A DNA stretch of 64,000 nt, from the IMG/VR virus record IMGVR_UViG_3300025280_000025. One strand, written 5' to 3'. Below, in pieces: positions 1 through 64,000 of this stretch; positions within the stretch are counted from its first letter, which is position 1; each line of letters starts with the position of its first letter. The notes beneath the pieces were generated by a model. The model did no database searches, was not told the origin of the DNA, and worked only from the letters and a program-made list of their open reading frames with translations. Made by a program: the position numbers and the translations under genes. The stretch is from an uncultured virus (IMG/VR IMGVR_UViG_3300025280_000025). Taxonomy: Duplodnaviria; Heunggongvirae; Uroviricota; Caudoviricetes.

Positions 1-344
1 CTATTAATATGGTCAGTTAAATTATGTAGTCTAATATTACCTTCTGAATCCTGTCTAGCATTAGCCTTAATTCTTTCCCCATCATCATTCGTATGATACG
101 ATACAAGTTCTGCACTTAAAGTATCGGTCGGCAAATCTATAATCCCATCTGTACTTAAATTATATTTCTTAACATAGGTGTTACTAGCCATCCCTCTTAG
201 TTGAAAGTCTGTGATATTTCTTTCTAAGATAAACAGAGAAACCTCTGTATCTAGACCACTCTCTCCCTCTAGATCGTTGACTAGAGATTCTCCTGCCATT
301 AGCAGCATATGATTAACTGCATCTAGCTTAGTTATTGCACCCAT
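1..344 (-). CDS. Tail tubular protein A (T7 gp11-like), 5' part, runs off the window
   Basis: Manual translation MGAITKLDAVNHMLLMAGESLVNDLEG matches the gp11 N-terminal LxAVNxMLxxxGE pattern. Follows the capsid gene; RBS AAGGAG. Confidence 0.85.
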   Translation of the reverse strand, partial: MGAITKLDAVNHMLLMAGESLVNDLEGESGLDTEVSLFILERNITDFQLRGMASNTYVKKYNLSTDGIIDLPTDTLSAELVSYHTNDDGERIKANARQDSEGNIRLHNLTDHIN

Positions 345-356
345 GTTATCTCCTTT

Positions 357-393
357 TAAAAAGACTTAAGTCCCCCCAGAGGGGGGACTTAAG
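357..393 (-). terminator. Intrinsic terminator after the major capsid gene (T-phi position)
   Basis: CTTAAGTCCCCCC/GGGGGGACTTAAG stem followed by a T-run on the minus strand. Confidence 0.85.
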
Positions 394-417
394 CATCATT
401 GCTAATTAAAGCAAGTA

Positions 418-1674
418 TTACGCATCTGCATATTCTGCAGCCATACCCCAAGCACCTCGCAATTTAGTACGAGTGTCTGAAGCTGAGCCAGAACCTGAAA
501 CTGTTGTATCAAGAACTGCACAAGCAAGTTCTGGACGCAGTGTTCCAGTACCAGACATCATTGAAGCAACCGTGAAAGTTGTGTTACGACGTACATCGTC
601 AACATTGTCAACTTTCAATCCCTGTAGTTTCAATGAAGCTACGCAACCTCGTTGCCACAAGATTGCTTTACAAGCTCCGCCTTCGTTAGCCGTAGTTGGT
701 GTACCTGTAAACTTAAGATTATATCGACCTTCGCCAATATTGTCCGCAGATGCAACATAGTTGCTGAACGGACCGTGCATTGTCTTACAGATTGTGCAAC
801 CCATATAGGTTAACAGTTCTGAAAGCTGTGGACGACCAGCTAGGGATGAACCCAAGCCATCGTAATCTCCACCAAACATCTTAGCTGTTGGACCATTGAC
901 TGCCCAAGTTTGTATTGCTTCATTTGTATCTACTACGTTACCGTAACCAAGATCCAAGTAATCACGAGCAACACCCAGAGCACGAATGCTTTGGAATGCA
1001 GCTGGAGTTACCGCACAATAAACACCTTCAGTACCGATGTTATTTTCTTGCAAATAAACCATCCAGTCCTCAATATGCTTAAGAAGCAAGAGGGCTGCAT
1101 CAGTTTCGTTGGTGTCACCACCAGCATCACCTAGGTGTTCGTAAGTAGTACTACCAAATGGATCCTTAGGTGTTAACGAAGCTCTAGGATCATTTGTTAG
1201 TTTGTCTTCAGCACAAGCACGAGCAATGTAAGCAGCAATTTGCTTATCGCGTGCGTTAGCTAAAGTCATACCAGCTTGACGAGCAAGCTCTGCACGATAC
1301 TCCCATTGAGTTAACATCAAGTCAATGTTGTCAAGTTCAAAGTGAGCAGCTATAGGACGCTTATCCAAGTTAATCTTGAATGTTGTCGCTGTAGCATTGT
1401 GGCCACCGATGAGTTCTTCACCAGCACCCCATGCAGTTTTCAAGCTAACAGTACCAGTGATGGGAAATTCCATCGCAGCACCACTTGAAATAGTTCGGGA
1501 ATCTACCATTCCCTCAAATTTGTTGTATTCATCGTAGGCATGAATGACTTCTCCCGACCAGATTGGAAGCCAAAGCTTACCTGGGGGGTTTGAGTCAGAA
1601 GTCAAGTTTGTTACGTTGGTTCGGTAAGGCAGTCCTACTGCCGTTACGTCATGACCAGTTGTACCATATGACAT
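418..1674 (-). CDS. Major capsid protein (T7 gp10-like)
   Basis: LWLPIWSGEV...RTISSG...FPITG N-terminus and G.G.LRPE.A C-terminus typical of gp10. Lies between scaffold and gp11. Confidence 0.93.
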   Translation of the reverse strand: MSYGTTGHDVTAVGLPYRTNVTNLTSDSNPPGKLWLPIWSGEVIHAYDEYNKFEGMVDSRTISSGAAMEFPITGTVSLKTAWGAGEELIGGHNATATTFKINLDKRPIAAHFELDNIDLMLTQWEYRAELARQAGMTLANARDKQIAAYIARACAEDKLTNDPRASLTPKDPFGSTTYEHLGDAGGDTNETDAALLLLKHIEDWMVYLQENNIGTEGVYCAVTPAAFQSIRALGVARDYLDLGYGNVVDTNEAIQTWAVNGPTAKMFGGDYDGLGSSLAGRPQLSELLTYMGCTICKTMHGPFSNYVASADNIGEGRYNLKFTGTPTTANEGGACKAILWQRGCVASLKLQGLKVDNVDDVRRNTTFTVASMMSGTGTLRPELACAVLDTTVSGSGSASDTRTKLRGAWGMAAEYADA

Positions 1675-1851
1675 AATTATGTCTCCTTAATAAAAAGTAA
1701 TATATTACGGAAATAATTTCTGACACTATAAAGAATTACTCTTTCGAGTTCTCTAACATGCGGATAGTTCATCTCATACAGTATCCATTGTCTCTGTTAG
1801 GAGAGGGATCTCTGTATATTTAGCGTTCTCCTCTTTTGTAAGGTCCGTACC

Positions 1852-2793
1852 TTACGCTGGCAAGGAATTGAAATCCGTGCGTTGCATTCTCTGTTCCACA
1901 GCCTGTCGGTAAGCTGGTTCTAGCTTAAACCTTGGGTTGTTGCGGTCTGCAGTGAATTCACGCTTGGTTTTATATCCCATATAGCCAGTATCAGTAGCAG
2001 CCACTTGCCCCATATTAGCATTAGACATTGGCTCTTGTGCTTGTTCTGTTGCAATTGGTCTGTTATTGTACATTGATTCTAGTCCTCTTAGAGTTACCTC
2101 ATAAGAAGAACCAGCAAGTCCCATGTTAATATGAGCTTGATCTTCTTTGCTTAAATTAGTTTCAGCCCAGTTAAATATTTGTTCTAACTTATCGTCACCA
2201 CCTACTACCTCTGCAGCAGTACTATAAGCTTCTCTTCTCTGAGATTTTTGACCATCAATAAATGTATCAATAACCTCATCAGGATAACCCGTAACCTCTC
2301 TGATACCTGCTCTAGTATTTTCAGATAGATCTCCCATTACACTCAACTCTTGTCCCCATGCATGCCACATTTGTGCTGTAACATTAGACGGAGCAATATT
2401 AGGATCTGGTAGATCTCTTTGTAAGTTAAGACGAAGTTCTTCATCTGTCTGAGGTCTCATAGGAGCCTGTTGTTGTTCTTGCACAGGCTCTCGGTAGTTA
2501 GGGTTTTCAGTTCCTTGCTCATTATAAGTTCTTTTTAGGTCTGCAATTTCTTGTCTAGCTTGGGTATACTGTCCCTGTGCAGACTTAAGAGAATCAAACC
2601 AATCTCCAGCTGTCTTAAAGTTTTCTGGAATTTGTGTGCCTTGGTTTTGTACATGCTGTTCAAACCTAACACGCTCTTGTTGAGACTGCATATCAGTTAC
2701 AGGTGTAGTAGTAGCATTTTCCTGCATGTCTGCTAACCTAGCCTGATCTTCTGTCGGTTGTATTGGTTGTTGATAGTCTTGTTGTTCATTCAT
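1852..2793 (-). CDS. Capsid assembly scaffold (T7 gp9-like)
   Basis: Acidic and Q-rich; VGG..L..I..WA..NLS motif; C-terminal NPRFKLEPAYRQAVEQR; lies upstream of the capsid gene. Confidence 0.85.
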   Translation of the reverse strand: MNEQQDYQQPIQPTEDQARLADMQENATTTPVTDMQSQQERVRFEQHVQNQGTQIPENFKTAGDWFDSLKSAQGQYTQARQEIADLKRTYNEQGTENPNYREPVQEQQQAPMRPQTDEELRLNLQRDLPDPNIAPSNVTAQMWHAWGQELSVMGDLSENTRAGIREVTGYPDEVIDTFIDGQKSQRREAYSTAAEVVGGDDKLEQIFNWAETNLSKEDQAHINMGLAGSSYEVTLRGLESMYNNRPIATEQAQEPMSNANMGQVAATDTGYMGYKTKREFTADRNNPRFKLEPAYRQAVEQRMQRTDFNSLPA

Positions 2794-2829
2794 ACGTTAA
2801 TCTCCTTACGATTATTCTGCTCCCCAGAG

Positions 2830-3066
2830 TCAAAGGATTTTTATTAGGAGGCTCATGCCCCCAGAAATTACAATAGCAATACCTGCAGCCCACGTAGCTG
2901 CTTTAGTTTGTAGTACGACTATATTACGCTCTATTTTTGCCAGTCTTTTATCCATAGATTCTAATCTTTTATTGGTTCTTTCTAGTTCATTTATAACTAA
3001 TCTCTTATACTGATCCCAACCATTAGTGCCTTCAGAATGTGTTTCCCATGGATTTTGTGGTGGCAT
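2830..3066 (-). CDS. Small coiled-coil protein with C-terminal TM helix (holin/XhlA-like architecture)
   Basis: Heptad segment followed by a hydrophobic tail. Clear homolog at 32124-32357. Confidence 0.6.
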   Translation of the reverse strand: MPPQNPWETHSEGTNGWDQYKRLVINELERTNKRLESMDKRLAKIERNIVVLQTKAATWAAGIAIVISGGMSLLIKIL

Positions 3067-3071
3067 AAAAC

Positions 3072-4061
3072 TTATTCCTCGTACAAGGCTACGATATTAG
3101 TAGCATTAGTGTTAGTAGCCATAACTTTAGTGGCAGGGGTCATCTCTATAATACTACCAACAGCCCTTTTTTTAAGAACTGTAGTTACTCCGTCCAATAC
3201 TACAGCCACATCAGCTTTTTTAGCATTGAACCACTTGTCTGTTAAATAATCATAAATAACTCCTCTTTCTCTAGCACTTAAATTTTTCTTCCATATTAAT
3301 ATTTCAGCAATCTCTCCATCCATACCTTGTCCATAAGTAGGAGTAGTATCTTCTAGTCTTTGTCCTATATAAAGATCATCAGTTCCAGTAAGGTCTTCGG
3401 TATTAGATACAGAACTACCATCAGTAGCATTATTAAGATATAGTTGTAGAGTGTTTACCGAATTCCTCTGTACCCCCACAACATACCAAGTACCTGTACT
3501 TAGTGTCGCAGCACCTACTGCATCATTACCAGAAACATGGAACTTCATAACACCATCATCACAAATCCATGTCCATTCAGACGAGTGTTTATCCTTAGCC
3601 ATTACAGCCGAATTGCCATTCACAGCATCAAACTTAACTAACGCTATCATTGAAAAGGCACCAGTAAAATCAAAATCAGCATGGTCGTCTACCTTAAACC
3701 CATCATCATTTGCTCCAGCCCTATCAAAATCTATAGTGGCTAATCCATTAGTAGCAGCAATACCAGCCTCTACATGAGGAGCGTTTGTTATTGCTGCATT
3801 ATGACTATTGCCAGACTGATCAGCCCATGTGGATATAGTAGTTCCTGATGATACAGCTACCCCAGCATTAGCCTTAAGCCATAGCTTGGGACTGTGTAAG
3901 TCACCTACAACTACATTAGCTTCAAAGTTTCCATCTCCTACATATAATGCACTAAAGAACGGTTCTTCTCCAGGACCGTAAAGAGTACTATCGCTAGGAG
4001 TAATAGCCGAAGCACTAGAATACCCCTTTTTACCGCCATCTTGCATTGGAAAACTAGGCAT
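3072..4061 (-). CDS. Head-spike base-like protein with inserted LamG/ConA-like domain
   Basis: N-terminal ASAITPSDS..ALYVG and C-terminal KVMATNTNATNIVALY resemble the RcGTA Rcc01079 spike-base family. The middle (W.DQSGN, GTWYVV, LYIG, DGEIAEILIW) is LamG-like. Confidence 0.7.
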   Translation of the reverse strand: MPSFPMQDGGKKGYSSASAITPSDSTLYGPGEEPFFSALYVGDGNFEANVVVGDLHSPKLWLKANAGVAVSSGTTISTWADQSGNSHNAAITNAPHVEAGIAATNGLATIDFDRAGANDDGFKVDDHADFDFTGAFSMIALVKFDAVNGNSAVMAKDKHSSEWTWICDDGVMKFHVSGNDAVGAATLSTGTWYVVGVQRNSVNTLQLYLNNATDGSSVSNTEDLTGTDDLYIGQRLEDTTPTYGQGMDGEIAEILIWKKNLSARERGVIYDYLTDKWFNAKKADVAVVLDGVTTVLKKRAVGSIIEMTPATKVMATNTNATNIVALYEE

Positions 4062-4063
4062 GT

Positions 4064-4411
4064 TTATGGATCCGCCCTGGTTACTACATCAATACCTGTA
4101 CTCAGTGCTACACAATCGGTAACTGTACTATCTGTATGTAAAGCTTTGAACGCAAAGGGATATATAGTACCTTCAATAGCATTCTTAAACTCTACTGCTA
4201 CAGTATCATTAAGAAGAATTAGATCCATATCACCAGCAACTCCTACGTATATACCATCTGGATATACCTTACGAGCTGTAGTGGGGTTTCCATCAGCTCC
4301 TGTAAAAGAATATGCTTCTGTGTACTCAAAAGCGTGTAATGATGTACCGCTTCCTTCTCCATCATCATCTGGTACAATAGCTTTGGCTCTTATATATTTT
4401 TCCATTGACAT
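4064..4411 (-). CDS. Head-spike base-like protein (Rcc01079-like)
   Basis: RAKAIVPDD...GIYVGVAGD...FKNAIEGTIYP...VAL pattern. Confidence 0.55.
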   Translation of the reverse strand: MSMEKYIRAKAIVPDDDGEGSGTSLHAFEYTEAYSFTGADGNPTTARKVYPDGIYVGVAGDMDLILLNDTVAVEFKNAIEGTIYPFAFKALHTDSTVTDCVALSTGIDVVTRADP

Positions 4412-4423
4412 TTTATTTCTCCT

Positions 4424-5551
4424 TTAAGACTTCTTGTATGCCACTTTAAATTTTGCTGTAAAGGAAGAGCCAAGATTTAAGTTAGTATTATTAACAACCA
4501 ATCTAAACCACGGAGCTACAATATCTGTAGCATCTACCAAATACAATTTATCACCTGTAACATTAGGTTGAATATCATTAGCTATTCTTACTCCAGAAAT
4601 AGCAGATCCACTTCCACCAGTAAAGCTTACAACTGTAGCATTAGTAAGAGCATCAGTAATAGTTGTATTACCTACATCTCCAGCCACTAATTGAGTAACA
4701 GTTAGCTGACCTGCCCCATCGTTCTGAGTAGTAATAGCTCCATTGTGTCCAGCAGTAGCTGCTATGCAAGCAGCTAAAGATGTAACAGCACTAGTGAACT
4801 CACCGCCTGTAAAGCTAGTACTAGTAGTATTAGCAAGATTCTCGGTAATAGTTCTATTTCCATCAGCTCCTGCAGTAGCTTGGGTTAACGTAAGACCGCC
4901 AGCCCCATCATCAACTACAGTGATCTTACCAGCATGTCCACCAGCGTTATCAATAGCTAGCTTTAACTTAGCCCCACAGTCAGCAGCACTAACGTCTGCT
5001 TTAAACTGGTTAACTCCAGCGGTAAAGTCTGAAGATGGATGTGCAATATAGGTTCTAGATAAACCATCTTCAGAAATAATTTGAATAGTTTGTGCTAAAG
5101 TAGGTAGCCCTGCAAAAGTAATGGTAGCTGTAGCAGCAGTACCGCTAACATTAAAATATCTCGCACCTAAATCTTCTGAAGCTTTAGCTGTATATACTTT
5201 AGCATTTCCTAAATAATCTACTAAGGTTACTGTACCATCCACAGCCGGAAGATCTGTCAGGGTAATAGTACCTTCAGATCGAATATTTTTAGTAGTCCAT
5301 GTAGTTCCATCAATAGAAACCTGTAATTGAAAGTCTGCGTTAACGTCATTTCCTGCACCAATTACTTCTACACCCACCAGAAACTTTTTCTCTAGTGCTG
5401 TATATATACTACTGTCTAACGCTACTGTACCTAGAGCATCTGTACCAGCTCCTGAAGCGGTTAGTGCATTAGATGTTGCTGTAGTTAAAACCTCATAACC
5501 ATTAGTTTTAGTTTTGGTAAACGCCTTAGATTGTACTTGAATAACACTCAT
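4424..5551 (-). CDS. Virion decoration/fibre-like protein with a nested duplicated beta-domain
   Basis: T/A/G-rich, with two copies of GH.G.IT...DGAG.LT.TQ..AG..GN.TIT..L.N....SFTGG. Confidence 0.6.
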   Translation of the reverse strand: MSVIQVQSKAFTKTKTNGYEVLTTATSNALTASGAGTDALGTVALDSSIYTALEKKFLVGVEVIGAGNDVNADFQLQVSIDGTTWTTKNIRSEGTITLTDLPAVDGTVTLVDYLGNAKVYTAKASEDLGARYFNVSGTAATATITFAGLPTLAQTIQIISEDGLSRTYIAHPSSDFTAGVNQFKADVSAADCGAKLKLAIDNAGGHAGKITVVDDGAGGLTLTQATAGADGNRTITENLANTTSTSFTGGEFTSAVTSLAACIAATAGHNGAITTQNDGAGQLTVTQLVAGDVGNTTITDALTNATVVSFTGGSGSAISGVRIANDIQPNVTGDKLYLVDATDIVAPWFRLVVNNTNLNLGSSFTAKFKVAYKKS

Positions 5552-7107
5552 TGAGCCATCCCTCCCATTCCTTGTTGCATACCTTGCATTGCCATTTGTT
5601 CTGCCACGTTAGTCATAGCTTGTTGCCCTCCTATTTGTGCTTGTTGTTGAGCTTGCATTGCCATTTGTTCTTGCTGAGCAGCCATCTGCTCTTGCTGTAG
5701 CTCTTCTTCTGTTTTAATCCAAGCATCAGGAGAGAATCCTAATGATGTAATTAGAGCTTTGCCGAATTGATCCCATCTAAACATAGCTGCTGCTTGTTCA
5801 GGAAGATTACGAACCATCTCACCCATTTGCATGAGTTTTTGTAGGTCAGTATCCCTGCTCAAAGCTTGCAGTCCAGTTACAATTTCGATATTTAATAAAC
5901 CCTCATTCTCAAACATGTCTTTAAGTCGATCATCTATATCACCTTGAGCCATCATTAAAAATACACATCGTCTTACTATAGGCTGCATTAGTTCTCTAGC
6001 AATAGAAGAGAATGCTCCACCTAAAACATGTTCTAGTTCTTGTCCAATCATTCTTACTGCAGTAGCAGTAACCCTATCCCCTGTTGGCATACTAGAGGAG
6101 TCCATAAGGAATGCTTTCCCTATTTCTTTTCTTAATATCTCTACACCAGCTTGAGTAGCTTGTATCTGAGGGGTCATTGTAGTAGCTGGTGATATAGCAA
6201 ACACTTCATTCATTCTTGCAGGGACAAAGTTACCTGTAGGACTCATGGCTAAGTCATCTATTTCTGTCATTCCAGCAGGATCTACTCCCATCCAGAATAA
6301 AGAAGATGCTGTAACTCCATGAATCAGTCCTTCTGTAAATGCTTCAAGAGATTTAATATCACCAATCATATCTTCACAATGAGATCTTCCATAGTTTTCA
6401 CTAGGTATACTAGCCCATCTAAGTACAGTGTAAGGTAATACATCAAACGTACCCTTGTCTACAACATTTCCCTCTGTATCTTGCTTCTCTATTTTCCAGC
6501 CACCCTTGTCACCAGGAGTAACCCTGACATATATTTTTCTGTAGCCTCTCTTTTCATTTTGAGTCATAGAAGAAGTAAGTGATGTGGCATCATCATCTCT
6601 CTCTTCTTTAATAGAGTCAAATTCTATAAAGATTAGTTCTTCTATTTTACCATGAACATCTCGCCTACATACATATCTATCCAGACGTATAACTCTAAAG
6701 TCAAAGTCATCATCCATGACAACAAGTACATCACCAACAACGATTAGATGTTGGAGCACTTGGTAAATTGTTTCTCTGAAATTAGCTGAAGATAATTTAT
6801 TATATACCTGATAGCTTAATGCTTCTAGATAAGAATAGATTTCAGCGTCAGGCTCTACACCTGAAGATAGTTCAAACTTAAAGAAAGGCATATCATTTAA
6901 AGGAAGTAATGCACTTAGCATTCTACTTGCCATAGAAGTTACACCTTTAGCAGCTACAGAACTATACGGTTGAGCTAAAGGCTCTTGCTCTGTCCATCCT
7001 GAAGGAGGAAGAAGAGACGGCACAGTTAAAGAACTAAAGTACCTAGCTCTTTCGAGCTTACTGGTTCTTAAACCATCTAGATTTTTAAAGTGAAATCCTA
7101 TATTCAT
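5548..7107 (-). CDS. Portal (head-tail connector, T7 gp8-like)
   Basis: PYSSVAAKGVTSMASRMLSALLP, ENYGRS, RVTATAVR and TGLQALSR motifs. Confidence 0.95.
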   Translation of the reverse strand: MNIGFHFKNLDGLRTSKLERARYFSSLTVPSLLPPSGWTEQEPLAQPYSSVAAKGVTSMASRMLSALLPLNDMPFFKFELSSGVEPDAEIYSYLEALSYQVYNKLSSANFRETIYQVLQHLIVVGDVLVVMDDDFDFRVIRLDRYVCRRDVHGKIEELIFIEFDSIKEERDDDATSLTSSMTQNEKRGYRKIYVRVTPGDKGGWKIEKQDTEGNVVDKGTFDVLPYTVLRWASIPSENYGRSHCEDMIGDIKSLEAFTEGLIHGVTASSLFWMGVDPAGMTEIDDLAMSPTGNFVPARMNEVFAISPATTMTPQIQATQAGVEILRKEIGKAFLMDSSSMPTGDRVTATAVRMIGQELEHVLGGAFSSIARELMQPIVRRCVFLMMAQGDIDDRLKDMFENEGLLNIEIVTGLQALSRDTDLQKLMQMGEMVRNLPEQAAAMFRWDQFGKALITSLGFSPDAWIKTEEELQQEQMAAQQEQMAMQAQQQAQIGGQQAMTNVAEQMAMQGMQQGMGGMAQ

Positions 7108-7112
7108 AGTTA

Positions 7113-7481
7113 TTATTTCCTACTAGGGAAGAAACCCTTAGGCTGACCTAAAAAGTTTTGTCCTCCTCCTTGAGCTCCTTGTAACAAAGCAGCAAACATA
7201 TCACCAAACCCCTCATCTCTATCAGAAACTGAATACATTTCTTCTGCTTCTTCTACGGCTGCTCGTTCTTCTTCCGCAAGATTTCTAATCCTAGACTCTT
7301 CTTCTTTCATTTTTCTTGCAGCTATTCTAGCATCTCTCTCTTCTTGCTCTTGTCTTTCTTTCTCAGCTTCAGATCTAAAGTATTCTCGATCTTCTAAGTC
7401 TCTAGTTCTAGCTCTTTGAGCAGATTCTTCTGCTACTTTAGCTTGTTGTGCAAACATTTTTGCATAATTGGGTGATGACAT
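7113..7481 (-). CDS. Small charged coiled-coil protein at the T7 gp7.3-like position
   Basis: Immediately upstream of the portal; E/R-rich helix. Confidence 0.45.
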   Translation of the reverse strand: MSSPNYAKMFAQQAKVAEESAQRARTRDLEDREYFRSEAEKERQEQEERDARIAARKMKEEESRIRNLAEEERAAVEEAEEMYSVSDRDEGFGDMFAALLQGAQGGGQNFLGQPKGFFPSRK

Positions 7482-7496
7482 ACTTTAACTCCTTCT

Positions 7497-7898
7497 CTAA
7501 GGTCTTTTCATTCCTAAACGCAGTGGTCTAGAACCTTTAAATTTTCTGGCTCGTACTTTTCTTCTTTCTTTACCCCTAGAACCCACAGCTCCACCAGTAC
7601 CTAGCCTTGATCGTACTAGGTCTCCTACTTTTGCTGAAGTTTCTTCTCGAATAACTCCTGCTTCTTGTACTTCTCTACGTTTCTTAGCCTTAGCAGCTCT
7701 GCCTTTACGAATATCTTTTACATCTTGAATACCTTTTAACCTACCAGCTTCGGCAGCCTCCATCTGAGCTTGAGCATCGGCAGCCATTTGTGCTCTTTCC
7801 TCAGCATCAGGTGCACCAAAGATATCTTCAGTTACAAAGTCTTCAATATCGTCCCATAGATCTCCAACATCATCCCAAATATTTTCTACGGTTCCCAT
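7497..7898 (-). CDS. Small putative virion protein with basic C-terminus (RLGMKRP), gp6.7-like position
   Basis: Acidic N-terminus, basic C-terminus; last gene of the array. Confidence 0.5.
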   Translation of the reverse strand: MGTVENIWDDVGDLWDDIEDFVTEDIFGAPDAEERAQMAADAQAQMEAAEAGRLKGIQDVKDIRKGRAAKAKKRREVQEAGVIREETSAKVGDLVRSRLGTGGAVGSRGKERRKVRARKFKGSRPLRLGMKRP

Positions 7899-8455
7899 TA
7901 CCTACCCCTCTTTCTTTTAGAGCCCAATCTTGGACTATAGCTAGTCATCCTCTTAGATGGATCGAGTGGACCGGGATAAGGATCTTTTTCTGAGTCTGGT
8001 AATCTTCCAGGATAGCGTTCTGGTTTTTGTGGAGGCCCCGATGGGAAATAAGGGTAGCCCGGAGGAGCCGTAGCACCTTGAGGGTCGCCAGAGTCACCAA
8101 AGAGCCAATTGAATAAACCAAAGTGTTTTGGCATTGCTCCTATTCCATAAGGGGGGTGCGATATATCTTTCCCATGTTCAGTCATTACCATATGATTACC
8201 ATACTCACCATGACTATGCATCTCAGGTCCGGAAAATCCATGACTATCGAATCTGTCTCCTTTCAAGATTGCGTCTAGTATACCAGTAGGTGTTTCATCA
8301 TATGGATCATACTTAGGTTCGTCACCCGGTCTAACGAAACTTCTCTCGCTGCCCCTACCACCTCTATTTTTTTTACCCTTTTTTCTCATAGGATCTGGGT
8401 TAGGTGTTGGACCTGGCCAAGGATTAATTGGTGTTGGTACTGGTGGAAAACTCAT
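7898..8455 (-). CDS. Pro-rich array protein ending RLGSKRKRGR
   Basis: TAATG coupling at both ends. Shares GAMPKHF and DPQGA.APPG with its neighbours. Confidence 0.7.
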   Translation of the reverse strand: MSFPPVPTPINPWPGPTPNPDPMRKKGKKNRGGRGSERSFVRPGDEPKYDPYDETPTGILDAILKGDRFDSHGFSGPEMHSHGEYGNHMVMTEHGKDISHPPYGIGAMPKHFGLFNWLFGDSGDPQGATAPPGYPYFPSGPPQKPERYPGRLPDSEKDPYPGPLDPSKRMTSYSPRLGSKRKRGR

Positions 8456-8934
8456 TACCTACCTCTCTTTCTTTTAGAGCCTAACTGGACTCCCCTTGTA
8501 TTCTTCTTCCTCTTACCTCTGCTCGGAATACTTCCTGGAGGAGCCATAGCACCTTGAGGATCTTCTTCTTCCTTCTCGAACCATTCCTGGAACGCTTCAT
8601 CTAGCCACGAAGTATCAAAGTGTTCATCTATTGCTCCTTCTTGGTAGGGACCTCTCGACCAATCATCAAGCGTGGGATTTTTAACGCCGATGTGGGTCAG
8701 ATCGTATGCAGGATCATCTGGGCTCACATGCCCCCAGATCGAATCAAAATCTTCGCCTTCTCTATAACCACCTATAGGGTTCTGAACGTAGTGCCACTTT
8801 ACGTGTCCTGCTTCATGCGGAGGTTTGGGCCAGCCAAGAACTGCAGGTCGGTTTTCATCTTCATCTTCAAAGCTGAATGCTTCTGGGTCTGAAAATTCGT
8901 AGAAAAATCGGTTAAACTTCTCTGCCAATCCCAT
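8455..8934 (-). CDS. Acidic array protein ending NTRGVQLGSKRKRGR
   Basis: TAATG coupling; GAIDEHFD and DPQGAMAPPG motifs. Confidence 0.7.
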   Translation of the reverse strand: MGLAEKFNRFFYEFSDPEAFSFEDEDENRPAVLGWPKPPHEAGHVKWHYVQNPIGGYREGEDFDSIWGHVSPDDPAYDLTHIGVKNPTLDDWSRGPYQEGAIDEHFDTSWLDEAFQEWFEKEEEDPQGAMAPPGSIPSRGKRKKNTRGVQLGSKRKRGR

Positions 8935-9497
8935 TACTTACCTCTCTTTCTTTTAGAGCCTAACTGAACTCCTCTTGTATTCTTTTTCTTACCTCTAGAT
9001 GCAGGAGGTTGTCCTGTGTTGCTACTACGATAGTACTCCTTTAGATCTTCTTCTTGTTGGTGCAACGAAGGGCTTGTGGGTTTAAACAAATCATCATTAT
9101 TGCCAGGAATATTCCACCAAGGCCAATCATCCATATCACCTAGTAGAATATTTGTCAAGAAGTCAAAATGTTTGGGTATTGCTCCTTCATTATAAGGATC
9201 TCTAAAGTTATAAAACTTTAATATATGTTCAGCCCATTCCTCTTCTGGGTTTTTCTCTGGATAGATATCTTCCCATGGTATTCTAGTTGGGGTATCTGGT
9301 ATTCTTTCAGGATACAGAGGTACTAGATCCCTGTCCTCCCCCTGTCCATTTCCTCCACGCGGGTGTTCTATTGGAATTTCTCTTTTACGAGGTCGACCCC
9401 CTGGCCCTTTCCTCGGTGGGTGTCTAGGTGGTCTTGGATTTGGATTCTGTGGAGGAAACCGTGGTGGTCTTCTCTCTTCTTTTTTACCCCATCCCAT
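8934..9497 (-). CDS. Pro/Arg-rich array protein ending NTRGVQLGSKRKRGK
   Basis: Likely start MGWGKK at 9497, right after the upstream stop (the track's GTG start at 9530 is also possible). GAIPKHFD motif. Confidence 0.7.
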   Translation of the reverse strand: MGWGKKEERRPPRFPPQNPNPRPPRHPPRKGPGGRPRKREIPIEHPRGGNGQGEDRDLVPLYPERIPDTPTRIPWEDIYPEKNPEEEWAEHILKFYNFRDPYNEGAIPKHFDFLTNILLGDMDDWPWWNIPGNNDDLFKPTSPSLHQQEEDLKEYYRSSNTGQPPASRGKKKNTRGVQLGSKRKRGK

Positions 9498-9498
9498 C

Positions 9499-9882
9499 TT
9501 AGTATGGCCACCAAGTTCTGTAAAGCCCACCTATTCCTTGAGGTGCTTCCTGCCACCACATATTATTGGCACCTTGACCGCCTGGTATTTGTGGACTTGA
9601 TCCACTACGTATGTGTTGTCGCAAGTATTGCTGCCTCGCGTAACCAGGATTTAGTGGGAATGGCTCATCTGGTGCGAAGCCTCGCGTTCCAGGAGCAGGC
9701 AATGCGTTAGGCCTGTCGGTTGGTCCTCCCCAAGCTCTCTCTGCTCTTGGTCTATTTGTTTTTTTCTTAGTCTTTGATCTGCTGCTAGGTCTTGGTCTTC
9801 CACCACCACCCCCTTGTGTAGATCTTGCCATAGGATGAACTGTTCTAAATCTTTGGCTATAGTCATCTCGTGGTGCTCCCAT
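9499..9882 (-). CDS. Basic low-complexity array protein (lacks the shared tail)
   Basis: TAATG-coupled to the upstream gene; R/G/P-rich. Confidence 0.55.
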   Translation of the reverse strand: MGAPRDDYSQRFRTVHPMARSTQGGGGGRPRPSSRSKTKKKTNRPRAERAWGGPTDRPNALPAPGTRGFAPDEPFPLNPGYARQQYLRQHIRSGSSPQIPGGQGANNMWWQEAPQGIGGLYRTWWPY

Positions 9883-10208
9883 TAATAACCCCTCTTCCTA
9901 CTTGCGGGCCTTTTAGCACCCAATCTAACTCCTCTTGTAGTCTTTCTTCTATTAGGCTTCTTTCTATTACTTCGATTCCAAAGTCTACCATATTCATCTC
10001 TAAAGCTTTTCTCTCCGCCTTCATCATCTTCTTCTTCTTCAGGTTCTTTCTCAGGTTGTTCAGGATCTGCTGGTGTCTCTTCTTCTTCTTCTTCTCTTTC
10101 CTCTTTAGGGAGAGGAATTGGATAAGGATCTCCAGTTCCTGGTAATGGTTTAACCCGTCCCCAGTCATCAACATGTTCGCGTGGTACTCTTCTTAGATGC
10201 CAGCCCAT
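9882..10208 (-). CDS. First array protein: acidic tract, then TTRGVRLGAKRPASRKRGY
   Basis: Preceded by the repeated RBS AAAGAGGGGTAGGTATG. Confidence 0.7.
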   Translation of the reverse strand: MGWHLRRVPREHVDDWGRVKPLPGTGDPYPIPLPKEEREEEEEETPADPEQPEKEPEEEEDDEGGEKSFRDEYGRLWNRSNRKKPNRRKTTRGVRLGAKRPASRKRGY

Positions 10209-10224
10209 ACCTACCCCTCTTTCT

Positions 10225-10416
10225 TTAGTTTCTATCTTTAATCTGTTGCTTATACAGTATTTCTAATCGTTTAATAATATCTCTCTGCCCTGCCCTAAAG
10301 ACAGCAGCATTAACAAACTCATCTATGTCCTTACCCTCTTGGAATTCAGTCGGAGGAAACTTTGGCTTTAGAAATTCTAGTAGTTCCTCGTCTATCCTTG
10401 GATTCTTCTTTGACAT
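10225..10416 (-). CDS. Small conserved podophage protein (T7 gp6.5-like position)
   Basis: PRIDEELLEFLKPKFP...FRAGQRDIIKRLE pattern. Confidence 0.55.
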   Translation of the reverse strand: MSKKNPRIDEELLEFLKPKFPPTEFQEGKDIDEFVNAAVFRAGQRDIIKRLEILYKQQIKDRN

Positions 10417-10543
10417 TACCTGCCTCCAACTCTTCTAGTCTCTTGTCAAAATCTCTTAGCAATAAAAGCTCTTCGGCAGGCATAATTCTTGCCTGAGGAT
10501 TTTCTAGTCTCATATATATACTTAACAATCTCTCACTTTTCAT
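10346..10543 (-). CDS. Hypothetical protein
   Basis: RBS AGGAG; overlaps both neighbours. Confidence 0.5.
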   Translation of the reverse strand: MKSERLLSIYMRLENPQARIMPAEELLLLRDFDKRLEELEAGNVKEESKDRRGTTRISKAKVSSD

Positions 10544-12440
10544 CAGTTTCTCCTATGATATCTACAATTTCACAAGAACCCCCAACACAAGCTAAAGTAT
10601 GAGAACTTACAGTTGTATCTTCTTGTTCATATTTTCTCAAGTCTTGCCAATTAATATCTTTTGGCATACACATTAATAAATTATTATATTCTTCTTCGGT
10701 TATAGCCTCAAAGGGAGCTTGCTCATAGATGTGATCAGTATGAGGCAAGAATGATATACCTGATACCCATTCCCAGTTATTCCAAATCCATTGCCCTATA
10801 TCCATAAAGTTTTCATCAATATAATTGATAGTAACACTGGGTTTATGTTCACACCACGCTTGTTGATACAATAACCATAGTTCTAAATGCTCCAGAGGAT
10901 CATAGTCTTCATAAGTCAGTGAATCCACTGGACTTTTTGTTGGAAATGAGAAGACTGTAGTATGCTCTGGCTTCTGTATACATGGCTCGTGTGGTATACC
11001 TTTGTCTATCATGAATTGACATACGGGATTCTGTGTATCAATCCTAACTCTTCTTATATAATAAGGGGCATAGCGTGGATGTATACCAGATGAAGTACCT
11101 GCTACACATGAAGTAGTTCCCGAAGGCTTGCAACATGTTATGGATTTTGAGGGAGATATACCTAGCTTCTCTGCCCATTCTTTATTTGTCTTTCGGGCTT
11201 CTTCCTTTAAGCATTCTAGTACTTCTCTTAGTCCTTGGCTAGTAGTAGACATAAGTTTGTTATCATATATTCCAGTAAAGGATACACCTAATAAGCGTTC
11301 ATCCTCACAGTTTGCTTTCCAGTCAGGGTCTAGATAACTAAACCTAGTACAGGCTGACTGTATAGTTCCTAATATAGTAGCATGTCTAACCTTTTGCCTT
11401 AAGGTAGGCAGGTTGTCATAAGGTCTTACTACTACTTCAGTTAGGTTACAGAATTGTTTAGGTCTTAAGATAATCTCACTACAGGGATTGGTTCCCCATT
11501 CGCTTTGTTCTCTACCTGCAGCCATAGCAATTTTATTCATAGCCTCTCGATTACAGATACCTCTCTCGCCTGATCGGGAATCATATAACTCAGACCACTC
11601 CTCTAAGAACCTACCTAGTGAGGGCTTAGAAGTATAGACAGCTGAGTTATTACTAAGTGCCCTATGTCCATCATGTTCCCACCATGGACCAGTCTTAGCC
11701 CTTGACATTTCTCTGTCACTTAAATCAGATAAGGATATTAAAGCAGATCTTCTCACTCCACCAGCAATAACTATCTCGCCTACCATACATATAATATCGT
11801 GGACTTCTAGAGGGGATAGCCGTCTGCCTTCGGCATTATAGAACAACTTAACCACGAACTTAAACAAACGTTCAAGTGGTTCGGGTCCAGATGCTCTTCC
11901 TCCAAATGTTTTTAGCCTAGCTCCCTTTGGTCGCACTTGAGACGTGTCCCAAGTTGGATGGAACCCACCATAAAGAGCTGATAATAGCTCATTTAAGGAG
12001 TCAGCCCACCCCCGTCTAGAATCATCCACTATTATAGTTAATTTATCATCCCTTAATACCTTAGGTACAACGGGAAGTTGTTCAGTTTCTTTACTCTCGC
12101 ATGAGAATCCTACTCCTGTACCGCAGCACAGTATATACAATACATCAGAGAAGCTTCTTATTGTATTTATGGGTAGGTAAGAACAGTTGTATAGACATGT
12201 ATCGTCTACCTCTGCAGCTGCACCAGCTGTCATTAGTGCTCTCATTGAAGGGAAAATCTCTCTCTTGATAGTCGATTGTTTTATTTTGTCCCAATCTTCT
12301 CCTAATATTTCTGGAAAGCGGTCCCCAAAGTAGTCGAAGTAACGGTTTACACACTGCTCCCAGCTTTCTCTTCTACCAAGATCGTCCCTCCATTTACAAT
12401 AGCTTCGTGTTACCACAAATTCCTGAAATTGATCCATCAA
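10533..12440 (-). CDS. nrdJ: Class II (adenosylcobalamin-dependent) ribonucleotide reductase
   Basis: PSMRAL, YNCSY, GGVRRSA, TNPCSEI, QFCNLTEV, KPSGT and the C-terminal CVGGSC cysteine pair. No beta subunit nearby. Confidence 0.92.
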   Translation of the reverse strand: MMDQFQEFVVTRSYCKWRDDLGRRESWEQCVNRYFDYFGDRFPEILGEDWDKIKQSTIKREIFPSMRALMTAGAAAEVDDTCLYNCSYLPINTIRSFSDVLYILCCGTGVGFSCESKETEQLPVVPKVLRDDKLTIIVDDSRRGWADSLNELLSALYGGFHPTWDTSQVRPKGARLKTFGGRASGPEPLERLFKFVVKLFYNAEGRRLSPLEVHDIICMVGEIVIAGGVRRSALISLSDLSDREMSRAKTGPWWEHDGHRALSNNSAVYTSKPSLGRFLEEWSELYDSRSGERGICNREAMNKIAMAAGREQSEWGTNPCSEIILRPKQFCNLTEVVVRPYDNLPTLRQKVRHATILGTIQSACTRFSYLDPDWKANCEDERLLGVSFTGIYDNKLMSTTSQGLREVLECLKEEARKTNKEWAEKLGISPSKSITCCKPSGTTSCVAGTSSGIHPRYAPYYIRRVRIDTQNPVCQFMIDKGIPHEPCIQKPEHTTVFSFPTKSPVDSLTYEDYDPLEHLELWLLYQQAWCEHKPSVTINYIDENFMDIGQWIWNNWEWVSGISFLPHTDHIYEQAPFEAITEEEYNNLLMCMPKDINWQDLRKYEQEDTTVSSHTLACVGGSCEIVDIIGETDEK

Positions 12441-12455
12441 AATTCTCCTAACTTC

Positions 12456-13190
12456 TTATAGCCCATCTTTAGGGCTCCACATATTTATGATCTCTTTGTC
12501 TTTTAAATTATAATCACCATCTCTAAGTATTCTTACACATTGTCCCATAGCTTTTGCTATATCCTCAACATCATGCTTACCTTTTGGTTTATACTTATCC
12601 TCATTGTATAGCTCTACTATATTCTTATACCAATCTTCGTATTCCCATTCATCCAAAAATTTTTCAGCAGTTTTTTTGCCAACTCTCCATAGTCCTGATA
12701 TACCATCTGTTGAATCACCTGCCATCCACTGTATACAGAACCACCGTTCAGCTTCTTCATTACTAATGTATGAAGGCTTCTTGTCCTTCTCTGGATTGAA
12801 GTGCCATCCTGGAACCCCCTTTAAATCCTTGTCTATAGTAACAGAGATAGCCTTACCTCCTGAGCTATATATTCCAAGGATATCATCAGCCTCTAACTCA
12901 GGTAGTACTAGATATTCATGGCTATCTCTTATAGTTTGAAATACCATACTAAGAGAGTCTGGTTTATAGACATCCTTTCGGTTCTCTTTATAAGCAGGAA
13001 GAGACTTCTTTCTAAAATTCTTCTTTGAACTTAAGGCTATCTTAACTTCCTTAATACCATCTGGTGTCCACTTCTTTACCAATCCAGCCAATAGGCCATC
13101 TACTGCAAGATCTCCTTCAGCATCTACAACAAAGGCAATCTTCCAAGCAAGTATATCTCCATCCAGTATAGCTTTATTCGGTTTCTTCAT
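12456..13190 (-). CDS. 5'-3' exonuclease (T7 gp6-like)
   Basis: ILDGD, NFRK, YKENR, LEADD, DKDL and GDSTDGISG motifs. Confidence 0.9.
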   Translation of the reverse strand: MKKPNKAILDGDILAWKIAFVVDAEGDLAVDGLLAGLVKKWTPDGIKEVKIALSSKKNFRKKSLPAYKENRKDVYKPDSLSMVFQTIRDSHEYLVLPELEADDILGIYSSGGKAISVTIDKDLKGVPGWHFNPEKDKKPSYISNEEAERWFCIQWMAGDSTDGISGLWRVGKKTAEKFLDEWEYEDWYKNIVELYNEDKYKPKGKHDVEDIAKAMGQCVRILRDGDYNLKDKEIINMWSPKDGL

Positions 13191-13923
13191 CATCCTCATC
13201 TTCTTTCTCTTGTGGACCAAACTGTTCTTCGATAAGGTCTACTAGCTCTGAGAACAATTCCTCTGGAGATATAGGCTTTTCCATATTTCTTCTGGCAGTA
13301 CACGCTTTACATTGACACTCCACATGATTGCCTGTCTTTAGTCCACACCATATAGGAACGAATTCACAGACTTTACTCTTAAGTTCTTCTAAAGTCCCAT
13401 CGTTATTAAGTATGTGGGTAAATATAGATCTATAATTAGATTGTTTATTATTATCAATATCCCTAGCTAGTGCTTCACTCTCATGCTTACGCCATTGATT
13501 ATTCTTAATAACTTTTTTACCTTGAGATAGGAAAAGTAATGTAGCATTCTGCTCCATACCTAATCCAAGTTCATTAACATATCGACAGTCGTCCACAATA
13601 ACCACTCTCTCCCAGAACTTAGCACCTTTATATAATGCTTCTATCTCTTCCTTTTTAATAGCATGTATTCTCTCTCTCATCTGTTTAACCCAATAGTCAT
13701 GGTCATCTTTCCTAAGCAATGATCCTTTTGCTTGACAAAACTTTCTATATTTAACGGGATGTTTCTCTTTAATATATCCCTTAGCTATAGCCTCATCTTT
13801 AATAGGTTTAGCAAAGCCTTCAAGTACAGGTACCATACCATTATTAAACGCTTCGCTTGCTATTATCTTGGCTACTGTCGTCTTTCCAATCTCCGCCTGT
13901 CCAGCGATAAAAATAATTTGCAT
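13174..13923 (-). CDS. Deoxynucleoside monophosphate kinase-like P-loop protein
   Basis: GQAEIGKTT, FAKPIK, DDCRYVNE, HESE and NDGTLEEL motifs. Confidence 0.75.
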   Translation of the reverse strand: MQIIFIAGQAEIGKTTVAKIIASEAFNNGMVPVLEGFAKPIKDEAIAKGYIKEKHPVKYRKFCQAKGSLLRKDDHDYWVKQMRERIHAIKKEEIEALYKGAKFWERVVIVDDCRYVNELGLGMEQNATLLFLSQGKKVIKNNQWRKHESEALARDIDNNKQSNYRSIFTHILNNDGTLEELKSKVCEFVPIWCGLKTGNHVECQCKACTARRNMEKPISPEELFSELVDLIEEQFGPQEKEDEDDEETE

Positions 13924-14359
13924 CTTCTAACTCCTTACATAATTCATCTGGGCTTACATGTATCTTTACATTTGCTCCCATTATATTTAACATTTTACTA
14001 GCGATTACAGTACACGATCCCTTGGGTTTCCAATTAGTGAAGTGTCGCATTACAAACCACCAAAGTCCAACGGCAAATACAGACCATTTCCTTGGTGGAA
14101 GAAAGGCTTCATTTAATTCCTCTATACTAAGGTCTGTCGCACCAATATAAAATATCTTTGTAGGCTTTAGTACCCTGTGAATAACTCTTTCTTTTACCCA
14201 AGAAGTATAGTCATCCCTAGATACATGTAAAACCATTCTTTCTTCTTTAGTCTCATATGCTATACTGCAATGATCATACTTATTTCCAGTACACCACTTC
14301 ATGCAGTCATGTACCCACCATAGATTCAGATCATAGAATATAGCATATATATTCATCAT
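13844..14359 (-). CDS. Permuted papain-like (NlpC/P60 YiiX-type) protein
   Basis: His before Cys (YDHCSI ... SCT) and terminal SPDEL. Confidence 0.5.
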   Translation of the reverse strand: MMNIYAIFYDLNLWWVHDCMKWCTGNKYDHCSIAYETKEERMVLHVSRDDYTSWVKERVIHRVLKPTKIFYIGATDLSIEELNEAFLPPRKWSVFAVGLWWFVMRHFTNWKPKGSCTVIASKMLNIMGANVKIHVSPDELCKELEDANYFYRWTGGDWKDDSSQDNSKRSV

Positions 14360-14676
14360 TGGTATTGAATAGATAAGCCCAAGTAAACAGCAAGAGCATG
14401 TTCTACTCTGGCACCTTCAGACTTTTCCCATCCTCTTAATAGATACATGGCATCTACATTAAATATCTCATCAATGTCTCTCTTAAGTGCATCTTTATAA
14501 TTCACACCATACTCAGGACCATATTCTTCATCCATACGTGCGGGGTTTATTACTTCGTATACTCTTTTAGCTTCTAGTAATCTTTCTGCTTTATAAAAGG
14601 CGGGATAATTTTCCTCTTCGTGTCCTCTCATGGGACCTGCTATATATATTTTAATTCTATTATTTGTTAGTGGCAT
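14356..14676 (-). CDS. DUF4406 / nucleoside 2-deoxyribosyltransferase-like protein
   Basis: KIYIAGPMRG, INPA and GWEKSEGARVE motifs. Confidence 0.85.
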   Translation of the reverse strand: MPLTNNRIKIYIAGPMRGHEEENYPAFYKAERLLEAKRVYEVINPARMDEEYGPEYGVNYKDALKRDIDEIFNVDAMYLLRGWEKSEGARVEHALAVYLGLSIQYQ

Positions 14677-16364
14677 TCACTCCAGTTCCTTCCTATCCTA
14701 TACTCCCCATCCATAGGTATTTTACATTCTAATCTTTTTCCTGCTTCAACTATTGAACTTACACCTAGCTGTCCTATTTCTTCTGCGATGTTTGGCTTGC
14801 ACTCAAGCTGCCATTCATCATGAACAGTAGCCATAAGTTTAACGCTATCTTTCCACTCATCCTTAGAGTGTATAGCATCATAGAAGATTACCAAAGCCAG
14901 CTTCATAAGTACAGCTCCATCACCTTGTATCTGTACATTCAATGAAGAATGTTTAGATCTACACGGTACTTCTCTCTTATCTAGCAATGTTACTGTACCC
15001 TTCTTAGCTACTTGGAATTTACAATTCTCAATTAATTTCTTTAACGCAGGCATGTTGTCTAAGAACCTTTTCTTAAGTTCTGCTCCAGCACTAACACCTT
15101 TGTCAATGATCTGTCCTATTTTACCATTACCTGCCCCATAAATCAAGGCGTAAAAGAAAGTTTTTGCATCATTTCTGTCACTGAGTCCAGCTTGTTCTTG
15201 GTTGTGCTCATGTATGTCTCCGTTAAGAACCAATGCTCCGTACTCTCCATTGTCCCATGCAGCCATACGATTCGCTAACAGCCGTGCCTCTAATCCACTG
15301 GCATCAATACCAAGTTGAACCCATCCCTCTTGTGGGACAAACAGAGCCCGTGCTCTTGGGTCTCCAGATACTTGTTGTAAGTTAGGTTGACTAGCTGTCA
15401 TCCTACCTGTCACAGCACCTTGAGGATTAATTGATCCGTGTATCTTACCATCTCTTGATAGCCCAGCCCTAATGATCCAGTCAGATAACATACTGCCTAG
15501 CTTTGTCATTTCAAAACATTTAGAAAGCATCTTAGCTTCTGGATATTTTAGCTTGCTTAGTACGGCTTCATCTACCTTAGGATTTCCCTTGTCTGTTAGT
15601 GGGGGTTTCCATCCATACTTCATACCTAATCTCTTAGCAATTTGTTGCCGTGAGTTAGTGTTGAAGTGTTCAACAGAATCTTTTAACCTATTGCCTGTCT
15701 TTTCTGACCATCTCTCTGTTGTAATGGGTGGAAATATACGACACAGCTTGTCTTCTACGCCAGCCTTCTCCATCATTAGCTCTTGCTCTAGTCTTTCGGC
15801 ACCCTCTATGTCAAAGCCCATACCATTTTCCATCTGTTCGGATAGGATAGTACTTACTCTTTGTTCAGTAGTTATAATGTTATTATGATTTACTATGAAA
15901 GACTCTTGCTCTTTGTATATAGCTTCGGATACTTCTACATCTTGTATACAGTACTTAAGCATTTGCTCTGAGAAAGAATCGAATCCTCCATCATACTCAT
16001 CTTTCATAACCCTAAGCTTCTTGCCCCAGTTCTTTAAACTGTTGCCACCTAGAGGATGATTTCTAATATCAGGATACATTATCCTAGAAACAATTAGAGT
16101 ATCTATAGTTGTTACATTAATAGGACCATAGAATCTTTCAAGTACAGGTATATCGTACATGATTATGTTATGTCCTATCAAGGTGTCGGCTTGTCGTAAC
16201 AAGTTAACACCCTCTTCTATCTGGTGTTCTTTAAAAGTATAGACTTTACCTGTGTCTATATCTTTAGCTACAATACACCAGACTTTAGAAACTTCGGGGT
16301 TGTGATTTTTATCTATCGTAACTTCACGCAACCCATTTGCTTCTATGTCAAATACAAGTTCCAT
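14667..16364 (-). CDS. Family A DNA polymerase (T7 gp5-like)
   Basis: FDIEAN exonuclease I, GHNIIMYD, DASGLEAR, AKTFFYALIYG and VHDEWQ motifs. Likely start MELVFD. Confidence 0.95.
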   Translation of the reverse strand: MELVFDIEANGLREVTIDKNHNPEVSKVWCIVAKDIDTGKVYTFKEHQIEEGVNLLRQADTLIGHNIIMYDIPVLERFYGPINVTTIDTLIVSRIMYPDIRNHPLGGNSLKNWGKKLRVMKDEYDGGFDSFSEQMLKYCIQDVEVSEAIYKEQESFIVNHNNIITTEQRVSTILSEQMENGMGFDIEGAERLEQELMMEKAGVEDKLCRIFPPITTERWSEKTGNRLKDSVEHFNTNSRQQIAKRLGMKYGWKPPLTDKGNPKVDEAVLSKLKYPEAKMLSKCFEMTKLGSMLSDWIIRAGLSRDGKIHGSINPQGAVTGRMTASQPNLQQVSGDPRARALFVPQEGWVQLGIDASGLEARLLANRMAAWDNGEYGALVLNGDIHEHNQEQAGLSDRNDAKTFFYALIYGAGNGKIGQIIDKGVSAGAELKKRFLDNMPALKKLIENCKFQVAKKGTVTLLDKREVPCRSKHSSLNVQIQGDGAVLMKLALVIFYDAIHSKDEWKDSVKLMATVHDEWQLECKPNIAEEIGQLGVSSIVEAGKRLECKIPMDGEYRIGRNWSECH

Positions 16365-16950
16365 TTTGTATCTCCTGTGGTTGTACATTATCAATTGCGT
16401 CTTGAATATTTTCACAATCAACATTTAAAAAGTTTGCTATCTTAGTCATCTCTTCTTTAGTGTTGTCTAAGATATCTTCAAAGTAAACAGTTATAGATTC
16501 TATGTTCTTGTTTCTATTTAAAAACTTTCGCACCTCTCTATAATTATTTCTACGAATTACTCCAAGCTTTTGTAGAGTGGGTATGTCTTCCAACATTTCC
16601 ATTCTCTCTTGCGAGGAGGATGTCACCTTGACTTCGGCTTCGTATGCTTTCATAAGACTATTGTCTTGATCTGTAAGAGACCTCCTCTTACAAACAATAA
16701 CTTTACTTACGTGTTCAGAAGCCACCTTGTTTAACCAGTGACCAAATACTTTAACCGCCATGCCTTTAAACTGAAGTCCAACCCCAGCCATTAAGACCTT
16801 GTAGGGCAGGTCATAATAGCCTCTGGGGTTTAGTGACTTCACGGGGAAGTCTGGATGGAAGGGCATGCCTGCTATAGGCATCTTCCATATCTTCAGTGTC
16901 TGCATTAACAGGCTTGTGCCTGCCCTACCAGAGCCTGTAATTATTATCAT
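16348..16950 (-). CDS. Sulfotransferase-family protein
   Basis: IIITGSGRAGTSLLM PAPS-binding loop, NPRGYYD, KVIVCKR and YFEDIL...IANFL motifs. Confidence 0.7.
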   Translation of the reverse strand: MIIITGSGRAGTSLLMQTLKIWKMPIAGMPFHPDFPVKSLNPRGYYDLPYKVLMAGVGLQFKGMAVKVFGHWLNKVASEHVSKVIVCKRRSLTDQDNSLMKAYEAEVKVTSSSQERMEMLEDIPTLQKLGVIRRNNYREVRKFLNRNKNIESITVYFEDILDNTKEEMTKIANFLNVDCENIQDAIDNVQPQEIQNGTCI

Positions 16951-18668
16951 AACTCGTCTCGGTCTAGTACTATGTTGCCATCGTCGGCTAGTGCCCATCC
17001 AATCTCTTGCATTCTACCAGTTATGTGATCATAATACAAGCAGGATGCTACTCCAGCCTTACCTGTTAACCTATTCTTTAATACTCTAATAGTTGTTGTG
17101 TTAGCTAGGATGGGATCAGGGTTTTGCCTGTCTCTCTCTAGTGCTATAACAGTATTAGGTACACTCGACAGAGAACCCGAACCTCTTAAGTCCTGCAAGG
17201 TAATCCTGTCTCCTTCTTCATAAGCTTTCTGAGTCTTCTTGAGTTGTGATACCACATCAATATGAACTCCAGTCCTACTAACTAGTCCTCTAAGTTCTTT
17301 CATTATGTTATCAATTAACAGTCGCTCTGAGTTGCCTCCTTCATAATCATTACTAATGTTAAGCAGCCCAGTTGCAGCAGCAGTTATGTGATCTATTATA
17401 ATTACATCTACTCCTAAAGATACAGCCATGAATTCAATTCTAGAACAGAGGTTCTGTAAACCATTGTTACCTAGGTGATCATAGATATATAGAGAAGTTT
17501 CAGCTAAGGCTCTCTTGCCTTCAGCATACTCTTCATCAGTTAAATCATCTATAATGTTTAAAGATATTTCTTCTTTACCTAGTTTAGTTCTTAGTTCATT
17601 CATAATCTTAGAAGCTCTTAGTGCTCTTACTGGTTTATTAATTACCAATGAAACTAAATCATCAACAGTTTCCCGTGGTGATTCTTCTAACATGATAGCT
17701 CCTACAGATCTACCTTCTTTAAGATGATCAATTATAATCTCTCTTAGAATAGTAGACTTACCTGACCCAGTACCAGAAGTCCATAGAGTTATCTCACCAC
17801 TTCGTTGTCCCAATAGAAACTCCGTTAGAGAATCAAAGGGGAAGGGGTACACTACCTCTACAGCATCTTCTTCTAAGTCATTAGTAATAGAAGACACATG
17901 TAGTATTTCATCTGGAGAATACCTTGGTGCTTCCCATATTGCCTGAAGTACTGCCTTGCTTTCACCATTCAGTGAACATTCGTTAGCATCTTTAAAAGGC
18001 AAGGCTGCTATCTTACATTTTCCTGGTGGTAGTATCTCTGCTACTCTTTGAGATGCTTCTCTTCCTGCTTCGTCCATGTCAAACATTAAGACGATCTCTT
18101 CATAACTACTTAGGAATTCTAAGTTATCACGAACAGATTTCACAGCACCAGAAGCACCATTAGGTAGGCTAACTACAGGCCATTTGTTATCTTGAATTTG
18201 ACTGACTGTCATGCAATCATATTCACCTTCGGTAACTATAATCTTCTTACCACCTTTGTTCTTCCATAGTTGTTGTCCAAACAGTTGTGGCTTTGTAGAA
18301 TCTCCTCTCCATTGAAAGGATTTGTTTGCTCCTCTAAGTTTCTGTGCGACCACCTTACCATCTCGGTAATAGCTACTGATCTCTACTCTTTTTCCATCTT
18401 GAGAGTGAGTCAAGTAACCATATAGCCGTGCTGTCTTTACATTGATCTTGCGATCATTGATAGCTTTGGCTGTGCCTTCTAGAAACTTAAGTTCTGTCAT
18501 AGGTTTTGCTTTAACCATTAGAAGTTCCTTATTATTTTTGTGTTCATAATGTTCACAAGCAAAACAATACTTGTGTCCATCATCATATACCGCTAAATTG
18601 TCTTGAGAATTATCCCGCCCGTGCTGAGCACAGACAGGACATTGTTCCCTACTAATTACATTTGACAT
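16947..18668 (-). CDS. Primase-helicase (T7 gp4-like)
   Basis: Zn ribbon CPVC..CFAC, Toprim TEGEYD/FDMD, Walker A GTGSGKST, IIDH, LRGSG and KNRLTG motifs. Confidence 0.96.
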   Translation of the reverse strand: MSNVISREQCPVCAQHGRDNSQDNLAVYDDGHKYCFACEHYEHKNNKELLMVKAKPMTELKFLEGTAKAINDRKINVKTARLYGYLTHSQDGKRVEISSYYRDGKVVAQKLRGANKSFQWRGDSTKPQLFGQQLWKNKGGKKIIVTEGEYDCMTVSQIQDNKWPVVSLPNGASGAVKSVRDNLEFLSSYEEIVLMFDMDEAGREASQRVAEILPPGKCKIAALPFKDANECSLNGESKAVLQAIWEAPRYSPDEILHVSSITNDLEEDAVEVVYPFPFDSLTEFLLGQRSGEITLWTSGTGSGKSTILREIIIDHLKEGRSVGAIMLEESPRETVDDLVSLVINKPVRALRASKIMNELRTKLGKEEISLNIIDDLTDEEYAEGKRALAETSLYIYDHLGNNGLQNLCSRIEFMAVSLGVDVIIIDHITAAATGLLNISNDYEGGNSERLLIDNIMKELRGLVSRTGVHIDVVSQLKKTQKAYEEGDRITLQDLRGSGSLSSVPNTVIALERDRQNPDPILANTTTIRVLKNRLTGKAGVASCLYYDHITGRMQEIGWALADDGNIVLDRDEL

Positions 18669-18793
18669 TAACTACTCCATGGCATTTTTGTTTTCAGCCA
18701 GTTCCATAGTGGAGTGCCAATCAATGCTCCCGCTACGAATACTACTATTGAATAAAATACTGTACCTAATGCACTACTTAAAATTACATCCAT
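18668..18793 (-). CDS. 41-aa single-TM peptide (not in ORF track)
   Basis: MDVILSSALGTVFYSIVVFVAGALIGTPLWNWLKTKMPWSS; RBS AAGGAG; TAATG-coupled to gp4. Confidence 0.7.
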   Translation of the reverse strand: MDVILSSALGTVFYSIVVFVAGALIGTPLWNWLKTKMPWSS

Positions 18794-19175
18794 CAGTTTT
18801 CTCCTTGTAAATTTCCATTACTATTTTGCCTGCCCATGCTAATGAGATTGCACCTGTTGCAATCACTACGGGAAGGAAGAACCAACTAGCATACAATGCT
18901 AGTGCATAATTTAATATAACAAATAACACTCCACCTATCAACGGCCTCCAACCCATTCGTCCACCAGTAATAACAAGAAGAGCCATACCGCTAAGAGTAC
19001 AAATACCACCAAGCCAGCCAAGCATAGGACTACAGCTAGAAACTGGAGTACTAATAATCTCAGAAGCTTGAGCAATCTTACTATTGGGTGTACTAAATAT
19101 GTTTTGAAATCCATTACAGCCTCCTAGTATTGCGAATACTAAACCCCCAAAAATTTTTTGCAATATTTTTCCCAT
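18774..19175 (-). CDS. Lipoprotein-signal protein with ~3 C-terminal TM helices
   Basis: ILGGC lipobox. Homolog at 31738-32127. Confidence 0.7.
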   Translation of the reverse strand: MGKILQKIFGGLVFAILGGCNGFQNIFSTPNSKIAQASEIISTPVSSCSPMLGWLGGICTLSGMALLVITGGRMGWRPLIGGVLFVILNYALALYASWFFLPVVIATGAISLAWAGKIVMEIYKEKTDGCNFK

Positions 19176-19187
19176 ATTTTCTCCTTA

Positions 19188-19568
19188 TCAAAGTTCATTA
19201 ATTCCTAATATAAAATAACCACCATCATAACAGTTCGGTGCCCATTGTTTACAGGCATAAACTTTTTGAATCTGAGTATCATCTTCCCACAATACTCCAT
19301 TAAATGAATCGAATATTGCTTTAAGATAATTATCTATATCAGCTCTCGGAGCCGACAGTTTTGTTTTCTTGGGACGTTTAACATATATTTCTACATCCAC
19401 TTCTAGTGGTGAAGTATATGGAATCGTAGCTGAATCAAACATTTCTTCAACTAAATTCGCCATGTCTTTTCGAAAAGTTTTATAAGGGCCAGCAAAGTAG
19501 GCCCCATGTTTTGTAACACGGGGTCTACTGGCTGCCACTGGACTAATTGGGAACGTCCACTCAGGCAT
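19188..19568 (-). CDS. rusA: RusA-family Holliday junction resolvase
   Basis: P....RPR and DIDNYLKAIFDSFNGVLWEDDTQI motifs. Confidence 0.9.
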   Translation of the reverse strand: MPEWTFPISPVAASRPRVTKHGAYFAGPYKTFRKDMANLVEEMFDSATIPYTSPLEVDVEIYVKRPKKTKLSAPRADIDNYLKAIFDSFNGVLWEDDTQIQKVYACKQWAPNCYDGGYFILGINEL

Positions 19569-20098
19569 TATACAGGTAAGTCGCCCATCTCCTCAGTCTC
19601 TTCAGTCTCTTCAGTTACTTCAACTTTATAGTTAGAGCCATCAAAGCCTTCAGTTACCTCAAAGCCACCGCCTAAATCTGCTGTGTTCTTTTCAATGATC
19701 TGTACTCCGTTTAGGAATATAGACATTGAACCATCACGAGCTAGTACTGTTGGTGCCAGTCTTAATCTTACTGAATCTCCACCAAATGGTACTGCTTCGG
19801 TACGCTGAGCACCAGCATCACGGCAAGGAAATACTTTAGTATCCTTCTTAACAAAGACTTTAGACTTTGCTTTAAGGAATGATTCCCCTGTCTCTTCATC
19901 AGAATACATACCATTAATCTTGGTTGCGCCTGATTCTTTAAGCAGTGTGTCTAGTTGCGTCTGCAACTCGTTATCTACTATAACAGTACAGCTATGATTT
20001 GCTGAGTCTTCTCCAAACTTAACATCTGGGGCATGCAAGTGTGCCCACTTCACTGTCAGTGTGTGTGTCGTAAAGGGTTTAATCTTTTGAGCCATCAT
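19568..20098 (-). CDS. ssDNA-binding protein (T7 gp2.5-like)
   Basis: WAHL..PD.KF, GGDSVRL and SIFLNGVQIIE motifs, plus an acidic tail. Confidence 0.85.
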   Translation of the reverse strand: MMAQKIKPFTTHTLTVKWAHLHAPDVKFGEDSANHSCTVIVDNELQTQLDTLLKESGATKINGMYSDEETGESFLKAKSKVFVKKDTKVFPCRDAGAQRTEAVPFGGDSVRLRLAPTVLARDGSMSIFLNGVQIIEKNTADLGGGFEVTEGFDGSNYKVEVTEETEETEEMGDLPV

Positions 20099-20279
20099 TC
20101 TGTTCTCCTTTTTCAAGTTCAATTTGCTCTTCACATTTCTTTAATAAGGCAATCTTTGATTCATCTATGCCTTTTACAATTGCATCTAGAACATTACGCA
20201 TGTCATCTAGATACTTAGTTACTTCATCCGCAGATACATATAACTGTTTTTCTTCCTCGGTTTTCACTTCGGTTTCCAT
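20079..20279 (-). CDS. Hypothetical acidic coiled-coil protein
   Basis: TAATG-coupled within the operon. Confidence 0.55.
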   Translation of the reverse strand: METEVKTEEEKQLYVSADEVTKYLDDMRNVLDAIVKGIDESKIALLKKCEEQIELEKGEQNDGSKD

Positions 20280-20938
20280 TACATTACCTCCATATAAGGT
20301 TTGCCATCTTTAACAATACCTACGCCATTAACTGGTTTGCGTAGGAAATTTCTACTATAATACATTAATTTGTGGTCTTTGTCAACCCCATTAGGTACAT
20401 TCATACCAAATATTTTTTCTCCAGTCGGTCCAGAAGTATACAATATGGCAGCAGTAGAGTGTATATGCCCCGCCACTGAACTTTGTAGTCTTGCTTTCGC
20501 TGTATTAAAGGCAGGACACAAGCCCCCACTAGTTCCTGTACCATGATAATAATAAATGCCATCGATATCATGCTCATATTCCCAATCCCAATAAGGCGTT
20601 TCATATATATCACTATACTCCTTAAGATACATAGCAGGGATACCGCTTGCAGCAGCCATCCTATGTACTCTTTCATCATGGTTTCCAATACATACCCTAG
20701 CTTTAGGGAATGCTTTGTGCCACTTCTTTAAAGCACCCATGGCTTTATTATATTCTTCTACAGCACTGTCGCTGTCTGGATTTTTCTGGTGAAATGATAT
20801 TGCATGGTGATCTAAGATGTCACCAATAAACATTACTTCAGTACACTTGTGTTTTCTTTTTATATTTTTACAAAACTGTAAATAGTCTTGCCTTTCTGCA
20901 GGTAGATGTAAATCACCTACCACCAATACATTCGTCAT
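20279..20938 (-). CDS. Calcineurin-like metallophosphoesterase
   Basis: GDLH, GDILD, GNHD, HG and GHIH motifs. Confidence 0.9.
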   Translation of the reverse strand: MTNVLVVGDLHLPAERQDYLQFCKNIKRKHKCTEVMFIGDILDHHAISFHQKNPDSDSAVEEYNKAMGALKKWHKAFPKARVCIGNHDERVHRMAAASGIPAMYLKEYSDIYETPYWDWEYEHDIDGIYYYHGTGTSGGLCPAFNTAKARLQSSVAGHIHSTAAILYTSGPTGEKIFGMNVPNGVDKDHKLMYYSRNFLRKPVNGVGIVKDGKPYMEVM

Positions 20939-21161
20939 TATCGTCCTCCTTGGGCGGTAATATTATTTTTGCTTCTACATCCATGAAAGGTATGCCTCGT
21001 TCCATAACTTCCTGATGCAGATTTGTAAGAAAGATATCATACATTAAGTCAGATGGAAAACCAAAAGTAACAAAACTTTTTCTACCATCTAATGCTAGGT
21101 TTAAACAGTGCCTAATACTAAACTCTATGTCACCTTCACACTCAATAAATATATTTGTCAT
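20913..21161 (-). CDS. Hypothetical protein
   Basis: In the operon after RNAP, with an RBS. Confidence 0.55.
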   Translation of the reverse strand: MTNIFIECEGDIEFSIRHCLNLALDGRKSFVTFGFPSDLMYDIFLTNLHQEVMERGIPFMDVEAKIILPPKEDDNDECIGGR

Positions 21162-21173
21162 TCGTTTTCCCCT

Positions 21174-23615
21174 TTACGCAAAGAAATAATCGGAGATTAA
21201 TACTCTAGTTATATCTAAAGTCCCCTTCTTTGGCACCTTAGGAAGTATAATCCCAAGTTGCTGTTGAACGTCCTCTTTAAACTTTTCTAATTGATTAACG
21301 CTATGAATATTAACAAACTCTTCTCTTAATATATCACGCATATCATCTACATAATTACAATGGCAGCCATATGAGTCGTGTATCATACACAAACTCAGTA
21401 TTCCTATTCGTGTTAGCCTAACTATTGTCATAAACATATGTGCAGCATCTAAACTGTGGATAAAGTTAGGAGCTATTGCTTGAGAAGCACCTCTTTTATT
21501 TACATCGTTAGATGCAGTAAAAAATGTCAGCTCTTTATTACCAAACAGTTTAGATACAGATCGCCTTGTGTTGATCTGATTGTAATGATGCACTACTTTA
21601 AACCCTGAAGGGGTAGTATATTCTACATGTTTATTTAAATCATTTGCTATAGAAATTATTTGTTTAAGATAATCTTTACCTTTGTTAGGTTCCTTAAGAC
21701 ATCTGTCCATGCTTGCTTTAATAGCACGGGCTAGCTCAGTTATAGCTCCACCCTTTTGGGCATCATCTACCCAGTCTAAGTGTCCTTCTACTTTCAAATA
21801 CTTTTGTATCCCATAGAAAGTAAGACCATACGGGTCACACATTGTACTACGCTTAGTAACTTTTCTATCAATAGCTTCATTCCAATACTCTAAGAAGTTC
21901 TTACACCACGGTATCTCTTCCTTGTGATGAGAACAATAGTCAGTTACTGCATCAGCAATGTGTTGATATAGATCTTCGGGAGTATCCTTCGGAATGATTC
22001 CAACCTTCTCTCCAATTGCAGCGTCACCCATAATGGCAGCCCAGTGTTGTGCTCCGTTGCATTGTCCGTCTAGTTGTACTGATACATAAGACATACCATC
22101 TTCTCGACAGTAGTCAAAGATAGCAGCCAGTCTTTGGAAAGACTTGTTCTTCTTCTTCTTGTTGTCTATCCATTCTTTATTCTCATAAGGATCTTCAGCT
22201 ATTCTTCTTATCATTTCTTCATTATCTTCTGTCCACTTAGCTCTATCATTAAGTGAAACCTTATCATAGTCAAACAGATTTGCAAGGTTAACTCTTTGCC
22301 AGTACCTGCCTCGCTCAGTAACCTTTACTCCATTAGAGAAACAGGCTAAGCTTTTATCAAAGTCAGATGACTGTGGGCTTAGTAATTCACAGCTTGTATA
22401 AGCTCTACCACGAAAGTCTAATGTAAATACATGATAAAAGTATTCCCATTTCATTAGGTCTGAAGCAAGTTGTAATCTGATTAGCATTCGCCCTCTGGAT
22501 TGTTCTTGTTTATACCAGTCCGACCATGCACCCTGCCTCCGTTGGCACCAAATTGCTTTGTCTACTTTACCCCCATCTTTAGGGTATTCTTCGTTGTACA
22601 TAAACTCTTCAAAAGAATAGCAAGGTAGGTTGGCTAGCTGTGTATTGTTTTTAAACAGCGTCTCCATAACCTCTAACACTTGTTCATTTACCTTCCACTC
22701 TGTTAACATTAAACTATTCAGCCCACTTATAACCTTATCAGAGGGTTCAGAATACTTCTGTTCTTTATCACTCTCTCCAAAATAGTTTGACTTAAACCTC
22801 TGGACCATAGGTTTTCTCATGTTTGTTTTAATATATCCTCCGCTTGCATTTTGTGTATGCAATTCAGGAGGAATAATCATTGGTCTGTATATCAGAGAGC
22901 TTGTCTCTAGTAACTGATGTCTTCTGTGTAGCTCTTCCAAGATTGAATGATGAAACTCTACGAAAGTATATCTTTTAAATGTATTACCCCTCTTAATTGG
23001 ACGGGTGTCCATAAAAATAATGTTACTATCAGCAGCTATCCTTAACATGTGGTGCCCGAAGTCATGCTGTTGTTTTATAGTTAACCTCATGTCCTCTTCT
23101 ACCTTTTTACTAAAGGCTTTACATCTTTTGGGTGTCCAATTCTTAATGAACTTAGATTGCTTCATCCAGTCTACTCTATAATTGCTCTTAGCTCTTTGGT
23201 AGGCAACGATATCTAACGCATCCTTAGCAATCAAAGTTGAAACGCTCTGTGCTAGTGGTGGAGTATGGAACTCTTCGTCAAGTTGTTGTCCCCAGAATCC
23301 ACTCGAAAACCAGCATCGTATAACAGCCCTAACTGCTATGTCTGCCATCTTTGATGCCCCTAATTCGAGCAAAGGTGTGACCCACATAGGAGTCTTAGGG
23401 TTCTGTACTATCTTGTCTATCCACTCTTGATAAACTTCAGTCAATTCTTTAACCGAACTATCTAACAGCTGTTGTTCGGGCAGCCCTTCATCTGGTGCCC
23501 TGTTATAATCATCCCAGTATTTAGATCTACTATAAATTAGCATATCATTTTCATAAGATACTTGTGCCTTACGTCTATCACTTTTCTTACTATCTGTTTC
23601 GTTAGCCCATTTCAA
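21174..23615 (-). CDS. Single-subunit T7-like DNA-directed RNA polymerase
   Basis: DFRGRAY, DGQCNGAQH, RKVTKRSTM..PYG, APNFIHSLDAAH and IHDSYG motifs. Confidence 0.97.
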   Translation of the reverse strand: MKWANETDSKKSDRRKAQVSYENDMLIYSRSKYWDDYNRAPDEGLPEQQLLDSSVKELTEVYQEWIDKIVQNPKTPMWVTPLLELGASKMADIAVRAVIRCWFSSGFWGQQLDEEFHTPPLAQSVSTLIAKDALDIVAYQRAKSNYRVDWMKQSKFIKNWTPKRCKAFSKKVEEDMRLTIKQQHDFGHHMLRIAADSNIIFMDTRPIKRGNTFKRYTFVEFHHSILEELHRRHQLLETSSLIYRPMIIPPELHTQNASGGYIKTNMRKPMVQRFKSNYFGESDKEQKYSEPSDKVISGLNSLMLTEWKVNEQVLEVMETLFKNNTQLANLPCYSFEEFMYNEEYPKDGGKVDKAIWCQRRQGAWSDWYKQEQSRGRMLIRLQLASDLMKWEYFYHVFTLDFRGRAYTSCELLSPQSSDFDKSLACFSNGVKVTERGRYWQRVNLANLFDYDKVSLNDRAKWTEDNEEMIRRIAEDPYENKEWIDNKKKKNKSFQRLAAIFDYCREDGMSYVSVQLDGQCNGAQHWAAIMGDAAIGEKVGIIPKDTPEDLYQHIADAVTDYCSHHKEEIPWCKNFLEYWNEAIDRKVTKRSTMCDPYGLTFYGIQKYLKVEGHLDWVDDAQKGGAITELARAIKASMDRCLKEPNKGKDYLKQIISIANDLNKHVEYTTPSGFKVVHHYNQINTRRSVSKLFGNKELTFFTASNDVNKRGASQAIAPNFIHSLDAAHMFMTIVRLTRIGILSLCMIHDSYGCHCNYVDDMRDILREEFVNIHSVNQLEKFKEDVQQQLGIILPKVPKKGTLDITRVLISDYFFA

Positions 23616-23953
23616 GAGTTAAGTTCCTTCATAGCTTTGTCGAATTCTTCTTGGGTTATTTCACCTATAGCTAGATCATACCGCAAGCCCCACTCTTTAT
23701 GGGGTATACTAACAGGTCTTTGCTTGTCGCCTTTGCCAGCACTCTTTTCATTCCAAGCAGTAGGTGTCCAGTTACTACCGTCCTGATTGTAACCATCACC
23801 TTTCCCATCTCGTTTTCTTCTTAATAAATTCTTTGGATTGTGCGGATCATTTTTTAGTTTACGAACCTCTCCGTCTTCACCATCACCTTTTTTCTTCCAG
23901 CCATCTGGATCTCCACCTTCAACATAGCTCCCTTGTTTCTTTTTCTTTGGCAT
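23612..23953 (-). CDS. Hypothetical basic protein (AGKGDKQRP motif)
   Basis: RBS GAGGAG; ATGA-type overlap with RNAP. Confidence 0.6.
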   Translation of the reverse strand: MPKKKKQGSYVEGGDPDGWKKKGDGEDGEVRKLKNDPHNPKNLLRRKRDGKGDGYNQDGSNWTPTAWNEKSAGKGDKQRPVSIPHKEWGLRYDLAIGEITQEEFDKAMKELNS

Positions 23954-24051
23954 TAATAATCTCCTCTGCAGTATTGGATTATAAATAGAATTATAATAAC
24001 TATTGCTAAGCTTATTCTCATAGGCATTCTGTCTTTTTCTGGATCAGTCAT
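23953..24051 (-). CDS. 32-aa TM peptide (not in track)
   Basis: MTDPEKDRMPMRISLAIVIIILFIIQYCRGDY; TAATG-coupled to the next gene. Confidence 0.45.
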   Translation of the reverse strand: MTDPEKDRMPMRISLAIVIIILFIIQYCRGDY

Positions 24052-24078
24052 GGATCATTCATGGATCATTCCTTATTA

Positions 24079-24626
24079 TATGGGCTTCAAGAGCCTGCCT
24101 TATGCTATCATCGGACGTACCTAAGCACTTAGGCGGTTGAGGCTCCCTGAGTATAGTCTCTTTCGGGAACTATACCACACCCATAGATTTAAGTAGCCCA
24201 GAGCAGGTGTGCTTTATATTTTATCCTGCTTTACTAGTCGCACCGTAGTGCTACTTAGATTGTTATCACTCTCCGTTTACTAGTGTACGCAAGGGACGGA
24301 GTTAACAGAATTCTCATTAGCTTTATGGGTTTATTTCCTCAAGCCAGTACACCTGTACCCTCTGATAGTGATATTAAATTGTCGGGGCAAGTAAGAACGT
24401 GGGCGGGTACCTCTCCGCTTTGTCTCCTGTCACCCTGCCTTTCGGCACTCGGCGAACTTACTTAACCCCATTAGATTGTCGGTAGGTTACGCCTACCAGT
24501 CGAGTATTTTAGACCCTATACTAATGGGTTTCGAGTTTTACAACTTCACAGGTTGTTGTATAGTAGAGATGCCTTGGCTACGAGTAGCCCAAATCTCTTG
24601 AACCCGTTGAGGCCGTGGTCCTATAC
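24079..24626 (-). ncRNA. Tandem array of ~8 compact structured RNA modules (array 1)
   Basis: No credible ORF. Back-to-back closed stems, GAAA/GUAA tetraloops on the minus strand, and four modules repeated in array 2 with compensatory changes. Confidence 0.7.
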
Positions 24627-25610
24627 TAACGAGAGTGCATGACGCATAACACGGGTAGAATTCTTGGCTGCTTCACCGATCAGCTTGTTGCTGATAGTAG
24701 CCTCGGTTGTACGACGCTTACGGTTTTGTAGCCAGTTCGTTACCGCATTAGCTGCGATCCATGCACTGTTACCAAACTCCTCTTGTTCTCTATCAAATGT
24801 TTCAGACCATCCATTAAGTATAGCCATAGCTTTCTTACGAGAGTTATGCTCTTCTTCAGTATAGGATGATCGTTGCGAAGGTATCTCACCTTCAAACATT
24901 GTGTAACAGTCACGCCAGAAGTTTGTTATCTCTTCTCTGTCCCATTTCTTAAGACCTAGTGTACACACTGCTGCTCGGAACTTAGCCTTGTGGTTCTTCC
25001 ATTCATCCAGTGCTTCTTTAAGTCCTAAGATCTTATCTTCCATGTCACCTTTGTGACGTAGTTTAATCATACGCTGTGATCCTTCACTAATAGCCCAGCT
25101 CAATGTGTTGTTACATACAACCCTGACTGAGGTAGGTAGTGCAGATAAACTTAGCGTACCATTGTGACTGTTCATTAAGCAGAGATACTCATGCATCTCA
25201 TCGTTGCCATTCACAGCCCACTCACTGTCCTTCATAAGGACATATGACTGTGCTCCATTGAACAGTGTGCCTGCTGTCTCGACCTGTAATCCAGGTACTG
25301 AGCCAGCAATGTCAAACAGTTCGCTGTTCTGTACAATCTTATAGTTCTTATTGACTACACCTAATACTTCTTCAGTATCAGTACGTACAGTAGCATGGAA
25401 TTTACTAGGCAATGTATAAAGCTTACCATAATAATCATCATTGGCATAATCAGCTACTAAAGGTTCAGACAGTACCACATTAAAGCCCATCTTAGCAAGT
25501 TGCATTGCTTCGTAGGGTGTTGGTGCATTCTCAACGACTGTTCCCAGTCCGTGCCATGCAGGCTTACCAACGTATACGGCATGGTCTTGTTCGTACATTT
25601 CATGTGACAT
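24621..25610 (-). CDS. DUF932-family (phage/plasmid-like) protein
   Basis: PAWHGLG, YKIVQN.ELF and NSHNG...TSVRVVCNNTL...HKG motifs. Confidence 0.9.
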   Translation of the reverse strand: MSHEMYEQDHAVYVGKPAWHGLGTVVENAPTPYEAMQLAKMGFNVVLSEPLVADYANDDYYGKLYTLPSKFHATVRTDTEEVLGVVNKNYKIVQNSELFDIAGSVPGLQVETAGTLFNGAQSYVLMKDSEWAVNGNDEMHEYLCLMNSHNGTLSLSALPTSVRVVCNNTLSWAISEGSQRMIKLRHKGDMEDKILGLKEALDEWKNHKAKFRAAVCTLGLKKWDREEITNFWRDCYTMFEGEIPSQRSSYTEEEHNSRKKAMAILNGWSETFDREQEEFGNSAWIAANAVTNWLQNRKRRTTEATISNKLIGEAAKNSTRVMRHALSLV

Positions 25611-25618
25611 AAGTTCTC

Positions 25619-27712
25619 CTATTCATCACTGTACTTTTCCCAATCGACATCATCCCAACGTTTGAGATCGTCTTTTATTGCCTGTCTCTTGGGTTTCTTT
25701 TTCTTTTTTTTAGGACGATCAGGTTCGGGCTTGTGCTTCTCGTACCTTATCTTCCGCTTTTTTGAGCTCATATTCCTCCATGCCTAAATAGAATTCAACG
25801 ACATCACCAGCTGGAACCCAGCCAGAATCCTCACGATAGACGAAACCATCATCTGTGAAGTCGAGAATCATTCCTAGTTTACGCATTTGTTCTAAACAAT
25901 TATCAGATATTTCTATCTTCATATCTGTCTCCTTAGCAAACAGCTGTATACAAGGCAGCTTTGCCTAGTATAACTATAAGTCTGTTCCAATACAGCATCC
26001 TCATATTTGAGTCACTCCATATTTAACATCCCAATATTTATTTTCTTTATTCCAATTACATTCCATCATTTCAGCCATGTAATCACATTCATAATCAAAA
26101 TCATCAGAATCATAGCCAGTTAAAGTGCCAACAATCCTAGTATAAATTGCTTGATCGACATCATCTGTGTATTGTACCATAATTGTATCGTCTGTCAAGA
26201 CCAATTGTGAATAATTATCATTATATTTTCCATCGCCGTATTCATAGTACCCTATCCCAGCACTTTCTACAGTATAGTCTAAGGTTTCTTTTATTAACAC
26301 ACGAATATCTTCTTCAGATACATAGTTTACTTCATTCATCTTTTATCTCCTTGAGACTAGCTTCTAGTTCTTCCATACTAAAGTTTAGTCTAGTATTAAA
26401 GTTATTTTCAGCTCTATTGAAAGCACCAGCTACTATATGTTCGAGGTCTTTCTCGAAGCCTATCATAGCATCAGAAATTAGGCTATCTATGTGCAGTTCA
26501 GCCCATGTCTTTAGCCTGTCTTCTATAACATCCCATATTCTATCTTGTTCTATATGAAGATCACAGATTATATGTCTGTCGCTCATTTCTTATACTCCTT
26601 TACAGTATAGATTATTCCATCACTCTTTTTACGTAGGCTATTAAAGTCATTGGCATCCTTAACGGCCTCTGATTTCTTATAGTATACAGCAGGCTTCCAG
26701 TCACCGTCGACTATCCAGCCACTATCCTTTACTCTAATGCCCCATTTCTTTACTCCTCGCATGGTACCTCCTTGGTATATGTATCCATACACTCGTCATC
26801 ACAGCCGTTACACCATACATACTCATTAAAAGAACCATCAGCATAGTCATCGCCTGTTATAGTATCATCGTGTAGTTTTTCCAAGGGTATCATTGCATCA
26901 TAGCCTTGCCATAGATCTGTACTATGACACTCACTACAGTGTTCAGTTATCTTTTTCATTCTTATACTCCTTGTGTTGCAAAGTATACTACAATGGCAGT
27001 ACTTACAATCACCTGTATTGTTATTAATACTATGGCAATGCGATTCATTCTTCGTTGCTTGGCTTGTAGTTCTTTATATTTCTGATTCATTCTTCCTCCT
27101 CAAGTGCATCTTCAAAGTAGGAATGATACTTCTTAATCAAGTCATCAACCCAATCCACATCACCACAGCCATGTTGTCCACCACATGCGTGATAGAACTG
27201 ACCACAGACATCCTTCCAATCGGGATCATCCCAATCAATCGCTTGCTTTGGCATCGTATTCATCCTCATCTATAAAGTCTATTCGTTCAGTGTTACAATC
27301 ATCACACCAATTATATTCCCAAGGGTAGTCAAGACCGCCCCTCACAGGCACATCATAGTCGTGACCATGAGTGTTGTTAGGATCATACATTGCTATGTGA
27401 CCCTCAGTTATATTAGTTCCCCCGCATTCGCTACATACCATTGTCACGGTTAGCCTCCTCACGCTCATCTATTTCATTTTCTTCACGAGATTCCATATGC
27501 TTAGTCATCCACTCATCATACTCAACACGCTCGACATCCCAGTCTCGCAGCTCCCCATCCTGTGTCTCCCAGTTATCCCACTCACCCACATAAGGATCTT
27601 TATCAAATATTGCACGGGCTTCTTCCTCTGACTCCGCCTCGACATAGCACTCACATGTTTCCCATGTGGTACTGGTTGTATTGATATCTATCCTATAGTA
27701 TTTCTTAGTCAT
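25619..27712 (-). other. Cluster of ~11 small acidic early genes, including two paralogous Zn-ribbon proteins (26750-26959, 27235-27468)
   Basis: Tightly packed minus-strand ORFs with AGGAG RBS; CSEC...WCxxC in two of them. Confidence 0.7.
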
Positions 27713-27737
27713 ATTGTTCTCCTGTGTTGGGTTAGTA

Positions 27738-28281
27738 ATTTCTTGTGCGGAGAGCCTTCCCTTTCTTAGGGATTCAACTATTTTAGGCTCTTACTCCGCT
27801 ATCAAGAAATAGATTGTGGAGGAGTAGTAGAGATCGGGGTGCTTTATATTTTATCCCGCTTTGGTCGACATGCACCATACTACTACTCCCCCTCTAGAAA
27901 ACCCCCACTAATATTTCTATTAGTGAGGGCGTGTGTAGTAGAGATGCCAAGATTATCTCTATTAACCCGTCTAGCCGTGGTTCTACACAATGGTATTTTA
28001 GACCCTATACCAATGGGTTCGCAGTTTTGGTACACACATGCTCAGGTGAGTAGTGTCTCGTTATCACACTTGTGAACCGCACACAACACGGGTTGATGGT
28101 TGCTGTTGGTGTTAACTTTATTTAAGGGGACCCTTCACCAAATTCAACCAATTAGTAGATACCCTCCAGTCCGAACTATGTAAGACCGAATTACAGTTCA
28201 AGCCCAGCCTAAAGGCACATGACTTTCCGGAAGGTACCTACTAAATGGGGCTCCCGTCATCGGGAAGAATCGGGGAGCCCT
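27738..28281 (-). ncRNA. Tandem array of structured RNA modules (array 2) spanning the segment A/B junction
   Basis: Homologs of four array-1 modules in a different order, plus further multi-stem elements at 27738-27810, 28091-28149 and 28152-28243. Confidence 0.7.
27896..27929 (-). terminator. Intrinsic terminator inside array 2
   Basis: CCCUCACUAAUA-GAAA-UAUUAGUGGGGG-UUUUCU. Confidence 0.65.
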
Positions 28282-28302
28282 AAGAGTGGGGGTGCTGAAT
28301 TA

Positions 28303-28827
28303 TTAACCCCCTAGTAGGGTCATGAGGTATTCACTCTTGTAAGTGGTAGTGCCACGTTCAGTATAATTGCATCGAATCATACATGCAACAGTAGAGTCGC
28401 CATTTAGTTTGGTTTCTACCTCATCGAATGCCGAACCTAGATCAGTTGGCTCATAACCAAGGATGGTTTTGAGGTGACCCTTCAATCTACTGAGTTCGAT
28501 ACGTGCCCGTATTTGTGATCCTTCATGTGTAAGTAAAGAAGCATCGTGTGGGATGGTCATGGGAGCACCATTCCAAATCAATGGTTCTGTTCGGTCAGGG
28601 TCTTCACAGAGTTGATAGTGAAATTGAACAGATACTGCAGGGAATTCTTGTTTGTCATCTGTTTGACGGAAGGTTCCATTTTGTACATTCATTCCGAGAA
28701 CATAACAAGCGTGTTCACCTTTGGGGGGCCATTCTCCTAATGAACCCATCCCTTGGTCTGCGGTTGCGGTTTCGAAATCCGATTGCAAGTTTGAGAAGAT
28801 TGCCTTCGTCTCATTACTAATGCTCAT
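28303..28827 (-). CDS. Putative SSB (DUF669-like OB fold)
   Basis: WPPKGEH pattern; lies downstream of an AAA ATPase and exonuclease. Confidence 0.55.
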   Translation of the reverse strand: MSISNETKAIFSNLQSDFETATADQGMGSLGEWPPKGEHACYVLGMNVQNGTFRQTDDKQEFPAVSVQFHYQLCEDPDRTEPLIWNGAPMTIPHDASLLTHEGSQIRARIELSRLKGHLKTILGYEPTDLGSAFDEVETKLNGDSTVACMIRCNYTERGTTTYKSEYLMTLLGG

Positions 28828-28830
28828 AAG

Positions 28831-29727
28831 TTAATCCTTCTTGTTTTGAGCCGATATGTACTGTCCTTCGAATGAAGACCACGCATCTTCTTGTGGAAGT
28901 TCAATACGATCTGGTAAGTCTACACGACATTTGGTGATTCCCGCAAGGGTCTCATCATTAATTGTCATATAATATTTTTGTGTTCTAATAGTTTCTGTTT
29001 TCTTGGGTCCTGGTTTACCACCAATTCCGGGGAGTTGTATTTGTTTTGATTCTGATATCCAATCGGATTCGAATGCTGCAACGAGTTCAAACATTGGGAA
29101 CAGTCTTTTATAGAACGAGTCGGTTATTGTAAGTTCGGGTCTGATTGTGTATCGGTCATCACCTAGTGGAATCTTTGCATTTACTAGGTGACATACATAG
29201 AAGAATCCGTAGCCGTGTCTGCGGAGATCTAACGAGAATCGGAGTAGTCCATCATAGACATCATCCCATGCTCTTCGACCATCAAGATCTTTCCAGTTCT
29301 CTCGACCTGCCTTCTTGGTTACATAATCTTTCATCAATTGAATTGAAGGACCAAGACTATCAAGTACGATTGTTTGTGGTCTTGCTTGTCCAGCTTCTGA
29401 CATTTTGATAAGTTGTTCTTTCTTCTTGAGAATTTCTTCCCAAGTAAGAACCATCTTTGACCCACCAACATCCATTGGCTCACCATTTTTAGTAACTCCA
29501 GGCCACATACATGCTTGCGGATTCGGATTGGTTGTACTGGTTCCATCTGTGTTAATGATGAATGCATTAGGGTTTGATTGTAAGAAGAATGATTTACCTG
29601 CTCCGGGCATTCCTACTATTAATCCTAGTAGTTGTCCAGGCGGATGAACCATTCGTTGTCCTGAAAAACCTAAGCCAGAATACTTCTGTGCTCCTGTTTT
29701 TCCTACCGCTAAGTCCTGTGTTTGCAT
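28831..29727 (-). CDS. AAA_24 / Sak4-like ATPase (recombination)
   Basis: GMPGAGKS Walker A, TIVLDS Walker B and VCH motif. Confidence 0.75.
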   Translation of the reverse strand: MQTQDLAVGKTGAQKYSGLGFSGQRMVHPPGQLLGLIVGMPGAGKSFFLQSNPNAFIINTDGTSTTNPNPQACMWPGVTKNGEPMDVGGSKMVLTWEEILKKKEQLIKMSEAGQARPQTIVLDSLGPSIQLMKDYVTKKAGRENWKDLDGRRAWDDVYDGLLRFSLDLRRHGYGFFYVCHLVNAKIPLGDDRYTIRPELTITDSFYKRLFPMFELVAAFESDWISESKQIQLPGIGGKPGPKKTETIRTQKYYMTINDETLAGITKCRVDLPDRIELPQEDAWSSFEGQYISAQNKKD

Positions 29728-29735
29728 ACTACCTC

Positions 29736-30125
29736 CTAATCTGTGTCGGTTTCATTATCGAAAATTATTTCATCTAAATCTGCGTTTGTTGGTGTATAGT
29801 TAGCCACCTCCATACTTCTGAGTCCTCCTTCTTTTAAGAATACATCTGTTGTAGTTGAGACTGGTCTTCTATCGGGCAAACTCCATACTGTTGTTTGCTG
29901 CGGTCTCAAGTTTAAGTCGTCACACCACTCCTTGAATTCTCTAAACGATACGGTGCAATCATGCTTATCTCTAAACAATTTCCAGAGTTCACTTACCGAA
30001 AGATCACCCTTCTCTGAATAGAGAAGTCCTTCCAGTTTAGGTAAAACTACTGTAGTAAGTATTTCATTCTTAAATTTTAATAGTGGGTTACTTGCCATAA
30101 ATGACTCCTTGCGTGCGGAGTGCAC
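29736..30125 (-). CDS. Hypothetical protein
   Basis: In operon; likely start MASNP. Confidence 0.5.
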   Translation of the reverse strand: MHSARKESFMASNPLLKFKNEILTTVVLPKLEGLLYSEKGDLSVSELWKLFRDKHDCTVSFREFKEWCDDLNLRPQQTTVWSLPDRRPVSTTTDVFLKEGGLRSMEVANYTPTNADLDEIIFDNETDTD

Positions 30126-30135
30126 CGCCTTCGCA

Positions 30136-31419
30136 TTACGAGGCGGTGCACGGAGCGTCTACTATAAACTCTACACCTTCATCCCTATCTACTTGTATGA
30201 AGGATTCTGCTTTAATTATATCAGGCCATTCCTTTGGTGGTGTCAAGTAGAAGGGTGTGTAGGGCGACATTCTACCAAATTGTCTAAGGTGTGACGCAGA
30301 TCTTGGGAAATTTTTAGGGAATGCTTTACATTGAACATAATTACGAATTAGGTTTACTCTTGCATAGTACTCATCAAGGAAATCCTCATCGGATAAAAGA
30401 GTTCCATAAGTCAAACTATAATTTATAGGAGGAGACATTACCCACTTCTCAGCGAGGTGTTCATATTCCTTTTGTCCCCGGTACCAATCATTACACCTTT
30501 CTATATAGTTATCGAAGCGAGGTTCACCAGAGTAGTTTCTACGTATCTCAACTTGTCCCTTACGAGGACCACGTTGTAACGTGTGTTCTACCTCTTCGAA
30601 GTCTCGATCTTTCATACCGAATTCTATAGTAGGTTTCTGGACTGCTATATGAATCATACCCCCCACTCTTACATCTTCTGGTAAACCATGGATCGGCTGC
30701 AATAGATTATTATCTAGAGCCAGCTTTAGTATCATCATGTAGTGTTGAGTTTGAAATTCTAATGGGCACGTTATAAGACGTTCTTCAGCAGATCCTGCAG
30801 TTGTCTTAGCGTCTACAATATAAAGAGAGTTTTGTTCTTCATGGTATAAAAGAGTATCCAACACAGCAGTAAGCATTACTTTACCTGTCTTGTGTATCTT
30901 AGGCATGTGTAGTCTTATACCTACTTCAGATCCTAAATGTCTAAAGTGACTTTGTTTTAAGAATTGATTTATAGTGGGTATCTTATTCTGGGGAAGTTCT
31001 AAGTTCATAGCAACTTCATACCATGCTGATGCACATGTAAAGTCCTTCTTTTCCCTTTCCAATACTTTGTCCTTAGATTCCCCTTTGATTCCTAATGTTT
31101 GGCATATTTCTTTAAGTTCGTCTAATCGGTCATCCAGCAAAGTATTCATACAAGTTTTTGAAATTTCGAGTGGTTCTCTATAAAGTTCAAGTTTCTTATG
31201 AAACCATGAACCACGAGAAAGTGCTTTCGACCAACGAAGAACAGGTACAATTCCAAGTCTCCGGGACAAATAGTATTGAAAGGGACAATGTAATACCCCC
31301 TCATAATCTGAAGATCGAATGGAGGGAGTCGTATCCACGTAACCGTGATACTCCATCCACCTTTGGGCATCTTGCCCGCGCCCTGTAGGTACAGCAACGC
31401 TTTCTATTTCTGGGGGCAT
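30136..31419 (-). CDS. PD-(D/E)XK (RecB/Cas4-like) exonuclease
   Basis: CPFQYY, GSWFH and E...LD...IVDAKT...Q..Y motifs. Confidence 0.8.
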   Translation of the reverse strand: MPPEIESVAVPTGRGQDAQRWMEYHGYVDTTPSIRSSDYEGVLHCPFQYYLSRRLGIVPVLRWSKALSRGSWFHKKLELYREPLEISKTCMNTLLDDRLDELKEICQTLGIKGESKDKVLEREKKDFTCASAWYEVAMNLELPQNKIPTINQFLKQSHFRHLGSEVGIRLHMPKIHKTGKVMLTAVLDTLLYHEEQNSLYIVDAKTTAGSAEERLITCPLEFQTQHYMMILKLALDNNLLQPIHGLPEDVRVGGMIHIAVQKPTIEFGMKDRDFEEVEHTLQRGPRKGQVEIRRNYSGEPRFDNYIERCNDWYRGQKEYEHLAEKWVMSPPINYSLTYGTLLSDEDFLDEYYARVNLIRNYVQCKAFPKNFPRSASHLRQFGRMSPYTPFYLTPPKEWPDIIKAESFIQVDRDEGVEFIVDAPCTAS

Positions 31420-31441
31420 AACTTTCCTCCTGTGTTAGAGT

Positions 31442-31561
31442 TTATCTATTCTTTTGGGGAAGTTCATACCAGTCAAGATAATGACCCGCAAGTATGAGCC
31501 ATCCGACGGCTCCTACTAAGGTTCCTCCAAAGAATATATTTCCTAAGGTATCTGCTAACAT
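31442..31561 (-). CDS. 39-aa single-TM peptide (not in track)
   Basis: MLADTLGNIFFGGTLVGAVGWLILAGHYLDWYELPQKNR; RBS AAGGA. Confidence 0.65.
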   Translation of the reverse strand: MLADTLGNIFFGGTLVGAVGWLILAGHYLDWYELPQKNR

Positions 31562-31570
31562 AATGTTTCC

Positions 31571-31741
31571 TTATACGCTTGCGATAAGATTCCAAAGTTC
31601 ACGACATGCACCTGCTACCCAGTTAACACCTTCCCATGCGAAGGGAAGAAGTGCTAAGGTAATAAGTAAACTACGATTGATACCAACCTTATTAAGGGTT
31701 GAATCGACGATATCACTTGCACAACAATTATCTTTACTCAT
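31571..31741 (-). CDS. 56-aa membrane peptide (not in track)
   Basis: MSKDNCCASDIVDSTLNKVGINRSLLITLALLPFAWEGVNWVAGACRELWNLIASV; ATGA overlap. Confidence 0.65.
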   Translation of the reverse strand: MSKDNCCASDIVDSTLNKVGINRSLLITLALLPFAWEGVNWVAGACRELWNLIASV

Positions 31742-32127
31742 TTGGTTATTTCCTTTTTGAGTTTAACTATACGGGCTTGGCCCAGTGCCTTGATAGCCCA
31801 CAACGTACTAAATACTCCTGATGCTACGATGATCGGGAGTGCTATGAGATGAAAATACTCTTGTAACAAAGTATTAATAAAGATTAACCCTATCCCACCA
31901 AGAACAGGGTACCAACCTTTACGACCCGCTGAAACACAGAGTAAAACGATTCCCCCGAGAATTGAAATCCCCCCAATACTCGAGAGCATTGAGAGGGTAG
32001 GAATGGAGGATGATACTGCCTCTGTAACGGTTGCTATTCCACCCGTACTTGGCTTTGTAGAGAAGAGAGTATCTACGGCACATCCTCCAAGAGAAAAGGA
32101 GATTAGTAATGGGATTAGTTTCTTCAT
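31738..32127 (-). CDS. Lipoprotein-signal protein with ~3 TM helices
   Basis: SLGGC lipobox. Homolog of 18774-19175. Confidence 0.7.
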   Translation of the reverse strand: MKKLIPLLISFSLGGCAVDTLFSTKPSTGGIATVTEAVSSSIPTLSMLSSIGGISILGGIVLLCVSAGRKGWYPVLGGIGLIFINTLLQEYFHLIALPIIVASGVFSTLWAIKALGQARIVKLKKEITK

Positions 32128-32357
32128 ACGAATTTGAGTAAAAGAGTAAGGATACCAGAGAAGAACATGGCTGTCACCCCTGATATCATATACATCTTAG
32201 TCTTTAACTCAGTAATAGATCTATCGATATTGGATAATCGTTTGTCCAATAGATCAAGACGGTTATTGGCGCGATCCAACTCATTAACTACGAGTCGTTT
32301 GTATTCAGCCCAACCGTTCGTTCCTCCTTGGTTTGTTTCCCAAGGTTCGTTTACCAA
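32124..32357 (-). CDS. Coiled-coil + C-terminal TM protein
   Basis: PWET...GTNGW..YKRLV.NEL.R shared with 2830-3066. Confidence 0.65.
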   Translation of the reverse strand: MVNEPWETNQGGTNGWAEYKRLVVNELDRANNRLDLLDKRLSNIDRSITELKTKMYMISGVTAMFFSGILTLLLKFV

Positions 32358-32360
32358 TGT

Positions 32361-32489
32361 TTATCTTCCACCAGTACTAGCACGTTTAATTTTACTTCGT
32401 GATTTTCTACCAATAGTCCGTTTAGCACCCGCTGTACTTTTGGTTCTTTGTGGTACTACTTTCGATTTTTTACCTTTTTTCTTTGGCAT
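32361..32489 (-). CDS. 42-aa protamine-like basic peptide (not in track)
   Basis: MPKKKGKKSKVVPQRTKSTAGAKRTIGRKSRSKIKRASTGGR. Confidence 0.65.
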   Translation of the reverse strand: MPKKKGKKSKVVPQRTKSTAGAKRTIGRKSRSKIKRASTGGR

Positions 32490-32509
32490 GATTTATTTCT
32501 TACCTTTCT

Positions 32510-32620
32510 TTATATAGTTCTTCGTCTCTTTTTGGGTTTTCGTTTTCTAGTTTTACCAGCGGTTCTTTTTTGAGCACCACCTGTACTCTTTTTCTTATCT
32601 TTTTTATATGCGTATGCCAT
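32510..32620 (-). CDS. 36-aa protamine-like basic peptide (not in track)
   Basis: MAYAYKKDKKKSTGGAQKRTAGKTRKRKPKKRRRTI; TAATG-coupled. Confidence 0.65.
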   Translation of the reverse strand: MAYAYKKDKKKSTGGAQKRTAGKTRKRKPKKRRRTI

Positions 32621-33264
32621 TAACCTACAAACCTTCCTAATATAAGACCTTCTGATACAGAATCAAAATCTTTAACACCTACACAGATACTTTTACAACC
32701 TGCTAAATATACTGAGGTTCTATGACCCATAAACCATGGGCCGGCTCCTGCCCAATGAAAGTTTTCTGTTAGATCCATTTGAAGACTGATTACTCCTGCT
32801 TGGTCAGTATCAAGTGTTGGCGCAGCTTTAGCCATCCACACCGCTTCTAGATTTTGAAGAGGAATCCACATATCAGTAGGATCCCCATAACTGCCGGAGT
32901 TTACATCGTGTGGCCATTTACGATCTGCGCCTGTAAGACCATCTTTAACAGGTACTTTACCCCACACACCAATCCTTACAGTATGGTCAGCTGCAGTGTC
33001 TGAAGTTAGAAAGAGTTCAAGACTTAGACCTGCAGAAGGTACAATAATTTCTTGTGAGTTTGTACCTAAAGTTGTAACGGTATTACTATAAGCTGCTACA
33101 AGTTCTTGTGGTTGATTCCATACTGCAGTAGCACCTGTACCATCATCATCTATTACGTTATCATGGACTACGAATATGTTTGAACCCCATGATGCTGCGG
33201 GTGCTCCGATGGCAGGTGCATCAAATATAAATGTATTATTGAATTTTGTGGTGGGTGTAGCCAT
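32620..33264 (-). CDS. Hypothetical beta-rich protein, possibly a virion component
   Basis: T/A/G-rich composition; RBS GGAG. Confidence 0.5.
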   Translation of the reverse strand: MATPTTKFNNTFIFDAPAIGAPAASWGSNIFVVHDNVIDDDGTGATAVWNQPQELVAAYSNTVTTLGTNSQEIIVPSAGLSLELFLTSDTAADHTVRIGVWGKVPVKDGLTGADRKWPHDVNSGSYGDPTDMWIPLQNLEAVWMAKAAPTLDTDQAGVISLQMDLTENFHWAGAGPWFMGHRTSVYLAGCKSICVGVKDFDSVSEGLILGRFVG

Positions 33265-33769
33265 TTGTTATTGCTCCAGTTATGAGAAGGCGTGCTACCC
33301 AATTAGCACATGCTCTTCTATGACTATAGGTTGTTCCGGGTAGTAGTATCATTTCTATTGAATATTCTCTTAACAGTCTTAATAATCCATCGACAGCAGC
33401 AGCAGGGTGAGGCACATTCTTGCAAGGTTTTTCCATTAAGAGTGGGGTGCCTTCCAACATTAATACAGGATGGGTACAAGCATTCCTTAACTTTTGAAGG
33501 GATTTTATGAATCTTATACGATCCTTTTCATTAAGACAATTCTTGGCAATCTCACGTAGACTGCCTTTGCGTTCAATTATAGTGCTACTTTCATGTCCTT
33601 GCAATAGATAGTCTCCCGCATCTAATTTATCCTTTATGGTGTGTAACCGTACAGTAATTAGACGTTGTTTAGTAGGAGAAAAAGAATCATCTAAAACCTT
33701 CAAATTTGCTGGAAATTTGAGGGGTTTTTTCTCCCTAGTATCTTGGATTATTGTCCACTCTTTTTTCAA
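33236..33769 (-). CDS. ERCC4/XPF-domain nuclease
   Basis: DTREKKP, GDY and IERK motifs. Confidence 0.85.
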   Translation of the reverse strand: MKKEWTIIQDTREKKPLKFPANLKVLDDSFSPTKQRLITVRLHTIKDKLDAGDYLLQGHESSTIIERKGSLREIAKNCLNEKDRIRFIKSLQKLRNACTHPVLMLEGTPLLMEKPCKNVPHPAAAVDGLLRLLREYSIEMILLPGTTYSHRRACANWVARLLITGAITNGYTHHKIQ

Positions 33770-34041
33770 TCTTGACCTCTACCATATTTTAAAACAATAT
33801 CTTCTATGTTTTTTTGTGCTTGAGAGAAGATTCTCCCTATATCTCTATAAGAGAATCCTGAATTATGAAGCCGAAGTATTCTTTTTTCTTTTGGACCCCC
33901 ACTTTTAATAGGTGCATTATAAGGTAAATTGTGCTTTTTGGCTATGTGATATAAAGATTTGGATTCCATCTCTAGTTCATTAGCTACTTCTTTTATACTA
34001 TAACCTGCACTCAAAAGGCTCTTTACTTTTTCTTCATTCAT
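33766..34041 (-). CDS. Tandem helix-turn-helix protein
   Basis: GYSIKEVANEL and GFSYRDIGRIF. Confidence 0.7.
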   Translation of the reverse strand: MNEEKVKSLLSAGYSIKEVANELEMESKSLYHIAKKHNLPYNAPIKSGGPKEKRILRLHNSGFSYRDIGRIFSQAQKNIEDIVLKYGRGQD

Positions 34042-36140
34042 GACCAGTCATACTCCAAGGGTATTTCGTTTCCATAATATTCAGAGATCATACTCCAATA
34101 TCCTTCATCTTGTACAAAAGATACGGCTTCTTTTACTAATTCAGTAAGTTCTTCTGCAGCATCCTTATTAGCAACGTCGAAGTAGATTGCATCATAGATG
34201 TTTAAGAACATATGCATGTTAGATTTAGGAGAATTTAAACTAGGCATTGATTTATGGAGATAACTTTGAATGCTTATCAATATATTACTTGCTGTTGTTT
34301 GAACAGGGAAATTTACGATCTCATTTACTTCATATTTGTCTCCTCCAAGGAAATACCTTGATTGTCCTGTAAAGGGTAATTCTATTCTTCCATGGAGACG
34401 AGCAGTAAATATTAAGTCTTTTTGAAAAGCATATAGTTTGGGTCTATGTTTTCTACGACTTTTAACAATAACTTCACATAACCCCATATCTAGTTCTATA
34501 CCTGACATTGCAAGTACTTGTTTATGGATAACATCAGAACCTGCACGGAATAAGTCTGCAAAGTTAACCATCTTACCTATTTGTCTTTGTTTATTAGTAC
34601 ATGTAGTACCACCAAAGATTTGTAGAGTTCTTTCTGTATGTAAATCTCTACCTTTTTGATAGGCATCTATAAATGCATTATCACCTGATAGTAGACCTGC
34701 TACACGCAACTCTATCTGTGATAAGTCCATAGACATTATGTAACCTTCTCTAAACCTACTGGTTATACATTCTTTAATCATAGGAGGAAAGGTCTGTGCA
34801 GATGGCTTCTTACAGGTAATGCGACCTTGTAAGGTACCCCCACTACCACCTTCATTATTCTTAGCATAGGTGGGAGTAGCATACCATGTGGGATATGCTA
34901 TATGATGTCCGTTGATTGGTATAAGCCGAGCAGCTTCATCAGTAGATTTATTTCTTCTATGTCTTAATAATGGGTATGTATAACTACTTATTACCTTTTG
35001 AGCACCTGCATGTCTCTTTGCTCCATCAAATACTCTTATAAGTTCATGGGCTTTATAGTCCCAGGTTGAAAGATTTCCAGTGCTGTTACTAACTTTATCT
35101 TTTAATTCATTTTGTAGTTTATTTCTATTTGCTTCTGTGAAACTTACAAGTCCTTTTGCTGGTGTAAGTTCCATTTCATCTCTTATTTCATTACCTATTA
35201 ACCAAATTGCATCATCCATTAGTTTTTGTTTTGCTGTGCCGCTCCCTTCGCCTTCTAGCGGGTATCCGGCTTCGGTTGCGGCTTCGTTTGCTTCTTTACA
35301 TAACACTAATAGTGTGCTCTCTATCTTTTCTAACTTTTCTTTGTCCATACATATACCTGATTCGGACATTCGGATGATTGTCCATAGTAGGTCGGAGTAA
35401 AAGTGCAAACAAAAGGTTGAAAGTTTATTCGTATTAGGAAAGTCTCGCTCTATTCTTCGAGCGAGTTCCCTAATAGCGAGTACTGTGTTATGTGTATCCT
35501 GTGCGTTGTATTCTTTTAATTTCTTGTCTGCTATAGATCGAAATCTTCCATCTTTAAGAGTGTTTTCATATGTGTGAGTGCGGAGTATTGGACCTAAACT
35601 TTTGAGACTCTTTTCTTGTCGTGTTTCATCGTGAAGATAGTTAATTATTGAGAGGTCTATTAATAGTTGATCTTCTAATGCGAATCTAAATTCTGGGTCT
35701 TTTCTAATGTATTGGATATCAAATGGGAGGTTCATTCCAATAATTACTTTTGAGTGTGTTAACCATTTTTGCAGTCTTATTCGATCAATCGTATCTGAAA
35801 GATTGAATACCATCGTCTTTTTTGGATTTATCTTCTTCAAGTTTGGAAAGGATAACCCCTCCAACTGTGATAACAATACGGGCAAGTTTTCTGATATCGG
35901 GATCTTTGATTTCTCTTGTGGATTCCAAGGCTCCTTCGAGAGCATGTCTTGGGTTTCGCATTGGTCTTCCTTAACTAATGTGATTGAGGCGGTTACTATT
36001 AAATCGCTTAAATCTACGCTATCCGTATGCATAGATCTCGCAGGGTGAAATACGGTCTGTTTAGATAAAAGATTGCCTCTGTATCCTTCCTCAACAGCAC
36101 CATAAGTCTCTATATCGAGACTAATAATTTGAGTGTCCAT
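34038..36140 (-). CDS. Family A DNA polymerase with variant motifs B/C
   Basis: LDIET, NLPFD, YNAQD, GTLQGR, DLSQIELR, KMVNFADLF and IYDAI motifs. Confidence 0.9.
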   Translation of the reverse strand: MDTQIISLDIETYGAVEEGYRGNLLSKQTVFHPARSMHTDSVDLSDLIVTASITLVKEDQCETQDMLSKEPWNPQEKSKIPISENLPVLLSQLEGLSFPNLKKINPKKTMVFNLSDTIDRIRLQKWLTHSKVIIGMNLPFDIQYIRKDPEFRFALEDQLLIDLSIINYLHDETRQEKSLKSLGPILRTHTYENTLKDGRFRSIADKKLKEYNAQDTHNTVLAIRELARRIERDFPNTNKLSTFCLHFYSDLLWTIIRMSESGICMDKEKLEKIESTLLVLCKEANEAATEAGYPLEGEGSGTAKQKLMDDAIWLIGNEIRDEMELTPAKGLVSFTEANRNKLQNELKDKVSNSTGNLSTWDYKAHELIRVFDGAKRHAGAQKVISSYTYPLLRHRRNKSTDEAARLIPINGHHIAYPTWYATPTYAKNNEGGSGGTLQGRITCKKPSAQTFPPMIKECITSRFREGYIMSMDLSQIELRVAGLLSGDNAFIDAYQKGRDLHTERTLQIFGGTTCTNKQRQIGKMVNFADLFRAGSDVIHKQVLAMSGIELDMGLCEVIVKSRRKHRPKLYAFQKDLIFTARLHGRIELPFTGQSRYFLGGDKYEVNEIVNFPVQTTASNILISIQSYLHKSMPSLNSPKSNMHMFLNIYDAIYFDVANKDAAEELTELVKEAVSFVQDEGYWSMISEYYGNEIPLEYDWS

Positions 36141-36424
36141 ATGTTCCTCCTACTCAAGTTTTTCTAGGTCGTTTTCATACTCCATAAATGCTTCGATATT
36201 TGCTACAATGTCAGTTATTTCTTCCATTCTAAGAGTGGGGGGACAAACGATTAATGGTACATCTTCGAATTGATCTATATAATGTTGCATTCTGTTATAG
36301 TCTAATTTTGCTCTTATTATTTGGTCTGTTACTGTTTCAATTATTTCTAACATCTCCTCTTTTTGAAGAAGAAGTTTATCAATTTCTGATAAAAGTACTT
36401 GTACTTCAGGGTGATCTCTTAAAT

Positions 36425-37180
36425 TCATTGAGGTGATCTTGTAGATATAATTTCGGGTGCCGAAGGAGATGCCATTGTTCCGTCTACACAATCGGATACG
36501 AGTTGCATGTGGGAGTGTACACTATTTATGAGATTGTTATTACGGAGTACGGCTGCGGGGTGATATGTACTGAACATATTGAATTCCCCCACTCTATCTA
36601 GTTTATGGTCTTTTGGTGTATAAAGGTTTCCGTTTATTGTAAAAGATTTGGTTAGGGACACCTTCGTTATACCAAGTATATTCTTGTAAAAGGATGTAGT
36701 TGCTGGTGCTCCAAGTGTTAGGACGATATTGGGTTTAATGATTTGTAGATCTTCGATTAGGTGTTGGTTGCATTCTCGGTAATGTTTAGGTTTGGGTGCT
36801 TGATTGTTTGTTGTGTGACATTTTACTCCATTACCAAGGTAGATTGTTGCTCGTTCTTGGAGCTCTATACCTCCTATGAATGACTTCTTAAGGATATCTC
36901 CACTTCTACCCACGAATGGTTCGTTGATCCTGTCCTCGTGGTATCCGGGGTTTTGACCTATGATGAGAATAGTAGGAACACAGGAGATAGAGTGGGGTGT
37001 TTGTGCCACTGATTCTTTGTAGGGGATTGTTCGGATACCTATATTTGTTGCTTGCTCGTGGAGTTCACAACGAGTACAGGTTGGTTTATCCTCGGGGTAT
37101 AGGAGGATAGAAATCGTTGATGTTTTCTTGGTAGTCTTGTTCGTTTTGAATAGATCCGTCTGTTGGTGGTTCGCATTCAC
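36425..37180 (-). CDS. Family 4 uracil-DNA glycosylase-like protein
   Basis: CTRCEL, IGQNPG..ED...PFVGRSG, N.VKC and TYHPAAVLR motifs. Confidence 0.88.
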   Translation of the reverse strand: MNANHQQTDLFKTNKTTKKTSTISILLYPEDKPTCTRCELHEQATNIGIRTIPYKESVAQTPHSISCVPTILIIGQNPGYHEDRINEPFVGRSGDILKKSFIGGIELQERATIYLGNGVKCHTTNNQAPKPKHYRECNQHLIEDLQIIKPNIVLTLGAPATTSFYKNILGITKVSLTKSFTINGNLYTPKDHKLDRVGEFNMFSTYHPAAVLRNNNLINSVHSHMQLVSDCVDGTMASPSAPEIISTRSPQ

Positions 37181-38496
37181 AATGAGCCTCCGCTATATTT
37201 TCTACTGACACACCAAGTACATTTTCAACAGTTTCATTTACAAATTTAGTGTGATAACCGCCTTGAAAGGCCATTACTTCTTTACCAATAACTACAGTAA
37301 TTTCATACGCTACTACATCTGTTACAGTGCTATGTTTGTAGTCCCACACTATATCTATAGTGCCTTTTACTTCCATATCATAACTTTTACCATCTTCTTC
37401 AATAAAAGTACCATACTTAAATTTTGATGTTTGTGGATTACTCATTATATGCCTTCTTTCCAGTCTTTAATCTTTTGTAGTACATCATACAATTCTTCGT
37501 CTCTTTCTTTTGCCATCTCACGAAGTTTATTTTCATTTGGTAGACCACCAAATTGGTTTGGATAATCTTGAAAATACTCTCTTAGTTCATTAAGAAGTTT
37601 TACTTCCTGTACTATTACTTGTATATCTTCAGTCGTTATCTCGGGTGGGTTTGACTTGGGCATTTTTCACTCCTTCTTTGTATTCTCTTGTGTCTGCGTC
37701 AGTCCAACTTGAGGATTGACATCCTACTTCATGACATGCTGATTCCATACCACCACAGTCGGGACATCGTTCATCTAGATCGTCCCATGCTTCAACTAAT
37801 TTATTTATTTCACTGTTTTGCCGAAAGGTTTCAGACATGATGACTTTTCCTTTACTTTCTTATTATAGTTCTCATGACATTCTATTATTTGATCTGCTAA
37901 TGAATCCATTTGTAGTTCTATAAGAGCTACACGAATAGAATCTACATCCTCACCTTTAAGTTGTTCTTCTCGTCTTTCAAGAACAAGAATAGTTAATTTA
38001 ATAGTGAGTGCTGCAGCCTTATCCAATTCTTCTTGCATTGTATTCTCCTGTGTTAAAGGTTTGTTAAAGGTTAAAGTAGTTCGCGCAGATGATTCTGCAT
38101 ACGTAATTGTCTTACATATCTATCAAATTTTGCTTCTTCCCATGTGTTTATTCGAATTCTTAAACCTAGATGGTCTTTAAGATCGCTCAAAGTAAATCTG
38201 ATGGGGACCTCTCCCTCTTTAGTATCTAAGAATAAAAATCCAATTTCAGAATCAAATAGAGATTCAAGTCGATAATACCATTCCATAATGTTGGAAGGTT
38301 TTAGTTTTGAGAGGTGTACATGTTCAGAAGCTACTGCTAGTGCTTCTGTCACAGGTGATAATCTGTAATAGATGTCTTCAGATTCTAACCAATTATCTTC
38401 TTCGATAGGAGGATCTTTGGTATACTGCCAACATACTTCATCGTTGTTTTTAATATGAGAAATATCGATGTCACGAGATTCAAATTCGAAATGCAT
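37086..38496 (-). other. Run of five small hypothetical genes
   Basis: Coupled minus-strand ORFs with RBS. Confidence 0.55.
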
Positions 38497-38525
38497 ACTT
38501 TCATTATAGAATCAGGATTAACCTT

Positions 38526-38696
38526 GTGAATAGTGATAAACCAAAAATTGAAGGTCTTGGAGACATAATTAAAAGGCTTACCAATGCTGTTGGCGTTAAA
38601 ACCTGCTCTAAATGTGAGGAACGAAGAAAAAAAATGAACGAAATGTTCCCCATAAAAAAAGGCCAGCCTCATCCAAAGGACAAGACTGACCGTTAA
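38526..38696 (+). CDS. 56-aa GLGD...CxxC...R...N..FP protein (not in track), lone plus-strand gene
   Basis: GTG start; MNSDKPKIEGLGDIIKRLTNAVGVKTCSKCEERRKKMNEMFPIKK. Confidence 0.7.
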   Translation: MNSDKPKIEGLGDIIKRLTNAVGVKTCSKCEERRKKMNEMFPIKKGQPHPKDKTDR

Positions 38697-38740
38697 TGGG
38701 CTTTATATTTAAGACCTCTTGCCCATAAGTAGTGAGGTCT
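38696..38740 (-). ncRNA. H-type pseudoknot module with UAAAUAUAAAGC linker
   Basis: AGACCUC/GAGGUCU and AUGGGC/GCCCAU pairings. Confidence 0.6.
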
Positions 38741-38950
38741 AGAATAGGAAAGGTAACCTTCTTTCTCTACCCTTCAAGATCAGATAATGGAGCAATCTGA
38801 TCCTCTTTAATTTGATTATTCAAAATATGTATCTCTTCTGTAAGTTCTTGATGTATAAGAGAATATTCATGTCTCCACTTATTAATTTCTTTATTTATCA
38901 TTGTTACGTGTTTTGTTTTATCGTTTATAAATATTTGGATATTATTTAAT

Positions 38951-39715
38951 TCAGACAAGAGATGGGACGTTGTTTTGATTTGACTCCGGATTTTTGAATT
39001 CATCTATATACCTCCTTAGTTTAGTTGTTTTACTTGCTAAGGAGAATTGATTGGCATTTCTCCAATGGGACGTGTATGCATTGAACAAAGAACATCCATT
39101 TCGATCTTTAAATATATCGTGTTCTGGATTATCCCAATGTTCAAGTACTTTAGGAGCATGTTGCCAAGGTAAGATATCTTTTTGACATGATTGAACAATG
39201 AAGTCATGAACTTCTCTTTGGGAGGTAAAATCGTATTCTTTAAGTTGTTCAATCTCTGCAAAAGATTTTTCTCTAAGATCCTTCATATCAAAAGCAAGAT
39301 CTCTTAGATCTCTATGTATATCATTTTCAGCACCTTCTGTATGTCTTCTATTTATTTCAATATGACCTGTAAAGTAACCATTCAGGCAAGCCATGAAATC
39401 CCCACCAGTTATAACCTTTGCAGCCATAGAACTATCATTACTATTAATAATACCAAGCTTAAATCGGTACTCATTAGTTGCAAAACCATCATCATCAGGG
39501 TGAGTAACATAAAATGTAGCCATGAACTTTAGTCCATCTTGATTAGTCATAAATTTATGGTTTTCAGTTTCATAACCTAATATATCTAATGAGTTAAGTG
39601 TTTTATCAAATAAGTGTTTATGTGCTAGAGGCACAAATCTCTTTCTTGCTGGGGGGAGAGGTAAACTCTCTAATTCTTCGTATTCTACTAATTTATTGCA
39701 TCCGTGCCTTTTCAT
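38951..39715 (-). CDS. DUF932-family protein
   Basis: LGIINSNDSS...G...ACLNG...RRHT motifs. Confidence 0.8.
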   Translation of the reverse strand: MKRHGCNKLVEYEELESLPLPPARKRFVPLAHKHLFDKTLNSLDILGYETENHKFMTNQDGLKFMATFYVTHPDDDGFATNEYRFKLGIINSNDSSMAAKVITGGDFMACLNGYFTGHIEINRRHTEGAENDIHRDLRDLAFDMKDLREKSFAEIEQLKEYDFTSQREVHDFIVQSCQKDILPWQHAPKVLEHWDNPEHDIFKDRNGCSLFNAYTSHWRNANQFSLASKTTKLRRYIDEFKNPESNQNNVPSLV

Positions 39716-41244
39716 TCGGGTTCTCCTTCTGTTTCTGTAACGAGTTGTAAGAAAGTATCTTGTAAAGGTTCTTTACCATCTACTTCATGAAATGATTTAT
39801 ATATTGTTGTATTAAATTCTTTACCTATAGCACAAACACTTTTTCCTATATGAACTATAAAGTCTAAACCTATAATGGGATCTTCTACTAATTCCCCTGT
39901 TATTAAATTTGTTTGATCGAAACAATGAGATATATCTTTTAGTTCTTCTAAAAGTTTAGAGTCTACTATGTCTATATTTTCTTCATCATTTTGAACTAAT
40001 TTAGCTGCTTCCATTAATTTAGCATCAAGGAAATGAAGTGCTGTATTAATTATTAACATATCTTGATCTGAACCTTTAAATTTCATGCTTAGCCTCTTCT
40101 GCTGAGATTTCAGCCTTACGTTCCATATTGTCGTCCATTGGAATTGCGTATACTTTTCCAATTAGTGATACTAACATACTTCTTAATGAATCCGTTTGAG
40201 TTCCTGATGAACCCATTGCCTCTAACTTATCTAAAGCACTTAATGCAGCACATAAGTTTTTGAATATATATGCAATGCTCTCTTTAGATACACATATATC
40301 ATTTAAACAACAATCTATTTCTACATCAAATACTCTTGGATCATATTCATCATTTGTCATAACTTATTTCCTTTCATAGTTCATTACGCCATTTTCTAAA
40401 CGGAACCTTTGGAAAAACATATCCAACCCCACTCGAATATAGTTTGTCAAAACATTGTAACCATTTCTTTTCCCACTCTACAAGTGGTTCTTGATGGCTA
40501 GCACTGTTACATCTATCATTCAAATGCCAAGGTTGTCGTCTTGCTAAGTCACTTTCTAGAGTGGGGGTATGTATGCCCTCTGAAATCTCATTAGCAAGAT
40601 CTTTATGTCCTTTATCTTCAAGTAGACCCACTAATGAATCTAATTGAGAATCACTAACAGGTGATCCTTGTAGCATTTCCCAAATTAAAGTCTTATCTAG
40701 ACCTTCGTCTAACATTTCTTCTACTAGCTCGCAAAGTGCTTGAACATCTTCGTCGTGTTCCATGTGATTCCTCCCATCTTTGTACATCTTCTGGCTTCTT
40801 TGTTTCAGTTACTGGTGCACGGTGATGGGCCACTCTAATACTTACTCTCATATTTCTTTCTTCCCATCTAATCACTGTTCTAACTACTATGCTCCAACCA
40901 GAGGTATTATTTGATCCTTTACGATCAATTATAACTCCGGGAATTACTTCTTTTAGAGCCCAATCTTCTTCTACCGTATCAACATCATGATCACGATAGA
41001 AACATTGAATCTTCTTTTCATCCTCTATGTATCCTGCTTTAACCCATTTCCAATGATCTTTACGCCTATCTGCATTTGGATTCATATCTATTTCTCTACG
41101 AAACTCTGAGTCCATTTGCATAGGCACGTTTGCTAGTTGCATACTGTCTACTTGTGAGACAGCACTCCATTTGCCATTCATCCTTGAATTCCTTATAAAA
41201 CTTACCATCCTTAAAAAATAAAATACACGACCCCGCGTATTCAC
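39712..41244 (-). other. Run of hypothetical early genes
   Basis: Coupled minus-strand ORFs. Confidence 0.5.
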
Positions 41245-41268
41245 AAGTGCATACGCGGGGTCGTGAAC

Positions 41269-41646
41269 TCACCACCACGAATCATAAAATACTTTCCTTC
41301 CTTCTTTAATCTCTTTTAATGCCCAATCACAAAACTCTAAGTCTTGCTCTTTATATTCTTTATCAGCATCACTACCAAAGAAGAATCCTTCTGTTTTAGG
41401 TAGATCTTGTGATTCAACATCCTTCTTCAAGCGTATGATGTCTTCTTTTGTAAGTTCTAGTGGACAACAGTTGAATTCATTCCATTCACCTGTCTTACTT
41501 AGTCCTTTAGACCTCCATAGTTCTTCCATCCAACCTTGTAGATTAGGATGTTTACGCCATTCATGACTAATATCATGATTTCCAGGTTCTTCTTCATTCT
41601 CTACTTCAAACGCTGTCATACTAAATGCTAATTGGTCAAGTCCCAT
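41269..41646 (-). CDS. Conserved phage hypothetical (MGLD...WRKHP.LQGWM...YDSWW family)
   Basis: Widely recurring motif set. Likely start MGLDQ. Confidence 0.75.
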   Translation of the reverse strand: MGLDQLAFSMTAFEVENEEEPGNHDISHEWRKHPNLQGWMEELWRSKGLSKTGEWNEFNCCPLELTKEDIIRLKKDVESQDLPKTEGFFFGSDADKEYKEQDLEFCDWALKEIKEGRKVFYDSWW

Positions 41647-41657
41647 GAGTATCTCCT

Positions 41658-42053
41658 TTATGCGGGTATAGCAGTACCGCTCCATGTACCTGTTATTTTA
41701 GGTGGTTCATATCTAATTACTTCTAGAAGCAATTTACGTTCCTTTGCAAAGTTTATCATGTGATATGTACCACTACGATGAGTATTACCATTCCAGAAGC
41801 ATACACATGCATCTGCATATTCAGCCATCTCTTCATTACGTAAAGGACCTGCTGATTTACCATATTTATCCCAATCAGCAGGAAATCTAGTAATTGGTAT
41901 GTCATGATCCATAGCAAACAGTTCACCAAATTGATCTGCACCTCTAGCGGTACCAGATACAACTTCAGTGATAGTCCAAGGTAGATCACTTAATGATATA
42001 GTCATCAATTCATAATCATCAAACTCTCTACCTCCAGCAATAATAGTTTTCAT
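41658..42053 (-). CDS. DUF2493 / YspA SLOG-family protein
   Basis: IIAGGREF, VSGTARGAD, AGPLRNEEM and GT..MI motifs. Confidence 0.88.
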   Translation of the reverse strand: MKTIIAGGREFDDYELMTISLSDLPWTITEVVSGTARGADQFGELFAMDHDIPITRFPADWDKYGKSAGPLRNEEMAEYADACVCFWNGNTHRSGTYHMINFAKERKLLLEVIRYEPPKITGTWSGTAIPA

Positions 42054-42090
42054 ATTGCACCTCCATTAATTACAAGTTATATCGATATAA

Positions 42091-42187
42091 GCGACCATCG
42101 CTCGACATCGGCATTCATATCGCAGGTCGCCCGACTAAATATAGTAATCAATCGGGCGATCTGCGATGATGTTCGAGCGATGGTCGC
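42091..42187. repeat. Long GC-rich inverted repeat
   Basis: GCGACCATCGCTCGA/TCGAGCGATGGTCGC and ATCGCAGGTCGCCCGA/TCGGGCGATCTGCGAT arms. Confidence 0.85.
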
Positions 42188-42898
42188 AGTTATCGTTAGT
42201 CTTCTTTATCAGTATATGAATCATTTTTAGAGTCATATATTTGGATGTCTACACTATCAACTTTTAGCGCATGTTTATAAATTGTTTTAATCCATTCATC
42301 CTTAGCTTCTTCTTCAAGTCTCTTTCTAATAATGTCATTTGTTTTATCACACTCAGTTATAGCAAAACATTTAGATATTCTAATAGTCTTACCATCTAAT
42401 CGAAGCAAGGCATTGGGTGCTAAAGTTAAATTGAAGTCAATCATTTCCCATTTCATAGTTGACCTCCTTTTGTTGTATCTGCTGGTACACCATCATATGG
42501 GTGACGTTCAGAATCTTGTATTGGGCATCCACCATGTACATGTTCATGATACTCAATTGCTTCTCCACATCGAGGACATTTATCATCTTGCTTATCAGTG
42601 GCCAACACTACGGTTGGTTCATCAAAGGTTTGAGCCTCATGTTCTGCGAGTGCTTCATAATTAACAACAACATCATATTCATTGTCATCTTCGAAATTGA
42701 TAGTAGTAGAAAGATATTCAAAATAAGCCTCCCACTTCTTTATAAGTTCGGTGGTCTTAGTGATTGCAATATCACTACTAACTGTTGCAGGTGTAATATC
42801 ACGAAGAGTTGCATTAATTGATCTTAGGTCTTGGACAAATAAATTGATTAAGTTTGTTTTAATGTTCATTTCGAGTCTCCATTAGGGGTTAATAAAAA

Positions 42899-43195
42899 AT
42901 TGATAAGGTGGATATCAGCATTATTAGATACCACTTACTTACACGTCATACAAGAGTCTGCAGAACCTACTTGCGCTCGCCAGTATAACCTTATCATTGA
43001 GTTTTAAAGAACAGTTTGACGAGACTGATTACTCGCCTATTGACATGTTCAGGTCAATTGGTGCATCTGGAATCCGATGCGTATTTTAAACCACATGTTA
43101 GGCAATTGGTCTCGATGTAAACTATTGTTGTCGGATTACTGCTCCTGGCCAAGGTGACAGATTTATATCACTCAAAACAATAATAATTTACAACC
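42899..43195 (-). ncRNA. Structured RNA array 3 (segment B early region)
   Basis: Relatives of two segment A pseudoknot modules (43009-43058, 43078-43112) plus a junction closed by UGAUAAGGU/ACCUUAUCA. Confidence 0.55.
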
Positions 43196-43366
43196 CACTA
43201 ATTTCGGCTTACCTTCGGTTGTTCCTTACCTAAGGCTTCTTGTAGTTAACAAGAGATGAAAATCAATTGCCCAACACAAGGTTTAAGGTTGATAAAAGGT
43301 TGGACTAACTATTTATAATCACGGTTAATTACACTAGTTTACTATTTGAAGTAACTTGCAATCAAC

Positions 43367-43407
43367 AAAAAAAGAAAAATGGGCAGAGCCTCCAATGAGG
43401 TTGCCCA
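43367..43407 (-). terminator. Intrinsic terminator after 43416-43901
   Basis: UGGGCAACCUC-AUUG-GAGGCUCUGCCCA followed by a long U tract. Confidence 0.85.
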
Positions 43408-43415
43408 CAATTATT

Positions 43416-43901
43416 TTACGCACGGACTGCTGTACCTGAAGTGGTGGTACCTTGTGAGTTGACATTCCAAATCACATGACTGATATCAATGTTGATTTCA
43501 GCGTCTGGATGGATACCGTATTGCTCAGCCACATCAGCGTCGATCTTCTGCTTGTACATACTTGCGAACATACGCTTAGCATGTGTCTTGCCAGATGATT
43601 CAACTGTCCACTCACGAAGGGTGGCATCGTAATTGAGTGGTAAGATAGCAACCATAGCCACTTGACCCGATGGATTACCATCAGAACCAGGTATGGGCAT
43701 GAACTGTACACCGATTTCTTGGAGTGGTTCCTTGATACGGAATGCACTTGCGAACTGTTTCGCATTTTCCAGTGTCGGGTTACCTTTCTTCGAAGTGGTT
43801 TCAACTACTGCTTTCAGTGCTAGTTGATTCATATCTACTACGGGCTTAGCAACAGCCGTGCTTTCTGAAGGGTTCTCTTTTTTCATGGTTTTACCTCCCA
43901 T
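43416..43901 (-). CDS. Hypothetical first early gene
   Basis: GGAGG RBS before MKKENP; has its own terminator. Confidence 0.65.
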   Translation of the reverse strand: MGGKTMKKENPSESTAVAKPVVDMNQLALKAVVETTSKKGNPTLENAKQFASAFRIKEPLQEIGVQFMPIPGSDGNPSGQVAMVAILPLNYDATLREWTVESSGKTHAKRMFASMYKQKIDADVAEQYGIHPDAEINIDISHVIWNVNSQGTTTSGTAVRA

Positions 43902-44296
43902 GTTCTGAGACCGCGATTATAGTTTGACGAGCCGACTGACTCATCTTCACCGCCTCCGTTGTCGCAGGTTGCCGCTCGTAGCCCGCAAATGAATGTGGGT
44001 CTGCCGTTGCCGTCCCGACATCGGTTTGTGTTCCGATACGTCTTGCGGGAGAGCGGTGACCTGCGACAAAGGGGGAGATGAGTTAGTCGGGTCGTCATAC
44101 TCTAACTGCGGTGTCTGATCATGGGGGTAAAATTGTAAAAGTGTCGCAGGCAACAGGAAAACATCGCGTCGTGCCACGGTAAACATGGCAGACCCATCTG
44201 TGTACAGAACGTCACCCCCCGTCGCCCCCTGTGTTTTTCTGTTGATTGTAGACGAAAGGGCAGTCCTCTCTAGGAATTTTTAGCTCAAAAACGCGG

Positions 44297-44530
44297 GTGA
44301 TCCAGTTGCGATCCGGGTATGTACCGCATGGCGTGGTTCAATAATCCCCACTCTAGGTACCTAGAAGCTCGATTTTGGCTCTTGATCCAGGTGATCCGGG
44401 TATTTTCTAACTATTGCGCGTATAGTAATATATATAAAGAGTACAGAAATACCCGGTACATGTGGCACACCCGGATCAAACCCCGATTCCAGTCTAAAAA
44501 CGAGGATTGACCCGGATCGGTCATCCGGTT
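44297..44530. promoter_or_regulatory. Putative replication origin with iteron-like repeats
   Basis: GATCCGGGTA x2 and GATCCAG x2 on the left, inverted (T)ACCCGG(ATC) x3 on the right of an AT-rich core; close to the SF3 helicase gene. Confidence 0.6.
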
Positions 44531-44540
44531 CACTACTGGT

Positions 44541-44834
44541 TCACTTCAATTCTTCAGGAATCGGGATATCAATTATCTCTTTAGTCTCAATACAGTACAA
44601 AACATACCCTCCCTCTTTTCTCCATACATCCCAAATAAGACCCTCTTCATCTACCATTTCATCCCCGTCCCTATACTTGGTCCTTAATAGAGCCCACAGC
44701 ATCTTGGGATCGGACTCCCTCGGACTTTTGTTGTCTTTACTCATAGTAAGTGCAACCCATATCCTAATTGTGCCCTCTTCGTCTTCACTGTATGCGGGGC
44801 AACCAACAACCTCAAAGATCTTTTCATATTCCAT
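44541..44834 (-). CDS. Hypothetical protein
   Basis: RBS AAGGA; downstream of the helicase. Confidence 0.55.
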   Translation of the reverse strand: MEYEKIFEVVGCPAYSEDEEGTIRIWVALTMSKDNKSPRESDPKMLWALLRTKYRDGDEMVDEEGLIWDVWRKEGGYVLYCIETKEIIDIPIPEELK

Positions 44835-44852
44835 TATCAGTCCTTTCTGTGT

Positions 44853-46256
44853 TTAACACAAGTCCTCGAAACTTTTACGGAGGCTCAAACCTTTTAAGCC
44901 CCTCTTTCCCCCGTGTGGTCGATGTCTATTCACTTCCCAACTACTTTGCGTTTCTATTTTTATCGACAATTGATTCCTTGCGACGTGAAGATTCTTTATC
45001 GAGTTCGTTTTCAACCAATTATTCCATTGTAGCCACAATAGGTCTGTAGCCACGAACCCACTCTCTCTCCTTATGAACCTCTCCTCCAAGAAGTAATCAA
45101 ACGGATTGTTCTGCAGGTGGTACATCTGTATCGTATCACTTGCTCTACTAGGCAACGGGAACTTGTTTTCTTCGGCTTCCAAGTCAATAGCACCCTGTAC
45201 TGCCCACGCAGCGATCCCCTCTAACTCCCCCAACAACTTGTCAATCAGATACGGGTCCTCATGACCTTCGAAACTCACATCAAAAGGAAGCACCAGCATC
45301 TTACTACTAAGACCTCTACCCTTATTAGGTAACGAGGGTATCTCATTAGCCTGCACTATAGGTGCTGCATTGATTATCATGTTTCTCATCTGTCTCTTGT
45401 ATTTGACATTCACGGTAACGGGGTCTTGTCCAATTATGTTTTTCAGTACTCTTGTGGCTTTTTCTCCTTCTCTTCCATCCAGCTCACTAACCTCACTGAT
45501 ACAAAGAACCCTAGAATGCTCCAATCCATCCAACCCAAAATCATTAGACAAATCGTCTAAACTACTATTCATAAACGCATCGCGCCCCAACAGGGACTGT
45601 AACACTTTACCAATAGTACCCTTACCACTCCTGACCTTCCCATACATGAGTAACCACCTAGCATGTCTTCTATGATTCATGAGGCAGTACCCCATCCATC
45701 TCATCAACAACATACTCCACTCTGGATCATTGTTACCCCACTCTTCCAGGCACTTCATCCAACGAGGACATTCGGCAGCAGGATTGTAATCCACGGGAAT
45801 AACTACCGGATCAAACCAATCCTCGGTTCTCTCCACGATGTCTCCCGTCTTCGCATCCACCAATACATCCTGAAACGCGATCACACTACCCGCATCTCTA
45901 CTGGGATCATTCAACCATATAGGGATGTTAGAGTGGGGGATCCTAATTCTAGCAGCCAGCCCCCTAACGATGTTGTCGATCTTCTGCTTGTTGGGTGCTA
46001 TCCTTCTAACCCGAGGTAACCCATCATTACCTATCTCTTGATAGTACGAGTCTTCTAGTTCTTTCCAACAAAGATCTTCCAACCATTCTATTTCTCTTCG
46101 CTCCCAACGGTCCCCGTACCATTGGTAGAAGTCTCCTCTAAATGCCCATAGACCACACTTTCCAGAGGGAGTTCTAAATACTCCTCTCAACAGTGCATCT
46201 GCAATTTTCATGGGCTCTGCAGAAGTTAGTGGTCTGTCTTGAGTTCCAACAGACAT
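44853..46256 (-). CDS. D5-like (P4 primase-family) SF3 helicase
   Basis: GKVRSGKGT Walker A, ISEVSE, LKNIIGQD...KY and ANEIP motifs. Likely start MSVGTQ. Confidence 0.88.
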   Translation of the reverse strand: MSVGTQDRPLTSAEPMKIADALLRGVFRTPSGKCGLWAFRGDFYQWYGDRWERREIEWLEDLCWKELEDSYYQEIGNDGLPRVRRIAPNKQKIDNIVRGLAARIRIPHSNIPIWLNDPSRDAGSVIAFQDVLVDAKTGDIVERTEDWFDPVVIPVDYNPAAECPRWMKCLEEWGNNDPEWSMLLMRWMGYCLMNHRRHARWLLMYGKVRSGKGTIGKVLQSLLGRDAFMNSSLDDLSNDFGLDGLEHSRVLCISEVSELDGREGEKATRVLKNIIGQDPVTVNVKYKRQMRNMIINAAPIVQANEIPSLPNKGRGLSSKMLVLPFDVSFEGHEDPYLIDKLLGELEGIAAWAVQGAIDLEAEENKFPLPSRASDTIQMYHLQNNPFDYFLEERFIRRESGFVATDLLWLQWNNWLKTNSIKNLHVARNQLSIKIETQSSWEVNRHRPHGGKRGLKGLSLRKSFEDLC

Positions 46257-46274
46257 TACTGTATCCTTTACATT

Positions 46275-48599
46275 ATGGGTGACGTACCTGCCTATGACCA
46301 AAACCTGAAAGATGCTCTCCAATTTGGGGCCCGAAAAGATCCCACCAAAGAAGGAGCACCTGAATTAGGTATTGGCATGGAAGAACGAAATCGAACGCAT
46401 ATCGATGTTTCGAGTGCCGAGGATGCTTTTGCTGCGAAGTACTGGGCGGGTGGACCTAAGAGATACAATCGAGGTTTGAATCAACCCGGTAGGGGACCTC
46501 AGTGGAATGCGTGGTTTGACGATTTTATGAAACGATGGAGCGAGGCACATCCGGGGGCACACCCCGCAGACCCTTCAAGTTACAAACCAAAAGCGATTAC
46601 GGTTCCGACTTCGACACCTACCACTACAGCACAGTCTACCACAAATACAATGAACATGTTACAGGTGACTCCTCAAACTTATGCATCACAAGTACAAGCT
46701 GCATCAGCAAGATATGCTCAAGGGGAACAAGCAGCAGATAACCAAGCAATGGCAATGGTGCAAGACAGCAACCCCCGCAATCCTAAGCCACAAAGCAATA
46801 TAGACTTTGATCGACTTGGTAACGTGCAGACCGAGGATGATCTTCGTCATTGGTTAAGTAACAACTTCTTATCACCTGCAGGACAAGACCCTCTACCGAG
46901 AGATAAAACAAGTGAGGATTATGGGGCTCGTCAATTTGCACCCCATCCAGACTATCCCGAAGGTAGTGGTGCATTCACAGAAACACAAAGTCCTTTACCC
47001 GAACATGATGATATCTGGACAGATATGGAGAGGAAAATGCGAGAACAAACTCAGATTCGGAATAATTTATTAGAACAACTGGGTGCTCAAAATCTAAATA
47101 TTCCTATGGGACAGTCACCTGAGGATTTCCTTAGAGACGATGCAATAAGAGATGGTGGTGGTGGAAGAGGGATTGAGGAACCAAAATATAATTGGCAAAG
47201 GAAAAGGGAAGAGATGCAAAGGGGAACTCAGAACCCCGATAGAAGATTCCCTTGGCAGGAGGCAGGGTTAATGGGTGATTCTATGCAAACAGCGGAAATA
47301 CCTTGGCAAGAGATGCTTTTAGGAGGAGGAGCAGGAGCATATATCAATAGGATGAGGAAAAAATTCGGAAGTCCAAAAGGTAAACCAGGACCTGTAGTAA
47401 TGGAAAAGGGAGTGCCTCGTCCTGTTGGGTATGGAGGACCTATATCAGTTTCGGGTGGAGACGCTCCTGTTCCTGAGTTTACTCCTGAGCAAATTGCACA
47501 ACAGCGAAGACACGAAGAAAATATTAAAAGAAAAAGCATTATCAAACCAATAGATTATAGAGCAGAACTAGAAAAAGCATTTGGTCCAGCCAGTAAATCT
47601 CGACCCTCTATGACTCCCGAACAAAGAATGGAAATGTATAAGTTGATGGAGTCAATGTTCAAAGAAGCAGAATCTTTACGGGGAAACATAAAAGGAATCA
47701 CTAATGAACCTCCTCCTGATTGGGATCCTGAAGCAGAGAAACGAAAGAAAATAATGCGGGAAGGTATGGGTGGAGAAGAAGCACGAAAGAAAGCACGAGC
47801 AGAACAGCCCGACCTTAAAATTTCTGGAACACAAGCAGATACAGGTAAACCTCCTACTATGGCACCACCAGAAGTAATAGGGGAAAAGAGGATTCTTAAT
47901 ACACCCGCTACTGGATACGATATGGCTCGGTTGGAAGATCTTCGAAAAGAGTTAGGGTTTAATTCAAATGAGGACATAAGAACTGCGGCTAAGAAGCAAA
48001 TGGAACTTAGGAACTTACCTCACAATTACGAAGGTTCTGTCACTATAAAAAGCAAAGACGGGAAACGAACCTTCCAAATTCAAGTAGGGAAAGACAGTGC
48101 TGATCGCTATCGTACTATATTGTCTGCACAAGAAGTAAAACCGAGGGGTGGAACAAGAAGAGGATTTGTTAGGACTCCTGATGTTAAAGCAATAAGACAA
48201 GCAATCAATGCTAATCCGGGAGCCGTAAAAGGTGGGGCGTTAGCATCCTTAGCAATGCTTTTAGGTTCCCATAAAGATAACGCTTGGGACTGGAGTGATG
48301 CGATAAATAAAGAAGCTTGGGAAGGTGCAGACTTGGGAGGTGCTTTCGGAGGTGCGGCTAGTGCTATGGTCGGGGGAATAGAAAACTATAACCTTGATAC
48401 CCTACTTGGTGGAGTGAATCCTTATTTACCTAAACATCTTGCAGGAGGAGTTAAAGATGTGGCTCAAGTACTTATTGGAGATCCGTTTATTGCAGCATCA
48501 CAAGCAATAGGTGGTCGTCAACTTACTCCTGAAGAATATTCCAGAACCTCAACCTTTGGTGTATCGGGAGGGGGCTACGGTCCTACATTCGCAAGATGA
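46275..48599 (+). CDS. Large low-complexity (P/G/Q/M-rich) hypothetical protein
   Basis: 775-aa open frame, ATGA-coupled to the next gene. Start uncertain. Confidence 0.65.
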   Translation: MGDVPAYDQNLKDALQFGARKDPTKEGAPELGIGMEERNRTHIDVSSAEDAFAAKYWAGGPKRYNRGLNQPGRGPQWNAWFDDFMKRWSEAHPGAHPADPSSYKPKAITVPTSTPTTTAQSTTNTMNMLQVTPQTYASQVQAASARYAQGEQAADNQAMAMVQDSNPRNPKPQSNIDFDRLGNVQTEDDLRHWLSNNFLSPAGQDPLPRDKTSEDYGARQFAPHPDYPEGSGAFTETQSPLPEHDDIWTDMERKMREQTQIRNNLLEQLGAQNLNIPMGQSPEDFLRDDAIRDGGGGRGIEEPKYNWQRKREEMQRGTQNPDRRFPWQEAGLMGDSMQTAEIPWQEMLLGGGAGAYINRMRKKFGSPKGKPGPVVMEKGVPRPVGYGGPISVSGGDAPVPEFTPEQIAQQRRHEENIKRKSIIKPIDYRAELEKAFGPASKSRPSMTPEQRMEMYKLMESMFKEAESLRGNIKGITNEPPPDWDPEAEKRKKIMREGMGGEEARKKARAEQPDLKISGTQADTGKPPTMAPPEVIGEKRILNTPATGYDMARLEDLRKELGFNSNEDIRTAAKKQMELRNLPHNYEGSVTIKSKDGKRTFQIQVGKDSADRYRTILSAQEVKPRGGTRRGFVRTPDVKAIRQAINANPGAVKGGALASLAMLLGSHKDNAWDWSDAINKEAWEGADLGGAFGGAASAMVGGIENYNLDTLLGGVNPYLPKHLAGGVKDVAQVLIGDPFIAASQAIGGRQLTPEEYSRTSTFGVSGGGYGPTFAR

Positions 48600-49162
48600 G
48601 TGAACAGTTTTACATAGGGTTTGGGTCAGGGATAAAACTATTATCTGAGGAGTGGTACATCAAGGAGATGGGTCCTGATATTACCAAGAAAGCCTTCAGA
48701 GCTTTTTGTAGGGCTCTTCAAGTTCCAATCATAGAAATAGGCAAGACTTCCTTTGTTGAGATGAACTCGTTCCAACTTGCACTTAAAGCAATCACTAGAG
48801 TGGGGGAACCAGACTTTTATGTGTCGGGTTGTCTCTCTATAGCAAACGGAAAGAAGAGACCTTCTAAGTTAGCGGTTGATTATGTAACAAAGAATCTCGA
48901 ACCTCTTCTATGTGAGTTACTTGCGTGTAAAGCATTAGGGGGACTTTCTTTAACAACGGAAACTAAGTCTGCTGCTCGAATTGCAGCCGAGAGAATGGCT
49001 AGAGCTGGCATAGGAGAAATGGCAGTAGAGTTTCAAAACGAGTACACCAAGAGATCAATTCGTGTGTTTAATGATGTAACACTACAATCAAAGAGTATAC
49101 TGGACTTATATGAAGAAGAATTTGACGAAGAACCCGACACTGGGGAAGATACAGAAAGTTAG
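48596..49162 (+). CDS. Hypothetical protein
   Basis: In the operon before terminase. Confidence 0.6.
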   Translation: MSEQFYIGFGSGIKLLSEEWYIKEMGPDITKKAFRAFCRALQVPIIEIGKTSFVEMNSFQLALKAITRVGEPDFYVSGCLSIANGKKRPSKLAVDYVTKNLEPLLCELLACKALGGLSLTTETKSAARIAAERMARAGIGEMAVEFQNEYTKRSIRVFNDVTLQSKSILDLYEEEFDEEPDTGEDTES

Positions 49163-49682
49163 TTCCGAAGAAGTAGTAACTTCTTTTTATGGATTAGATG
49201 GTGCTGCTTCGGCTATCAAAGCATCAAACTTTGATATCATGGAGGAAATCACTATGGTGATTCAACACACGAGAGATCCCGATCCTAAAGTTAGTCTCCC
49301 AGCGTTGCGTCACTTCAGGAGTTTATTGAAAGAGCTGGTACTATCAAACGGCATGATAGGAACAGTTAAACAAACAGAGACATTGCCAGATACGAACGTA
49401 AGTCGTACAATGTCATCTTCAACACTGTTAACTAACCTTAGGAGTCAAAATGGCCAAATCCAAGATCAAGTCGAAAGAAAACACGAAATCCTCCCGGCCC
49501 ACGGTGGCGAAAAAGAAGACAAAAAAGAAGGCAGTAAAAAAGGTAGAAAAGGTAGAAAAGGCAGAAAAAAAAATACCTCTAAGTCCAACAGCATCAAATG
49601 CAGTCTACCTTCTTCAGATGATGACAATGATGGAAATGATCCAAGTATCAGCACCAGCCATTCGGGACTTGGGAATCTATGA
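49110..49682 (+). CDS. Hypothetical protein, candidate terminase small subunit
   Basis: Position and helical core only. Confidence 0.35.
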   Translation: MKKNLTKNPTLGKIQKVSSEEVVTSFYGLDGAASAIKASNFDIMEEITMVIQHTRDPDPKVSLPALRHFRSLLKELVLSNGMIGTVKQTETLPDTNVSRTMSSSTLLTNLRSQNGQIQDQVERKHEILPAHGGEKEDKKEGSKKGRKGRKGRKKNTSKSNSIKCSLPSSDDDNDGNDPSISTSHSGLGNL

Positions 49683-49902
49683 TGTAGAAAAGTGGGCAGG
49701 AGGTTTTGAAAACTTATACACGGAAGTCTTTGGGTGCCTTTTCAACAAGAAGAAACAACTACATGAATATCTCGTTCCTGTACTTCAAGAACTAGAACGA
49801 GAATCTTATTGTGGTACAGACATACAATTACTAGCGGTCTCCCTATCTAGAGTGGGGGCTTCTCTTGCGTTCATTAAGATGTCAACAGATAAGGATTCTT
49901 AA
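49450..49902 (+). CDS. Hypothetical protein with Lys-rich N-terminus
   Basis: RBS AGGAG; TAATG-coupled to TerL. Confidence 0.6.
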   Translation: MAKSKIKSKENTKSSRPTVAKKKTKKKAVKKVEKVEKAEKKIPLSPTASNAVYLLQMMTMMEMIQVSAPAIRDLGIYDVEKWAGGFENLYTEVFGCLFNKKKQLHEYLVPVLQELERESYCGTDIQLLAVSLSRVGASLAFIKMSTDKDS

Positions 49903-51839
49903 TGACATGGATCACACAAGATAATAATCCTTTTTATCCTTTACCTTCCGATTATCCAGAACTATCGGTTGAAGGACAAAGGAAGGCAAGGATAAATGCT
50001 TGTCGATTGTGGACAACAAAAGATAAATCTTCAAAGGAGATATCAGAAGCATTTGCTGCAGGTTTAAGATTCTTCGATCTTTACTATCTACACGCAGACG
50101 AGGCTATAGATTTTAATCCTCTCTTTTATGATGATGATCCTCTAGAAACTCCCGTGTTTCATTATGACATATTAAAACAGTGGGCTTCCTCGCCCCGTAA
50201 CATTTGCATTGCACCACGAGGTTCTGCTAAGTCTTATCTTGTTCGAAAGGCTTGTTTGTTGAGAATGATAACCCGTCCCATGTATTCAATCCTTTACGCA
50301 ACATCTACGAATGATAATGCACGAGGTACGGGTCAAGCACTCAAGGATCAGTTCCAACATAACCAAAGAATTCAGGATGATTGGAATCCCGAGTTCCCAG
50401 ACAACAGATTAGTTCCAAAAAGAGGTGAAGCACCATTCGGAACCGAGATGATGCAACTAAGAAATGGTAGTTGGATTCGAGCTATCTCAGCAGAGTCCAG
50501 ACAACGGGGTGGTCGTCCTCGAAGGTATGTACTTGATGACCCAGAGTATGACCCAAAGGCATCAACCTCCATGAACCTTATTCGTCAATACATGGATGAC
50601 CTCTTGTTTAAGGTGGTTCTTCCCATGGTCATGCGTTCGGGATGTGGTGTCGATTGGTTAGCAACATTCGTATCTCGTCGTCACTATGCATGGCACGCGC
50701 TGCAAACAGAAAAAAACAAATTGGGTGAACAGGTAGCATCAGATCCTCGTTTCAATTTGTGGTCACGAATGATCGTTCGAGCAGCATACGAAGAAGAGGA
50801 TGGAACAGTTGTTTCTTGTTGGCCCGACATGTGGCCCGCCACACGAAAAATTAAAAATGCAGATCCTAGGTTAAAAGATAGAGTGTCCCTCGAAGAGATT
50901 CGAGAGATCATCGGTACTCCTAATTTCCTTGCAGAATATATGGCGAGACCTGGTGAGGGGGAAGGTACATACTTTCCCCCACTCTCCAAGGAGAGACATG
51001 GGTGGTGGTACGAAAACGTGGATAACATGCTGCAAGAAGATCCTTACTCTAGTAATACCCTTATATGTTGGTTCTCGGGGGACAATATAGTGAGGAAGAG
51101 GATGTGTGAATTCTTAAGATTGAATAGGTTGTTTATGACAGTAGATACTTCATATACAGCCACAGCAGATTCAGACTTTAAGGTTGCATGTGTTATGGGA
51201 ATTAACTCTGAGAATGAATTATTTGTATTAGATATATGGAGTGCTCAATGTCGTGAGGACGAATTGGTAAAGCAAACCATGCAACTTGCGGATTATTGGA
51301 GAACACCCACTATCCACCCCGAAGCCATTAAACAGGGATTGGGGCTCTATAATACGTTGGATTCTCTAGTTAAAACCCGTGCGAGGGACATGATGGGCAT
51401 CTCCCATCTTCCCGGAATCAAGAAACTCAATCCGGGGATGATAGAAAAAACTACTAAGATAGCGTCACTCTCGCTGCGGTTCGAGCATGATAAGATAAAA
51501 ATACCGTTGTGGAAAAATGAATCCTCATTTCGTAGGCTAAAAGATCAAATAGAACAGTTTAATCCTGATGCACGGGATGGGGGTCTACAGCACGATGATG
51601 AACTCGATTGTGTATGTATGTCTCAATTCGTTATAAAAGGAAGATTATCAAGAATTATTAATGTTGACCATCCCAATAAAACACCCCTGGAAAGGTTAAA
51701 AGAGGGAGAAGTTGTAGATGAGGAGAGAGGAACCCCTTTGGCTTATGGAATTGATTTTAATAAAACATCTGTTGCTGATATACAAGACATTTTAGATAGG
51801 AGCGTAGATAATGATTCCGGAAACCCATCAAGAATATGA
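49902..51839 (+). CDS. terL: Terminase large subunit
   Basis: APRGSAKS Walker A, RGGRP..YVLDDPE Walker B, and nuclease TVDTS..DF and HDDELD motifs. Confidence 0.92.
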   Translation: MTWITQDNNPFYPLPSDYPELSVEGQRKARINACRLWTTKDKSSKEISEAFAAGLRFFDLYYLHADEAIDFNPLFYDDDPLETPVFHYDILKQWASSPRNICIAPRGSAKSYLVRKACLLRMITRPMYSILYATSTNDNARGTGQALKDQFQHNQRIQDDWNPEFPDNRLVPKRGEAPFGTEMMQLRNGSWIRAISAESRQRGGRPRRYVLDDPEYDPKASTSMNLIRQYMDDLLFKVVLPMVMRSGCGVDWLATFVSRRHYAWHALQTEKNKLGEQVASDPRFNLWSRMIVRAAYEEEDGTVVSCWPDMWPATRKIKNADPRLKDRVSLEEIREIIGTPNFLAEYMARPGEGEGTYFPPLSKERHGWWYENVDNMLQEDPYSSNTLICWFSGDNIVRKRMCEFLRLNRLFMTVDTSYTATADSDFKVACVMGINSENELFVLDIWSAQCREDELVKQTMQLADYWRTPTIHPEAIKQGLGLYNTLDSLVKTRARDMMGISHLPGIKKLNPGMIEKTTKIASLSLRFEHDKIKIPLWKNESSFRRLKDQIEQFNPDARDGGLQHDDELDCVCMSQFVIKGRLSRIINVDHPNKTPLERLKEGEVVDEERGTPLAYGIDFNKTSVADIQDILDRSVDNDSGNPSRI

Positions 51840-52128
51840 ACATAAGAATTCGGTTGTTGTTCCCTTAGCATTTTTCGATAAACTAATGAGATGTTACTAT
51901 GGTACTGGACCTCGTGATGGGGATCCACAATATCAATTTACACCCGAAAATTCACATACTGAGGTGATACCAGAAATATCAAATCTAAAAGAGACTACAA
52001 TAGGAACAGAGATGCCTCCGGGGTTTATCCCAAGGGGAATTGCAGCAGAAAAAATAAAGGCTAAAGAACGTGGCACTAGACACGGTAAAACTACCGAAAA
52101 ATCCGAGAGACCTAGCAAGAGTAATTGA
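51811..52128 (+). CDS. Hypothetical protein between TerL and portal
   Basis: Overlaps both neighbours. Confidence 0.5.
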   Translation: MIPETHQEYEHKNSVVVPLAFFDKLMRCYYGTGPRDGDPQYQFTPENSHTEVIPEISNLKETTIGTEMPPGFIPRGIAAEKIKAKERGTRHGKTTEKSERPSKSN

Positions 52129-54079
52129 CGAACATGCAGACCGAGAAGATTCGCGTTTATCTTATCGTCGTATTATGTGGTTGCTTGCTTGGCATTATCT
52201 AAATGGGGCTAGGCGATTTGACGTATTTGATCCTGATAGTGGGGCGTTATCCCCCCACTACTTAGATGAAGACGGGAACATGGAGTTTCAATCTCAAGAG
52301 ATGTTATCAGCAATTGATAAGGTTTCTGGTAGATTAGCAGCTTTAGATCTAAGACCTAAAGTTTTCCGTAAGGGTATCTCCCTCAATAGTGTTCGAGAGA
52401 GATCTATAGGTCAGATTATTATGGATCACGTAGTACCAGACGATCATTTAGACAAAGTTAAAACTCAATTTGCACACATCTTTACTTCTCTAGGTTCTTG
52501 TGGAATGGCGGGACATATTATAAATTCTTCTACTATTGGATTAACCGCTGATCTTGAAGTTATCCATCCTAGAGAACTATATCCCTTCCCTTCTCTGGGT
52601 ACAGATTACACTAAAGCTAGAGGTATGATGAGACAACGAACTGTTCCTCTACAATTTCTTGAAGACATGTTTGATAAGAAGTTAAACCGAAGTCTAGATA
52701 AGATGGAGTGGTGGGAGCAACAAATTGGTGAGGTAGACGCATCTGGTGCATCGGGAGGAACAGATGCTTCATCCAAAGATGTTAAGTATTGGGACGGTGA
52801 AAGAGGAACACAGAATCCCGGAAGTGCAGCCAAGCGAGGACAAACCGCAGTAGTTAAAATTAGAGAACTGTGGCTCTTTGGAGTGGGGGACACGGTTACA
52901 AGGTATGTAGTCTCTAGTGGAGAACACATATTGCACGACGAAGAATTCGATGAGATGGAAGTTTATTGCCCCATAGGGTTTGCAAGATTTATAGAAAACG
53001 GAACTTTTCATGGTGCAGGTCTATTTGATCTTCTCTTTAGTCTAGGTCGTGAGATGGAGACATTGCTTAAGTCTCTCTTTAATAATGTAAGAGATACAGA
53101 TAAGTATGGTGTTCTTGTAATGCCCCAAGGGCAATTTAATGATAGAGCTATGTTACGAGATGTAGGAAAAGGTCTTAGAGTTCTACCTTTTGAACCAGAC
53201 CCAGTAGTTGAAACATTTAGACCTTTCAGTATTACACCCCACAACTCGGGAGACATTCCGGGTAAGACGGCTGCATTTGCTAAAGATCTGATGGAAAAAT
53301 TGAATCCTGTTCATGATCTTATTAGAGAAAAAGGTCGTGTGGATTCCGCTGCGGGTTTGTCGTTCTTGGATGAACAAATTAGTAAGACTATGACTAATCC
53401 AAGTAGAGGTATAGAGCAAGCATTCCGAGGATGTTATAGAGCAGTCTTAGCGGGATCTGTTAGAGAACTAATAGACAAACCTATTAGTATCCCCATTACC
53501 AGTATAAACCTCGAAATGGCAGGAGCCATAATCGATGCAGAGAATAGTCAAATCCAATTCCAAGGAACGAATCCTCTTCCTTCCCTTAAAAATGTATCTG
53601 TTACTGTTAAAGAAACTAGTCCCCGTTCAATGGTGGCTAGAAAGCAAGAAGCACTTGAAATGTTAAAAGCAGGAATATCAGATCCTGATTCCTTTAAACT
53701 TTTAATCCTTAAAGAGAGTTTAGACTTTGCGGTTTGGATTGAAGAAGAAAAATCTGCTTATGACATGATCGTTCGTAATTGTTTAGTTCTTTACGGAGAC
53801 GGGCAAGATCCGGGTCAAATTATTTTAACCCCACATAATGCTGCACCAGAGTTCCAACTTCGTGTCTTGGTTGCATTTATGTCGAGCCCTATAATGTCTG
53901 TGGCAAGTACAGAAGTTCAAAACGAATTCATCAAACTTAAAGAATTTATGATACAGTCTACAGGAGCTGTTATGCCGGAGGGTGTTCCTTCGCTAATGGA
54001 AGCAGCCGAGATGCAACAACCAATGGAGGGTATGGGTCAAGGTGGTCCAATGCCGTTCCCACAACAAGGAGCAATTTAA
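52070..54079 (+). CDS. Portal protein
   Basis: 669 aa; lies between TerL and scaffold/capsid; helical, with a Q/M-rich tail. Confidence 0.75.
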   Translation: MALDTVKLPKNPRDLARVIDEHADREDSRLSYRRIMWLLAWHYLNGARRFDVFDPDSGALSPHYLDEDGNMEFQSQEMLSAIDKVSGRLAALDLRPKVFRKGISLNSVRERSIGQIIMDHVVPDDHLDKVKTQFAHIFTSLGSCGMAGHIINSSTIGLTADLEVIHPRELYPFPSLGTDYTKARGMMRQRTVPLQFLEDMFDKKLNRSLDKMEWWEQQIGEVDASGASGGTDASSKDVKYWDGERGTQNPGSAAKRGQTAVVKIRELWLFGVGDTVTRYVVSSGEHILHDEEFDEMEVYCPIGFARFIENGTFHGAGLFDLLFSLGREMETLLKSLFNNVRDTDKYGVLVMPQGQFNDRAMLRDVGKGLRVLPFEPDPVVETFRPFSITPHNSGDIPGKTAAFAKDLMEKLNPVHDLIREKGRVDSAAGLSFLDEQISKTMTNPSRGIEQAFRGCYRAVLAGSVRELIDKPISIPITSINLEMAGAIIDAENSQIQFQGTNPLPSLKNVSVTVKETSPRSMVARKQEALEMLKAGISDPDSFKLLILKESLDFAVWIEEEKSAYDMIVRNCLVLYGDGQDPGQIILTPHNAAPEFQLRVLVAFMSSPIMSVASTEVQNEFIKLKEFMIQSTGAVMPEGVPSLMEAAEMQQPMEGMGQGGPMPFPQQGAI

Positions 54080-55000
54080 ATGCCCGAAGAAATACAAGAA
54101 ACACCAGAAACACCTCAAGTAGAAGCTACTGAGACCCCCACTCCACCAAGTTTAGATCTTGATTCAACCGTTAAGGTTGATGGTCAAGAGATTTCGGTTA
54201 GAGATTTAATTAATACTAGGGATGAAGCAGCAAGGCTTAGAGAGTACAATGAAAATGCAAGACAATTAATTAGTCCTCATGGATCCACGGAAGAGCAAAG
54301 AGAACAATCAGTAAGGTTTCTCATGACTCAAGAAGGGTACAGTCCCTCAGATATTGATGAGTATGTTAATTGGACAAAAGAAGCAACACAGGAGGCAGTA
54401 GATTATGAGAACGTTCCTCAAGAACAATATGCCCCTGAAACAAATATTCCGGCTGAACCATATAATCAGGAACAAGCAATGATGCAAGAACAAGACAACC
54501 AAAGAATAGCAGACATAGAACAAAAGCAATCTCGGTTGGGTGCAGAGATGATGAAGAAAGATCTTGATAACTCTTTAAGAAGAGTATTTCATGAAGATAC
54601 TGACATGAAAAAACTAATGTCTCTTTCTGAGGAAGGGGATAATAGTAGACAACAAATCCTTATGAAAGAGGTAGAATCCGCTATGATGGATAACCTCAAG
54701 AAAAGGAGAGCCTCAGGAGAAACCTTTAATGCAAATTGGTTTGATGAAGAGGCTGGTAAAGCCACCAAATTTGTGTATGATAAATTTCGTTCGGTAATCG
54801 GTGATCCGGATAAAATCCAGCGTTCACCGGAAACAGCAACAGATAGTGATAGTTTGTTTAATAAACCTCCAGTTGATCCTCCTGAGTTTGAAAAGGGTGA
54901 TGACATGGGCGCGCTTTCTGTGAAGTCTCATGATTGGACACTCGACACATTACTTAGGGGAGCCCGAGAGGGTGCCTCTGGAGGAAAATCGAAAGCTTAG
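54080..55000 (+). CDS. Capsid scaffold protein
   Basis: Acidic; VKVDGQE.SV.DL motif; lies upstream of the capsid gene. Confidence 0.7.
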   Translation: MPEEIQETPETPQVEATETPTPPSLDLDSTVKVDGQEISVRDLINTRDEAARLREYNENARQLISPHGSTEEQREQSVRFLMTQEGYSPSDIDEYVNWTKEATQEAVDYENVPQEQYAPETNIPAEPYNQEQAMMQEQDNQRIADIEQKQSRLGAEMMKKDLDNSLRRVFHEDTDMKKLMSLSEEGDNSRQQILMKEVESAMMDNLKKRRASGETFNANWFDEEAGKATKFVYDKFRSVIGDPDKIQRSPETATDSDSLFNKPPVDPPEFEKGDDMGALSVKSHDWTLDTLLRGAREGASGGKSKA

Positions 55001-55020
55001 AAAAGTAAAGGAATCTCAAG

Positions 55021-56634
55021 ATGCCTGCAAAATTTTCTCCTACTGGAGCCATGTTTGATCTCCACGAGGAACGAATTGAAGAAGTCATTAATAAAAATAT
55101 TGAGATTTTCCTCCCCGGTTTAGACCCTATTTGGCAAGATCTTATTTCCACAAGCCAAGGGGTTGGCCCTACTGATGCACTCGGACGTGACCTAAAAATC
55201 TTAAAGGTTTATATGGGTTCTATGGCTGGTGTTCTTGAACAAGGTAAACCGAAAGGGGATGTCTCTCTTTATGGTGACGACACCGATCAATACGGTGCAC
55301 GTCTATATACGCAAAATCTTTCACAAACTTGGCCCTCACCACTAGATGGTCCAAACGCAATGCCATTCCGTCTCGGTATTGGTATGCGTTCCATGATGTC
55401 TAACATCATGTTCACTCTTGGTGAAATGCAAGCAGAAGCAACCCCATCATTTATTGGTGAAGTTATTGCTCCTAAGTTGGAAGGTTTTGGTCGTAATATA
55501 GCTCACACTCTATGTAACTATTGGTACTTAAGTCAAAACGACAGTTACCAAATAAGTACAATTACAAGTAAAGTAGCAAGTGTTGTTGCAACTGGTGGTA
55601 GAGAAGTTACATTTACACCCGGAAACGGTGCTGTAGACCGATACTATGTTGGTCAACGAGTTGATGTTTACACTGCATCATTCGCAAAACGCGCTAATGA
55701 TACTACGTCTACTGATGCTGACCAATCTGATGGTGGAGCTTCGGGAGTAGCCTCCACGCGAGTACCTACATTTATCTCAAGTGTAGATGAACTTAAGGGA
55801 ACGGTTACACTCTTCTCCACAGTTGATCCCGATGCTTGGGTTGGGGCTAATATAGCTAATGATATGTTAGTTGTATATGCTGGTAGTGATACAAGCATGA
55901 CAGATTCGTCAGATGCTACTAGTGCATTCACTGGTTTTGCTGGCGTAAACAGTTGGCTAAAATCAGGTGCGTCAGGTGACAACGATAAGTACCTATTGGG
56001 TGATGATCGTGATACGAATAACCAAATCGATCTCACGGTTCATCCAGAGTTTAAAAGTTTCACTAAAGGCAGTGTTGGTGTTCTTACTGAACACAAACTC
56101 CGTCAATATTTACGTCGATTCCACGCAGCCAAAAACAAGTACGGTCAATATATTGACTGCTTGATCGCCTCTGATGGTGTTTGGTTGAACTACGAGTCAA
56201 CGAAAATTGGTCGTGAAATCATTGACCGAACTGGTAAGCTCTCAAGCGTGACTAGTGAAGGTTCAAATGAAGGCTTCAAATTCTCCTTTGATGGACGAAC
56301 ATATACTGGCTACACTTCAACTTATGTTGAAGACAATACCGTATACGGAATCCGAAAAGGTGGAAATAACTGGAAACGTTATGTGCCGCCTTCAATTGCT
56401 GGAGCAAGTAGTTTTTCTCAAGCAGGAACGGGTGTTCCGTTTGAATTCATTGCTGGTGCACTCACCGGTACGGGTTCGAATAAACTTCCGATCTATGACT
56501 CCCAAGGTAACAATACACTTGTAACCGAAGGTGTTCAAATGCCTGGTCAAATGAGGATGCAGTTGGTTCCTGACCAACCTGCAGGCATTAAATTGTCTGG
56601 TGTGACGCAAGACAAGCTTTACAGCGACAACTAA
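55021..56634 (+). CDS. Major capsid protein (with large insertion domain)
   Basis: Position, downstream terminator and composition (GVNSWL, HPEFKS; P..G..L.G at the C-terminus). Confidence 0.75.
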   Translation: MPAKFSPTGAMFDLHEERIEEVINKNIEIFLPGLDPIWQDLISTSQGVGPTDALGRDLKILKVYMGSMAGVLEQGKPKGDVSLYGDDTDQYGARLYTQNLSQTWPSPLDGPNAMPFRLGIGMRSMMSNIMFTLGEMQAEATPSFIGEVIAPKLEGFGRNIAHTLCNYWYLSQNDSYQISTITSKVASVVATGGREVTFTPGNGAVDRYYVGQRVDVYTASFAKRANDTTSTDADQSDGGASGVASTRVPTFISSVDELKGTVTLFSTVDPDAWVGANIANDMLVVYAGSDTSMTDSSDATSAFTGFAGVNSWLKSGASGDNDKYLLGDDRDTNNQIDLTVHPEFKSFTKGSVGVLTEHKLRQYLRRFHAAKNKYGQYIDCLIASDGVWLNYESTKIGREIIDRTGKLSSVTSEGSNEGFKFSFDGRTYTGYTSTYVEDNTVYGIRKGGNNWKRYVPPSIAGASSFSQAGTGVPFEFIAGALTGTGSNKLPIYDSQGNNTLVTEGVQMPGQMRMQLVPDQPAGIKLSGVTQDKLYSDN

Positions 56635-56661
56635 TCCGTAAATATATCCTCCTGTGTTGGG

Positions 56662-56699
56662 AAGAGGGTCTGCCGAGTATGGTGGACCCTCTTTCTTTT
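56662..56699 (+). terminator. Intrinsic terminator after the capsid gene
   Basis: AAGAGGGTCTGCC/GGTGGACCCTCTT stem followed by TCTTTT. Confidence 0.85.
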
Positions 56700-56713
56700 G
56701 GTATACTTGTGGA

Positions 56714-57259
56714 ATGGATATAGAGATACTTTACAATCCGTATGAAGAAGCAATTAATACAGGACTCCAATTGGGAGGAGAACACAAGATTATGCCTGAT
56801 GGGGATTGGATCCAACATATTCGCAGAGAAACAGAGAGAGAGGATCTCTTTGTATATCGACATGCTATTACAGAAAACTTTGTATTAGCACACTGGATAT
56901 ATCCCCCTTCAGAAGTCGATAAGCCTATATGTTTAGAACTGGAAACAATGCCTATACCCCCAGATCGTGGGGGTTGGATTCCTACTGAAGCAATCAAACT
57001 TAGATGCCGTGCTGTAGATAAAGAAGAGGAATTTATGGAACGCAGACTAAAATCTCAAGCAGAAAAGCGTGATTCTCAAAGAGAAAAGCAAGAGGGATAT
57101 GAGAGGAAGGATCAGATGGTAAGGCATCTCAAACGAAAGGGTATGGAAGTGGAAGCGATATCTTTACAAAATTCGAAGGTGCATTATAGTAAGGGAGACA
57201 GCGAACTTACTGAAGACCTTAATAGTTTTTCAAAGGGCAGGATAATTACTCATGGATAG
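56714..57259 (+). CDS. Hypothetical protein
   Basis: Likely start MDIEIL. Confidence 0.6.
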   Translation: MDIEILYNPYEEAINTGLQLGGEHKIMPDGDWIQHIRRETEREDLFVYRHAITENFVLAHWIYPPSEVDKPICLELETMPIPPDRGGWIPTEAIKLRCRAVDKEEEFMERRLKSQAEKRDSQREKQEGYERKDQMVRHLKRKGMEVEAISLQNSKVHYSKGDSELTEDLNSFSKGRIITHG

Positions 57260-59871
57260 TTCTAGTTCAATATTAATGACTACAATTGAGAGGATTCGTA
57301 CCTATTTGGACGATCCTACTCTTGACGCTAAATATACAAATGATTTTCTGGTAAGGCATATTATTGAGCCGGAGATGGTCAATGTCATTACGGCTATTAA
57401 TCAACAGAGAGATGAACCTATCCTCTGTAAATTTTCGTTGGATAGCCTTGAAGATACTAATACGAGTATAGAACTTCCTCCTAATGTAGGGATCGTTCAC
57501 AGGATCACTAAACTAAATGATGACGGGACTGTATTAGATGATATAGCAAAGCGAGACGAAACAGACCCTCGTGGTCCAGGTTGGCATCTCGACGGTAGAG
57601 ATTTACACATCCGTCCTGATTGGACTCCAGATACTGCAGGATATGAAGTTTGGTATACACCTTCTGGTGACTTTATACCTCATTACAGTGCAGACGGTGG
57701 AACACTTATCTCGGGAGCACTAACATTCACATTAGATGCTGCTCCTGACGTAGGAGATTATGATCGAAGAGAGAGTGCTTATATAGGAGGAGTACTTCGA
57801 GTATGGAACGCTGCTAATACGATAATCCAAGAGCAAGTCATATCAGGATATGATGTTTCAACAAGAACGGTAACTGTCCGTACGGCATTTGGTACTACAG
57901 ATATTCCTGTTGCAGATACCTTGAGATACGAAATTGTACCTGAATACATGGGACAAATTTGGCAAACGATTGCCATAGCTTCTGCAATGAATCTTGGTGT
58001 TGCTAGGAACATTACCGAAAAGCAAATGGCTTATCTCAAGGAGCAGTTTGCTTTATCCCTCCAGACTTCAATGGTTTTAACTGCAAGTAAAGTACAGAAT
58101 AAAGCTGTATCCCCAGAAGACTCTGTTCTTCATACAATGCTGCAAAGAATTCGTTGGGGTCTTCCTGAGCAAGTAGAGAAGAAAATGTCTGATGATTACA
58201 TCATGAGATCTGCAATCGTTCCTAAGTTAGCGGAGGTTATTTCGTCTATAAATAGTCGTAATGATTCTCAGATAGTAAATCGTCATAGTTTTACATTTGT
58301 TAACCAACAAGAATACTATGCCCTTCCCCCTTGTATAGGTAAGGTTTTAAGACTTGCTAAAATTTCTGCAACAGGTGTGATTAGTGACGAGATTCGTCAA
58401 AGAGATGATAACGATCCTCAGGGTAATGGTTGGGCTGTAGAAGGAAACAGAATTTCTATTCGTCCTAATCCTGCTACAGGAGACCTTTCAAGTTACCAAC
58501 TTTGGTATTTACCAAGTGGAAATTTCTTACCCCACTACGCTAAAGATGGAATTTTGGATTCTGCGGGTAAAATCCTGACCTTATCGAGTGGGGGTCTATT
58601 CTCCAGACTACTTGGAACAATTGACAAAAGAGACAATTCTTATGTAGGAGCAACCCTTAGAGTATTCGAATCAAACGGATCAATCTCTGAAAGAACAATT
58701 GCGTCTCATGGTGCTGCTACCCCAGGAGTTTCGGTTACAGAAGCGTTTCAAACTATAGGTGGTTCGACAACAGTTGCGTATGAGATAGTTGCTCCTTGGC
58801 AAGACACTGTAATGAGTGCAGTGGTGGCTAAAGCAATATTGGAATTGATGGCATTGAAGGGCGGGGTACAAGAAGCAGATCTTGCTATTCTTGCGGAATC
58901 TGCGAAGTCTGCACTTTCTTCTTCTATGGTTTCTATTAGAAACAAGAGAGCTTTGGACATAGTTCCAAATCCAAATTCCCATCTCCACATGGTACTTGAG
59001 AAAACCAAGACTATTATTCGCGATATTGCTAAAGAACTTGATTACTCTGACGATTTTATTTTTAGGCACGGTATCGTACCTGAGTATAGCAGGGTCATGT
59101 CTCGAGTTCAAAATACCTCTAGTGATTACATTATAAATAAATACAACCTTATTACTGTTGCCAATCAACAATACTATGATCTTCCTGCTTCTATTGGAGA
59201 AATCATAAGGATTGTAATACTTGAAGCAGACGGAAGAATTTCAAAAGAAATAATGCCTCGTAATCAGTTTAGTACGAGAGGACCAAATTGGAGTCTTGAA
59301 GGTAATAGCCTTTCAATTAGACCCTACCCCCAAACAGCACAAACATATGAGATTTGGTACATATCTACAAACGATGTCAAACCTCACTATGCAGAAGATG
59401 GTTCACTTGCTGCTGATGGTTTAAGTCTTGATCTAACTAATAATGCGTGGAGTTCTAATGCGTTAGGAGACTTGGATAGGAGAAGAGATATCTATGTTGG
59501 AAGCACTATTAGAATTATTAATTCTATTGGGATTATAGAGGAAAAAATAATTAATGGTTATACTGAAACTTCTCGTCGTGTTAATTTCAGAAGTGTATGT
59601 GTTAATTCCGCTGGTTTTGGTTCTACCTCTGTGGTTTATGAAGTTGTGCCCGCTCACTTTGGTGCGGTAGTAGAGGCAGTATCTCAAGGTGCAGCAATGA
59701 ATTTACTTGTGGGTGCTCGTCGTGTTACAAAAGCACAACATGCAATGTTGATGATTAACTTTAAGTCTGCGATGAAAACTGCAATGGACTACTTTACCTT
59801 TATGCAGAATCGTGTACCTAAATCATACGAGAAGGATACCGTAGACAACCGAAACAGGTACGGTGGTCTGT

Positions 59872-59885
<14 letters not shown>
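57252..59885 (+). CDS. Triplicated head-tail adaptor-like protein
   Basis: Three ~290-aa repeats containing LP...G...RI, G..W...G...IRP, Y..WY, PHY..DG, Y.G..R and YE.V. Confidence 0.65.
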
Positions 59886-60518
<633 letters not shown>

Positions 60519-60522
<4 letters not shown>

Positions 60523-63500
60523 GTTCCTCTATACTCCATAGTCTTGAATACGCACATGAACTTTCCCCTCTTCTGTTAGAGAGCATGAAAGAGGGATTTA
60601 AGATGAAACGGGAGAGGGACTCCACATTACAGGGGAGGTGGGGATATCCCTTTCAAAGGTATCAAAAAGGACCCTCGTGGTTTTCGGATGCCCAATTCAA
60701 TATTATTGAAGAACAAATGCCTCCCTCTGTTGTTAATGTCGGAGACGACGAACCAGCAGAAGAACTTGTAGGACCTCAAGGACCTCCGGGACTTCTGGGA
60801 ATTCCGGGAGAGGATGGTCCCGATGATGGTCTTGCAGAAGGATACATAGTAATAACCCAATCCAATATGCTTGGTGGAGATAAATGGCAGATTATTCCTA
60901 CTGATGGATCTCCTTCTTATTACGAAATTGAATGCGGTCCTGGTGCTGATTTTGAGGCTGATCATAATACCTTATATGGTAATCAAATAACTGCCGGAAA
61001 TATGGTAGTCGCTTGGAATGCTATTGCTAGTGCAGACTTCTTTGTGGAGGATGCAGGTGTTGTTGAGGGTACAGATAACGAGTGGGGTGGTCCTTATTGG
61101 AAGGTAAAACTCACACAACTTACTGCAGGTACAGCAGGAAATACCGTAATAACTCATATCGACTATTATCCTGCCCAAGATCATGGAGGTCAGTATCTTA
61201 TAGATTTTGTAGGAGGAAGCTCTTCGGGTACTACTGCGGGACCTACAGGTGAAACTGGAGACACAGGATCAACAGGACCAAGAGGACCACGAGGTTTTAT
61301 GGGGAGACCGGGACCAAAAGGATACCCCGGAGAGACGGGTATTGGAGGAAAATTTGCACCTGTGGGATCTGCTGGTCCACGAGGAGATACAGGATCTACG
61401 GGATCAACTGGTCCGAGAGGAGCAAGGGGAGACACGGGAACACTAGGTTCAACAGGGGAGACAGGGGAGACAGGGGATACAGGATCAACGGGTCCTCCCT
61501 TTGCAGACGAATCAAAATGTGATTGTTGTATAGGTGCAGATCCCGATGTAGACCCACAAGTTTGGATTAAATTTCCAGATCCTCTTATTCCTCCTCCTAC
61601 TTCTGTTTGGACGAACACTTCTGGTTTTTCGTTGTTAGCCTTTTTGTATTTTGAAAACAAAGGAATCAAGTATCTAGTTGATATCTTTGATATAAAACCC
61701 TTTTCTATAGATCCTGTTTTAGCACAAAATATTTATACTGATTTTGATGCTGATGAATGTGCCCAATTGGGTTCCGACAAAGCGGGTATAGTTTATGATC
61801 CCGCTAATGATCCAGAGGTTACAAATGGTAGTGGATTTTGTGGGTGTACAGATTGTGAAACCTCTAGATTGTACTATGAAGGATTACTACCAGATGATGA
61901 TGACTGTCAAAAGGGAATCCAAAAAATTAATAGTGCAGGTATCTATGTAGTTTCAGATCTTGATTACACTCCCGATTGGGACGAGGACTTTCTAAGAAAT
62001 AATTTCATTCAGTGTGAAGAAATATCATGTCAAAATTTGGGTTGTCCTGGGGTTCCTCCCGGTGGGGGAGGCTCATTTCCACCTTGTGAAGAAAGGTTTC
62101 CAGGTAGTGTTTGGGAAATGGGTGATAGTGATGGGGGTCTTGTATGGCAGAATCCAATGTCGGATTGTGGTCTACAAAATAATACTCCTAGATGTTGGCC
62201 CGCAGAAGTTATAGATTATTATCAAAACGATGGTAATTGTTGTCGGAATGAAAATTGGAATTGTAAACCCGTAGATACAGTCACAGAATTAGGTGAAGTT
62301 TTGGGACTGCCTATACCTCAAGTTTGGCAAGATGAACTGGGTTGGTCCTCTACAGGAATTATTTCGGCAACGCTTCTTCATGAACATTATCCTAACGACA
62401 CTCTTTTCTCGGTAGATCTTAATTGCGCACACCGATTTTGTGATGGTAACATATTGCCTCCTTTAGATCCTGATTCCACACAAGATTGTCCAGAACCACC
62501 AGAAGGGAACTGCATTAAATCTGAAACTTGTTGTCCAGAAGCTCTTTTGAGCTTCTTTTATGGTCTCGGAGTAAATTACAGCAGAAATTGTGCTAGCGAT
62601 GACGTAGGCGGGAACTCGTATTATGATAGTGAACCTTGGTGTGCCAATGAGTACTATCATCACTGTGCGACACGAGATAATATATGGGATGCTCACGGAT
62701 GGTATGCTCAACCGCTGTATTGGGTTGGTCATTGGGGGAACAGATGGTCTACTGAAACATCTGGCAACAAGTGTCTGATGTTAGGGCATCAAGGTCCTTG
62801 TGGTTCTTGTTATTCGTCCTGTGTACTCCAAGGTTGTTTTGGAGAAGGTACAAGGTTTGTAACTGCAATTAATAGTGGGTGTCTGGAGACATTCCCTTCC
62901 GTCCAAACTTTTGTAGGTTTTCCTTTCCCCTTAGTTTTAAATGGAAATGTTCTTTGTCAAAGTTTTAAGGTATGGGCAGAAGGGAGTGGAGAGTATTCTG
63001 TGCCTCCTCCTATAGATTTCTTAGCAGATAATGAAGTCGATATTGGGATTTTAACTATAACCGGATGGAACGAAGTTGACTTAATTGCTTCAGATGGTTG
63101 GTCTACCACTGATCCTCATCCCGAATCTTTGGGATATGGAACAGGTGCTGCCTATCATGATAATGGTCCACACGCGGGTATACCTAAAGGGTCAATGAAA
63201 ACACCATTCTTCATGCATCATGTGGCTTCTCCTTGGGATCTTATTTATGATAATTCAATAGACATCTTTTATGCCCATATGTGGCATGCTGGTGCCTACG
63301 GTAAAACTACTCCCCTTCAAGATCCTGAGTGGCATGAGGGAGGGATCATGATGGAAGACGGCTTTGTTGAAGTGAACGGAGGCAGTGAACCTGGGTTCTT
63401 TGGAGATCAACCTTTAACTACAAGACTTAAAACGTTATTTCCTGATACAATTGATCCCGATGATCTTGCAATGTGGTACCACGATATAGATTCTAATGCT

Positions 63501-64000
63501 ATATTGCATGCTGGTTCGGGAACATTCGTATATACTCTTACTGATTACACCATAGATGGTTGTTGTACAGAAGGAATCGAACAACTAACTCCTTGTACTA
63601 ATCCTATAGTTAAACCTCTTCCTGTAACTGTAACTGCTCCGTGGGTTGCCTATGCGGAAGATTCTGGTTGTGAGGATTGTACGGAGGGATACTATCTCTC
63701 TATAACAGGAACAGTAGAGCCAGCTTTCCAATCCTCCCAGTGGAATCCTTTCTGTGAACTTCATATAACTTGTGAAATAGAATTTGAGGACCTAAGGTGT
63801 AACTTTAGTGAATCTTGTGGTGTTACAACACGACCTTATAGTGAAGAATCCACTCTACAAGGTTGTTCTGATGGAGGTTCTAAAACAAAATTTTCTAGTG
63901 CTAATCCTTACTATGAAAATGTATTTACAGAGGATTCGTCTGATATCTTTGATGGGATAAAACTAACATTTAATCCTGCTCTTGTAGGTTCGGCTATATC
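60519..64000 (+). CDS. Large collagen-containing, Cys-rich fibre/adhesin, runs off the window (not in track)
   Basis: ATGA overlap; open for ~1160 codons by manual reading ([11 protein letters not shown]...); two Gly-X-Y tracts and many CC/CxxC motifs. Confidence 0.8.

Follow-up and report, generated by a model that had tools for sequence, protein, structure and literature searches.

The early region of phage T7 carries single RNase III processing hairpins between its genes (R0.3 to R1.3). In ToxI antitoxin RNAs of type III toxin-antitoxin systems, identical pseudoknot repeats of 34-36 nt lie beside a toxin gene and are cut by a specific endoribonuclease at a conserved site, and phages can carry ToxI mimics (pseudo-ToxI). 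Integrons combine gene cassettes and attC recombination sites with an integrase gene beside the array. The tRNA gene cluster of phage T4 reportedly encodes the small stable RNAs RNAC and RNAD (species 1 and 2), the role of which has, to our knowledge, been unknown for decades; we know of no account of a conserved spacer word or of combinatorial unit exchange in T4. In T4-type phages, promoter-plus-stem-loop cassettes (PeSLs) mediate shuffling, according to Arbiol et al. (2010, PMC2839356), and the manA RNA is presented (PMC2864571) as a motif of marine samples and cyanophage.

The present analysis concerns two blocks in the DNA of an uncultured marine phage (IMG/VR IMGVR_UViG_3300025280_000025; the window, that is, the whole stretch analysed, comprises 64,000 nucleotides). 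Array 1 (24079-24626) and array 2 (27738-28281) lie between genes of the early region, and both are rows of stem-closed units on the minus (gene) strand. Like T4 RNAC/RNAD and multi-tRNA precursors, they consist of separately folding small RNAs placed head to tail with no protein genes, presumably forming one precursor cut in short spacers; unlike in the T4 cluster, a single conserved word forms the spacer, and unrelated phages exchange the units in varying combinations. The arrays resemble T7 R0.3 to R1.3 as intergenic structures in the early transcript just before a T7-like polymerase gene, and a hairpin between early cistrons is present in both, but they string together different multi-helix units of 49-291 nt, up to 6 or more in a row, whose loops are conserved and whose conserved linker is a putative cleavage site. 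Tandem RNA units separated by a conserved site recall ToxI, whereas the units here are heterogeneous. With PeSLs they share short repeated structured elements, a place in early variable regions and module exchange between related phages; PeSLs are a sigma-70 promoter and a terminator flanking protein genes, while the units here are non-coding. A constant entry site, a variable cassette row, a hairpin element with a short core and unit gain and loss are integron-like, yet the array cassettes are not genes, and neither attC nor an adjoining integrase gene was seen.

Flanking Genes and Array Modules

Both arrays are situated between same-strand early genes upstream of the T7-like RNA polymerase gene, and array 1 directly precedes the polymerase operon. 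As the initial annotation had stated, the blocks hold no long ORF, those inside them being mechanical ORFs of 40-78 aa.

21174..23953, minus strand: genes for a basic 113-aa protein and the T7-like single-subunit RNA polymerase (phrog_414, E 1.6e-156), downstream of array 1
24621..25610, minus strand: DUF932 protein gene (Pfam PF06067, E 2.4e-37), upstream of array 1; marker of A-type arrays
28303..28827, minus strand: 174-aa ORF, the gene with which the B-type replication arm ends; marks B-type arrays
24283-24465 and 24476-24601, both plus strand: mechanical ORFs, array 1
27839-28075 (plus strand), 27883-28035 (minus strand) and 27931-28053 (plus strand): mechanical ORFs, array 2

Apart from DUF932, only a weak SHOCT match was obtained with Pfam among the neighbouring proteins. 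The array-flanking genes vary among relatives. The A/B junction falls within array 2, and an assembly chimera may underlie the junction with what the initial annotation called the other phage.

Read on the minus strand, array 1 has the order Z-Y-W-U1-U2-X-U4, with the following elements.

24556..24628, minus strand: Z1, three-way junction with P1, P2, P3 and an extra hairpin in the P3 loop, overlapping the stop codon of the DUF932 gene; fold z -2.75
24495..24545, minus strand: Y1 (core 24504-24539), short covarying hairpin with a UAAA-rich box
24481-24497, minus strand: W, hairpin GGUAGG-CGUAA-CCUACC (W with linker 1, 24472..24497)
24472-24479, minus strand: linker 1, ACAAUCUA, one G away from W
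24383..24471, minus strand: U1, 89-nt unit with the predicted closing stem GGGGUUAAGUAAG / CUUACUUGCCCC; fold z -2.4; known in 2 distinct copies only
24375..24382, minus strand: linker 2, variant ACAAUUUA
24264..24374, minus strand: U2, 111-nt unit with the predicted closing stem AUCACU / AGUGAU; fold z -1.25; known as 1 distinct sequence only
24256..24263, minus strand: linker 3, ACAAUCUA
24190..24257, minus strand: X1, core GGUGCG..AAAGCAGGAUAAAAUAUAAAGCACACCUGCU in closing stem UAAGUAGC / GCUACUUA; fold z -1.96
24080..24184, minus strand: U4, final unit, predicted to be stem-closed, ahead of the small ORF's ribosome-binding site; fold z -1.6; 2 distinct copies known

The order in array 2 is K-Y-Z-terminator hairpin-X-linker-R, so that the difference in module order put forward by the initial annotation is borne out.

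28247..28280, minus strand: K1, G+C-rich hairpin right after the stop codon of the 174-aa ORF, conserved in B-type relatives
28152..28245, minus strand: K2, 18-bp closing stem UUAGUAGGUACC.. / ..GGGUAUCUACUAA, the interior varying among relatives; fold z -4.5
27985..28092, minus strand: Y2 (core 27993-28028) and a conserved upstream segment; 96% identity of the whole to an A-type array of the relative L004
27931..27990, minus strand: Z2, short-form three-way junction; covariance model match 81.3 bits; fold z -3.5
27896..27930, minus strand: 13-bp hairpin followed by UUUUCU; fold z -5.6
27818..27892, minus strand: X2, the core of X1 in closing stem GGGGGAGUAGUAG / CUACUACUCCUCC; fold z -3.9
27810..27817, minus strand: linker ACAAUCUA, the sole one of array 2
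27747..27799, minus strand: R, three stacked helices, final unit ahead of the ribosome-binding site and the AUG at 27712; fold z -4.5

Judged by its sequence, the hairpin at 27896-27930 looks like an intrinsic terminator; it was not listed by a simple scan. It is the only such unit in the window, the others having no U run, and in relatives a hairpin of this kind follows Z in mid-array (e.g., a unit of L083). Structure beyond chance was found in array 2 (z -5.5 on the minus and -4.65 on the plus strand) and not in array 1 as a whole, which folds no better than shuffles (z -1.1 and -1.7); single units of both arrays have fold z values from -1.25 to -5.6.

Linker and Unit Architecture across Relatives

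A search pattern made of W plus the linker retrieved 30 IMG/VR and 49 metagenome loci, many of them from similar marine samples and mutually non-independent. W was matched 107 times, with a fully paired stem in 93 matches that represent 44 distinct arrays, and it starts the linker-separated part of every array in this set. Among 185,579 bacterial genomes the pattern gave 8 matches, none of which has both a paired W stem and a second linker nearby; one has the paired stem without a second linker, and another a second linker with the stem unpaired. The match in locus L103 proved to be a true CRISPR array hit by chance.

The linker ACAAUCUA(A) is strand-specific, is the most conserved element and occurs in up to 6 copies per array, with a single copy in 12 of the 44 arrays, as in array 2 of the window. 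Exact ACAATCTA was counted inside arrays 46 times in sense and 0 times in antisense orientation (9,088 nt), a count that leaves out the first linker, required by the search pattern, and that is partly circular because chained linker-like words had served to delimit the array spans; the 51,254 nt outside arrays contain 4 sense and 0 antisense copies. The linker is predicted to be unpaired in whole-array folds, and its constant element measures 8-11 nt, between cassettes of 49-291 nt. A closing helix was found in 37 of 62 distinct inter-linker units versus 6, 9 and 10 in three rounds of shuffling, and 48 of the 62 fold more stably in sense than in antisense orientation (Wilcoxon p 1.5e-4). Immediately downstream of every array comes a gene whose strong AGGAG site is entered by the last linker.

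Similarity and Compensatory Changes

Where the initial annotation had counted four families common to both blocks, blastn revealed three similarity blocks in different order: its families H and B correspond to Z and X, and G and F are two parts of the Y region. X at 24206-24255 aligns with 27836-27887 (79% of 52, E 5e-8) and Y at 24504-24539 with 27993-28028 (89% of 36, E 1e-9), while Z is matched in two pieces, 24557-24573 with 27932-27948 and 24593-24626 with 27955-27988 (E 0.004 and 0.013). A covariance model of Z built without Z1 recovers Z1 with 26.5 bits (E 0.001, 373 kb searched). The compensatory stem changes between the window copies that had been reported are confirmed in P1 of Z (GUAUAG/CUAUAC versus GUGUAG/CUACAC), in the Y hairpin (AGUAU/AUACU versus GGUAU/AUACC) and in the inner stem of X (CAGG/CCUG versus CGGG/CCCG). 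The closing stems of the two X copies are unrelated in sequence and both pair; across relatives, one conserved X core sits within three unrelated closing helices, and the predicted pseudoknot stems of X are invariant and so informative in neither direction. Relatives of the modules had also been proposed at 38696-38740 and 43009-43112. There, none of 12 family profiles matched at E<=10, the Z model gave no match at E<=0.1, and blastn of the arrays against the window returned nothing at E<=0.5; the sole resemblance is a GGUUACCUUUCC word at about 38760, which recalls family T.

In an alignment of 12 distinct Z rows, which was fitted to the model and is thus biased in favour of the structure, 88.5% of cells are paired and both sides have changed in 9 of 18 pairs, a result that 0 of 500 shuffles reach; slid controls gave 0-2 such pairs. 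Loop-loop pairing in Z occurs in two states, GCUA/UGGC and GCCU/AGGC, the former being a possible pseudoknot in Z2. The 9 rows of R have 95.8% paired cells and two-sided changes in 6 of 16 pairs, again reached by 0 of 500 shuffles, and all 5 true stem variants of W pair at 4 of 4 unconstrained positions. T and S have conserved cores with variable-length hairpins inserted at fixed sites; two-sided changes affect just 3 of the 31 predicted pairs of T. Y1 may form an H-type pseudoknot; the corresponding search of Y gave one in 20 of 29 contexts, too small a margin over the controls (12-17 of 29) to establish it. That these are real, selected RNA structures is probable; compensatory changes uphold the original proposal of structured RNA for Z, R and W, as does the bias of folding towards the gene strand.

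Cassette Shuffling

Whole cassettes are exchanged, gained and lost at the linker between genomes. Among 45 arrays mapped, the module families (at least 12) occur in 38 different orders. Locus L004 contains cassette T together with one linker (158 nt) that is absent from L016, the break falling exactly at the linker and the empty site keeping a single copy of the linker word. The contexts of 44 arrays comprise 26 of A-type, 5 of B-type and 13 that are neither within the available stretch, and an identical linker and common modules are present in two unrelated phage types. The position of Z varies: it follows a gene stop codon in array 1 and Y in array 2, and other arrays have it internally or as the final module. 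The idea of interchangeable cassettes, already raised by the initial annotation, is strongly supported by the number of orders, the exact cassette-plus-linker indel and the occurrence in two unrelated phage types.

Comparison with Known RNA Families

No Rfam 15 model reached its gathering score anywhere in the window, in agreement with the earlier remark that the modules could be assigned to no named family; at E<=10, the interval 23900-28400 gave only 3 chance-level matches, all far below the gathering score. Rfam ribozyme models gave none at E<=10 in the window region and none at E<=1 in 9 related loci. ARAGORN found 0 tRNA or tmRNA genes in the window and 0 in 22 related loci, on which grounds an RNAC/RNAD-type cluster was rejected. 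Early non-coding regions of relatives do contain two known RNAs, neither of them present in the window: the final unit of L007 (4586-4667) passes the gathering score of tmRNA RF00023 (51.8 versus 47 bits), matching its tRNA-like domain, and L014 carries manA RNA at 289-483 (RF01745, 78.8 bits). In our own reading the L007 unit has a G3-U70 pair.

The analogy with ToxI that had been offered for the arrays fails in the tests applied here, as does a ToxI-like antitoxin array more generally: there are no tandem identical repeats, and no toxin-like neighbour or PADLOC family match was found among 14 neighbouring proteins. Tandem Repeats Finder detected no tandem near-identical repeats of about 34-45 nt in either block, the only row touching a block being an 11-nt repeat x 2.9 at 24040-24071. 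A CRISPR array, with identical repeats of 28-37 nt between unique spacers, or solitary CRISPR repeats were likewise rejected on account of the short constant element and of "spacers" that are conserved structured families.

Interpretation and Rival Explanations

Our preferred explanation, to which we give about an even chance, is that the arrays are exchangeable structured-RNA cassettes carried by early transcripts, in which the linker serves for processing or binding. Independently folding, stem-closed cassettes would lie between genes of early one-directional transcription units and be read from the gene strand. The design, as observed in relatives, begins with Y (a covarying hairpin or pseudoknot with its UAAA box), continues with CGAGUG and the constant hairpin W, and then presents cassettes of the size given above, each closed by its own terminal helix and spaced by about 11 unpaired bases centred on ACAAUCUA(A), until the last linker leads into the ribosome-binding site of the next gene; array 2 fits it less well because it has one linker only and no W. 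The array would be co-transcribed with early genes, although no RNA sequencing run was found to contain the stretch, and the linker would be acted on by an RNA-binding protein or by an endoribonuclease of the host, one similar to RNase E as in multi-tRNA precursors. The initial annotation likewise suggested co-transcription, probable processing into small RNAs and, as possible roles, decoys, sponges, nuclease blocks or ribozymes. Closing helices would shield the released units, which would act in trans as small RNAs during host take-over, with the unit of one relative mimicking the tRNA-like domain of tmRNA. Cutting at the linker, argued by analogy, is a tentative proposal somewhat short of even likelihood, and trans-acting products are a possibility of the same order.

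The arrays could instead be cis-acting intercistronic leaders that remain within the early mRNA and regulate it: they might act as stabilisers on its 5' or 3' side, mark sites for RNase III or RNase E that separate cistrons as in the T7 early region, gate translation at the next ribosome-binding site or, as put-like antiterminators, bring the polymerase past the 27896-27930 hairpin. Their position directly upstream of a gene with an AGGAG site that the last linker enters, the place of array 1 just ahead of the RNA polymerase operon, the 18-bp helix of K2, of a size suited to RNase III, and terminator-like hairpins within array 2 and relatives' arrays all speak for such a role. The same modules, however, occur in many orders and positions, as exemplified by Z, and upstream of unrelated genes in two phage types, so that context-free units fit better than tuned cis-regulators; moreover, the tRNA-like domain in one relative is of a trans-acting RNA kind, and we regard leaders as rather unlikely. 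PeSL-like DNA regulatory cassettes, with Y as an early promoter, hairpins as terminators and repeats as recombination points that shuffle neighbouring genes, are quite improbable. Such a role would suit the TATAAA or TAAAAT box of Y (Y1 scores as a promoter, TCGAAA-17-TAAAAT), the one hairpin followed by a U run, the varying flanking genes with the A/B junction inside array 2, and the published precedent (PMC2839356). Yet promoter-like sites are not enriched (18 versus 14.1 +/- 3.4 in shuffles), the box varies (TATAAA, TAAAAC, TAAAGG, CAAAAA) without conservation of the -10 T at position 6 and sits in the loop of a covarying hairpin, and the window has one terminator-like unit only. What is exchanged, furthermore, is non-coding units within one intergenic block and not genes between cassettes, and neither a promoter nor a terminator needs the covariation found in the internal helices of Z and R.

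Miniature mobile DNA elements would explain the closing stems as terminal inverted repeats, the linker as a duplication upon insertion at ACAATCTA, the arrays as repeated insertion at one site and the RNA fold as a by-product. Inverted repeats do bound every unit, the same 8-bp word stands on both flanks with a single copy at the empty T site, and units are common to unrelated phages. The end repeats of the families are nevertheless mutually unrelated (GGGGAGUAGUAG, GUUACCUUUCC, GACUCUG, GGGGUGGG, AUCACU), so that many transposases with one common target would be needed, whereas no transposase or integrase adjoins the arrays among the neighbouring proteins examined; internal helices and loop-loop pairing covary, linker and fold stability are strand-specific, and the word is not used as a target elsewhere, with its 4 copies in 51 kb outside arrays, all of which makes insertion elements highly improbable. 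A sponge, in which repeated single-stranded ACAAUCUAA between rigid helices soaks up a host RNA-binding protein or endoribonuclease (e.g., an ACA-cutting toxin) and cassette interiors are mostly spacers, is also very unlikely. It would account for a linker that is the most conserved element, strand-specific, multicopy and predicted to be unpaired, and the identity of the linker in two unrelated phage types suggests a host partner; against it, the interiors are conserved families with covarying helices and conserved loops, not free spacers, the linker is single in 12 of the 44 arrays and in array 2, and the PADLOC search of the neighbouring proteins was negative.

An extension of the preferred cassette explanation, improbable in our estimate, is an integron-like platform for RNA, in which W and the ACAAUCUA core would form a docking site and cassettes would be recombined at the 8-base core and released as trans-acting weapons by cutting there. 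Ready-made cassettes would be picked up, dropped and rearranged by unrelated lineages with a host in common; these cassettes could be tmRNA or tRNA mimics or decoys for host defence or RNA-decay proteins. If true, phages would have a common pool of exchangeable non-coding RNAs directed against the host, a counterpart to the anti-defence islands of proteins in early regions.

Implications

Phage early regions are known to be rich in small proteins directed against the host. A comparable repertoire of exchangeable structured RNAs was not found described in the literature searched, and the arrays point to an undescribed kind of exchangeable non-coding RNA cassette. If this is true, the locus would contribute around twelve new RNA families (W, X, Y, Z, R, T, S, V, Q, P, K, U1, U2, U4), more of which could be found by a simple search for the constant hairpin plus ACAAUCUA, and the conserved linker would help to identify the enzyme or protein by which it is recognised. 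Two unrelated lineages of marine phages would draw on one set of RNA parts, and it would become a testable question whether host take-over or counter-defence by phages involves modular non-coding RNAs, a tmRNA-like mimic among them.

Architecture of the two arrays

The arrays are modular, closed units being joined by one strand-specific linker. Both arrays of the window, array 1 (24079-24626) and array 2 (27738-28281), lack long ORFs and are read on the minus (gene) strand; the ORFs inside them are mechanical and just 40-78 aa long, in agreement with the initial annotation, which had described both blocks as ORF-free. Window 1 to ~28290 is the left part of an uncultured A-type phage, in which all genes are on the minus strand in the order major head protein, portal, ribonucleotide reductase, DNA polymerase, primase-helicase, SSB and T7-like RNA polymerase. 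Two of its genes serve as landmarks:

21174-23615, minus strand: T7-like RNA polymerase
24621-25610, minus strand: DUF932 gene, upstream of the polymerase, as are small early genes

Sensitive blastn of array 1 against array 2 revealed three similarity blocks, corresponding to modules X (24206-24255 and 27836-27887), Y (24504-24539 and 27993-28028), and Z (24557-24626 and 27932-27988, in two pieces). The module order on the gene strand is Z-Y-W-U1-U2-X-U4 for array 1 and K-Y-Z-hairpin with a U run-X-linker-R for array 2. The reordering is thus as first proposed, the modules originally named H, G plus F, and B being Z, the Y region, and X, respectively. The fold of array 2 is much more stable than those of its shuffles (z -5.5), which does not hold for array 1 taken whole (z -1.1); single units range from -1.25 to -5.6. 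The modules had been left without a named family, and this stands: Rfam gave no hit in the window at the gathering score and only chance matches at E<=10. The window also contains no tRNA. The relatives claimed at 38696-38740 and 43009-43112 could not be recovered by the 12 family profiles (E<=10), the Z model, or blastn. In the B-type part, one more ORF-free block, ~545 nt long (42870-43415, minus strand), is much more stable than its shuffles (z -3.9) and matches neither any module family nor the linker design.

Next to array 1, at 24040-24071 (minus strand), three tandem 11-nt copies resembling AUGAUCCAUGA produce overlapping start-stop mini-frames immediately before a hydrophobic ORF of 32 aa (24051-23953, minus strand), which by eye is conserved in the related locus L051 and whose stop codon overlaps the start of a 113-aa gene.

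Linker and leading hairpin

In the arrays of relatives, the units are parted by one short word, ACAAUCUA, mostly in the form (G)ACAAUCUAA, and the first unit is always the W hairpin (GGUAGG-CGUAA-CCUACC), which is preceded by CGAGUG. A search pattern combining the W loop and the linker identified 30 IMG/VR loci and a further 49 loci on metagenome contigs. The W stem is fully paired in 93 of 107 hits, and these 93 represent 44 distinct arrays; its five variants are each fully compensated. The remaining hits are chance matches, including two coding sequences and a true type V CRISPR array on an 80-kb metagenome contig (L103; 900-2000 and 1948-2622), whose 36-nt repeats contain a linker-like word by chance and which adjoins a TnpB/Cas12-like protein with a C-terminal zinc-finger and RuvC motif, unrelated to the RNA arrays. 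In the bacterial genome collection, none of eight pattern matches combined a paired W stem with a nearby second linker, giving no host clue.

The 44 arrays, spanning 9,088 nt, contain 46 sense copies of the exact linker word and no antisense copy, a count that excludes the first linker demanded by the search pattern; well below one copy per 9 kb is expected. Flanking sequence holds 4 sense and 0 antisense copies in 51,254 nt, and this inside/outside contrast is partly built in, as array spans were delimited by linker-like words.

The idea that the linker is a promoter for the phage RNA polymerase was rejected, because ACAATCTA (8 copies in 64 kb, 3 of them within arrays) is absent before middle and late genes and because array-bearing B-type relatives have no RNA-polymerase match (0 of 5 records). 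Nor was there support for W being a hairpin promoter of the N4 type, used by a virion RNA polymerase: neither PHROGs nor Pfam shows a polymerase signature in the 5,565-aa protein of the A-type relative G003. This protein is encoded at 42681-59378 (loci L041/L042), directly before a terminase-sized gene, and its sole PHROG/Pfam match is a weak exonuclease-like stretch. No conserved phage promoter was seen repeated across window 1-24100; a repeat family at 7899, 8456, 8935, and 10208 (minus strand) marks the starts of paralogous genes. Here, within 7898-10208, four neighbouring genes open with ~20 nt of AAAGAAAGAGRGGUAGGUA plus AUG, with at most 62 nt of 5′ similarity, and by sequence they look like a tandem paralogous family.

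Module families and base pairing

The 62 distinct inter-linker units measure 49-291 nt (median 97.5). A closing helix pairs the unit ends in 37 of 62, compared with 6-10 in shuffles, and the gene strand folds more stably than its complement in 48 of 62 (p 1.5e-4); these statistics are restricted to true arrays, a preliminary count of 40/70 versus 16/70 having included chance matches such as the CRISPR contig. Profile searches delimit families X, R, T, S, V, Q, P, Z, K, U1, U2, and U4, which together with W and Y make 14 named module types.

Judged by comparison of sequences, base pairing is under selection in W, Z, and R. Across 12 distinct rows of Z, pairing holds in 88.5% of cells and two-sided changes occur in 9 of 18 pairs, a result that 0 of 500 shuffles reach, with 0-2 such pairs in slid controls; the alignment behind these values is model-based and hence fitted to the model, a MAFFT alignment having misplaced P2 and P3. 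Short and long forms of Z switch two loops jointly (GCUA/UGGC versus GCCU/AGGC), which suggests a loop-loop pseudoknot. R (9 rows) is 95.8% paired with two-sided changes in 6 of 16 pairs, values that none of 500 shuffles reach. The 45-nt core of X is kept within three unrelated closing helices, and the sequence of its candidate H-type pseudoknot never varies. T and S carry variable-length hairpins inserted at fixed points of conserved cores; in T, two-sided changes are found in only 3 of 31 pairs. At least five versions of Y exist, all of them short hairpins with a UAAA box in the loop and a covarying stem (GAUGC/GCAUC, GAUUC/GAAUC, GAUAC/GUAUC, GACAU/AUGUC, and AGUAU/AUACU versus GGUAU/AUACC). 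An automatic search for Y pseudoknots did not discriminate (20/29 contexts versus 12-17/29 in controls).

Exchange among relatives

Comparison across arrays demonstrates exchange unit by unit between genomes and lineages. Family mapping yielded 38 different module orders among 45 arrays. The arrays of related loci L004 and L016 are identical except for cassette T and one linker (158 nt), the break falling exactly at the linker. An A-type context (DUF932 and/or the pre-polymerase gene) surrounds 26 of the 44 arrays and a B-type context (a 174-aa ORF) five, the other 13 having neither in the available stretch. In B-type relatives, the X core equals the X1 copy of the window exactly, while flanking genes are merely 80-87% identical.

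Known RNAs also occur among relatives. The last unit of the array in locus L007 (4586-4667, plus strand) is a mini tmRNA of 82 nt that consists of the tRNA-like domain and lacks the mRNA-like part (51.8 bits; gathering score 47). Its acceptor stem GGGGCCG/CGGCUCC appears to hold a G3-U70 pair, and CCA is not encoded. In a 65.9-kb A-type relative, the early non-coding region contains a manA RNA (RF01745, 78.8 bits; L014:289-483, plus strand), which is located upstream of the homolog of window gene 41269-41685.

One 20,288-bp IMG/VR contig (L063 and L064) carries the same W-led array near both ends in opposite orientation, which reflects either a duplication of the termini in inverted orientation or an artefact of assembly. 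In the B-type record G005, the product of the gene right after the array (L045:1138-2352, plus strand) is 404 aa long and carries a cpYpsA SLOG domain (E 7e-19); the gene preceding array 1 of the window is the DUF932 gene. Genes of both families typically belong to accessory or anti-defence regions.

Two phage types and their junction

Three A-type relatives (G002-G004, records of 65-68 kb) are collinear with window 1-27712, and in G003 every gene is on one strand and the ends share a 127-bp overlap. Among 50,697 phage records, no cultured relative gave a nucleotide match, and the identity of the window RNA polymerase to enzymes of the T7 group does not exceed 25%. From 28303 to 64000 the sequence looks like another phage, of B-type, whose replication arm occupies the minus strand (46322 down to 28303) and whose structural arm is on the plus strand. 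Collinearity with this replication arm is seen in the 34.6-kb record G005, which has no RNA-polymerase match.

The A/B junction falls within array 2 and is also present in two IMG/VR contigs (L023, 99.7%; L019, 98.4%, over ~2 kb). The join may be an assembly chimera via shared modules, since in window 27500-29500 run contigs break and branch at module borders (27745, 27898, 27948, 27992, 28093, and 28149) and the depth ratio of A side to B side, from ~1.3 to ~0.4, differs between runs. Several small genes (41269-41685, 26583-26792, 31738-32127, and 32124-32357) are common to the A-type and B-type parts or their relatives, so both types draw on one gene pool; homologs of the 138-aa gene at 41269 adjoin early genes in G002-G004.

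Known systems and proposed role

Among the closest known systems are the tRNA cluster of T4, which holds unexplained stable RNAs, and the early region of T7 with its RNase III sites. PeSLs, described as promoter/terminator-type cassettes, are also close (PMC2839356). None of these is known to combine the three features of the present arrays, namely heterogeneous units of several helices each, a single conserved linker, and combinatorial sharing between unrelated phages, and no description of arrays of this kind was found in the open-access texts searched.

Several other explanations account for part of the picture. That the units are cis-acting leaders is unlikely, though the most credible of these. 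PeSL-like promoter/terminator cassettes are distinctly improbable; Y itself is read as RNA and not as a promoter, because the final T conserved in -10 elements is missing from its UAAA box and promoter-like sites show no enrichment. A sponge formed by the linker is slightly less probable again, and last, at a very low likelihood, come miniature mobile DNA elements that duplicate an 8-bp target. The analogy with ToxI drawn in the initial annotation fails, given that neither ToxI-like repeats nor a toxin neighbour is present.

Support is good both for the structures and for their exchange as modules. From their shared orientation and position, the arrays would be transcribed together with the early genes; no RNA run containing 23900-28400 was listed. 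The linker, unpaired in the predicted folds and constant across unrelated phages, may be an endonucleolytic processing site, by analogy with multi-tRNA precursors, or a protein-binding site. The units, being independent of context and including a tmRNA-like member, would act in trans.

Follow-up and report, generated by a model that had tools for sequence, protein, structure and literature searches.

A family of pseudoknotted RNA cassettes in the early-region arrays of uncultured marine T7-like phages

The RNase III sites of phage T7 are single long hairpins with an internal loop, and the tRNA clusters of phages can include co-processed small stable RNAs, such as species 1 and 2 of T4. Aptamers are commonly built as H-type pseudoknots with A-rich loops, and the known small ribozymes are habitually found in phage DNA amid clusters of small structured RNAs of diverse kinds. 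One ribozyme, pistol, is described as having stems P1, P2 and P3 and a pseudoknot to the P2-P3 junction, together with 10 nucleotides that are highly conserved and a cleavage junction of strictly 2 nt (PMC4604425).

The window analysed here is a 64,000-nt stretch of DNA from an uncultured virus (IMGVR_UViG_3300025280_000025). Two conserved non-coding regions, IGR1 and IGR2 in the window and 400-940 nt in length, are chains of stem-closed RNA cassettes of many kinds on the gene-sense strand. Up to 6-7 heterogeneous cassettes follow one another in a chain, each 50-190 nt long and folding independently, some of them pseudoknotted, and the spacer between them is a single-stranded 8-mer, ACAAUCUA, that is ~88-fold enriched in these non-coding regions. 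In its exact form ACAATCTA the count is 35 in 9,966 nt (17 non-coding regions) compared with 6 in the remaining 151,424 nt of the same strand. At least five terminal pairs close 17 of the 27 linker-to-linker segments, compared with 72 of 270 shuffles. IGR1 lies after a DUF932 gene and before the genes for a small basic protein and RNA polymerase; IGR2 follows a 174-aa gene and has modules in common with IGR1, arranged in another order. Relatives keep a long gap at both positions (at least 300 nt in 15 of 19 loci), and a CGUAA-loop hairpin plus linker opens 13 of 17 arrays. The downstream genes are T7-like (RNA polymerase, primase-helicase, portal, capsid): the carriers are uncultured marine T7-like phages, with the arrays in the early region, ahead of the RNA polymerase gene. 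None of the window's proteins was recognised as an RNA-processing enzyme, and neither the window nor 13 loci gave a tRNA gene with ARAGORN. The principal features of the two regions are as follows.

23954..24620, minus strand: IGR1, cassette chain without a minus-strand ORF of at least 60 aa, seen from its cassette folds and a gap kept in relatives
24472..24479, minus strand: linker ACAAUCUA, first of the IGR1 array, preceded by a covarying CGUAA-loop hairpin (24497-24481)
24375..24382, minus strand: linker variant ACAAUUUA, between two cassettes
24256..24263, minus strand: linker ACAAUCUA, directly 5' of module B copy 1, its last two bases joining P1
24190..24257, minus strand: module B copy 1, from the sequence and covariance-model matches of 89.3 and 88.3 bits
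24257-24250 / 24197-24190, minus strand: copy 1 P1, closing stem AAGUAGC/GCUACUU
24243-24240 / 24212-24209, minus strand: copy 1 S1, GUGC/GCAC
24229-24225 / 24207-24203, minus strand: copy 1 S2, GCAGG/CCUGC, which includes CAGG/CCUG
24224-24213, minus strand: copy 1 A-rich loop
27713..28302, minus strand: IGR2, second cassette chain (repeat family D20)
27810..27817, minus strand: linker ACAAUCUA, 3 nt 3' of module B copy 2
27821..27889, minus strand: module B copy 2, from the sequence and covariance-model matches of 85.9 and 87.9 bits
27889-27880 / 27830-27821, minus strand: copy 2 P1, closing stem GGAGUAGUAG/CUACUACUCC
27875-27872 / 27842-27839, minus strand: copy 2 S1, GUGC/GCAC
27858-27855 / 27838-27835, minus strand: copy 2 S2, CGGG/CCCG
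27854-27843, minus strand: copy 2 A-rich loop

The arrays gain and lose cassettes as units at the linkers. Between L217 and L235, which are 98.5-99.3% identical, a clean 158-nt indel comprises one 150-nt cassette and one linker, an event that could equally reflect DNA-level mobility.

As an earlier note on this DNA had it, the 18-mer GTGCTTTATATTTTATCC of the plus strand, which reads GGAUAAAAUAUAAAGCAC on the minus strand, occurs twice, at 24209-24226 and 27839-27856. With up to 3 mismatches allowed there are still these 2 matches compared with 0.12 expected, and two or more were reached in 1 of 100 shuffles. On the minus strand, which is the gene-sense strand, each copy folds into an H-type pseudoknot enclosed by a closing stem, P1, and all the elements described for the two are present. 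The pseudoknot of copy 1 was recovered by unbiased search, an equally good one appearing in 4 of 200 shuffles, while copy 2 has an MFE z-score of -3.5. The change from CAGG/CCUG to CGGG/CCCG between the copies takes its place as one among many compensatory changes found in relatives. The two closing stems, previously thought unrelated, are instead variants of one conserved stem, usually GGAGUAGUAG/CUACUACUCC in the family, which encloses the module with 10-12 bp.

Copies 1 and 2 are members of a new, uncatalogued family of RNA cassettes, ~65 nt in length, here called module B. It comprises 15 distinct members from related marine phage contigs, a metagenome scan having added 1, and is confined to one phage clade, where its presence is patchy among close relatives (matches at E<0.01 in 14 of 37 sources); up to three different B variants occur within one region of L037. 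Neither Rfam nor the records of cultured phages nor cellular genomes contain the module, and no copy of its motifs was found in the literature. Rfam 15 gave no match at gathering in the whole window and, at E up to 10, only noise in 23900-28400 and 38400-39000.

Read 5' to 3', the strand order of the module within P1 is S1-5', a loop of 9-13 nt ending AA(G), S2-5', an A-rich loop of 8-12 nt starting (G)AU, S1-3', 0-3 nt (usually 0-2) and S2-3'. The variants differ mainly in S1 and the A-rich loop. Among the 13 tabulated members there are 11 distinct S1, 8 S2 and 11 P1 variants, with the topology kept. Searched without an alignment, 13 of 15 members gave this topology again, and the remaining two, for which the rule set yielded none, carry the S1 and S2 of copy 1. 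When strands were crossed between members as a control, full pairing was seen in 8 of 130 cases for S1 and 2 of 112 for S2. In the covariance-model alignments, P1 and S2 together have 94.0% of 234 cells paired compared with 71.2% in shuffles, and P1 and S1 together 95.3% compared with 73.6%, in each case with 0 of 500 shuffles as high, counts that overstate significance, because the sequences share ancestry and the alignments were built to fit the structure. All 15 pairs of P1+S2 and all 14 of P1+S1 changed on both sides, slid controls for the former reaching 23.7-58.2%. Taken alone, S1 has 4 of 4 pairs changed on both sides and 93.2% paired, and S2 5 of 5 and 89.9%. G.U cells number 13 and 16 compared with 3 and 4 A.C cells, which indicates that the fold is strand-specific. 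Module B thus has what is generically expected of an H-type pseudoknot, two interleaved helices with compensatory changes on one strand, and the comparison establishes both its fold and its strand. For single sequences the pseudoknot scores are modest, between 2 and 52 of 200 shuffles being equally good. Only 4 of 74 columns are invariant (MAFFT, 14 members), and so few lend weak support to a conserved function.

The exact 11-mer AAAUAUAAAGC occurs three times in the window, every copy on the minus strand and none within minus-strand ORFs of at least 60 aa, where ~0.07 would be expected per 64 kb of minus strand; with 1 mismatch the 5 found compared with 2.5 expected are not significant, as many turning up in 11 of 100 shuffles. 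It had been taken for a conserved core, but 9 of the 13 tabulated members have other loop sequences: AAAUAUAAAGC is the loop of one subfamily, not the core of the family. That subfamily has a strictly invariant 25-nt core, seen in 4 different P1/L1 backgrounds.

The third copy of this 11-mer belongs to a site at 38.7 kb with the following features.

38696..38740, minus strand: third site, hairpin-type (classical H-type) pseudoknot, from the sequence
38740-38734 / 38718-38712, minus strand: third-site hairpin, AGACCUC/GAGGUCU
38726-38721 / 38701-38696, minus strand: third-site pseudoknot, loop AUGGGC with GCCCAU
38711-38702, minus strand: third-site linker UAAAUAUAAA
38654..38691, minus strand: intrinsic-terminator-like hairpin of 14 pairs (38691-38661) plus TTTTTTT, from a terminator scan

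The strand order of this site is, formally, a circular permutation of the module B core, as had been proposed. The kinship implied by that proposal is unproven: none of 80 viral contexts of its 15-mer has the same architecture, the permuted form is a singleton and, because no relatives were found, homology rests on one 11-mer. The hairpin alone is unremarkable (z -1.2), the 6-bp loop-tail pairing is matched by 139 of 5000 shuffles and no P2/P3 frame surrounds that pairing. Directly after the site comes a GC-rich stem-loop followed by a U run, as in an intrinsic terminator, and the fold of 38655-38745 has a z of -4.1. Positions 38650-38397 of the window are 73.5% identical to the stretch of L236 that follows a canonical module B and a terminator-like hairpin. 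The 38.7 kb site is a separate pseudoknot before a terminator, at a place where one relative carries canonical module B, and is probably its functional analogue.

This site resembles pistol (PMC4604425) in having a short hairpin, the loop of which pairs with a strand lying past an A-rich linker, and in its occurrence in phage DNA. The third site, however, has one hairpin and then the terminator hairpin, with no P2 strands beyond A/U runs and no P3, and copies 1 and 2 have another strand order, a closing stem around two interleaved helices in place of P1/P2/P3. A covariance-model search for pistol gave no match at gathering in the whole window, nor at E up to 10 in 23900-28400 and 38400-39000.

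The likeliest reading of module B, at a probability of roughly 0.45 from comparison of sequences, is that of a processed or stabilising RNA cassette. The early genes and the chain would be transcribed together, and an endonuclease of the host or the phage, not the RNA itself, would cut the chain within or next to the linkers to leave compact, stem-closed RNAs. Such RNAs might cap and stabilise neighbouring mRNA ends, in the manner of RNase III hairpins in the early mRNA of T7, or they might serve in trans as small accessory RNAs, and the invariant 25-nt core of the AAAUAUAAAGC subfamily may be a sequence-specific contact surface. One linker is common to all cassette types despite their differing folds, which points to a common trans-acting cutter and against a ribozyme. 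Close relatives differ greatly in their cassette content, which speaks against a fixed housekeeping part in the processing of mRNA. A bolder proposal, which we regard as doubtful, is that both regions are RNA-gene collecting sites, where the phage locus would gather, swap and express interchangeable small folded RNAs at ACAAUCUA, the junction being at once recombination point and RNA processing site. If true, such a locus would work like an integron whose cassettes are RNAs, and the module B variants would be decoys or binders of differing specificity against host factors in early infection.

It is unlikely that module B is instead a riboswitch-like leader, sensing a ligand or a protein and thereby regulating either the downstream operon that encodes the small basic protein and RNA polymerase or the genes that follow IGR2. 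Such a leader would fit the position of module B within the 5' untranslated region of the next gene, the last linker variant, which abuts the ribosome-binding site in relatives, the several B variants of L037 and a pseudoknot architecture common among aptamers. However, the cassette nearest the gene is seldom a B, which in the window is followed by 130-250 nt of further cassettes, and no expression platform is evident; one B (L236) and the third site precede terminators at operon ends, and neither the patchy presence nor the few invariant nucleotides favour such a role.

Similarly improbable is that the feature acts as DNA, either as miniature mobile elements with terminal inverted repeats and an 8-bp duplicated target or as an AT-rich promoter or operator, the RNA fold being incidental. 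Each cassette does have inverted ends flanked by the same 8-mer, a cassette plus linker is cleanly missing between 99% identical genomes, and cassettes common to IGR1 and IGR2 are reordered. Neither a DNA repeat nor a promoter, however, needs covarying internal pseudoknot helices or the strand-specific excess of G.U over A.C (13:3 and 16:4), and no transposase or integrase was found (Pfam, 65 ORFs). A miniature inverted-repeat transposable element was rejected on the pattern of constant 8-mer flanks and variable inverted ends, the reverse of that of a transposon, the L217/L235 indel being compatible either way. Nor is the 18-mer a T7-type or sigma-70 promoter: it has only 2 copies, both in cassettes, its site lies below the cut-off of a sigma-70 scan (at least 9 of 12 matches), and relatives retain the fold, not the sequence. 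The earlier note had named an AT-rich promoter or operator core with non-covarying flanks as the outcome that would speak against an RNA; the flanks do covary.

We give no more credence to the linker as the initiation part of a promoter for the phage single-subunit RNA polymerase, with cassettes as 5' leaders of nested transcripts. A G run begins 1-3 nt after the linker in many cassettes (G at +3 in 31 of 49 and at +4 in 27 of 49), ~17 conserved nucleotides precede the first linker in 13 of 17 arrays, and ACAAUCUA has what we take to be a loose likeness to the melting region of T7-group promoters. Yet what lies upstream of most linkers is just the 3' strand of the cassette before, which is variable, the element conserved upstream is a covarying hairpin, ~40% of cassettes lack a starting G (in the window only 2 of 5 have one), and the linker is concentrated in arrays and not found before genes genome-wide. 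Another motif, CTAGAGTGGGGG, with 11 matches compared with 4.2 expected and 0 of 100 shuffles as high, is a better promoter candidate.

Least probable of all is that module B represents a new self-cleaving ribozyme class, the 38.7 kb site being its natural circular permutant and cleavage falling within the core or at or next to the ACAAUCUA linker. The compact stem-closed pseudoknot, the 25-nt subfamily core, the clustering of cassettes among small structured RNAs of diverse kinds in phage DNA and the formally permuted third site would all suit it, but this claim goes unsupported, since none of the ribozyme families in Rfam 15 gave a match at E up to 10, the permuted form lacks a second example, and 4 columns are invariant family-wide, a small number if a catalytic core were shared, compared with the 10 highly conserved nucleotides given for pistol (PMC4604425).

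Among known systems, SAM-II/SAM-V and preQ1-II resemble module B in having two interleaved short helices, an A-rich loop and a marine setting. Module B differs in its long loop between S2-5' and S1-3' and the 0-3 nt between S1-3' and S2-3', which is not the classical arrangement, and in being enclosed in a 10-12 bp stem, with neither an Rfam match nor an evident expression platform. Integron arrays and miniature inverted-repeat elements likewise have inverted-end units, one short conserved junction and unit-wise gain and loss; here, by contrast, the units are 50-190 nt RNA folds, not genes, their internal helices covary strand-specifically and no integrase or transposase was recognised. The RNase III hairpins of T7 early mRNA likewise lie as structured elements between early genes, one such place being immediately before the RNA polymerase gene, with the presumed role of cutting polycistronic RNA and leaving protective stems at its ends. 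In the phages described here the elements are instead up to 6-7 heterogeneous cassettes in a chain, with a conserved single-stranded 8-mer at each joint, and their processing is a prediction. Phage tRNA clusters differ from the arrays in that here the spacers are the conserved 8-mer and the cassettes are not tRNAs. They share with them the form of strings of small, independently folded, stem-closed RNAs in one (here predicted) transcript, and one array cassette, L015:4586-4667, is itself tRNA-like, scoring 51.8 bits on the tmRNA model (gathering 47), where only its tRNA-like ends match, those of the acceptor and T-arm.

The 18-mer reported in the earlier note is indeed present twice, at 24209-24226 and 27839-27856, and every helix described for the two copies was found on the minus strand. 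Each copy belongs to an RNA cassette, module B, in which a closing stem (P1) surrounds an H-type pseudoknot made up of helices S1 and S2. Both cassettes lie within long gaps lacking minus-strand open reading frames of at least 60 residues, as follows.

23954-24620, minus strand: IGR1, non-coding region containing copy 1
24190-24257, minus strand: module B, copy 1
27713-28302, minus strand: IGR2, non-coding region containing copy 2
27821-27889, minus strand: module B, copy 2
24479, minus strand: 8-mer linker between cassettes
24382, minus strand: 8-mer linker
24263, minus strand: 8-mer linker
27817, minus strand: 8-mer linker

Exact matching of the 18-mer to viral contigs returned ten stretches: two were chance matches in coding sequence, four were near-identical to the window, and the remaining four held the same core within other closing stems (GGGGAGUAGUAG/CUACUGCUCCCC and AUUGAUUGA/UCAAUCAAU). 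Regions around relatives of the two upstream genes were taken from 12 and 23 loci, and two covariance models were built from three sequences, one nesting P1 with S2 and the other P1 with S1. These recovered divergent members in which the architecture, not the sequence, is kept, for a family of 15 distinct members in all. An alignment-free search for the best interleaved helix pair gave the same topology in 13 of them; its rule set found no pseudoknot in the other two, both of which have the S1 and S2 of copy 1. Among the recovered members loop lengths are steady (9-13, 8-12 and 0-3 nt), while the helices occur in 11 (S1), 8 (S2) and 11 (P1) variants, the forms of S1 including GUGC/GCAC, GCUC/GGGC, GUCUC/GGGAC, GCUGG/CCAGC, CCUU/AAGG, GCCU/AGGC and GCCAU/AUGGC.

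This covariation was assessed quantitatively in several ways. When 5' strands were set against the 3' strands of other members, full complementarity was seen in only 8 of 130 combinations for S1 and 2 of 112 for S2. In model-fitted alignments, 94.0% of cells are paired for P1+S2 (71.2% when shuffled), with double changes at all 15 pairs, and 95.3% for P1+S1 (73.6% when shuffled), with double changes at all 14; none of 500 shuffles scored as high in either case, these pairing figures being upper bounds since such alignments lean towards structure and the sequences are related. Slid controls for both helix sets gave 24-63% pairing. A 14-member MAFFT alignment was structurally inconsistent and was therefore left out of the pair counts. 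Taken one sequence at a time, the pseudoknot scores are modest, with 2 to 52 of 200 shuffles as good. G.U cells outnumber A.C cells by 13:3 and 16:4, so that folding is assigned to the gene-sense strand. We regard the module B pseudoknot as well supported.

The element AAAUAUAAAGC, put forward originally as the conserved core, turned out to be the loop of a single subfamily (both window copies and the relatives L002, L026, L033 and L037), other loops being present in nine other tabulated members. Within this subfamily a 25-nt core is invariant across four P1/L1 backgrounds, save for a single A-to-G change in L037. Conserved family-wide are the sequence of P1, AA(G) before S2, (G)AU after S2 and, usually, a single A between the 3' strands of S1 and S2; only four columns of the MAFFT alignment are invariant. 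A metagenome scan yielded 23 stretches, from which the family gained one new variant (two loci) and four loci of known members, the rest being chance matches in coding sequence or long palindromes of another habitat. A search of five complete relatives with R1, a covariance model of the family, gave no matches at E 0.01, though cmsearch gave locus L017 in genome G003 and L044 in G006; we take the empty result to reflect too coarse a first pass rather than true absence. The motif is absent from the record nearest to the window, a fragment (G001). At 28165-28100 (minus strand), where relatives have module B after GGGUAUCUACUA, the corresponding window sequence is AUUGGUUGA...UCAACC enclosing another interior, which contains UUAAAUAAAG; this unit, matched by neither covariance model, may be a decayed or different cassette.

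In the relatives, the non-coding regions read as chains of units of about 50-190 nt, each with its own terminal closing stem, separated by ACAAUCUA or its variants ACAAUUUA and ACAAUAUA. Exact ACAAUCUA occurs 35 times in the 9,966 nt of 17 array regions, compared to 6 times in 151,424 nt of other sequence on the same strand. Minimum-energy folds are closed by at least five terminal pairs in 17 of 27 linker-to-linker segments, compared to 72 of 270 shuffles, and several of the segments not so closed consist of two closed units with no intervening linker. At the start of 13 of the 17 arrays, the first linker directly follows a covarying hairpin whose loop is CGUAA. In the window, one linker marks the start of copy 1, and another lies 3 nt past the end of copy 2. 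Outside the arrays of the five complete relatives, ACAAUCUA lies mostly within open frames; at one non-coding locus (L245; G005:7028, minus strand), far from the arrays of that relative, a lone hairpin with ACAAUCUA was seen, so that the hairpin-linker unit occurs singly too.

A long gap is kept at both positions (at least 300 nt in 15 of 19 loci), its content varying from phage to phage, and IGR1 and IGR2 have cassettes in common in differing order. Turnover of single cassettes occurs at the linker: L217:510-1680 and L235:1-1330, with flanks 98.5-99.3% identical, differ by a clean 158-nt indel comprising one 150-nt cassette (GUUACCUUUCC...GAGGUAAC) and one ACAAUCUA linker. Reads from four DNA runs, seen as contigs only, contain joints between IGR1 and IGR2, from 24502 to 27992 (all four runs) and from 28092 back to 24558 (three of four), together with loose ends around the copy 2 core, most simply explained by co-occurring relatives with other cassette orders. 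Two more modules, both recurring in relatives, are common to the two regions with their order swapped (minus strand; 24504-24539 and 27993-28028, also about 24618-24555 and 27990-27930): GAACCCAUU followed by a hairpin that has AGGGUCUAAA as its loop, and ACCACGGC...ACGGGUU...AGAGAU-hairpin-AUCUCU.

At one array end (L015:4586-4667) there is an 82-nt tRNA-like cassette scoring 51.8 bits with the tmRNA model against a gathering value of 47, or 42.1 bits when a shorter search is run. Its match is confined to the acceptor-stem and T-arm ends of that model, the message part being absent. ARAGORN does not call this cassette, and it reported neither tRNA nor tmRNA genes for the window and 13 loci.

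The arrays are restricted to one uncultured marine phage clade. The hairpin-plus-linker pattern was found in 30 stretches of viral contigs, all but two of them in contigs tied to the clade by other scans or recognisable as arrays on reading; the two exceptions (L227 and L234) were rejected as chance matches. Among 185,579 species genomes the pattern gave only eight chance matches and no array.

The window is phage DNA with genes on the minus strand from about 46 kb down to 1. A single-subunit T7-type RNA polymerase gene (21174-23615, minus strand; Pfam RNA_pol E 4.9e-84; PHROG 414) is followed on its 3' side by genes for a T7-like primase-helicase, family-A DNA polymerase, exonuclease, portal, scaffold and capsid. 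Identity of this RNA polymerase to its counterparts in cultured T7-group phages is only about 25%, and at the DNA level the window has no match among GenBank phages. Marine metagenome runs contain the region; among the runs listed for 23600-28400 none is of RNA. AG-10.1, described in a survey of marine Autographiviridae (PMC12361551), is an uncultured group of large-genome phages whose gene set upstream of the polymerase varies; the words promoter, intergenic and non-coding do not occur in the accessible part of the survey's account. The window phage is probably a member of AG-10. Proteins neighbouring the arrays (DUF932; 174 aa) lack solved relatives. Elsewhere, the phage has a pair of family-A DNA polymerase genes (14667-16424 and 34038-36140, minus strand): a T7-like one within the replication block and another, of 700 aa, located in the variable early region. 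A 19-62 nt repeat at 7891-10226 (TACCTACCCCTCTTTCTTT, plus strand; four to five copies), found where successive small minus-strand genes begin, probably represents paralogous gene starts with a common ribosome-binding region, and 9-nt periodic collagen-like repeats (Pfam Collagen) at 60202-61510 (plus strand) lie in a presumed tail-fibre gene.

The third site, 38740-38696 (minus strand), a predicted classical H-type pseudoknot, comes after the stop of a small ORF and before a strong terminator-like hairpin (38691-38661). Its order along the strand (helix-5', S1-5', helix-3', A-rich linker, S1-3') is, as had been proposed, formally a circular permutation of that in copies 1 and 2, but kinship is thinly supported. 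The sites have one 11-mer in common (0.07 expected per window strand); the 6-bp pairing is equalled by 139 of 5000 shuffles and the hairpin is unremarkable (z -1.2). Relatives of the gene upstream are identical copies only, and the site's 15-mer gave more than 118 chance matches, with the architecture common to none of 80 viral contexts examined. A likeness of the left flank to a 150-nt 'GUUACC' cassette was rejected, since it ends after about 16 nt. On the 3' side of the terminator, 38650-38397 shows 73.5% identity to a part of L236 preceded by a canonical module B, then a hairpin and then one resembling a terminator; the third site thus occupies the position that module B has in a relative. 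It is a probable functional analogue of module B.

Could these elements be promoters? With a G run after it, the linker resembles the start region of T7-group promoters, but upstream of most linkers there is only a variable stem strand, the initial G is missing from about 40% of cassettes, and ACAAUCUA elsewhere in the window and in the five complete relatives is not positioned before genes. A better candidate promoter for the phage polymerase than either ACAAUCUA or the 18-mer is CTAGAGTGGGGG, enriched over both strands (11 matches with up to three mismatches, 4.2 expected; 0 of 100 shuffles as high) and with conserved upstream bases. Its matches include the following.

48792-48806, plus strand: CTAGAGTGGGGG match
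49844-49858, plus strand: CTAGAGTGGGGG match
40553-40567, plus strand: CTAGAGTGGGGG match
44345-44359, minus strand: CTAGAGTGGGGG match
36586-36600, minus strand: CTAGAGTGGGGG match

The 18-mer itself is not a good promoter candidate, having two copies only, flanks that covary and a family in which fold is kept and sequence is not.

Phage structured RNAs are poorly charted, and module B adds a small pseudoknot family with unusually clear covariation. Its motifs are in no Rfam family, motif searches of the literature gave unrelated papers only, and the literature on ribozyme and structured-RNA discovery returned by a topic search, including the accessible text of the pistol paper (PMC4604425), has no description of the family or array. 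Nor did we find a description of heterogeneous stem-closed cassettes set on one conserved 8-mer and turning over singly between nearly identical genomes, here in the early region of globally distributed, uncultured marine T7-like phages.

The tempting identification of module B or the third site as a ribozyme is unsupported. Rfam 15 had no match at gathering across the window, only microRNA-type noise and no pistol match at E up to 10 in 23900-28400 and 38400-39000, and nothing but the tmRNA-like cassette on seven array loci. By the definition given in PMC4604425, pistol combines P1-P3, a pseudoknot between the P1 loop and the P2-P3 junction, and 10 highly conserved nucleotides together with a fixed 2-nt cleavage junction. 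Of these, only the first hairpin and a loop pairing are present in the third site, and copies 1 and 2 differ in topology.

The arrays would be transcribed together with early genes, and cuts at the single-stranded linkers would release compact RNAs, each closed by a stem; since one linker surrounds cassettes of differing folds, any cutting points to a common outside cutter. Two uses, both predicted, appear about equally likely, and under either the cassettes are defined, short and testable RNAs. They may act in trans as accessory small RNAs, fast cassette turnover and early-region position fitting an arms-race locus, and, if excised, would be a new means by which phages carry accessory functions in RNA form. 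Alternatively, they may act in cis as end-caps stabilising or insulating adjacent messages, by analogy with the T7 RNase III paradigm, given that the third site and the L236 module sit just before terminators; that paradigm of intercistronic processing would then be extended.

Follow-up and report, generated by a model that had tools for sequence, protein, structure and literature searches.

Two copies of a three-way junction motif, termed module H, are located on the minus (gene) strand in gene-free spacers of a 64-kb stretch of phage DNA (the window), at positions 24626-24558 and 27988-27933. Module H is a genuine RNA building block that has so far been uncatalogued. Its fold, its strand, the covariation of its closing stem P1, its behaviour as a cassette and its absence from the catalogues are established, and as a motif defined from sequence it presently represents a sound candidate. 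The coordinates of both copies and of the surrounding features are compiled in Table 1.

Table 1. Module H copies and neighbouring features in the 64-kb window
Feature	Position	Strand	Remarks
Module H copy 1, long form, 69 nt	24558..24626	-	covariance model 26.4 bits, E 1.7e-5
Copy 1 P1	24626-24621 with 24563-24558	-	
Copy 1 P2	24620-24617 with 24604-24601	-	bulged A 24616; inner pairs 24615-24614 with 24606-24605
Copy 1 L2 GCCUCAA	24613-24607	-	
Copy 1 P3	24598-24593 with 24570-24565	-	
Copy 1 L3	24592-24571	-	inserted hairpin 24589-24576; free 3' AAGGC 24575-24571
Module H copy 2, short form, 56 nt	27933..27988	-	covariance model 83.7 bits, E 3e-23
Copy 2 P1, possible one-pair extension	27989 with 27932	-	
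Copy 2 L2 GCUAGA	27975-27970	-	
Copy 2 L3 AAUCUUGGC	27954-27946	-	
DUF932 gene	24621..25610	-	PF06067, E 2.4e-37; last codon and stop form the 5' strand of copy 1 P1
Intergenic array 1, 667 nt	23954..24620	-	between DUF932 gene and 113-aa ORF; order H, D1, four stem-closed modules
Intergenic array 2, 590 nt	27713..28302	-	order D1, H, terminator hairpin, GGGGAGUAGUAG...CUACUACUCCUCC module, linker
Intrinsic-terminator-like hairpin	27897..27930	-	13 bp, GAAA loop, then UUUU; starts 2 nt past copy 2
Module D1, 36-nt conserved block (AAAACUGCGAACCCAUUGGUAUAGGGUCUAAAAUAC)	27993..28028	-	upstream of copy 2; promoter-like
Module D1, second copy	24504..24539	-	downstream of copy 1; sigma-70 scan: TCGAAA-17-TAAAAT
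ACAAUCUA linker	24472..24479	-	after hairpin GGUAGG-CGUAA-CCUACC
Further linkers	24375-24382 (ACAAUUUA), 24256-24263, 27810-27817	-	

A previous sequence-only reading of this DNA had described a three-way junction at 24558-24626 and 27933-27988. Both ranges are correct, and the junction is supported by independent folds of seven variants, in all of which (7/7) it constitutes the minimum-energy structure, as well as by covariation. The helices named in that reading are likewise present on the minus strand: P1 as GUAUAG/CUAUAC in one copy and GUGUAG/CUACAC in the other, P3 as AGAGAU/AUCUCU, and P2 as GACC or AACC with GGUU, to which a bulged A and an inner CG/CG have to be added. The extra hairpin in one of the L3 loops belongs to copy 1 and reads GGCUA-CUCG-UAGCC.

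Within the window, the core pattern ACCACGGC-N3-12-GGGTT was matched twice compared to no match in 100 shuffles, and the covariance model, applied with filters off, retrieved just the two copies at E<1e-4. Minimum-energy folds of the minus strand yielded the junction with z scores of -3.09 and -2.92 for the two copies, whereas folding of the plus strand was weaker (z -1.04 and -2.28), and G-U pairing in either P1 or P2 is compatible with the minus strand only. A coding function was rejected, as the variants, 56 to 81 nt long, differ in length by numbers not divisible by 3 and share no open frame.

Overall, nine distinct variants of module H were obtained from viral and metagenome contigs, with two copies in the present phage and one in many of its relatives. 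Across these nine, the closing stem P1 covaries at 6 of its 7 pairs, and pairing is retained in 94.7 % of 171 cells as against 21-49 % with slid partners. Both sides have changed in 8 of 19 pairs, six of the eight residing in P1. The covariation score was reached by none of 500 shuffles, a control which does not represent a probability, the alignment being fitted to the model and composed of nine related rows. Compensatory, helix-keeping changes confined to one strand, the mark of a structured RNA, are thus apparent from the covariation together with the strand asymmetry in folding, within the bounds of nine related rows and a model-fitted alignment. What stays unchanged across the variants is the bulged A, the inner helices with the P2 and P3 cores, and the two loops, apart from the latter occurring in two L2/L3 states. 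Showing no variation, these cores offer evidence neither for nor against their own pairing. The hairpin inserted into L3 varies among the long forms, yet it pairs in each of them (GGCUA/UAGCC versus GAC.UGC/GCAGUC). Of the junction strands, J12 has 0 nt, J23 reads CA, AAU, UA, UUAAU, AUCGAU or CAC, and J31 is A, UAA or G; due to their shortness and variability, the junction is unlikely to form a pocket such as those of riboswitches or ribozymes. The carrier phages have diverged from each other (65-100 % identity of DUF932), and recent horizontal spread of the cassette, rather than selection, could have caused the invariance of the interior.

The sequence-only reading had furthermore proposed a covarying kissing contact between the two loops, which holds only in part. 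GCCU/AGGC and GCUA/UGGC can indeed pair, and complementarity of L2 and L3, the lack of which in homologs that reading had named as grounds for refutation, is found in all homologs (9/9 variants), but the claimed covariation does not exceed chance, as shuffled loops of the same composition paired equally well in 9-16 % of 2000 trials per variant. Only two L2/L3 states exist over the nine variants, which amounts to a single compensatory event, and this event is confounded by a 1-nt indel in L2. In the long form, GCCU is alternatively pairable with GGGC on the 5' side of L3. Searches with unconstrained loops recovered GCUAGA exclusively together with AAUCUUGGC, in 15/15 true viral and 9/9 true metagenome matches. 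A kissing contact is therefore plausible and possible in every variant, while being statistically indistinguishable from chance.

Module H does not belong to any family covered by the catalogues searched. None of the 4227 models of Rfam 15 matched the window at gathering thresholds, and among the three weak matches obtained for 23900-28400 at E≤10 with permissive filters none lies over H; a characterised Rfam family, named in the sequence-only reading as grounds for refutation, was accordingly not encountered. ARAGORN predicted no gene in the window or in nine related loci, and the Rfam tRNA and tmRNA models match a neighbouring module, never H. By blastn, region 23900-28400 had no match in 50,697 phage records. 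The RNA polymerase of the phage is at most ~25 % identical to polymerases of cultured phages among the matches listed, and the nearest record overlaps just positions 18000-19467 of the window and is devoid of H. The full-text literature searched contained no description of this motif, nor of such arrays in phages with T7-type polymerase. Among the sequencing runs listed as containing the stretch, none is an RNA run.

Pattern scans of sequence collections differed markedly in specificity. A first scan with 14 specified bases was discarded, returning GC-rich chance matches among the matches listed. A second one with 20 specified bases yielded 44 loci with 27 distinct sequences, namely 11 true H and 16 GC-rich chance matches. 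Once L2 and L3 were unconstrained, the viral scan gave 16 loci, of which 15 were true H and already known, and the remaining one was dismissed as a chance match. The long-form scan with free loops contributed seven true loci out of 23, again all known and without a new long-form variant; the other 16 lacked a covariance-model match at E≤0.1. In metagenomes, true H accounted for 9 of 40 loci; P1/P3 were of a new type in one of these (L282), and the loop states were all known. A weak model match inside a polymerase gene was rejected as chance. Bacterial and archaeal genomes (185,579 species representatives) produced 23 pattern matches, none of which is credible, as the best model score was only 21.7 bits.

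The context of module H, overlooked in the sequence-only reading, is that of a cassette in intergenic arrays of 500-1100 nt, which consist of stem-closed modules joined by ACAAUCUA linkers and are reshuffled between strains. On the gene strand, linkers are invariably positioned 3' to the 3' strand of one stem and ahead of the next 5' strand. Depending on the phage, H is preceded by a gene stop, a linker or D1, and contigs from three runs display array segments in different order. One contig (n=1, depth 11) harbours a bare P1 hairpin without the H interior, which is hence dispensable at that site. In array 1, the overlap with the DUF932 stop codon noted previously was recovered, the 5' strand of P1 (GUA-UAG) comprising the last sense codon and the stop (24623-24621); the 113-aa ORF behind this array precedes the gene for the T7-type RNA polymerase. 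The ACAATCTA core was considered as a promoter of the phage polymerase and rejected, as its upstream part is just the preceding stem, its downstream part varies and it is missing ahead of late genes.

Upstream of copy 2, D1 contains TAAAAT ending 5 nt ahead of P1 and a T7-type TATAGGG core; as RNA it is unstructured (z +0.31), and a promoter role may be assigned to it. In relative L193, TTCACT-16-TATAAT is located 65 nt upstream of H. Module H itself has no U-run and does not qualify as an intrinsic terminator. It directly precedes one in two lineages (2 of 9 variant contexts), the window and L193, which share this hairpin module and where H plus hairpin folds with z scores of -5.7 and -5.6; the terminator after copy 2 is absent from the list of the consensus terminator scan. 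Arrays of relatives additionally contain a tag-less mini-tmRNA, i.e. the tRNA-like domain of tmRNA (51.8 bits, Rfam threshold 47), which in L282 follows directly 3' of H. This domain (RF00023) resembles module H in being a compact, stem-closed RNA of the arrays, one that would imitate a host RNA; in contrast to it, H possesses neither a T-arm nor an acceptor/CCA-type end and matches no tRNA or tmRNA model.

The reading preferred here, to which somewhat less than an even chance is assigned, regards module H as a compact non-coding RNA module that is expressed early and acts as a binding surface or decoy. The cassette would be read from the gene strand, its variable P1 closing an invariant interior of two arms of about equal height, the bulged-A hairpin P2 (loop GC(C)UAGA or GCCUCAA) and P3. 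The last bases of the P3 loop, (A/U)GGC, could engage the P2 loop at its 5' end, and such pairing would lock the arms side by side. As a building block of the ACAAUCUA-joined arrays found in the early regions of ~65-kb marine phages, which form an uncultured clade and carry a T7-type RNA polymerase, H would be transcribed early and most likely end up in a small stable RNA, transcription and stability being inferred. In two lineages, it would form the last domain ahead of an intrinsic terminator. Its rigid, sequence-invariant surface may then offer a specific binding site, or act as a decoy, to some protein of host or phage, a guess that is on balance doubtful. Bulged-A operator hairpins of the MS2/PP7 type are bound by the coat proteins of RNA phages, and the MS2 operator, composed of a stem, a bulged A on the 5' side, 2 bp and a small loop, is a classic protein-recognition hairpin. 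P2 of module H shares this layout, but differs in sequence and size of the loop and is combined with a closing stem and a further arm; a coat-like protein is not known for this system, and RNA-binding or RNA-processing families were not recognised among the 71 proteins of the window. A broader version, considered distinctly unlikely, envisages an "RNA anti-host island" of swappable, compact, stem-closed RNAs including the mini-tmRNA, placed ahead of the early genes and each imitating or trapping a different host factor, with H as new pseudoknotted aptamer for one of them; such factors would be a signalling nucleotide or proteins of ribosome rescue, RNA processing or defence.

Several other functions were weighed against this binding-surface reading. 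Module H, together with the remaining stem-closed modules, could punctuate the arrays, marking cuts in their transcript or blocking 3' exonucleases and thus stabilising the upstream mRNA without any specific partner. The start of copy 1 on the DUF932 stop codon agrees with this, as do the sequences behind the stop at 12 of 12 DUF932 loci shown, which appear pairable with the last codons whatever lies inside, the one strain with just a simple hairpin after DUF932, the fixed place of the linkers between a 3' stem strand and the next 5' strand, and the tRNA-like (tmRNA) unit within arrays. A plain hairpin would suffice for that purpose, so the invariant loops and the bulged A are left unexplained, and H does not in every case adjoin a linker or a gene end; such a role is regarded as unlikely, and so is the involvement of, e.g., host tRNA-processing or RNase E-type enzymes cutting at the ACAAUCUA linkers. 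Invariant loops on drifting stems would fit a base-pairing regulator with GCUAGA and AAUCUUGGC as seeds that pair in trans, the partners being RNAs of host or phage or the AAUCUA linkers instead of the opposite loop. H, terminator hairpin and U-run make up the classic layout of small RNAs, UAGA of L2 is complementary to UCUA of the linker and L3 repeats its AAUCU. These complementarities extend over just 4 nt, L3 of the long forms is devoid of AAUCU, and in L2 of copy 1 UCAA takes the place of UAGA; this possibility is considered improbable. A comparably small chance is given to an element acting at the DNA level, i.e. a recombination cassette or a folded single-stranded signal for replication or priming, with the stems being important as DNA hairpins and the ACAATCTA core as crossover site. 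Modules are reshuffled, gained and lost among near-identical strains, contigs often end at arrays, and shuffling has a precedent in the PeSL cassettes (PMC2839356); but shuffling is compatible with an RNA function too, G-U pairs are favourable solely as RNA and on one strand, arrays hold a tmRNA-like gene, and no recombinase family was found in the window.

Architecture also invites comparison with riboswitches and ribozymes. Like module H, the purine riboswitch aptamer (RF00167) places two hairpins of similar height side by side on a three-way junction, with possible loop-loop pairs and with P1 as a closing stem that varies, and a terminator follows H after 2 nt in two lineages, as would suit an aptamer responding to a small molecule and regulating the terminator behind it. 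The resemblance is restricted to architecture. The purine aptamer forms its ligand pocket from long conserved junction strands and has 7-nt loops with a fixed kissing pattern, whereas the corresponding strands of H do not conform to it (J12 0 nt, J23 2-6 nt and J31 1-3 nt, the latter two variable). A consistent expression platform is missing, with no terminator after H in 7 of 9 variants and no alternative pairing of H with the terminator seen, and Rfam riboswitch models failed to match at E≤10; the chance of a riboswitch-type aptamer is therefore slim. Hammerhead ribozymes likewise join three stems at a single junction, their distal loops being possibly in contact, and a location in a multi-unit transcript would suit a self-cleaving element that cuts the array into units. 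The catalytic core at the hammerhead junction has the consensus CUGANGA ... GAAA, which is missing in all nine variants of H. Additionally, no Rfam ribozyme family matched at E≤10, the junction is not conserved and the fold is found in only one type of array module, so that self-cleavage is highly improbable.

Early non-coding transcription, as proposed for the H arrays, has a parallel in the Cellulophaga crAss-like phage phi14:2, for which Drobysheva et al. (10.1101/2020.03.07.982082) describe two early intergenic regions transcribed above most genes and persisting. Both cases concern long stretches devoid of genes that lie, on the gene strand, within the early part of a marine phage genome. 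The two phages differ in lineage and polymerase type, and transcripts were seen in phi14:2, whereas H is known from sequence alone. In T4-type phages, close relatives exchange modules through PeSL (promoter-early stem-loop) cassettes (Arbiol et al. 2010, PMC2839356). As in the H arrays, small repeated regulatory units, combining a promoter with a stem-loop, are found there in early regions of high plasticity. PeSLs flank small protein genes and are simple units of promoter and terminator; in contrast, the cassettes of the H arrays are elaborate folded RNAs without ORFs, and their shared core is the 8-nt linker.

If upheld, module H would add a well-defined new fold, consisting of closing stem, bulged-A hairpin and plausible loop-loop lock, to the poorly understood early non-coding RNAs of phages. 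More important would be the existence of a phage clade with early spacers made entirely of exchangeable folded RNA cassettes, including a mini-tmRNA, and such arrays would provide a compact, testable system for the effect of phage non-coding RNAs on the host during the first minutes of infection. The "RNA anti-host island", if true, would parallel at the RNA level the gene islands that encode anti-defence proteins. As to translation of the adjoining gene, a ribosome terminating on DUF932 would open the P1 stem of copy 1.

Both copies of Module H, an RNA element built from a closing stem (P1) and two hairpins (P2 and P3, with loops L2 and L3), were located where the sequence-only reading had placed them, on the minus strand shared with all neighbouring genes. 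The proposed three-way junction is the minimum-energy fold of both copies on this strand (folding z-scores -3.09 and -2.92), folding of the plus strand being weaker (-1.04 and -2.28). The core pattern matches twice in the window versus 0 times in 100 shuffles, and when a covariance model was scanned across all of the window, filters off, E<1e-4 was reached by these two copies only. Copy 1 indeed starts on the DUF932 stop, the 5' strand of its P1 consisting of the last sense codon and the stop codon of this gene.

Features of the window and of related contigs discussed in the text
Feature	Position	Strand	Composition
H copy 1 (long form, hairpin inserted in L3)	24626-24558	minus	GUAUAG-GACC-A-CG-GCCUCAA-CG-GGUU-CA-AGAGAU-(22-nt L3)-AUCUCU-A-CUAUAC
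H copy 2 (short form)	27988-27933	minus	GUGUAG-AACC-A-CG-GCUAGA-CG-GGUU-AAU-AGAGAU-AAUCUUGGC-AUCUCU-A-CUACAC
D1, 36-nt block, two copies	24504-24539 and 27993-28028	minus	-10-like TAAAAT and T7-type TATAGGG core
Array 1	23954-24620		667 nt, gene-free; linkers on minus strand
Array 2	27713-28302		590 nt, gene-free; linkers on minus strand
Linker hairpin	24480-24497	minus	directly before linker
Hairpin GGGCUCCC...GGGAGCCC	28240-28295	minus	directly after 174-aa gene
Mini-tmRNA (outside window)	L183:1290-1371	minus	tRNA-like domain only: acceptor stem, T-arm GGUUCGAAUCC
Mini-tmRNA (outside window)	L282:1124-1202	plus	tRNA-like domain only: acceptor stem, T-arm GGUUCGAAUCC
Single-subunit (T7-type) RNA polymerase	21174-23615

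Relatives of the DUF932 protein were found at 12 loci (65-100% identity), 6 of which carry H, and further loci came from scanning viral and metagenome contigs by pattern. A model search of related whole records gave strong matches (E<=3e-6), a single copy apiece, in 20 of 29, which is not a frequency because most of the 29 were picked for pattern matches; one related record in which H was seen twice is assembled as an inverted repeat. After removal of identical cores, nine distinct variants remained, three long forms with the L3 hairpin insert and six short forms. As far as the search pattern could reach, no credible copy turned up in 185,579 species genomes of bacteria and archaea, and a literature search for the motif found no description.

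Folding returned the same junction in all seven variants folded. Standard pairs occupy 94.7% of the 171 pairing cells in the nine-row model alignment, versus 21-49% in a control with 3' partners slid by 1-3 columns. Two-sided changes affect 8 of 19 pairs, and 0 of 500 shuffles reached the covariation score, figures that derive from nine related rows in an alignment fitted to the model, the shuffle control not being a probability. The signal resides almost wholly in P1 (GUAUAG, GUGUAG, UGUGCG, UGUACG, UAUGUG, UAUACG), with double changes at 6 of 7 pairs. P2 and P3 contribute one double-change pair each (ACC/GGU versus GCC/GGC in P2), and two variants have a P3 lengthened by extension pairs. No variation occurs in the inner P2 pairs, the P3 core GAGAU/AUCUC, the bulged A, L2 or L3, which are therefore uninformative on pairing; their sequence constancy is strong against the freely drifting P1. 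H is a real, uncatalogued structured-RNA cassette whose closing stem and fold are well supported. A coding sequence was also considered and rejected: length differences are not multiples of three, and none of the frames stays open across all variants.

Of the kissing interaction proposed between L2 and L3, the complementarity is common to all variants, with the start of L2 matching the last bases of L3 (GCCU with AGGC in long forms, GCUA(G) with (U)UGGC in short forms), and the latter are single-stranded beside P3 in every fold. P2 (4 bp, bulge, 2 bp) and P3 (5-7 bp) roughly match in height, as side-by-side arms would require. The proposed kissing loop has weak support: only two loop states exist, the difference being the loss of 1 nt from L2 and A-to-U substitutions in L3, which counts as no more than a single compensatory event; composition-matched shuffled loops equal this pairing in 9-16% of 2000 trials; GCCU of the long forms has an alternative partner, GGGC, on the 5' side of L3; and scans with loop positions left free found no third state. 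For these reasons the contact is only plausible.

Both copies lie in long gene-free arrays. Such stretches in the window and its relatives are 500-1100 nt chains of self-contained modules, the 5' end of each pairing with its 3' end, separated by a strand-specific linker, ACAAU(C/U)UA plus 1 nt (also in L182-L196 and L282). Module order varies from phage to phage: H comes after a gene stop, after a linker or after the D1 block, and differing modules follow it. Recurrent classes include GGGGAGUAGUAG...CUACUACUCCCC hairpins, a ~150-nt GUUACCU...AGGUAAC module and a ~180-nt AUGAGGUAGGAA... module, among others. Within the window the GGGGAGUAGUAG module folds at z -3.7 and others at -1.4 to -2.4. 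A small hairpin directly before a linker (also in L186, L188, L127 and L131) covaries around a constant loop (GGUAGG-CGUAA-CCUACC, GAUGGG-CGUAA-CCCAUC, AAUGGG-CGUAA-CCCAUU). The conserved hairpin GGGCUCCC...GGGAGCCC, with a poor U-run (CAUUUAG), opens array 2 in several phages (L186, L188, L193).

Contigs of three marine runs carry window segments in another order, e.g., block 28092-27993 directly after H copy 1 (joints 24502/27992 and 28092/24558; arrangement of the block as in L196), and several related contigs terminate in or near arrays, suggesting a hypervariable region that breaks assemblies. In one contig (sequencing run X14, depth 11; window 24555-24634) a 6-nt loop replaces the H interior, leaving a plain P1 hairpin with the DUF932 stop codon in its loop, and in relatives the same gene-end stem encloses an unrelated module; P1 is therefore part of the site, while the invariant interior behaves like a cassette. 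At L121-L132 the last DUF932 codons appear complementary to sequence further downstream, whatever module intervenes.

The TAAAAT of D1 ends 5 nt before P1 of H copy 2. The ~100-nt conserved region containing D1 shows no folding as RNA (z +0.3), consistent with a role at the DNA level, and D1 is a possible promoter, though present in just two copies in 64 kb. Other signs of transcription units are a 13-bp hairpin and UUUU starting 2 nt beyond H copy 2, and in L193 the same terminator-like module after H, with a promoter-like TTCACT-16-TATAAT 65 nt upstream and one hairpin between. Strong sigma-70-like promoters for downstream protein genes are located after the arrays. Arrays of relatives contain a ~80-nt match to the tmRNA model (Rfam RF00023; 51.8 bits versus a threshold of 47), in L282 directly 3' of H; 288 model positions (tag and pseudoknots) are absent, and ARAGORN made no call on it. 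This match is the best argument for the arrays acting as RNA and for imitation of a host RNA by at least one module.

The most likely reading, tentatively held, is that H would be a compact module of non-coding RNA, expressed early, with an invariant surface that would form a specific binding site or decoy. Protein binding is itself a guess. In layout, P2 with its bulged A is comparable to coat-protein operators. A processing signal or 3'-end guard is rather unlikely.

A DNA-level cassette, to be weighed with the reordered segments on one side and the stronger minus-strand fold on the other, is improbable, and so, to the same degree, is a trans base-pairing element. Slighter still is the chance of a riboswitch, H resembling the purine aptamer in gross layout only and lacking its defining features; given how short and variable the junction strands (J12, J23, J31) are, a pocket at the junction is unlikely. 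A ribozyme is very improbable, the likeness to hammerheads again being confined to gross layout, without their defining features. For the arrays, the nearest precedents are the early intergenic RNAs of phage phi14:2, which are abundant and persist (10.1101/2020.03.07.982082), and the PeSL cassettes involved in shuffling in T4-type phages (PMC2839356).

The genes flanking H are those of an uncultured marine phage; all DNA runs containing the stretch are labelled marine or seawater, and related IMG/VR records judged complete measure 65-68 kb. A blastn search of 23900-28400 against 50,697 phage records found no cultured relative, and the RNA polymerase shares only ~25% identity with cultured-phage polymerases among the matches listed. 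Further genes encode a T7-type portal, primase-helicase, family A DNA polymerase and ribonucleotide reductase. Across 14667-16424 and 34038-36140 (-), 44853-46322 (-) and 46239-60522 (+), the window combines a pair of family A DNA polymerase genes, a pair of primase-type genes (one T7-type primase-helicase, one D5-type) and a plus-strand structural block including terminase and an SU10-type adaptor, with the T7-type portal beside it on the minus strand. Such a mix is unusual where the RNA polymerase of a phage is T7-type.

Follow-up and report, generated by a model that had tools for sequence, protein, structure and literature searches.

Here we describe three small membrane-protein genes that occur twice in a 64-kb window of viral DNA, by which we mean the whole stretch of 64,000 nucleotides that was analysed. 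An ORF listing combined with family scans divides the window into two phage genomes lying end to end:

1 to ~27.7 kb, minus strand: phage A, T7-like
From ~28.3 kb onward, genes on both strands: phage B, unrelated to A and belonging to a ~55-kb phage type

A-type homology ends at 27,712 and B-type homology begins at 28,303, so that the junction falls between these two positions; the join may be biological or it may be a product of assembly. Phage A carries genes for a major capsid protein, scaffold, portal, ribonucleotide reductase, exonuclease, DNA polymerase, primase/helicase, RusA, a gp2.5-like SSB and a single-subunit RNA polymerase. The minus strand of phage B encodes a Sak4-like protein, a PD-(D/E)XK nuclease, an ERCC4 nuclease, a family A polymerase, a UDG and a primase, and its plus strand a large terminase, an SU10-type adaptor and collagen-like fibres. 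No deposited phage is close to either one: no record exceeds 31% identity to the A portal, and none matches the B terminase.

The three genes, together referred to here as the trio, are called ccTM (coiled coil followed by a C-terminal membrane helix), lipoTM (a lipobox protein with three hydrophobic segments) and pepTM (a single-pass peptide of about 40 residues). In phage B they are accompanied by further small ORFs:

31442..31561, minus strand: pepTM of B, a 39-aa single-pass peptide
31571..31741, minus strand: a 56-aa small protein with one weakly hydrophobic segment, its start overlapping the lipoTM stop by 4 nt
31738..32127, minus strand: lipoTM of B, 129 aa, with a signal peptide that ends in an LGGC lipobox (Cys16)
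32124..32357, minus strand: ccTM of B, 77 aa, with an N-terminal coiled coil of ~55 aa and a C-terminal membrane helix (tail anchor)
32361..32489 and 32510..32620, minus strand: two tiny ORFs of 42 and 36 aa, each with 17 Lys+Arg, directly upstream of ccTM

The corresponding genes of phage A are spread more widely:

2830..3066, minus strand: ccTM of A, 78 aa, between a LamG-domain protein (3072-4061) and the scaffold gene (1852-2793)
18668..18793, minus strand: pepTM of A, a 41-aa single-pass peptide, overlapping the end of lipoTM by 20 nt
18774..19175, minus strand: lipoTM of A, 133 aa, with an LGGC lipobox (Cys20), flanked by a RusA resolvase (19188-19568) and the primase/helicase (16947-18668)

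An earlier note, made from the letters of the window, had named the trio ORFs, and every one of them is present at the coordinates listed above, all on the minus strand. It had described a set of membrane proteins common to two unrelated phages, clustered in B and split in A. That description is borne out and extends to many relatives, among which the split form is the rule for A-type phages. The 56-aa ORF lies inside the interval covered by the note and was overlooked there; it is conserved at 64-100% identity in 25 tblastn places, all of them in B-type loci.

Sequence and conservation of the three proteins

The lipoTM proteins of A and B align over their whole length (45 of 131 positions identical, 34%; E 4e-20), and the LGGC lipobox and three hydrophobic segments reported earlier are present in both. 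In the B protein, a linker of ~28 aa is followed by hydrophobic segments at residues 45-67, 74-88 and 94-115 and by a basic C-terminal tail. A word-indexed search returned 39 close relatives, and among 1.84 billion proteins the family comprises 87 representative clusters at E<=1e-3. When 49 diverse members were aligned, some of them only ~20% identical, the lipobox cysteine was the sole invariant column, and the commonest lipobox forms were LAGC (15 sequences), LSGC (4), LGGC (3) and LTGC (3). Across these 49 sequences, the net charge of the n-region averages +1.45. A positive n-region, a hydrophobic core and a lipobox with an invariant cysteine are the marks of a bacterial lipoprotein signal, and by these sequence criteria lipoTM is a predicted bacterial lipoprotein, a substrate of Lgt and Lsp.

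Behind the cysteine, the linker (mean 28.4 residues, rich in Ser, Ala, Gly, Pro and Thr) leads into the three hydrophobic segments and the basic tail. Mean net charges are -0.8 for the linker, +1.4 for loop 1, ~0 for loop 2 and +2.7 for the C-tail, a distribution consistent with an N-out/C-in orientation of the mature protein. An AlphaFold2 model (pLDDT 72.8, pTM 0.37) contains helices at residues 4-19, 32-39 and 43-66 and then a single long helix at 72-128; since it shows no hairpin of helices 2 and 3, the three-pass topology proposed here rests on hydropathy and charge.

The ccTM proteins of the two phages align with 37 of 73 positions identical (51%; E 2e-27), and the family counts 163 relatives at E<=0.01. 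Its plan is well conserved: ~52 residues of mixed charge, an uncharged helix of 20 residues, and ~3 residues at the end. In deposited phage genomes, tblastn gave no match to ccTM and, for lipoTM, three at chance level (E 0.9); neither family gave anything above cut-off in Pfam, PHROGs or NCBIfam. In a protein atlas, their relatives occur only among viral clusters without names; the searches made here place both families solely on marine metagenomic and viral contigs.

A membrane peptide of ~40 aa downstream of lipoTM had also been claimed for each phage. Both peptides are indeed single-pass, hydrophobic and placed after lipoTM, but BLASTP gives no alignment between the A and B copies, and their kinship therefore rests on position and on a family alignment of 18 sequences. 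This alignment has one invariant Gly, an LGT-aromatic start, a conserved Phe-x-x-Gly core and a basic end.

Linkage, fusions and genome settings

In phage B, ccTM and lipoTM overlap stop-to-start by 4 nt, as do lipoTM and the 56-aa ORF, which suggests coupled translation. An overlap of 4-10 nt between ccTM and lipoTM recurs in each of the 11 newly fetched loci where the two occur together. Natural fusions of the two genes make up the protein clusters P0204 (175 aa, on 4 contigs) and P0199 (192 aa, on 3 contigs), whose N-terminal parts match ccTM with profile E values of 1.5e-11 and 2.5e-7, respectively; by BLASTP, P0204 matches the ccTM of B at E 6e-13 and, over the remainder, lipoTM at E 5e-8. 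In both fusions the ccTM helix runs straight into the lipobox and thus serves as the lipoprotein signal peptide. Such fusions tie the two genes together functionally, and their layout points to the likely orientation of ccTM, with the coiled coil in the cytoplasm and the helix crossing outward.

Among 74 newly fetched loci, the ccTM gene was present in 73. Directly downstream of it lay lipoTM in 11 of these, and in the other 62, where no lipoTM was found within 6 kb, ccTM sits in the head-gene block; in A-type phages it stands directly before the scaffold gene. A profile search of whole records placed lipoTM 14-16 kb from ccTM in all seven A-type records with ccTM and a completeness of at least 87%, and found it in none of three records of other types, these being 33-64% complete. 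Every B-type locus fetched has lipoTM. Two partial records, G003 (79% complete) and G004 (65%), hold lipoTM and pepTM with no detectable ccTM.

The association of lipoTM with pepTM is constant. A peptide of 35-47 aa follows lipoTM in all 21 distinct variants examined, in at least five genome architectures: in 18 of the 21 there is a hydrophobic ORF of 32-48 aa that starts -25 to +185 nt from the lipoTM stop, and in the remaining three a similar peptide is visible in an overlapping frame. The pair was found in the following settings:

A-type phages: between RusA and primase/helicase
B-type phages: after ccTM and before the PD-(D/E)XK nuclease
G004, a second T7-like lineage: between scaffold and capsid
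G003, a third lineage (T7-like): flanked by a 714-aa unnamed protein and a 283-aa protein, upstream of tail-tube genes
L108, a further contig type: after a nuclease-like gene

In G003 and G004 the pair is surrounded by late structural genes, and in A and B by replication genes, outside any late lysis cassette. The lipoTM of G004 is 68% identical to the B copy and 34% to the A copy, and its greater nearness to B points to transfer between unrelated phages. A complex prediction for mature lipoTM, pepTM and ccTM gave a score of 0.00 (mark 0.32), a result with no bearing on binding either way.

Ordinary lysis genes and known lysis proteins

The earlier note had recognised no endolysin in the window, and PHROGs and Pfam agree (89 and 67 ORFs scanned). 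The same holds for two complete genomes with terminal repeats, a B-type genome of 55,594 bp (G002) and an A-type genome of 63,982 bp (G010), neither of which has a lysis-category PHROG or a muralytic Pfam match. No holin, endolysin or spanin was recognisable in either of them in this ORF-by-ORF scan, which left aside ORFs below ~45-60 aa and ORFs on the opposite strand and which a very small holin could therefore escape. Six-frame searches for Phage_lysozyme, SLT, Amidase_2 and Peptidase_M15_4 found none in five records at least 96% complete, and the control genomes were positive. Most ORFs of both phages belong to no family; what is absent from these phages is recognisable lysis genes, and true absence is not implied. 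The conserved 214-aa neighbour of the trio (32620-33264) was considered as a hidden endolysin and proved uninformative, with a low-confidence beta-sandwich model (pLDDT 57.9) and no PDB match at E<=0.001.

A single one of 80 loci links ccTM to an endolysin. In this locus, L109, a canonical lysozyme cassette opens with a distant relative of ccTM (profile E 2.3e-15), and next come a basic ORF of 62 aa, a multi-helix protein of 114 aa and a Phage_lysozyme gene (PF00959, E 8e-28; phrog_7, E 9e-37).

The build of ccTM is that of PBSX XhlA and SPP1 gp24.1, which likewise have ~70-90 aa, an N-terminal coiled coil and one C-terminal membrane helix, and, as in the Bacillus phages, its gene stands directly before that of a small multi-helix membrane protein and overlaps it. 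Against the Pfam XhlA family (PF10779), 17 of 33 ccTM members match at E<=1, all sub-threshold (best E 7.3e-4), and 17 of the 33 match phrog_1193, 'hemolysin', weakly (best E 3e-4); the commonest PHROG is the unnamed phrog_1103 (27 of 33), and the copies in the window match nothing in Pfam at E<=0.01, XhlA included. The hhalign probability was 7.2% against SPP1 gp24.1 and 8.7% against six XhlA-type proteins of Bacillus phages. Because these values are low, we speak of a likeness of build rather than of homology: ccTM resembles XhlA and gp24.1 in architecture only. In the SPP1 genome paper (PMC6316719), XhlA/gp24.1 and XhlB/gp26 are described as two holins that are harmless singly and lethal jointly, and a study of B. 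subtilis (PMC5589764) states that vesicle production required all of xhlA, xhlB and xlyA, which is said to agree with an earlier report on lysis. The trio departs from such systems in several ways. The partner is a two-helix holin there and a lipoprotein with three hydrophobic segments here, the trio always has a micro-peptide as its third member, the XhlA-type neighborhood of holin and endolysin is missing from A and B and was found only in L109, and the hosts are Bacillus there and marine organisms here.

Class I holins, of the lambda S type, are small proteins with three membrane helices, an N-out/C-in orientation and a basic cytoplasmic C-terminal tail. Going by hydropathy and the positive-inside pattern, lipoTM would have three helices in this orientation and a basic C-tail, although the AlphaFold2 model shows no turn between helices 2 and 3. 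Unlike a class I holin, it has a cleavable lipoprotein signal and a predicted lipid-anchored N-terminus, and it has no dual-start motif, no endolysin partner adjacent to it and no match to the holin families in Pfam, PHROGs or NCBIfam. To our knowledge, no holin with a lipoprotein signal is known, and a narrow search of the literature found no description of a lipoprotein holin or of the lipoTM and ccTM families.

Two further kinds of lysis protein deserve comparison. The colicin lysis (bacteriocin release) lipoproteins are small lipobox proteins that bring about quasi-lysis, to which their cleaved but persistent signal peptide contributes, and a fused ccTM-lipoTM would likewise leave a long-lived 'signal peptide'. 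They differ from lipoTM in being far smaller when mature, in having no helices after the lipobox and in being plasmid-borne rather than phage-borne. A preprint on phiKT reportedly describes a cationic lysis peptide. For pepTM, a precedent for extra micro-proteins is offered by Lcc6 of Shewanella phage LambdaSo, which, according to a preprint (bioRxiv 10.1101/2024.01.23.576932), is a 65-aa TM protein of no known family that is needed for lysis at the holin step. Here the two are likened by description only, and LambdaSo has a full set of pinholin, SAR-endolysin and spanin.

A putative holin-like module and its rivals

We tentatively read the trio as a putative holin-like inner-membrane module, at a probability of roughly 0.4, which would most likely permeabilise or destabilise the host envelope late in infection. 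In the proposed arrangement, ccTM would hold its coiled-coil domain in the cytoplasm and its single C-terminal helix in the membrane. Once exported and cut at the lipobox, lipoTM would carry a lipidated N-terminal cysteine on the periplasmic face, from which a short flexible linker would lead into three membrane helices, N-out/C-in as in class I holins, and a basic cytoplasmic tail. From the overlapping next frame, pepTM would contribute a single-pass partner with its acidic N-terminus out and its basic C-terminus in. By analogy with XhlA/XhlB and gp24.1/gp26, the one-helix coiled-coil protein and the multi-helix protein may then breach the membrane jointly.

A lysis-type system was what the earlier note had proposed, and it remains the best single reading of the trio; the support it has gained from the XhlA-like build, L109, the fusions and the lack of recognisable ordinary lysis genes is circumstantial. 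It is the best supported reading and would account for the XhlA-like partner, for the holin-like topology and tail of lipoTM, for the status of lipoTM as a core gene in two lineages, for its cassette-like mobility and for the absence of other candidates. A holin needs a muralytic partner, and the reading is weakened because no such partner was found, because the pair stands among replication genes in A and B, because the sequence matches are weak and because the endolysin-linked case is a single one.

The lysis genes of a large share of uncultured marine phages have yet to be identified. Here two unrelated, apparently widespread phage types carry a linked set of membrane proteins that lies outside the curated families. 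If the trio does control lysis, the holin repertoire would gain a new building plan, in which a lipoprotein acts as holin together with a tail-anchored protein and a micro-peptide. The trio could then be used to annotate lysis in many metagenomic phages, and an unusual envelope of the hosts might be suspected. Should it serve in exclusion, its degree of conservation would be out of the ordinary for such a device.

Exclusion of superinfecting phages, or masking of the envelope, is an unlikely reading that nevertheless merits a place beside lysis. A membrane lipoprotein complex would here block the entry of competitor DNA or shield receptors, and phage membrane lipoproteins are a classic device for this purpose, as in T5 Llp, Cor and TP-J34 Ltp. 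That lipoTM and pepTM of both A and B stand amid early or middle replication genes would suit such a role, as would their movement between unrelated phages that probably share a host. Genes of this sort are, however, usually accessory and patchy, and lipoTM is found in seven of seven near-complete A-type genomes and throughout the B-type loci; moreover, two further T7-like lineages have the pair amid late structural genes, the ccTM partner resembles XhlA in form and has a coiled coil that is predicted to be cytoplasmic, and no PHROG exclusion family shows any similarity. A membrane tether is improbable. In that case ccTM would anchor, for example, procapsid initiation to the inner membrane, and lipoTM and pepTM would stabilise the site, in keeping with the position of ccTM between portal-side genes and the scaffold gene in most loci and with the recombination or replication genes that adjoin lipoTM in A, B and L108. 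One ccTM also matches a GTA head-formation family in NCBIfam at E 0.0064, though this is one of 14 ccTM proteins scanned and its 16 bits are far below the cut-off of 50. Against a tether, ccTM of the B type is far from the head genes and coupled to lipoTM, its fusion to a lipoprotein facing the periplasm fits a capsid role poorly, and the position of lipoTM varies between lineages.

The earlier note had also been reminded of unimolecular spanins, in which case lipoTM would bridge the outer and inner membranes by its lipid anchor and its C-terminal part and fuse the two at the end of lysis. We consider this very improbable, although the lipobox and the hydrophobic C-terminal part that prompted the comparison are both there. 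In E. coli, a lipoprotein without Asp at +2 is sent to the outer membrane, and with Asp at +2 in 0 of 49 lipoTM sequences outer-membrane sorting would be expected by this rule; an N-terminal signal of that kind and C-terminal membrane segments are thus combined in lipoTM, and G002 and G010 gave no two-component spanin. The periplasmic part of T1 gp11, a unimolecular spanin, is a beta-rich domain of ~90 residues. By comparison, the linker of lipoTM, with its mean of 28 residues, would reach ~10 nm when fully stretched, is of low complexity, and in the AlphaFold2 model forms one short helix (32-39) rather than a periplasm-spanning domain, and it leads to three hydrophobic segments instead of one helix. 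The neighbours of lipoTM are RusA and primase in A, the PD-(D/E)XK nuclease in B, and scaffold and capsid in G004, which places it outside a lysis cassette with no adjoining endolysin, and it has no PHROG lysis match. The likeness to gp11 lies in an N-terminal lipoylation signal and a C-terminal membrane part within one protein of ~130 aa, which is also the formal definition given for gp11 (PMC6139136).

Beyond the holin-like module preferred here, the trio could by itself account for lysis in these phages, so that tailed dsDNA phages would have a route that needs no endolysin, a reading we regard as quite unlikely. The lipid-anchored three-helix protein, the tail-anchored coiled-coil partner and the micro-peptide would then do the work of both holin and spanin, tying the inner to the outer membrane so that the cell would burst without a phage muralytic enzyme. 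Alternatively, an endolysin-free trio might act by shutting off a pathway of the host envelope, for instance lipoprotein sorting or the supply of cell-wall precursors.

Planctomycetota, with their atypical envelope, had been suggested as possible hosts. This suggestion found no support, as neither the lipoTM nor the ccTM family was found in species-representative genomes, and a weak ccTM-like match in the MAG 'uncultured Sangeribacter sp.' from the same scan was discounted. Since these scans gave no lipoTM relative and only that one discounted match, we name no host.

The two tiny basic ORFs upstream of ccTM in phage B (32361..32620) were left out of the module as doubtful members, there being no BLASTP alignment between A-type ORFs and those of B. 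They are kept only in near-identical loci, and comparable basic ORFs precede ccTM in A-type loci.

Muralytic families in near-complete genomes

The earlier note had recognised no endolysin in the window. In a six-frame search of five near-complete genomes (at least 96% complete; G002, G006, G008, G009 and G010), none matched any of the four cell-wall hydrolase families Phage_lysozyme, SLT, Amidase_2 and Peptidase_M15_4. Since the absence holds in all six frames and all five genomes, these four families are missing from the large proteins of the internal-virion type as well.

Genes upstream of the cassette

In phage B, the cassette (genes for the tail-anchored coiled-coil protein ccTM, the lipobox protein and the single-pass peptide) is preceded by three minus-strand ORFs:

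32361-32489, minus: tiny ORF, 17 Lys+Arg, directly upstream of ccTM
32510-32620, minus: tiny ORF, 17 Lys+Arg, directly upstream of ccTM
32620-33264, minus: conserved 214-aa protein

Every B-type locus carries the gene for the 214-aa protein ahead of the cassette, and the protein's predicted structure is a low-confidence beta-sandwich for which no PDB match was obtained at E<=0.001. Similar very basic ORFs of 30-56 aa stand ahead of ccTM in three A-type loci (L044, L046 and L066), and in L109, the locus with a distant ccTM relative, the ccTM-like gene is followed by a basic ORF of 62 aa; these basic ORFs could not be aligned by BLASTP.

Further genes common to both phage types

Additional genes link phage A or its relatives with relatives of phage B, among them complete G002 (B-type):

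L119:5558-5875 and L071:5556-5879: 105-aa A-type protein combining a coiled coil and one or more membrane segments
L015:18114-18395 and L020:12958-13239: B-type relatives of the 105-aa protein, 31-33% identity
Window 27087-27269, minus: small ORF in A's early region
Window 24621-25610: DUF932 protein of phage A (E 2e-37)
L029:18573-19367: DUF932 protein of G002 (E 7e-6)

Because its relatives occur in B-type loci, the 105-aa protein is a further membrane protein common to both types; it was not found in the window. In L071 its gene immediately precedes ccTM. The ORF at 27087-27269 matches a small G002 ORF, to which it is 58% identical across 45 aa (E 1.6e-14), and is another common gene.

The A/B junction and other A-type genes

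Comparison of the window with relatives places the junction, where the genome of phage A meets that of phage B, at 27712-28303, A-type homology running up to 27,712 and B-type homology beginning at 28,303. The small genes that in G002 follow B's 174-aa gene are missing from B at this point. The junction may be real, or it may stem from chimeric assembly.

Other A-type genes are:

L118:10372 to L119:5558: 4,728-aa ORF of complete A-type G010, preceded by a 1,328-aa ORF
Window 16348-16998, minus: protein with a sulfotransferase-like C-terminus, between primase/helicase and DNA polymerase
L120:4412-5059: its G010 counterpart, also with a sulfotransferase-like C-terminus

Neither large G010 ORF had a Pfam or PHROG match. 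The gene with the sulfotransferase-like C-terminus keeps its place between primase/helicase and DNA polymerase in A-type phages.
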